Shown: one piece after another, positions 1 to 21,869 of the stretch
Position numbering within the stretch: the first letter of the stretch is position 1
Layout: each line of letters starts with the position of its first letter
NCBI GenBank assembly: GCA_963843795.1
Contig: CAWJLW010000011.1
Coordinates: forward strand, 1-21,869
DNA from: an uncultured bacterium
GTDB lineage: Bacteria; Armatimonadota; Abditibacteriia; Abditibacteriales; Abditibacteriaceae
Direction of reading: 5' to 3'
Length of the DNA: 21,869 nucleotides
Notes under the pieces: generated by a model
Databases searched by the model: none
Told to the model about the DNA's origin: nothing
Seen by the model: the letters and a program-made list of their open reading frames with translations, nothing else
Translations under genes and position numbers: made by a program

Positions 1-70
1 ATCACCTCACTATTGCAGTCTGCCAAAGGCTCACTAAGCTTTAAAAACCGCTCAATGATTTCTTAAGATT

Positions 71-859
71 TTAGGATTCTTGCGTTCGAATGATGTCCAG
101 TGTGACAAGAGACTGCAGATGATTTTCGAGACGTCTGGCGGGAGTTCCATGTAGCAAAACGCCAATTTCAATGTTGAGATGAAAGGCGTTATCGGTAAGA
201 TTGGCGCTCGAAACCAAACCGATTTGGCCATCGGCGACGGAGCATTTGGCGTGCAAGACGCCAAATTTAGTCCCATCCATATGACGCTTTTCGCGCGGCC
301 AATAATAAACGCGTGAATTGACGGAGAGCTGGCGAAAAGCCTCCGCAGCATCAAATGATAGCTTGCCTTCGCTGTCGGCACTCGTCTCGACAACAAAATT
401 CAAAGCCACCCCCCGCGCCGCTGCGCGCTGCAGAGCTTGCACCAGCGAATCGACGCGATAGGCGGCGAACGTAACGATCCATAATGTTCTTTGAGCGCTG
501 TTGATAATCTGCAAAAGCGCGGCTTCGGTTTGACGCCAATCCGAGCGATCGACTTGCGGTCCCGACCACACCAATTCCGCTTGTGGATAGCGATTGCGCA
601 AGACCTCGCTTTGCATCGCGACCTGTAATGCGAAGCTCAACGATTGCGCATTCAGCTCGTGATGTGAGGCGACGGCTTTTTGCCAAGCATCAAAACATCG
701 CAAAAGTTCAATTCGCGTAGACGGAAATGCTGCTCAGATCCGCCCATTCTTCGCGCCGCAAAATGCTCCACTCGCCAAACCACGATACAATGGCTCCAGC
801 AGCGAATCAGGAATATTGCGCACTAAAAGCGCCACGATCTGAGCTAGTTCTTGGTTCAT
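71..859 (-). CDS. drmC: DISARM phospholipase D-family nuclease DrmC (in-frame TGA at 734-736)
   Basis: ORF 71..703 has the HKD motif (LHAKCSVAD), SSANLT...NIEIG and ELVWSGP. An in-frame ATG at 859 (MNQELAQIVALLVRNIP...) gives about 262 codons if one TGA at 734-736 is read through. It is the last gene after drmB. Confidence 0.88.
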
Positions 860-945
860 GAACCGAATCAAAGAAAATTTCGAAAGGACAAGCTAAAGGA
901 GTGCTGCAAAAGCGTTACAGAAATACTTTGCTGCTTTCATTTACA

Positions 946-2906
946 TCAACTGAAAAATCTCAAGTCGGCGTCATGAAAAGTTTCGACTAGGGTTTTGCGG
1001 TCAAGAAATTTGTTGCCGCGTTCACAGGAAGTTTCGGGAGAAAACAGGCAGCCATGACATGCCGAGCCGTGTAGAGAAGTATCGTCAGCACCGGGACCAT
1101 GCTCCGAGCACAAAGGGTCCCCGGCACAAATTTCGATTTCTTCGAGAGCACATTGCAAGCGATAACCCAACTTTTCGGGGTCACCCAGCGAGACTAATCC
1201 GCCTAATGTGCCTTCGGAATCGGGCGCGGCGGTATAAATTAGAATTCCCGCCATCGGCCCATTATCTTCGTCGGGATCACGACAATACAAGCGCTCGCGC
1301 AAGGAGGAACTGCTGTAGCCACATTCCAAACACAAGGCGCGCATCAAGGCATGCGAAATCGAGTGCAGCAGCACATAGCGAGCGTGTACGCTTTCAGCAA
1401 CCATTGAAGGAACTTCCAAATGACGATCGGCACGCCAACGACGATTAGCCTGTTGCCATTCGCGGTCGTATTCTCGCACGTGCGATTGTTCGCACCAAGT
1501 GGCGACACGCTTTTCGTTCAATTGCAGAAAAATTCCCTCACCTCGCACTTCGACGGCTGGCACCCATGCGCAATCGGCACGAGAAAGGCGCCCGCGTTTC
1601 TCGCGGGAATATCTTCGACCTCACCCCAATCGCGTGGCGATTCAATGCGCGTAAAACCCAATAACGCATGCACTTCACGCAAGCGTTCCGCTAACACTAC
1701 GCGCTCAAAAAAATGTTCGTAACCTTTGGGCGAGTGCGACTTCACGCAGACGAAAATCTTTGCTTTCTCGCTGCGGGTCAGGATTAGAAAAGACATTCCA
1801 TTCCGGTGTTTTCAAATCTAGTTCTTCCCGCTTCTCTTCATCGCCCGCATTGCGTTTGGCTTCGATGGCCGCCCAAATCGATGGCGCATCAAAAGCCGCT
1901 AAAGTGTTGAGCTGACCGATGCTTTGCATTAATTCGACATTTTGCGCGTTTTGCAATTTGTCCAGCAGTGTCCAATTCTCTTCGACTAATTGTCCCAGTC
2001 GGTCGATTTGCGTGGGAATCGATAAGGCCGAAAGCGTAACCGGAAACCACGAGTTACTGGCGCCCAAAAGCATGGTTTTGACTTTGGCTTGACAGTCGGA
2101 AGCGAACTGGCGCAAATGCGGCTCTCGTCCGCGACACCGGCAGACGAAACCAGCTTTGCCCCCGGCTCGCCGAAATCTTTCTCAAAAGCTTGCGACATCG
2201 GTTTTTTCGCGTCGCAGTTGTCGCAAATCACTAGCACTGAGGAAGCGTCACCACCGGCGCCATTTTCCGTCATCTTTAAACGCGGCTGTGGACACGGTTG
2301 GCCCCCGTGCACGAAAGCGATCCAAGGAAAATCATCCAGATGACCATTTTCGCAAGCCAGCACAAAGCGCGATGGTAGGACAGCAGGCGCGCTATATTTA
2401 TGAACGTTGCAATGCGTGTGCACGTAGCGTGCTTTATCGGGACGAAAAGCATCGGTCTTCAAGTCGAATTGCCCTGAATCGACACGTCCCAAGAGTTCGC
2501 ATTTGGGACAGCGCATCCAGCGCGGAAAAGTCGCTACGGGAACGCCCGGCTCGCTACCGCCATCAGCTGCTGCTGTGTCATCAGGACGCGGTGGCGGTGC
2601 AATCAAACGTGTGACGTGCGAACCCATGATGGCCGGTTGCTTGACAGCCAACAGCAAGCGGTCTTCGGTGATCTCTAAGCCATTCATGTAATGCAAGGGC
2701 CAATCTTCCAAACCCATAATCATTACTGTCAGATGCGGCAAATCCACACTCGCACCGACACCGAACGAAAACATCAATTGCGAAGGCCGCATCTCGCCCA
2801 CACGATACCGATCCATTGTTTTTTTCATAGTTGAATTTGTGACCGAAAGCCCGCAAGGACTTATAGCACTGCAAGTACTTGCAGTGCCAATTACATTACG
2901 GCTCAT
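946..2906 (-). CDS. drmB: DISARM DUF1998-domain protein DrmB (about 3 frameshifts)
   Basis: Pieces 1986..2918, 1705..2115, 1518..1796 and 946..1563 join into one protein. N-terminus RPSQLMFSFGVGA; motifs CPKC, RFVLACENGHLDDFPW, GASNSWFP, EVRGEGIF; C-terminal DUF1998 pattern HSISHALM...SEGTLGGL...C..DPLC...ACHGC...ETSCERGN.FLDR. The start could be 2906 (overlapping the drmA end), 2828 or 2816. Confidence 0.92.
2866..2887. repeat. Perfect 22-bp palindrome
   Basis: GCACTGCAAGTACTTGCAGTGC at the drmA/drmB junction. Confidence 0.95.
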
Positions 2907-5900
2907 CGTCCATTCCACCTTCTTGCAGCATCAAAGAGCACATCGCTTCGACATCGCGGAGCGAATTCAAGCAAGTGAAATCCTGCCACGAGCCGCCATC
3001 GGGCTTCTCGAGCAAACCCGATAAGTTGTTGCCGGATTTGTAAGCCAGGGGAACGCCGCTTTGGCTTTGCTTGACGATGCGCGCTTGCCAACTATCGACG
3101 CGCGCTTTGAGTGCAGTTTCGACGTTATCGCGCACTTGTTTCAATTCTTCAACATCACCCGCTCTTTGCGCGATGGTTTGCACGGCGTTTTGCACGGCGG
3201 TTTCCAGCGGCTGCATGGTGCTCGCTGTTTCGTTGGCGTTGAGATTTTCGTTTTCAAGGCGCAACAGAGCAACCAATAAAGCCGATAAACCACGATCCAG
3301 AGCGCGCGGTGCAAAAGGCGTAACCGATAAGGCTTCGACATGCTGATAGAACGTTGCATGGTACTGCTCGAAGGTTTCGTAATGGTTTAGGTCGCGTGGT
3401 CTGGCCCAGTTGAACACCGTGCAAACTACACCCGGCTTTTGGCGTCCAACGCGCGAAGTGGCTTGAATGTATTCGCTGGTCGATTTGGGCTGGCCGCCCA
3501 CGATCATCAGACCCAGACGCGGCACGTCCACACCGACCGAAATCATATTGGTCGCCAGGCAGACATCTAATGGCACCACGGTTTTGGCACGACGCTTTGC
3601 CTTTGCGTCGGCTTTGCGCTCCTGCTCGGACTGCGGGTCGAAAACCGCGTTGAGTTTGTCGAGCATGACGGGAATATCCGTGGCGCTTTTACGCGAAGTT
3701 AATTCTTCGACTTGCTTGATTTCGCGTCGGCTTAAACCGCGCCTTTCCACTCGCTTGAGGCGCGAAGTCACATCGTCGTCGATCAAGCGACGCATGCCAC
3801 CCAATTCGCGCATCGAACTGAAATAGCCGATTGTCGTGAGATACGGATCGGCGGCTTTGCCATATTTCGTATACAAAGTTTGGGCGGCGCCCATATACGC
3901 CACGTAAACCCGAATCAAAGCTGACTTCAAACGCTTGCCCGGAGCACAAACTCCGACGTAGAGACGTGAAGGCGTGGCATCGGTAGAATCGGCGCGACGC
4001 GAAAAAAAGTTGTCGCGAGAATCCAAGCCAGGCGGCGGGAAAATTTCGACTTCACGCAAGAACAAGGCTTTCATCTGGCGCCGCGCGTTGCGCACGGTGG
4101 CAGTTGAAGCGATCACTTTGGGGCGCACGGTTTTCCCATTCACTTGCCACGAACACAAGCGATCAACGGCGGTTTCATACAAACCGACCAGCGTGCCCAG
4201 CGGCCCGGAAATCAGATGCAATTCGTCTTGAATAATCAAATCCGGTGGGCGTAGTGGGCCGTGACTTGTGCTGCGCGTTGCAGGCAAAAAACCTTTGGCG
4301 GGATGCGTCGGCGTATCTTGGACTTCGGGACTGAGAAAACCGTGACGCGGGCAATGGCCATTGACTTTCCCGAATAGCATGCCCGTCAATCCATTCCACG
4401 GCATCTGGGCAAATTTATCGACGGTCGCGATCACTAGGGCGGGCAAGCGGCGATAAATTTCTTCGTCCACGACCATCGCTGGCACGCCTTCGCCGGGCGA
4501 ATTTTTGCGATTGAAAGCGCAGTTGTGCTGAAAATCGGGACAGTAAAGCAAGGTGCGCGCGCGGTCAGTATCGACCACGACATCGCGCCCGGCATCAATA
4601 GCCGCACCGCACCACGGGCAGTTGGTAAATTGCAGGGGCGTCGCTACGCCCGCTGAAAAAGCGTTATTTTTCAGATTCTTGATCGCTTCACTGGCGTCCA
4701 GAGTTTTGTTGGGAGTGGTCTTGGCTCCTACCCATAAACCCAGTCGAAACGGCTCATCGCCCCATAAACGCGGATTGGCGCGTCGCTCGATTTCACAAGC
4801 GCAAATCAAACTGGCCGCGCGCTGAAACTGCTGCAAAGTCAACAAGCGCAAGGTGTAGCGCATCAAGACCGCCACGCCATGCATTCCATCGTAGCCCGCA
4901 ACTGTCCCTTGCAAGCGACGGATCGCCAGAGTGAAAGCTGTCAGGCCCAGATAAGCTTCGGTTTTGCCACCACCGGTCGGAAACCACAGCAGATCGGCTG
5001 TAGCCTGCACGCTAGCGCTGCGGTCGTGGTGATTTAGATCGGCCAAAGAGGGTAAGTTGAGCAGAATGAAAGCGAGCTGAAACGGACGCCAGAGACGATT
5101 TTTTTCAATATCGAAAGTCGTCAATTGCGCTTTGTCGTCACTGCGCCGCGCTTCGATCCACAGCGAATGCACGCGCTGCGTTGCCATCGTGCGATTTGCA
5201 AAGCGAAACGCTTGCAGCGCGCGTTTATCGCGCGCTAATAAGTCGATGCCTTCGGCGATACGCTTTTGCGCCTGTTCACATTTTTCCAGAGTGCGACGCG
5301 CCGTCGTTTGGTAATGACCCAGCGTCGGATCGCTGCTTATTTCGGCGCGCTGCCGTTCAATCCATTGCGCGTAAGCCTCCATAAGCGGGCGCAATGCGGC
5401 GACGATTTCACTGTCGGGCAAGGTGGCCAAGTCCTGCATGGAAAGGTTTAGACCCGACAATTCGGGAATATCATCGATTCTGGGAGCGTCTTGCCGTTCG
5501 ACTTCCTGTGTGGGGATGGGTGAAGTTTCGATGGCGCGTGCGCGACGCGGGTTTTCCGTATCGCGTTCGGCATGAACTGAAACGTTGTGGCCCACGGCGA
5601 ATTCAACGCAGTGGCGATGCATCATCGCCAGTTGCAAGCGTTCATCCCATCCCACACTGTCCTGTTTCTCGTCGCTGCTATCGAGCGCGATGGGATGGGG
5701 AGCGAAAATCGACGCGCCATCGACACCTTCCACGCGCAAATGCGTTTGAAAGAGCCACGCGGAATCGGCGCTGCTTTCCGGTTCAGTCGCTTTGTTGATG
5801 AGAAACAAAGTCACGACCCAGTGCTCGCCCTGTCCCCAATCGCGTTTGCGGGCGCGTCCTTCGACCCAAACATCGGGCGCATTGGCGGCGTCGGGCTGCC

Positions 5901-6424
5901 ACTCGGGTAAGTCACCTTCTTTAAGTGCAAGTACTTGCGCGCCGTCGCGTGGCGTGCGCTTCCACACCATTTTTGGCGCGCCATCTGATTTCTTGATGGT
6001 AGCGGAAAGTTCGCGACGATATTCACCCCACGAAGCTTTGCCAAGCAGTTGCTCAACGTCCAGAGGCAGCGTGAAGGTGAAGCCGAAGGTGCAGGGAAAC
6101 ATCGAGCGCGCGTCGGTTTCGGGCTGATCGGCTTCGATGGGGCCATCTTCTTTGGTGGTATTGACGCCATTGAAGGCTTCGGCTCCGACTTCGACGTGCC
6201 AGTTTTTGCGATGGCGCGGCGCGAGCATTCCGCACAGATAACGCTCGGAGACGATTTCATCCACTTCTTCTCGTGGGCCACCCGCCGGGCCGATGAGATC
6301 GTTGCGCACCATCTGCTGCAATTCGTCACGAATTTGCAGTGAAGTGGGAGGTGCTAATAGCGCTGTACTGTCAGCGCCGCTGCAGGTACTTTGCAGCGGC
6401 GCTTCGGGAAGAAAGTTCGTTCAT
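2896..6424 (-). CDS. drmA: DISARM SF2 helicase DrmA
   Basis: Uninterrupted 1141-aa ORF 2896..6321 with WRPFQLAF, Walker A LLWFPTGGGKTEAY, MRYTLRLLTLQQFQR, IIQDELHLISGPLG, ASTAT, ATNMISVGVD and EYIQATSRVGR. The likely true ATG is at 6424, since deleting one T at 6390-6392 joins it in frame. Confidence 0.95.
6373..6403. repeat. Palindromic element (12-bp arms) at the 5' end of drmA
   Basis: AGCGCCGCTGCA-GGTACTT-TGCAGCGGCGCT. Confidence 0.9.
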
Positions 6425-6439
6425 AGAATTTAAGATTGT

Positions 6440-7118
6440 TCAATTTGATGCGCGCCACAGCCAATCTTCGCCCACAGAACGCTCGGCGTATTTTAGATAA
6501 TTTTGCAGGGTTTGCTCAACGTTTTCTTGTGCGCTTTGCAAGCCACTTCCAAAGACAGATCTTAAAGTTTGGTCACACGTCTTTTGGTATTACGCATGCA
6601 CAAACTTCTTCAAACCCAACATGAGCGCATAACGCTAATATCGTCGCTTCCAGACAAACGACGCGATTTTCCAAGCTGTCACGCATGGTTTGTACATGAG
6701 GACGGTGTGGCAGTGGTGCATCGATGGCATGGCGACCAAAAGCGTAAATTGAATTTTTGTCGCCCGTGACGAGAAAAGATTCGGGAGTGCGAAAAGCTTC
6801 GGAAAATAGAATCAGTTCGCCACCATCGACGCGGCACGTTTTGCCATCCTCATCTTCGTATTCAGCACCTTCTAAAGCATCGCCGTCAATTTCGTTGGGT
6901 GCTAAGGGCAAGGCTGTAGCGCGCTCGCAAAATTGCAAAGCGCGCGCGATAGAACTTGCGTCATGAAGTTGACGCGTTTTTGCACTGGGCTTGCGCATAC
7001 GATGCGCAGCAGCTTCAAGAACGCAAATTTCCTGACCTTGCAAAATTTCAACAGTAGCATCCAAAAGATTGAACGCCGCCAACTTCAAAATGATGTCGTT
7101 ATCGGTGAATAAAACCAT
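6440..7118 (-). CDS. PIN-like domain protein (putative nuclease/toxin), one frameshift near 6580
   Basis: Starts MVLFTDNDIILKL (acidic residues after the first strand), then VDGGELILF and FLVTGDKNS, an acidic pattern resembling PIN folds. After a frame change at about 6580 it continues CDQTLRSVFGSGLQ...YLKYAERSVGEDWLWRASN to a TGA at 6440-6442. Confidence 0.6.
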
Positions 7119-7134
7119 CGTATACAATCAAATT

Positions 7135-8180
7135 TCAGGCGGCACATTCTGCACTTGTGATGCTGGCAAGGTGGGCCACAAACTCGTAATCGTCGTCACT
7201 TAAAGCCAGCCAATCGGCCTGTTCTGCATAATGTGCATAAAGTTGCAGCGCGTTTTGTTCGGCTTCCACAACTTTTAGTGCATTGACGCAGAGCCAGCTC
7301 TTTTACGGTGATCTTGATGAAACCAATTAAGCAGGATCGCTCCGGGATGAACCCCAATGGTATGTGCATACTCAGTGACTTCTGCTGCCAGAGTCGTGGA
7401 ATCTGGCCAATCGTTCTGGTAATCAAATGATGTATCCGCACTTCCAGTTAACAATTCGACCGCGAAGTCATTGGCCGCACGCTCTTCTTCGTCTTCTTCG
7501 TCTTCAGCACCAGTGTAAGAATCAAAGATTTCGCCACCTTTGCCGATGTGCCCCAAAACATGATGTCCTAACTCGTGCGCCACGATAAATGCTTGCCACG
7601 CCGGAGAATTGCGACTGCAAAAAGTTAAAATGACCGGATCGCCAGCTGGACACAATGCCATGCCATCGAACTTCTTCATGCCTTCGGGCAAGCAGGCGTG
7701 CACGACTGGTAAGCCGCGTTCCCAGCAGAAACCCAGCAGTTCTTCCAAACTAATCCACGATGTGCCGCTTTCCATGATGACCGCGCGAATTTTGCGCGCG
7801 CTCCATTGGCTCCAATCGGTATTTTTCCTTTCTTGCAGGGGCGTGGCTGCACGATGAGCCTCTGTCGTTAATGCTCCCAGGCGCGCGCCCATCGCACGTG
7901 CCAATTTCACTTTGCTCAGATCGGCATTGTTGTGAGTTTTGAAGCGCGCGCGAGGCGCATCATTCAACTTCAGCTCAGCGCTTTGATCTCGCAAAGACGC
8001 CAAATCTAAACCCAACTGGCGCGCGAATAAAATTTCCAATTCGTAGCGCGCCGATGCCGAGCTATCGAGTTCTTCGCTCCACCATTGCGGCCACAATACG
8101 TCTTTGACCCAAGCTTTGGGCAAGCCCAAGCTGTGCAAGCGTCCAGTCAATTGCTTGCGATAGAGATTTTTGTTCGTCAT
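7135..8180 (-). CDS. ImmA/IrrE-family (HEXXH) metallopeptidase-like protein with an N-terminal extension, one frameshift near 7300
   Basis: WQAFIVAHELGHHVLGH...EERAANDFAVELL motif. ORF 7275..8180 continues in another frame (SWLCVNALKVVE...DWLALSDDDYEFVAHL...) to a TGA at 7135-7137, 16 bp before the PIN-like ATG. Confidence 0.8.
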
Positions 8181-8183
8181 GGT

Positions 8184-8732
8184 CTACCTCTCTTGCATGT
8201 CCAACATGCTCAACAAACCCAGCGATAGCAAGCGCACAGTTAAGGCTTGTTCGCTGACTTTAAAGATCGTGCTCAGTTTGCGAATGGCTTTTTCATCATT
8301 CAAATCTAACTGATGCGCGACGGTTAATTTTTCAACTTCCAGACGTGGCATCAGAAGCTCGGCGGCAAAAGCGTTGGCTTCCATTTCCACGTCTAATTCA
8401 CCCGTTTGCGAACGAACATCGCGCCGAAACGAAAGCGCGCCATCGACAAAAGCTGTCGCTTTTTCACCAGCTTTCCAATGCAGTACATAATGCCCTAATT
8501 CGTGCGCGACCGTGAATCTTTGACGCCGTTGAGAATGGCGATTGTTCACCGCGATCACGGCTTGGCCATCCTGGGCGAAAAGCGCGCCCGAAGTTTTCTC
8601 TTCCAACTCCTTCCAAACAATCGACACGCCCATGTGCTGGGCCAACTCTTCGACATCGACGGGAAGTTTTGTCATGCCATAACGCTCGCGGACTTGCTCG
8701 ACTTCCTTTTCAATTTGCGCTCGGCTTTTCAT
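8184..8732 (-). CDS. ImmA/IrrE-family Zn metallopeptidase (CapP/IrrE-like, stand-alone)
   Basis: 182 aa. PVDVEELA, SGAL, RQRFTVAHELGH and EMEANAFAAELLMP are the family's typical motifs. SD-like AAGGGG upstream. Confidence 0.92.
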   Translation of the reverse strand: MKSRAQIEKEVEQVRERYGMTKLPVDVEELAQHMGVSIVWKELEEKTSGALFAQDGQAVIAVNNRHSQRRQRFTVAHELGHYVLHWKAGEKATAFVDGALSFRRDVRSQTGELDVEMEANAFAAELLMPRLEVEKLTVAHQLDLNDEKAIRKLSTIFKVSEQALTVRLLSLGLLSMLDMQER

Positions 8733-8746
8733 TTTGTGTGTCCCCT

Positions 8747-9124
8747 TTATCTGCTCACGCCTTCACCGGCATTTTGGATTTCGCGCAAAGCCTCTGACAG
8801 TTTGGGAGTCAAATTGCGCTCTGCTCCCACGATTTCCATCGCCAACATGCTTTCTTTGGGCATTGCTGAGGGCGCTAACGCTTCGGGCAGAATATCCGTA
8901 ATTGAGAGCTGCAACTCGCTACATAAGAGCACGCATTGCCACAATGATGGCTTTTGGCGTGCCGCTTCGATATGAGCCAGCGTTGTGCGCTCGATGCCCA
9001 AACGCGATGTCACATCGTCTTGTGTCAAAGACAATTCGAGCCGACGCTCGCGGAATCGTCGGCTCACTGCTTCGTAAAAATTCTTCTCGTCTCTTTCATT
9101 ATATCCGTTAATTTCACTCACCAC
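8747..9124 (-). CDS. XRE/Cro-family HTH transcriptional regulator
   Basis: FRERRLELSLTQDDVTSRLGIERTTLAHIEAARQKPSL fits the HTH_3 pattern. GTG start with AGGGA SD. Ends 14 bp upstream of the peptidase gene. Confidence 0.9.
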   Translation of the reverse strand: MVSEINGYNERDEKNFYEAVSRRFRERRLELSLTQDDVTSRLGIERTTLAHIEAARQKPSLWQCVLLCSELQLSITDILPEALAPSAMPKESMLAMEIVGAERNLTPKLSEALREIQNAGEGVSR

Positions 9125-9245
9125 TTTTCCCTATGCTTGGGTTAGTTTTCCACAGTTAGACGCACAAAATAGGGAAAAGATTCGTAATGGTGAATTTTCT
9201 TCACGTTTTGATAAAAAAATTCACAATTATTTTAAATGTGACGAA
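9124..9245. promoter_or_regulatory. AT-rich divergent control region with several inverted repeats (candidate operators and an RBS-occluding stem)
   Basis: CTTTTCCCTAT 9124-9134 / ATAGGGAAAAG 9169-9179; GTGAATTTT 9190-9198 / AAAATTCAC 9216-9224; GTGAA-N5-TTCAC 9190-9204; TCACA-N11-TGTGA 9221-9241. Lies between divergent genes. Confidence 0.6.
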
Positions 9246-9380
9246 ACTTAACAAAATAATGAGCGTTTAAATAGTCAGTTCTCGAACCCAGAGATGAAAA
9301 TTTCCGATTTCGAGAAGCGCTCGTTAAATCTAAAGCCTCGACCGGCGGGCGTTATTAATGAGGCAAAAAGGAAGATTCAG

Positions 9381-9638
9381 ATGAATTTTCAACATTGGCC
9401 AATGAATTTGGCTTCGGGTGGCGGCATTGCGATGACTATCGACACGCAATGCGATGTGTTTTTGGTGGATGACAGCAACTTTGCGTCATTCAAAAGCGGC
9501 AGAGATTTTCGCTATTATGGCGGCAATCAAAAGCTGAAGCAGGTTCGCATTCGGGTTCCGCGCAGTGGGCATTGGCATTTAGTATTGGTGCCGATGCCCG
9601 GAAATACGGTGCGTTATTCTGAACCGATAATATTCTGA
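9381..9638 (+). CDS. DUF1883-like small protein (85 aa)
   Basis: ATG at 9381 follows AAGGAAG. MNFQHW...DVFLVDDSNFASFKSGRDFRYYGG...IRVPRSGHWHLVL matches the DUF1883 pattern as I recall it. Confidence 0.75.
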   Translation: MNFQHWPMNLASGGGIAMTIDTQCDVFLVDDSNFASFKSGRDFRYYGGNQKLKQVRIRVPRSGHWHLVLVPMPGNTVRYSEPIIF

Positions 9639-9649
9639 TCGGTTAGCGC

Positions 9650-9690
9650 AACACAAAAACCTTCGTCCAAATGGACGAAGGTTTTGTGTT
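9650..9690. terminator. Probable bidirectional intrinsic terminator between convergent DUF1883 and drmMI
   Basis: AACACAAAAACCTTCGTCCA-AA-TGGACGAAGGTTTTGTGTT is a near-perfect 19-bp stem with A/T tracts on both sides. Confidence 0.75.
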
Positions 9691-9696
9691 TTAAAG

Positions 9697-9725
9697 AGCG
9701 TGCTGCAAGTAGCTTGCAGCACGCT
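9697..9725. repeat. Palindromic element (13-bp arms) with a GCAAGTA(G)CTTGC core
   Basis: AGCGTGCTGCAAG-TAG-CTTGCAGCACGCT, 10 bp downstream of the reconstructed drmMI stop. Confidence 0.85.
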
Positions 9726-9735
9726 TTTGACGTGA

Positions 9736-12700
9736 TTAAAACAAACCGTTCTGCTCGGGCGCGGTTTTCGTTTTGGTGCGCGTGGCTTTGGCTTTCTTCG
9801 CCCGCGCGACTTTGGTTTTCTTGTCGTGCAAACCGGCTTCGACTTCGTGGGCGAAGCGGCGTGTGATTGAGGGCGAGGAGCAAATCGAGCAATTGGGCGC
9901 GGGCGGCGGGTGCGACGGTGAAGCGGATGCCTTGCGCGGTTTCGTGGAAATCGTGGCCCAGATCGAGATCGTGCCAGCCGTAAGCGTCGCACACGGCGCG
10001 GTCGAGGCGGCGATGCAAATCGCGCAGCGCGGCGATGTCGTCGAAGGGCGGCGCGGCGTTGCGCACGCGGCAGGTACTTGCAGCGGTCTCGGGATCGTGA
10101 AACAGGTTGTAAACCTTGGTCAATCCCAACTCGCGCGCCGCGCAAATCGACGCCCGCTGCGCGAAATACGATTTGCCCAACTCCGCAAGTACTTGCCGCG
10201 CGTTTTCATCCCAATCAGGAAACGGAAACGTCTCAAAACAATCTGCCGGAGCATAAACAGGTCTCGTTTCCAAAGACTTGAATCATGTGTGAAAATCCAT
10301 TCTGCGTGTAGTGTTAAGATAGAACGCTTAAATCACTGAAATTTCGTAGCGAAAACACGACAAGTTTGTGTCCATAAACCCATTCGTTTGGCACAAAAAC
10401 AAACGAGTGGATAAATCTTGCTGGTTTGCGTAACAACCAATACTTGGGATAACGACGTGATTGTTTCGTAAAGTGCAGGACGTTTTTCAGCGTAAATCCA
10501 CCAATTTTGCGGTAAGTTTTCGCAAAACAAATTGCCGTCTGGTTGGTTCGCGTGCGTTCCGGCTTCACTTTCTCCTCAAGTACTTGCAGACAATCGGGAA
10601 AATCGGCGGCCACGAAACCTTCGTAGTCAGGCGGCGCGGTTTCGCGGTTCAAGGGCCAATCCCGAAAATTGATTACCCAGCGCGACGGCGATTGATCGGG
10701 GCGAGAATTCAAATCTTCGCCATTCAAATACGGGAAAAGTACTTGCGTATTCTTCACGTCTTTCTCGATTAACGCTGCGGCTTCGTCGGGCGTTAAAACG
10801 AAACCCATGCCCAGCACAAACGAACCGATAAAACTTTTGCCCGCATTGGCGGCCAAGCGGTGCGGATTGCCGACGACTTCGCCCGGTTCGCTGAGATAGG
10901 GCGTGATGGCGCTCACGGCTTTTTCGGCCAGCGCGCAACTGATTTTCCACTCGCCTTTGACGATGTGAACCAGCGCCACTTCCAAAGCCGCCTGTCCGGG
11001 CCATTTCCGCGAGGGATTGGCGGCGTGAATCAGGCCGTCCCAATTCACGATTTGATCGAGACCGACTTCGCGCGTATCGCCCTGCGCAATCGTGTTGGTG
11101 GCGATTAAACCCAGATGACCGCCTTCGGCCAACAAATCGAAGCCGCGCAGATAAAAATACGCCACCAAATCGGCGCTGCCGCGCTGTCCGCGCGCGATGG
11201 CCTCGACCAGATAATTGCGATACGGCACGCCCAGCGCGCCCGTGATGCGCTGGCCGCCGATGAAAGGCGGATTGCCGATGATGGCATCGAAGCCCACGCG
11301 CTCGCGTTCGCCCTGATGATGGCCCGCTTCGTTGAGGAAAAACACTTCGGGAAATTCCAGCGGCCAATGCAACGGGCGCACGCTGCCCAACATTTCATCC
11401 AATTGGGCGCGCACCTGCTCGCGCACCGCTTCGCCTCGTGGGCCATTGCGCCTGATGAATCAGCGCCCACAAACCGCGCTGCTTCTTCGGTGCGCGCGCT
11501 TGCCGGTCAAACCCGCAAAAGTGGGCGCAACAATCGCATCGGCAAACAAGCGACCGATTTGCGTGGCGTTTTGGGCGCGTTGCAGCGCGGCGCGCGCACT
11601 GCTTTCATCGGCTTCGAGTTCGGGAATTTCGCTGCGCGCTTCCGCCGCGGCTCGCATCCAACTGGTGTAATTCACCTGCGCGATTTGGCGTATCGCTCAA
11701 GCGATTCAAATTCTGCGAGCGCAGTTGCGCCAGATCGACGCCCGCCAGCGAATCACCCACGCGCAGCGCGTGTTCGAGAAACGAAAAAGGCCGCCCTTTT
11801 TCCATGGTGACCAGCCACAGCGACAGTTGCGCCATTTCAATCGCCAGCGGGTCGCTATCGACGCCATACAAACAGCGACTCGCCACCACGCGCCGCGCCT
11901 GCAACAACCGCTCTTCGCGCTCTGCTGCCCAAGCGTTCGGCTCCGCGTTCCAGCGCAGTAGTTTCGCCATAAGGCACGAACAAAGTCGCATCGGGCGCGG
12001 CATGCTGCTCGACGATTTCCCACGCCTGCACCAGCTTTTCCGACAGATAACGGCACACTTGCACCAACACGCCCGCGCTGCCGCACGCCGGATCGCAAAT
12101 CTTCAAATCCAATAGTTCGCGCGGCGTGCGCAAAGTCTCCGGGCTGGCTTCGATGCCTTGCGCAAAGCCGCGATAAACCAGCGGATCGAGCGTGGTGGAG
12201 ACCAGCGGTTGAGTCAAAGTGCGCGGCGTGTAATGCGTGCCCGACGAGCGTCGGTCGCTGCCGCGCGTAACATACAAATTGCCCTCGCCGATGATGACTG
12301 GCAATTTGTAAACATCGCGCCGAATCAGATTGGCGAAAGGCCGTACGCGCGCCAGAATTTCGTTGTCCGGGCACACGCGCTCGAAATGTCGCCAATCGTC
12401 CAACGGCGGCGGCGCATTCAAATCGTTTTCAATCGCGGCTTTGGGAGCGTCCGGTTTGCTGCTCTGCAAGTACTTGCACAAGGCTTTGGGTCGTCGGCGA
12501 GCTCTTCCAGCGCTTGCAGCGCGATTTCCGGCTCTTCGCCGCCCGCTCCTTTCAACGAAAGCACAATGCCATCGGCGCGGCGCACGGTGTGATCGAGCAA
12601 ACCTTCGTAAACGTGACCGATTTGTTCGATATCCAAAGCGCGAAACGAAACCACGCGCGACTGCGCTTCACCGCCGCCGGGCATGCGCACTTCGAGCAGC

Positions 12701-13894
12701 TGCAACGCTTCGAGCAGATAAAGCACGGTGCGATTATCGACCGGCAGCGGCGCGGCGGGCGTTTCGCGCCAGCTGGTGCCCGCCGCGCGTCCTTCGAGAA
12801 AAGGAAATTGATCGGGATCGAACAAACTTCCGCCGTAGGGAATCAGCGGGCAACGGTCGTGCGCGATACCGCCGTAGATGGCGCGAAAAGTCGCCAGCAA
12901 GCGCGGCCACGCATCGAAACGGCGCTCCAACCATTCATCGGTGTGAATATCGGCCTGCTCGCGCAGTTCGGCGCGCAAGGGCGAAACCGCGTAAGAATTG
13001 GCATAAAACTCGTTTTCCAGCGGCAACAAGTCGCGTTCTTCGGCGCACAGCAAAAAGACCAGCCGCATCATCACGCTCAGCGCGGCGCGATAAATTTCAC
13101 GCGTTCCCAAACCAGCAAACAGCGCCCCGCCATGATTCTGATCTTCGCGCTCCCACGTCGCCACCAGAAGCTCCAGCGCGCGCCGCACTTGTCGGCCTAA
13201 TTGGTCGGTGACTTCGTGCTGAAAGTCCACGCTGCGCTCAAATAAGCGCACCAGCGTGTTGTCATCATCGACCGAGAAAAATCGCTGCGCGTCCAACAGC
13301 GAAACAAAGGCGCGCCAAGTCAGCGCCTCTTCGCCCCACAGCGTGGCATTCCAATTGATGTAAGAAGCGGTTTCGCCGTGTGGCGCGTAAATCAGAACCC
13401 AACTTTCGCCATTGGAAAGCAAACCCAGCGGCACGCGCGTAGCGCGCAAGAGTTCGGTCAAGCGAGTTTGTGGCGAAGCATTCCACCCCGAATCTTTGGA
13501 AAGTGCCGTGGGTTTTTGTCCGGCCTCGAGCTGCATCCACAACAGGCGCGGCAGTTGGGTTTGCGGGTCGATCAGCGCGCCATCGGGCCGCAGCGTTTCG
13601 CCATATTGCGGCGAGAAGTTCCAGACCCGTCGGCATTTCTTGACCTTCGCGCCATAAACTTTCTGGCCAGCCCAAACCTTCCTGGCGCACGTAGCGCAGC
13701 CACGCCGAATGTAGCGCGCGTTCAGTGGGGTTCTGGCTCCATTCTTCGCGGGCGAGCCGAATTTGTGAGCGCAGTTGCGGCTCTGCATTGTCCAGCCCTT
13801 GGGGAAACGCATCGAGCAAGATGGGCATGGAAAGAAACGGGCCGGAGATTTCAATGAGCGAAAGCCATTCGGCATGATGGCGGGCGATGGACAT
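9736..13894 (-). CDS. drmMI: DISARM class I N6-adenine DNA methyltransferase DrmMI (multiply frameshifted)
   Basis: N-terminus MSIARHHAEWLSLIEISGPFLS, then LDIEQIGHVYEGLLD, SGTHYTP, SAM-binding ICDPACGS, LYGVD, catalytic IIGNPPF, ATNTIAQGDTREVGL, YAPADCFETFPFP and AYGWHDLDLGHDF. The reconstructed end is ...EQNGLF followed by TAA at 9736-9738. It is spread over at least 7 ORF pieces. Confidence 0.9.
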
Positions 13895-13989
13895 GATAGA
13901 AAAGTCGAGTTTAAATTGTAGGGTTTGTGAATTGCTGGCGACAGAAAGTGTAACCAGATTTTGCCAAAGTTCGCAGAAGAGTTCAAACC

Positions 13990-16900
13990 TTCATGCGCTT
14001 CGCGTTCCGGCACCAGAAACGAAACCGCAGCCGGAAACAAGCGTGGGCTTGGCGAGGCATAGCGAGTTTGAATGAGTTGAGTTTCGCGCTCGATTTCAGC
14101 CGGGGATCGCATCCAAACGCACTTTGAGCGCATCGCGGTTGCGCTGCAACTGCAATTGCTCCTCGTTGCTCCACAATTCCAACTGCTGTGGTTCATCCGC
14201 AAAAATTTCGCGGCGAATGCTGGCCGCCAATTCTTCCAGAACCGCGCGCAGATGTGCGCTTTCAATGCTCCGCACGGTCGTCAGCGAAATTTTCCAGATT
14301 CTTTGTGCGGTCGCGCATTCGATTTTCCAGTGCACTGAGCAAGGGATTTTCGATTTGAGGCCACGATGTCGCGCAGGCGATTTTGCATGAGAGGTGAAAC
14401 TTCGTCGCGCGTTTGGGCTTCGATGGCCGCAGTCACTTCGCCCACATTCAAACGCGAAAAGTCGTCCCGCGCGCAAAGCGCCACCAGCCCGAATCACTTC
14501 TTCATGCAAGCGCGCGTTATCCTGTCCCAAAACCACCAAGCGACCATGCGCGATAACAATAGGCGTATCGAAGCGAGCACCTTTCATAGTGCGCACCGTG
14601 ACGCGGTTGATTTTGGCGCGCCGCGCTGCCACAATTGTGGTTTCGTCCCCGCCATCAATTGTCGAGGTGTTGGCATCGGCCAGCGCCCAGATTTCGGCGC
14701 GCAGCAGACCCAGACTGAGTTGCACCAGCCGATGCCCCAGATGCGCGAACACCACATCATCGCGTCCGCGCGCCGAGGTTTTCATCGAACACAATCGGCG
14801 GCGCTTTTCCATTATGCGGATGGTTGAGACCCAGCGCGGCGCTTGACCACGAACCCGAAAGCGCGGGCAATTCCCACGCGCGCACGCCATCGGGCAACGT
14901 CACGGGAATCAAAGGCGGTTGATGGGCCATTTCGAGCGCGACTTGCACGGCGCGTTCGATGTTTTCCGGTGCATGCTGCAAGTCGTCACGCGTCTGGCGC
15001 AAATCTTCGCTGCAACTGTTCTAATTGCTTTTTAAGTCGCGCTCGAAGCGCAGCATGCGCCGCGCGGGATTGGCTTCGTTTTCGGCGCGTGCGTATCGAG
15101 TTTTCGGCGTTTGCCAATCATCGCTTCTTCGACCTGAGCGGCGATAACCGGCCCGACTTTGCCCAAATCTTCGCGGATCTGCTCGACTTTGCGCGCGGCG
15201 CGCAAGAAGAAATTCCAGATCGCCTTCCAAGTCGCCCGGCGCTTTGTCGCGCGCGTTCTGCTCGCGGAAACCTTCGCCCACAAAGTGAAACACATCGACC
15301 TGGTCGGCGCGCTGTCCGTGTCGGTCGATGCGCCCGTTGCGCTGCTCCAAACGATTGGGATTCCACGGGATTTCGTAATGCACCAACGTGAGACAATAGT
15401 TTTGCAAGTTGACGCCTTCGCTGGCCGCATCGGTCGCGAGCAAAATGCGCACGCTTGATTCCTCGGGATGCGCCTGAAACGCCGCTTTGATGTTTTCGCG
15501 CGTCGTGGCAAATCCATGCCGCCGTAAAGTACTTGCAGCCGCTTTTCCATCCGGCCAATGCCCGCAAGCGGCACTGCCAGCAAGCCGAACAGCCATTTCT
15601 GCGTGGCGCGATATTCGGTGAAGATAATCACCCGTTCCGTCATTCCATTCGCCATCGGTTTTGCAGGTGTCTTTTGCAACCATTGGATGAGCGCGCGCGA
15701 CTTTGGTGTCGCCAACGCTGGCACCGTTGCTCGGCCAGGCTTTGCATTTCGTCCAGCCAACTGCGTTCTTGCGTCAGTCAAGGGCGCGAACCAGCGCGAT
15801 GACTCATCAACGACGATTTCGTTTGCTTCTTCCCACTCTTCATCATCGGCGCTATTTTCTTCGAGATCTTCGATCTGCCGCCGCAGAATTCCGCCATCCA
15901 AAGCCGCGCTGCGCTGGACTTTCGGGCGCGGCTTTTCCATGGTTTCGCGATGTTTGCGCAAGCGTTTGCGCAAACGCTTGCGGCGAGGAAAACAAACGCT
16001 TTTTGAGCAGCTTCAAAACAAAGTCGGTGGCCATCATCGAGGCGCCTTCCCGGGTCTGCTCGTGCCGCGACTGCGCGTAGCGATGCAACAGGGAATGCAG
16101 TCGCTTTTCGTCTTCGCTGTAAGCACTTCAATCGCTTGAAGCTCACGTCGGGAAAGCGCGGTTTGCCATCGAAAGCGGGCGGAAGTTCGCTTTTTAGTCG
16201 GCGCACTAAAACTTGCGCCAACTGTTCGCGGTTGGGTTCCACGCCGCGCGCAAAACGCTGATCGTCCAGCAATTCCAACAAAGCGGAAAACGATTCTTTG
16301 TAGCCGTTGTGCGGCGTGGCCGAAAGAAACAGCTTGTGTTCGAAGTGCGCGCGCGATCTCGCGAATGGTGCGGGTGCGCTGCGAGTCGATGGCATAATGC
16401 GAACTGCCCGAAGGCGCGATGTTGTGCGCTTCATCGACGATAAGCAAGTCCATGTCGACGTGGGAAACGTGGCTCGCCTTCGCCGGGCAAAGTTTCGCGA
16501 AACAGTTGCAGCGGACGCTCGCGTTTGAGGTAATCCATCGAGCAGATCAGGCGCGGAAAGTGCGTCCACGGATTGACATGCAAACCGCGCGAGCGCCGCA
16601 GCAAGCGCATCGCTTCGGCGTCGATGATGCGAAATTCCAGACCAAACTTTTCGCGCATTTCGCTTTGCCATTGAATTTGAATGTCAGCCGGACACACCAC
16701 CAAAATGTCGCGCGTTTTGCCGCGCAGCAAGAGTTCCTGCATCACCAAACCAGCTTCAATGGTTTTGCCCAATCCGACATCATCGGCGATGAGTAGCGAA
16801 ACGCGTGGCATCCTTAACGACCGAGCAACCGGATCGAGCTGATAATCTTGCACTTCGATACCCGAACGAAACGGCGCTTGCAGCGCCGAAATATCTGCCG

Positions 16901-17296
16901 AAGAAATCGCATTCCACTGAACCGACTGCAAAAAGGCATCGAAAACATCGGGCTTATCGAAAGGCCGCTTGTCATCGGCCATTCCAGGAGCGGGCATGGC
17001 GGGCCGCTCCAAAATTTGTGCGCCTGCTTCGCGCTCCCAGATCACTCGAGATGGTTTCGCCCAACCCATCGTCTTCAACCGAAGCTAACTTGACGATGTG
17101 ATGAGGTCCGCGGATCGAGCGCATTAATGGACTCAATGCAGGCGCACCTTCCCACAAAACACTTGGCTCCAATGCCGAGCGCTCTACATCTTGCACGACG
17201 AAACGACGACGGCGTAAATCGACCAGTTGACCAGTCACCGGCACAGAGACAATGGAAGTGGATGTTGAAGAGGTGGACGCGGATAGGAGTGGACAT
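13990..17296 (-). CDS. drmD: DISARM SNF2-like helicase DrmD (heavily frameshifted; ends approximate)
   Basis: Pieces carry GQLVDLRRRRFVV, LQAPFRSGIEVQDYQLDP, Walker A ADDVGLGKTIEAG, DLLIVDEAHN, FLSATPHNG, IIFTEYRATQ, ATDAASEGVNLQ, PWNPNRLEQRNGRIDR and C-terminal RLFPAAVSFLVP. It sits directly upstream of drmMI. Confidence 0.9.
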
Positions 17297-17368
17297 AAGT
17301 GAAGTAAAGAGATGAAATTGCTACTTATAATCTATAACCCCAAAATGACGCACATATTTACAAAACGG

Positions 17369-17397
17369 GGCGTGCTGGAAGTACTCTGCAGCACGCC
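17369..17397. repeat. Degenerate palindromic element (9-bp arms) upstream of drmD
   Basis: GGCGTGCTG-GAAGTACTCTG-CAGCACGCC. Confidence 0.75.
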
Positions 17398-17399
17398 AT

Positions 17400-17865
17400 A
17401 TTGCGGGCGGTATCGTAGCGGCGATTGGAGAATATCGCGCTGGCACAGTAAAAACGTGATTAAGAGCCGCCCTACTCGTCCGCCGCCATCCAAAAATGGA
17501 TGGAATGGTTTCAAACGGCGCGTGCAGCCATCCACAATGAATTAAAACCGGAATCGGTTGCGGCGTGTGGATGAACTTCTCAAAGTTATCCAGAGCGATG
17601 TGCATTTCGTACAGCGGAGGCGGTAGAAAGGTCGCCGTTGCCAGGTTGATTCCAAGGACCGATCCATTTTTGCCAACGCCGGAATTCGCCCACTTCGCGT
17701 CAATTCGCTAGGTTCGCGTTCGGCACTGCGCACACCATGCATCAGTTCGGCATGTATTTCTTTGATGAGCCGCAAGCTCAAAGGAAACTCGCTCAACCTC
17801 TACAAACCGTAATTCATCGCGCGCACATGGTTGACGACCTCTTCCACATCTTGCTGGCTGGACAT
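17400..17865 (-). pseudogene. Fic-family protein remnant
   Basis: DVEEVVNHVRAMNYGL*RLSEFPLSLRLIKEIHAELMHGVR ... FEKFIH ... HPFLDGGGRVGRLLITFLL (consensus HPFxDGNGRxxR, here N to G). In-frame TAG at 17800-17802, frameshifts, and both termini missing. Confidence 0.85.
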
Positions 17866-17948
17866 TGATACACGCGTCGATCTCATATGAAGGCTGTCGG
17901 GCGCGGCCTTATTAAACTCCACTTTAATAAGAACCCTAAAAAGCCACT

Positions 17949-17982
17949 CTTATTTTACAAAACGGGCGATTTGTAAAATAAG
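17949..17982. other. 34-bp 13-8-13 inverted repeat, candidate tyrosine-recombinase (lox/FRT-like) site
   Basis: CTTATTTTACAAA-ACGGGCGA-TTTGTAAAATAAG: perfect AT-rich arms around an asymmetric 8-bp spacer. Confidence 0.55.
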
Positions 17983-18321
17983 GACGCAATTTTCGGTCGT
18001 TTACGGATCACACAGAGTCGGTTTCTGAATCGTCGTCTTGAGCCGTTTGGATTTGAGTTGTGTGCAAAGCGCGCGTGGTTTCCTTCTTGGCGCGTGTGAG
18101 ATGCAGGTCGTTCAAGCGTTCGCTGTCGTTGGGGTTAGTACCGCGATGTTTGGTCCATTTGATGGTGAGTTTCGAGCACAACACGCCAGTGGTAATGAAA
18201 GGTCGCACTGCAAGGTGCACTGCACCGTTTGGATCCGGCTCCCAGCCAAGTATGAACCCTATAAACATGGCCCGAGACCAAATCTCGTTTTCATGTATTT
18301 CTCGCCACGATATCAATCTCA

Positions 18322-18415
18322 TATGCAGTAAAGCAGTAAAGCTGGCTTGCATTCATTCAGTAAAGCTGTAAAAATGGCATGCCATAAAGCTGTAAAGCAT
18401 GCATTATTGCTTGCA
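18322..18415. repeat. Degenerate 8-bp repeats (GCWGTAAA) upstream of parA, candidate centromere/operator
   Basis: GCAGTAAA 18325 and 18333, TCAGTAAA 18357, GCTGTAAA 18365, GCCATAAA 18381, GCTGTAAA 18389; all are in 8-bp phase. Confidence 0.7.
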
Positions 18416-18489
18416 GGTATACTGTATTGCAGTATTTCAAGCATTGCTACGATTTGCCAAGCAATACAATCGTAGTCCAAGGACTTTTC

Positions 18490-19086
18490 ATGAAAATCAT
18501 TACCGTGACTGGGTTCAAAGGTGGGGTGGGCAAGAGCACCGCTGCCATTCACCTGGCCACCTTTTTTAGCGAGCAGGGGAAGGCCTTGTTAGTGGATGGA
18601 GATCCCAATCATACATCTCTCGCGTGGGCCAAAGAAGGCAAGCTGCCCTTTGATGTGGTGTCCACCAATCAAGTCGCTCGGGCGGTCAAAGACCGCGACT
18701 GGATCATCTTTGATACTCCAGCGCGGCCCAACAGCGACGATCTTTCCGAACTCGTCAGCGGCTGTGACCTTTTAGTGCTTCCAACTACGCCGGATATCGT
18801 AAGCATCAGGCCAATGATCGCCACGATTCAAGCCCTAGGAGTTGCTCATTACAAAGCCCTGGTCTCCATTGTGCCACCGCGCCCCATGAAAGACGGAGAA
18901 CTCGCACAGAAGGAATTGAAAGAACTGGGCTTTCCAGTTTTTGACACCATGATCCGCCGCTCTGTCGTTTTCACTAAAGCCGCGACAGCCAGCGTCGCAG
19001 TACGCGATTTGGAAGATCCTCGCGCTGGCTTGGCCTGGTCCGATTATTTGGCTCTGGGACAGGAAGTTATGGAAGCGCTAAAGTAA
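18490..19086 (+). CDS. parA: ParA-family Walker-type partition ATPase (short, type Ib-like)
   Basis: MKIITVTGFKGGVGKST deviant Walker A, LLVDGDPN, IIFDTP; 198 aa with no N-terminal HTH. Confidence 0.95.
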   Translation: MKIITVTGFKGGVGKSTAAIHLATFFSEQGKALLVDGDPNHTSLAWAKEGKLPFDVVSTNQVARAVKDRDWIIFDTPARPNSDDLSELVSGCDLLVLPTTPDIVSIRPMIATIQALGVAHYKALVSIVPPRPMKDGELAQKELKELGFPVFDTMIRRSVVFTKAATASVAVRDLEDPRAGLAWSDYLALGQEVMEALK

Positions 19087-19146
19087 AAATTTCGCGAACT
19101 ACTTTGACAGAGCACAAGATCGAAACCATTCCCGAAGGAGACCAAA

Positions 19147-19644
19147 ATGAGTTTAAAAGATGCCATCCGCGAGGCCGTAGACGAACGCGATAAACAAAAA
19201 AACGAGCAGGTTAAACCCCTGTCTAAGGAAGCTGGCGATCCAAATCCGCTGACATCAACCACTCCGCCTGAAACCATTCCTCCAGCACCCAAAACAAATA
19301 CAGCAAGCAATAATGCAGTAAAGCCAGCTTTACTGCATACAGCAAAAAAGGCTGAGGTCAAAGCCCCCAGAGAGAAGGCGCGCATCACACCAACTACGGC
19401 TGACGAACAGAACACTAACGAAATGCACAAAAGCAATACTTCTCCAGTTCTGCTCACTGCCACCAATGCCGTAGAAACTTCAAAGCCCACTAAAGCCTTG
19501 GCAGAAGAAACGGCGGCAATGACAGTGCGAGTTTCCCGTCGCCATCGGTTGCACTGGCTCATTTCAGCCAAACAGCAAGGCACTTCGCTCACCGCTGCGA
19601 TTACCGAAGCCATGAACGCACGCTTTGGCGAACCAGACCACTAA
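19147..19644 (+). CDS. Putative partition adaptor (ParG-like) with a C-terminal ribbon-helix-helix
   Basis: Follows parA, with strong SD AAGGAG. Long low-complexity T/P/A/K-rich N-terminus, then AMTVRVSRRHRLHWLISAKQQGTSLTAAITEAMNARF (beta-alpha-alpha pattern). Confidence 0.7.
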   Translation: MSLKDAIREAVDERDKQKNEQVKPLSKEAGDPNPLTSTTPPETIPPAPKTNTASNNAVKPALLHTAKKAEVKAPREKARITPTTADEQNTNEMHKSNTSPVLLTATNAVETSKPTKALAEETAAMTVRVSRRHRLHWLISAKQQGTSLTAAITEAMNARFGEPDH

Positions 19645-19931
19645 ATTTAAAGGGTAGAGTAGCCTTGGACAGAAATTTCCTGTCGGAGCCGGATAGGTCT
19701 CCAGCGCTCACAAAGGCTCATCACCCTGTTCTGCAAGGACTTGCCAAGGCCCGAAATTGTGCATGGATGAAAGCAGTTTTGATAACTGACGAGATGTGCA
19801 CTTTGATCTGCGCAAGTGCTACCTTTGGGTTGCCACCAAATTAATAAAATCTACGTGAGTGCTCAAACGTTGATTGCTCGCTTCAGCGAGTCAAATCACT
19901 TCAAGATCACACCCAAAACCGCTCTGTCCTT

Positions 19932-20240
19932 GGACCACTTTGGGGAGACGATAGGCTACGCAAGCGGTCAAAAATACATGCATTTTTGACAAATGGAGCA
20001 GACAACACCGATTTTTTCCAATTTCGAGGCAGATCTGCGATTCCCTATGATGCCCGACTCATGCTGACGACTCGCTTTTCGCTTGCTTTACCGTACCTAT
20101 TAGTCCTTTCAAATGTTTAGGACTGTTTGGGGAGACGATCGTGAAATTAGTTAGGACTGTTTGGGGAGACGATTGGACCACTTTGGGGAGACGCGAAGGA
20201 CTGTTTGGGGAGACGATTAGGACCACTTTGGGGAGACGAT
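19932..20240 (+). repeat. Iteron array / probable replication origin (6 copies)
   Basis: Core TTTGGGGAGACG(AT) preceded by GGACTG or GGACCAC. Copies start at 19932, 20120, 20154, 20175, 20198 and 20220, just upstream of the rep-like gene. Confidence 0.88.
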
Positions 20241-20457
20241 GACGAATCGAAAAAGGCCTGTAAACCCTTGTAAACACTGGCTTTTTCAGCCCTTTGATTT
20301 TTCACCGACAGTCTTAGACACAGTACAGACAGACAGACACAGGAGAAAACAGGCATTTTTACGGAGAATAAACGAAGGCTGCTGCTGCTTTTTTTGTTTA
20401 AAAATCAGTTAAAGTAAAGCGAAGCCAAGCAAGTGAAGGCTGGGACCGAAACCATAA

Positions 20458-21869
20458 GTGGCACAGGTTAAAGCAGATTCAAAAGTAGAAAGCCAGGCAA
20501 AACAGAGTAGAGCGAAGAATATGGGGCAAAAAGTGAGCGAAGCCAGCAAAAATGGAGACCAGAAAACATTGGGTAGCTCCATCATCAAAGCAGAAGACAC
20601 ACTCACGGTACTACGCATGGAGACAGCGCTTTCGCGGTTTCCTCTCCATCGCATTGCCAAAAAAAGCGGTGAAATTGCCATCGAAATCGACGACCAGGCC
20701 ACCGCGGTCCAGTGGAGCGTGAGCCATAACACCAAATACGGCCAGCCCGGACCATTGGCCTACCGGCTCGACACTTTGTTGGTGAACAGGCGTATCGAGG
20801 AAGCCGGAAAACCGATCCCGCGTCTCATTCGTCTGGGCAGCCTGCCAGAAATCGCCGCTGAGCTAGGCTTCACTGGACATAACTGGAATCTATTGCGTCG
20901 CGCCTTGCACCAGAATGCATCGGCTTACATTACCGCCAAACTGAGTTACCGCGCCCACGACCGCAGCGAGCGTTTTTTGGAAGCGGGATTCCACCGCTAC
21001 AATGTCGTCTTTACCGGCGAGAGATTGCCTTCAGGCGAAGCCGCCAACGCGGTGTATCTGGTGTTGAGCGATATCTTTCTGGACGTGCTGAACACGGCGA
21101 TGTGGCGACCGCTCGACTACGATTACATGAAGACGTTGCCGCCTGGCTCGCAGCGGTTTTATGAGATCGTTTCGTATCAGGTTTACGCGGCCTTGCAGTT
21201 TGGTAATCCGCGCGCCAAGTTCACCTACTCGGAATATTGCCTGCTTTCGACGGCCACCCGCTACTTCGATTTCGAACACGTCAAAAAGCAGATGTACAAA
21301 ATTCTGCGTCCCCATATCCAAAGCGGCTACCTGACTAAGATTGAATACGAAGCGACCATCAATCCCAAGGGCGAAGCGGATTGGATCATGTACCTCACGC
21401 CCGGCCCCAATGCCAGTCGCGAGACCTCGCTTTTACCGGACAGGGCAAAACGCGCAAGCCTAGGGCTGCCATCGTGGAAAAGAAACCAAAGCCAAGTCCA
21501 AGAAAGCGTCGCGCGATCTAACTTTGCCTTTTCCGGAAATGAGCCAAGATTCTCCCTCCGAGCTTATCGGTACCACTGATGAAGAGATGGCAACCGCCGC
21601 TGCCAAGGATAACTTCCTGGTGCTACAACGAAAACCGCAAGTAGCATAGATGCTAGAGATGACGCAGGCACTATCGAAACCGAGCGCAGCGAAGCGCCGA
21701 GCAGAATCTGATTCAGGCTTTGCGTGAAGCGGAACTGAACCGCAGGGATGCCGAGCGTTTCGCACGCGAAAAACCTGAAGAATGCCGTCGCCAGTTGGAG
21801 TTCTTGGCTTATGTAAGCGAGTTCACCACCAGTCGGGGCGCTTATCTACGACGTGCCATCGAAGAAGGT
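20458..21869 (+). CDS. Probable plasmid replication initiator (frameshifted after about 21420, runs off the window)
   Basis: 373-aa ORF directly downstream of iterons and par genes, with ETALSRFPLH, PGPLAYRLD, RPLDYDY...QRFYEIVSY and HIQSGYL, resembling plasmid Rep proteins as I recall them. Coding-like sequence continues in other frames (...RQLEFLAYV...GAYLRRAIEEG) to the window edge. Confidence 0.65.

What the first reader, a model, noticed from the sequence alone, without database searches (positions are those of the whole stretch)
2866..17397. Highly iterated palindrome GCAAGTACTTGC across the DISARM region
Seen: I count exact AAGTACTT at 2873, 5929, 10187, 10578, 10737, 12468 and 15527, four of them as the full 12-mer GCAAGTACTTGC (2871, 5927, 10185, 12466). 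Near-copies occur at 6382, 9705, 10070 and 17379. By base composition alone an AT-rich 8-mer is expected well under once in 22 kb. In genes it mostly reads Q-V-L via CAA GTA CTT. I saw no copies in the par/ori/rep part or inside the inserted cassette genes. Known analogies: cyanobacterial HIP1 and DNA uptake sequences. Inference: a lineage-specific iterated palindrome, possibly tied to a methyltransferase (the core is AGTACT), DNA uptake or a nucleoid protein. It would mark the drm genes as long adapted to the host, and the cassette and backbone as different in origin.
Basis: partly seen in the sequence, partly recalled or inferred. Interest (0 to 1): 0.75.

Follow-up and report, generated by a model that had tools for sequence, protein, structure and literature searches.

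The report
Genome-wide DNA signature word with dialects
This bacterium has written one 12-letter DNA palindrome into its genome about 2,570 times, in genes and in most predicted terminators, and related species use different words in the same way, so it likely acts as a "self" tag like the DNA-uptake sequences of Neisseria and Haemophilus, although nothing that reads it has been identified.

Summary
GCAAGTACTTGC occurs 2,567 times in this 4.3-Mb Abditibacteriaceae genome (0.65 expected), and the window is poorer in it than the chromosome. 70% of copies are intergenic, and the AGTACT core sits in 720 of 987 terminator-like hairpins. The 769 coding copies arose by substitution (4.7 expected after codon shuffling), reshape proteins and fill the gaps between intergenic copies. 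11 of 27 family genomes carry such a word at 6-12 per 10 kb. The words follow clades: palindromes around AGTACT, a directional AGTACGGTCGA, and unrelated directional CAGCCACG and ACAAAAAATG, several in inverted pairs. None of 137 other phylum genomes shows AGTACT excess. An orphan methyltransferase tracks GTAC avoidance and likely methylates the core. Best reading (0.45): a DNA-uptake or recombination self-tag accumulated by molecular drive. Rivals: a site for an intracellular DNA-binding protein (0.25) or a HIP1-type methylation ratchet (0.2). No receptor was found. This scan noted the AGTACT dialects before in another genome (e1-5297255). The non-palindromic dialects, terminator capture, gap filling and methyltransferase link were not in the lines of that note shown to me. 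My literature searches returned no description.

The parts
2866..2887 (.). Exact 12-mer (2871-2882) at the centre of a 22-bp perfect palindrome between drmA and drmB; terminator-like hairpin class
   Evidence: RNA fold of 2860-2895: -14.2 kcal/mol
5927..5938 (.). Exact 12-mer inside drmA, Q-V-L frame
6374..6401 (.). Degenerate copy (3 mismatches) at the centre of a hairpin just upstream of drmA
9693..9729 (.). Copy with a 1-base insertion at the centre of a bidirectional terminator-like hairpin after the DUF1883 gene
10070..10081 (.). 1-mismatch copy in the 3' part of the drmMI region
10185..10196 (.). Exact 12-mer, Q-V-L frame, 3' piece of the drmMI region
10576..10587 (.). 1-mismatch copy (10-mer exact) in drmMI, Q-V-L frame
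10735..10746 (.). 2-mismatch copy (8-mer exact) in drmMI, Q-V-L frame
12466..12477 (.). Exact 12-mer in drmMI near a frameshift (K-Y-L or A-S-T-C frame)
15525..15536 (.). 2-mismatch copy (8-mer exact) in drmD, Q-V-L frame
17368..17397 (.). AGTACT core with an indel at the centre of a hairpin upstream of drmD
71..6321 (-). Context only: drmA (2896-6321), drmB (in pieces, 946-2918), drmC (71-703)
   Evidence: PADLOC
9614..17244 (-). Context only: drmD and drmMI, both in frameshifted pieces
6573..9638 (.). Context only: inserted cassette (HTH, two IrrE/M78 peptidases, an unknown ORF, DUF1883) with no exact copy
18427..21579 (+). Context only: ParA-type ATPase, an unknown ORF and a putative replication ORF (no Pfam hit), with no exact copy

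Best explanation
The palindrome is this lineage's version of a word kept about once per 1-2 kb across the genome, and it likely works as a self tag that the DNA-uptake or recombination machinery prefers, so that tagged fragments would replace untagged ones (molecular drive). Shown: the word is genome-wide, arises by base substitution, is kept at orthologous sites, piles up where it costs little (spacers, terminator stems, variable codons), fills gaps between existing copies, is scarce in foreign islands and on most small contigs, and comes in clade-specific dialects, some of them directional and in inverted pairs. Inferred: the cell is naturally transformable (its type IV pilus, ComEA, ComEC and DprA genes are present); a sequence-specific reader exists and its specificity drifts or is swapped between lineages; an orphan methyltransferase methylates the GTAC core, which may sharpen self-recognition as reported for HIP1. 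Terminator hairpins would be a by-product: a palindromic tag fits at the top of any stem. DISARM is only a long-resident passenger.
For: Copy number and null models: 2,567 exact copies against 0.65 (order-3 Markov); 769 coding copies against a mean of 4.7 (max 13) in 10 synonymous-codon shuffles; QVLA 585 against 38 and ASTC 132 against 4. Location: 1,786 of 2,567 are intergenic although about 14% of the chromosome is; 720 of 987 terminator-like intergenic hairpins hold AGTACT. About half of Neisseriaceae/Pasteurellaceae uptake sequences lie in predicted terminators (10.1101/2025.10.24.684340, passages). Origin and conservation: no fixed 12-base insertion in orthologue alignments; AGTACT kept at 28 of 66 orthologous coding sites in metagenome relatives at about 63% protein identity, first of 30 palindromic hexamers (median 0.04), and at 0 of 12 and 0 of 13 rows (two of them duplicates) in motif-less G002 and G017. 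Gap filling: coding copies lie a median 1,045 nt from the nearest intergenic copy against 660 (max 745) in 200 randomisations; spacer occupancy rises from 0.35 to 0.80 with distance to neighbouring spacers. Dialects: 11 of 27 family genomes, all at 6-12 per 10 kb in the samples; directional ones sit on both strands (1,561/1,530 in G007; 1,569/1,604 in G006; 1,350/1,246 in G034), with 36 of 54 G006 copies and 20 of 43 G016 copies in close inverted pairs; two dialect groups fall in starred RecA clades. Machinery: ComEC in 30 of 31 class genomes, ComEA 5 of 5, DprA 5 of 5, pilus ATPases 5 of 5.
Against: No receptor was found: the pilus operon has the same gene set in 4 motif-bearing and 3 motif-less genomes, and competence genes are present in both groups. 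Competence has not been shown for any of these organisms. Known uptake sequences are not palindromes (PMC1939737, passages) and Neisseriaceae dialects share one core (PMC3630211), whereas CAGCCACG, ACAAAAAATG and AGTACT share none. In G000 both arms are kept (2,567 of 3,241 AGTACT are full 12-mers), which suits a dimeric intracellular binder equally well. Saturation near one per kb is also predicted by Elhai's mismatch-repair ratchet (PMC4390886 section 3.4). No motif was detected in 16 of 27 family genomes, but this rests on 14-100 kb samples, so weak motifs could be missed.
Confidence: 0.45

Rival explanations
1. The word is the site of an abundant intracellular DNA-binding protein (nucleoid organiser, supercoil or termination helper, repair loader) that needs a site every 1-2 kb, preferably at gene ends. 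Dialects follow changes in that protein.
For: Strict palindrome with both arms kept in G000. Even spacing, CV 0.745 against 0.81-0.87 with coding copies randomised. About one copy per spacer, peaking 10-40 nt after stop codons. A chromosome-structure role has been proposed for HIP1 (PMC5861425, passages).
Against: No motif was detected in 16 of 27 close relatives, so an essential architecture role is unlikely. The ten strongest spectral peaks are all under 1.3 kb, with no 10-90 kb period as reported for HIP1. G007 and G018 copies are mostly coding (10% and 16% intergenic), so gene ends are not required. No candidate protein was identified.
Confidence: 0.25
2. A HIP1-type ratchet: the orphan methyltransferase marks GTAC, and a methyl-directed repair or recombination step favours the strand carrying the extended site. 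Copies accumulate to about one per kb with no role of their own.
For: One orphan beta-class N6/N4 methyltransferase in G000, found in 21 of 26 other family genomes and 0 of 4 other class genomes, with no conserved neighbour gene. GTAC is the best of 160 palindromic patterns at separating 15 enzyme-bearing from 8 enzyme-lacking genomes (median log2 o/e -4.2 against -0.5, P=0.0008, kin not independent). All 7 AGTAC-type genomes have the enzyme. MutS and MutL are present. The model predicts saturation at about 1 per kb.
Against: Four genomes carry words without GTAC, and G016 lacks the enzyme by this query. Most enzyme-bearing genomes purge GTAC (o/e 0.01-0.14 in 12 of 15) instead of iterating it. 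No MutH in G000, G009 or G007 and no C5 methyltransferase in G000, which Elhai's G-meC model needs. A neutral ratchet does not easily explain fixed amino-acid changes kept across 63% identity. The enzyme's target is inferred, not measured.
Confidence: 0.2
3. A REP/NTS-type repeat spread by a transposase or cut by an Ssn nuclease.
For: Mostly intergenic; 565 of 620 perfect palindromes of 24 bp or more are centred on it.
Against: No clusters (at most 5 per 1.5 kb). Stems differ from site to site. Coding copies arise by substitution. G000 has one weak Y1 transposase hit (E 4e-7), and its 2 GIY-YIG hits lie in frames of 450 and 672 aa, too long for Ssn.
Confidence: 0.05
4. An artefact of sequencing, assembly or codon usage.
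For: The assembly has many frameshifts.
Against: The same dialect occurs at 9-10 per 10 kb in unrelated metagenome contigs of different GC. Sites are conserved in frame at orthologous codons, one orthologous terminator keeps the central 12 bases (and nearly all of the 16-mer) while its stem changes on both sides, and codon shuffling removes the signal.
Confidence: 0.01

Closest known systems
[quoted passage not shown]
   Same: Thousands of copies at about 1 per 1-2 kb; clade-specific dialects; intergenic excess; inverted pairs in terminators; frame bias and use of permissive codons; no orientation bias; scarce in foreign DNA.
   Different: The G000 word is a perfect palindrome that forms the top of the hairpin, not its two arms. 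The dialects include unrelated words with no common core. No ComP/ComN-type receptor was identified. Different phylum; uptake untested.
HIP1 (GCGATCGC) and alternative HIPs of cyanobacteria (PMC4390886; PMC5861425; PMC13756078; 10.1101/2024.09.10.611283)
   Same: Palindrome spread by substitution; about 1 per kb; lineage-specific extensions and replacements; a 4-base core that matches a (here inferred) orphan adenine/N4 methyltransferase target; conserved in genes across reading frames. HIP1 raises transformation when methylated.
   Different: Different sequence and phylum; 12-16 bp; 70% intergenic with most predicted terminators taken over; sister dialects are not palindromic; no C5 methyltransferase in G000; no long-range period seen.
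REP/BIME elements with RAYT (recalled) and NTS/SRM repeats with Ssn nucleases (PMC11893778)
   Same: Extragenic hairpin-forming repeats near gene ends.
   Different: Not clustered, no constant body beyond about 16 bp, 30% in frame inside genes, no matching transposase or small GIY-YIG nuclease found in G000.

Membership tests
DUS/USS uptake sequences | One 9-12 bp word in about 1,000-3,500 copies per chromosome, far above Markov and codon nulls | tested here: met
   2,567 against 0.65; 769 against 4.7 in genes
DUS/USS uptake sequences | Intergenic excess and use in terminator stems | tested here: met
   1,786 of 2,567 intergenic; 720 of 987 hairpins; inverted pairs in G006 and G016
DUS/USS uptake sequences | Dialects that follow phylogeny | tested here: met
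   RecA tree of 21 genomes
DUS/USS uptake sequences | Non-palindromic word with a core shared by all dialects | tested here: not met
   The G000 word is palindromic; CAGCCACG and ACAAAAAATG share no core with AGTACT. Directional words do occur in 5 relatives.
DUS/USS uptake sequences | Competence machinery present | tested here: met
   ComEC, ComEA, DprA, pilus ATPases, PilC, PilD, pilins; also present in motif-less relatives
DUS/USS uptake sequences | Sequence-specific pilin receptor (ComP/ComN type) | tested here: inconclusive
   Same pilin gene set in 7 genomes with and without a motif; other pilin-like genes not compared
DUS/USS uptake sequences | Word-dependent DNA uptake or transformation | not testable with these tools
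   Needs an experiment
HIP1 and alternative HIPs | Palindrome at 300-2,700 per Mb spread by substitution | tested here: met
   597 per Mb; alignments; range from PMC4390886
HIP1 and alternative HIPs | Sequence GCGATCGC or a described variant, in cyanobacteria | tested here: not met
   Different word; host is Abditibacteriaceae by named homologues
HIP1 and alternative HIPs | Methyltransferase whose target lies inside the palindrome | tested here: inconclusive
   Orphan enzyme tracks GTAC avoidance; target not measured; no C5 enzyme
HIP1 and alternative HIPs | Chromosome-scale periodicity of 10-90 kb | tested here: not met
   Ten strongest peaks all under 1.3 kb in a simple spectrum; the method differs from PMC5861425
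REP/RAYT or NTS/Ssn repeats | Clustered extragenic repeats with a constant body and a linked Y1 transposase or small GIY-YIG nuclease | tested here: not met
Chi/KOPS-type polar motifs (recalled) | Orientation tied to the replichore or to transcription | tested here: not met
   A palindrome has no orientation; directional G007 copies are 22 sense and 22 antisense in genes, with both orientations within single 20-kb stretches

The most novel reading that the evidence does not exclude
Abditibacteriaceae are a third bacterial family with sequence-selective DNA uptake, and their reader switches between wholly unrelated words (palindromic AGTACT types, AGTACGGTCGA, CAGCCACG, ACAAAAAATG). Each switch rewrites about 3,000 sites, most terminators and hundreds of proteins. 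In the AGTACT lineages the tag is also methylated by a family-wide orphan enzyme, which would join the cyanobacterial HIP1 phenomenon and the Neisseria uptake-sequence phenomenon into one mechanism.
Probability: 0.3. Interest if true: 0.9.

Novelty: new variant of a known kind. Interest (0 to 1): 0.72.

Why it matters
The papers I read describe sequence-selective uptake for two proteobacterial families only, and HIP1's function has been open for 30 years. Here one small family holds both palindromic (HIP-like) and directional (DUS-like) words, plus sister genomes with none. In practice, the word marks native versus foreign DNA and mis-binned contigs, predicts terminators, and may be what is needed to transform these little-studied bacteria.

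Tried and rejected
Link to DISARM: rejected; the window has 1.8 copies per 10 kb against 6.3 on the chromosome. Viral scan gave 6 loci with one 12-mer each, read as chance. Sequencing runs: one DNA run with a 0.06 share and no RNA holder listed; its contigs covered 12 of 30 bins, and the listed pieces did not span a motif site, so no conclusion. GAATTC and GTWWAC (targets recalled for the nearest solved enzymes) did not separate enzyme-bearing from enzyme-lacking genomes. No restriction partner was seen next to the methyltransferase; the shared neighbours were an AbiJ-type gene (4 genomes) and rho (3 genomes). The pilus operon did not separate motif-bearing from motif-less genomes (7 of 29 genomes with the operon compared). 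Apparent repeats in G002 (a tandem 21-mer) and G012 (CRISPR-like array) were set aside as local. A first RecA tree kept only 10 of 29 loci through a faulty filter and was redone with 21 (G001, G031-G038 and the 8 phylum-level loci not included). Genome-wide GTAC counts for relatives were not obtained; those values rest on 14-115 kb samples. Gene calls are my own simple caller, so coding/intergenic counts are approximate. Literature searches for the words and the taxon (listings only) returned no description; most subscription journals are not in that library.


Full report
OBSERVATION. The window is contig C11 of genome G000 (4.3 Mb, 11 contigs). It carries a class-1 DISARM locus (drmD, drmMI, drmA, drmB, drmC; PADLOC), several genes in frameshifted pieces, an inserted cassette and a ParA-type backbone. 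The four near-copies are real, and three of them are hairpin centres. Cassette and backbone have no exact 8-mer against 5.4 expected (P=0.004 together; 0.11 and 0.04 apart).

IT IS GENOME-WIDE. G000 has 2,567 exact 12-mers (order-3 expectation 0.65), and 2,567 of its 3,241 AGTACT sites are full 12-mers. Density per 10 kb is 6.3 on the 3.6-Mb chromosome, 5.6 on C10, 0.7-5.0 on the other contigs and 1.8 in the window. The preference extends to CTGCAAGTACTTGCAG (879 copies). Two gaps of about 26 kb hold many genes with low codon scores, and one ends near a tRNA, which I read as foreign islands. The nearest named homologues of a chromosomal protein are from Abditibacterium utsteinense (77%) and an Abditibacteriaceae bacterium.

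ANATOMY. With my own gene calls (3,486 genes; chromosome 86% coding), 1,786 copies are intergenic, 769 coding and 12 on an edge. Copies do not cluster (at most 5 per 1.5 kb) and most occupied spacers hold one. 565 of 620 perfect palindromes of 24 bp or more are centred on the word. Many read A-run, GC stem, word, stem, T-run, and they peak 20-40 nt after a stop codon; 720 of 987 terminator-like intergenic hairpins contain AGTACT. Coding copies use three frames (513 Q-V-L, 142, 114) and are not a codon effect: 769 against a mean of 4.7 (max 13) in 10 synonymous shuffles. QVLA occurs 585 times against 38 expected, ASTC 132 against 4, and its reverse CTSA twice.

ORIGIN AND UPKEEP. In orthologue alignments the word appears by substitution, often with amino-acid change, with no fixed 12-base insertion. 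A metagenome scan with a 20-mer gave 117 stretches (80 with long flanks) from several unrelated assemblies, GC 0.50-0.70, median protein identity to G000 63%. The two largest groups carry CAAGTACTTG at 9-10 per 10 kb (the loci were chosen by one copy each). AGTACT is kept at 28 of 66 orthologous coding sites and the 12-mer at 11 of 45; AGTACT ranks first of 30 palindromic hexamers (median 0.04). With same-genus G001, 6 of 19 cores and 0 of 14 full 12-mers are kept, several carrying G001's own flanks. Motif-less G002 and G017 keep 0 of 12 and 0 of 13 rows (two duplicates). One orthologous terminator keeps the word while its stem changes on both sides. This excludes an artefact. Spacing is more even than gene layout explains: coding copies lie a median 1,045 nt from the nearest intergenic copy against 660 (max 745) in 200 randomisations; gap CV is 0.745 against 0.81-0.87; spacer occupancy rises from 0.35 to 0.80 with distance to neighbouring spacers. 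So a copy gains value by being far from another copy, which points to a DNA-level signal acting per 1-2 kb (inference). The ten strongest spectral peaks were all under 1.3 kb.

DIALECTS. The exact 12-mer has 0-3 copies in each of 30 relatives. AGTACT has 2,813-4,733 copies in 6 of 31 class genomes (G000, G001, G009, G012, G015, G038) and 1-285 in the other 21 family genomes. Samples of 14-115 kb gave CAAAGTACTTTG in G001, TCGAGTACTCGA in G009, G015 and G038, and GAGTACTC in G012. Three directional words were then counted genome-wide. GTACGGTCG: 3,173 in G006 against 10-15 in 4 others. CAGCCACG: 3,091, 3,503 and 2,676 in G007, G016 and G018 against at most 761 in 28 others. ACAAAAAATG: 2,596 in G034 against at most 39 in 26 others. 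All occur at 6-12 per 10 kb, with intergenic share from 0.10 to 0.85; 36 of 54 G006 copies and 20 of 43 G016 copies lie in close inverted pairs. In a RecA tree of 21 genomes the three CAGCCACG genomes form a starred clade, as do the two TCGAGTACTCGA genomes. None of 137 sampled genomes outside the family shows AGTACT excess (highest 1,099 in 4.9 Mb, below its control). In all, 11 of 27 family genomes have a word; the other 16 showed none in samples only.

CANDIDATE PROTEINS. G000 has one match to the beta-class N6/N4 methyltransferase family (C6:2517365-2518135), closest in the PDB to M.RsrI (E 1.6e-36). It is found in 21 of 26 other family genomes and 0 of 4 other class genomes, with no conserved neighbour. 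Of 160 palindromic patterns, GTAC best separates 15 enzyme-bearing genomes without an AGTAC word from 8 lacking the enzyme (median log2 o/e -4.2 against -0.5; P=0.0008; G016 is an exception; kin are not independent). I infer that GTAC is its target. In the 7 AGTAC-word genomes, GTAC outside the word is only mildly low (0.45-0.77), while 12 of the 15 others are at 0.01-0.14; this split is unexplained. MutS and MutL are present in 5 of 5 genomes tested; MutH was not found in G000, G009, G007 or G005, and no C5 methyltransferase in G000. ComEC (30 of 31), ComEA (5 of 5), DprA (5 of 5), pilus ATPases (5 of 5) and PilD (29 of 31) are present whether or not there is a word, and the pilin operon has the same gene set in 4 motif-bearing and 3 motif-less genomes. 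G000 has no Ssn-sized GIY-YIG gene and one weak Y1 hit.

MECHANISM. I commit to an uptake/recombination self tag spread by molecular drive (0.45), because copy number, terminator use, permissive coding sites, even spacing, unoriented directional dialects and inverted pairs together match what is described for DUS/USS. Against it: no receptor, no shown competence, palindromy, and dialects without a shared core. An intracellular binding site (0.25) explains palindromy and spacing but not the patchy distribution among close relatives. A methylation ratchet (0.2) explains the GTAC core and the density but not the GTAC-free words. Insertion repeats (0.05) and artefact (0.01) fail direct tests.

LITERATURE SEEN. 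PMC4390886: passages and the first part of section 3.4. PMC13756078: first sixth of the text. PMC5861425, PMC3630211, 10.1101/2025.10.24.684340, PMC11893778, PMC1939737: passages. 10.1101/2024.09.10.611283: abstract and outline. No supplements were read; tables of over-represented words in them could bear on novelty. Searches for the words with bacterial-genome terms (1 unrelated hit) and for the taxon (listings only) showed no description. REP/RAYT, Chi/KOPS and the targets of the nearest solved enzymes are recalled.

VERDICT. A real, family-restricted, genome-scale signal of a known kind (HIP/DUS-like iterated word) in a new phylum, with an unusual mix of palindromic and directional dialects. 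It is not a member of HIP1 or of the DUS/USS families by sequence, it is unrelated to DISARM, and its function is untested. Interest 0.72.

Noticed in passing
window 71-17244 (-): Class-1 DISARM locus on a 22-kb contig with a ParA-type gene; drmD, drmMI and drmB are in frameshifted pieces. Chromosomal mutS and pilus genes are also split, so assembly indels are the likelier cause.
   Followed up: partly
window 6573-9638: Cassette between drmMI and drmA: CapH-like HTH, two IrrE/M78 peptidases (one strongly CapP-like, E 4e-38), an ORF with no Pfam or PADLOC hit, and DUF1883. Possibly a damage-responsive regulator inserted in DISARM.
   Followed up: partly
family genomes G005, G007, G008, G011, G013, G014, G016, G018, G032-G036: GTAC is almost purged (o/e 0.01-0.14 in samples; AGTACT 1-33 per genome). 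Families f11 and f34 of the phylum also have very few AGTACT (0-45).
   Followed up: partly
G032:C98 (L212); G034:C179 and C210: Single contigs dense in AGTACT inside genomes that otherwise avoid it; probably mis-binned or recently acquired from a motif-bearing relative.
   Followed up: no
G000, all contigs: 41 genes with a pilin-like N-terminus, most of one paralogous type (DUF1559-like in the one scanned); not compared across genomes, and one could be a DNA receptor.
   Followed up: no
L226 (G010): Motif-less G010 has a ComEA match in a 62-aa frame and a 558-aa ComEC frame; G014 ComEC is split; G009 has two ComEA genes.
   Followed up: no
L069:8251-8500 (G002); L085 (G012): A 21-nt tandem array in G002 and a CRISPR-like repeat (about 45 copies) in G012.
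   Followed up: no
methyltransferase tree: G034's orphan methyltransferase groups with those of G000 and G001 (85/86 support) rather than with its own genus, hinting at transfer.
   Followed up: no
G000:C6, intergenic copies without a long hairpin: 282 copies are centred only 10-20 nt after a stop codon, a sharper peak than near start codons; unexplained.
   Followed up: no
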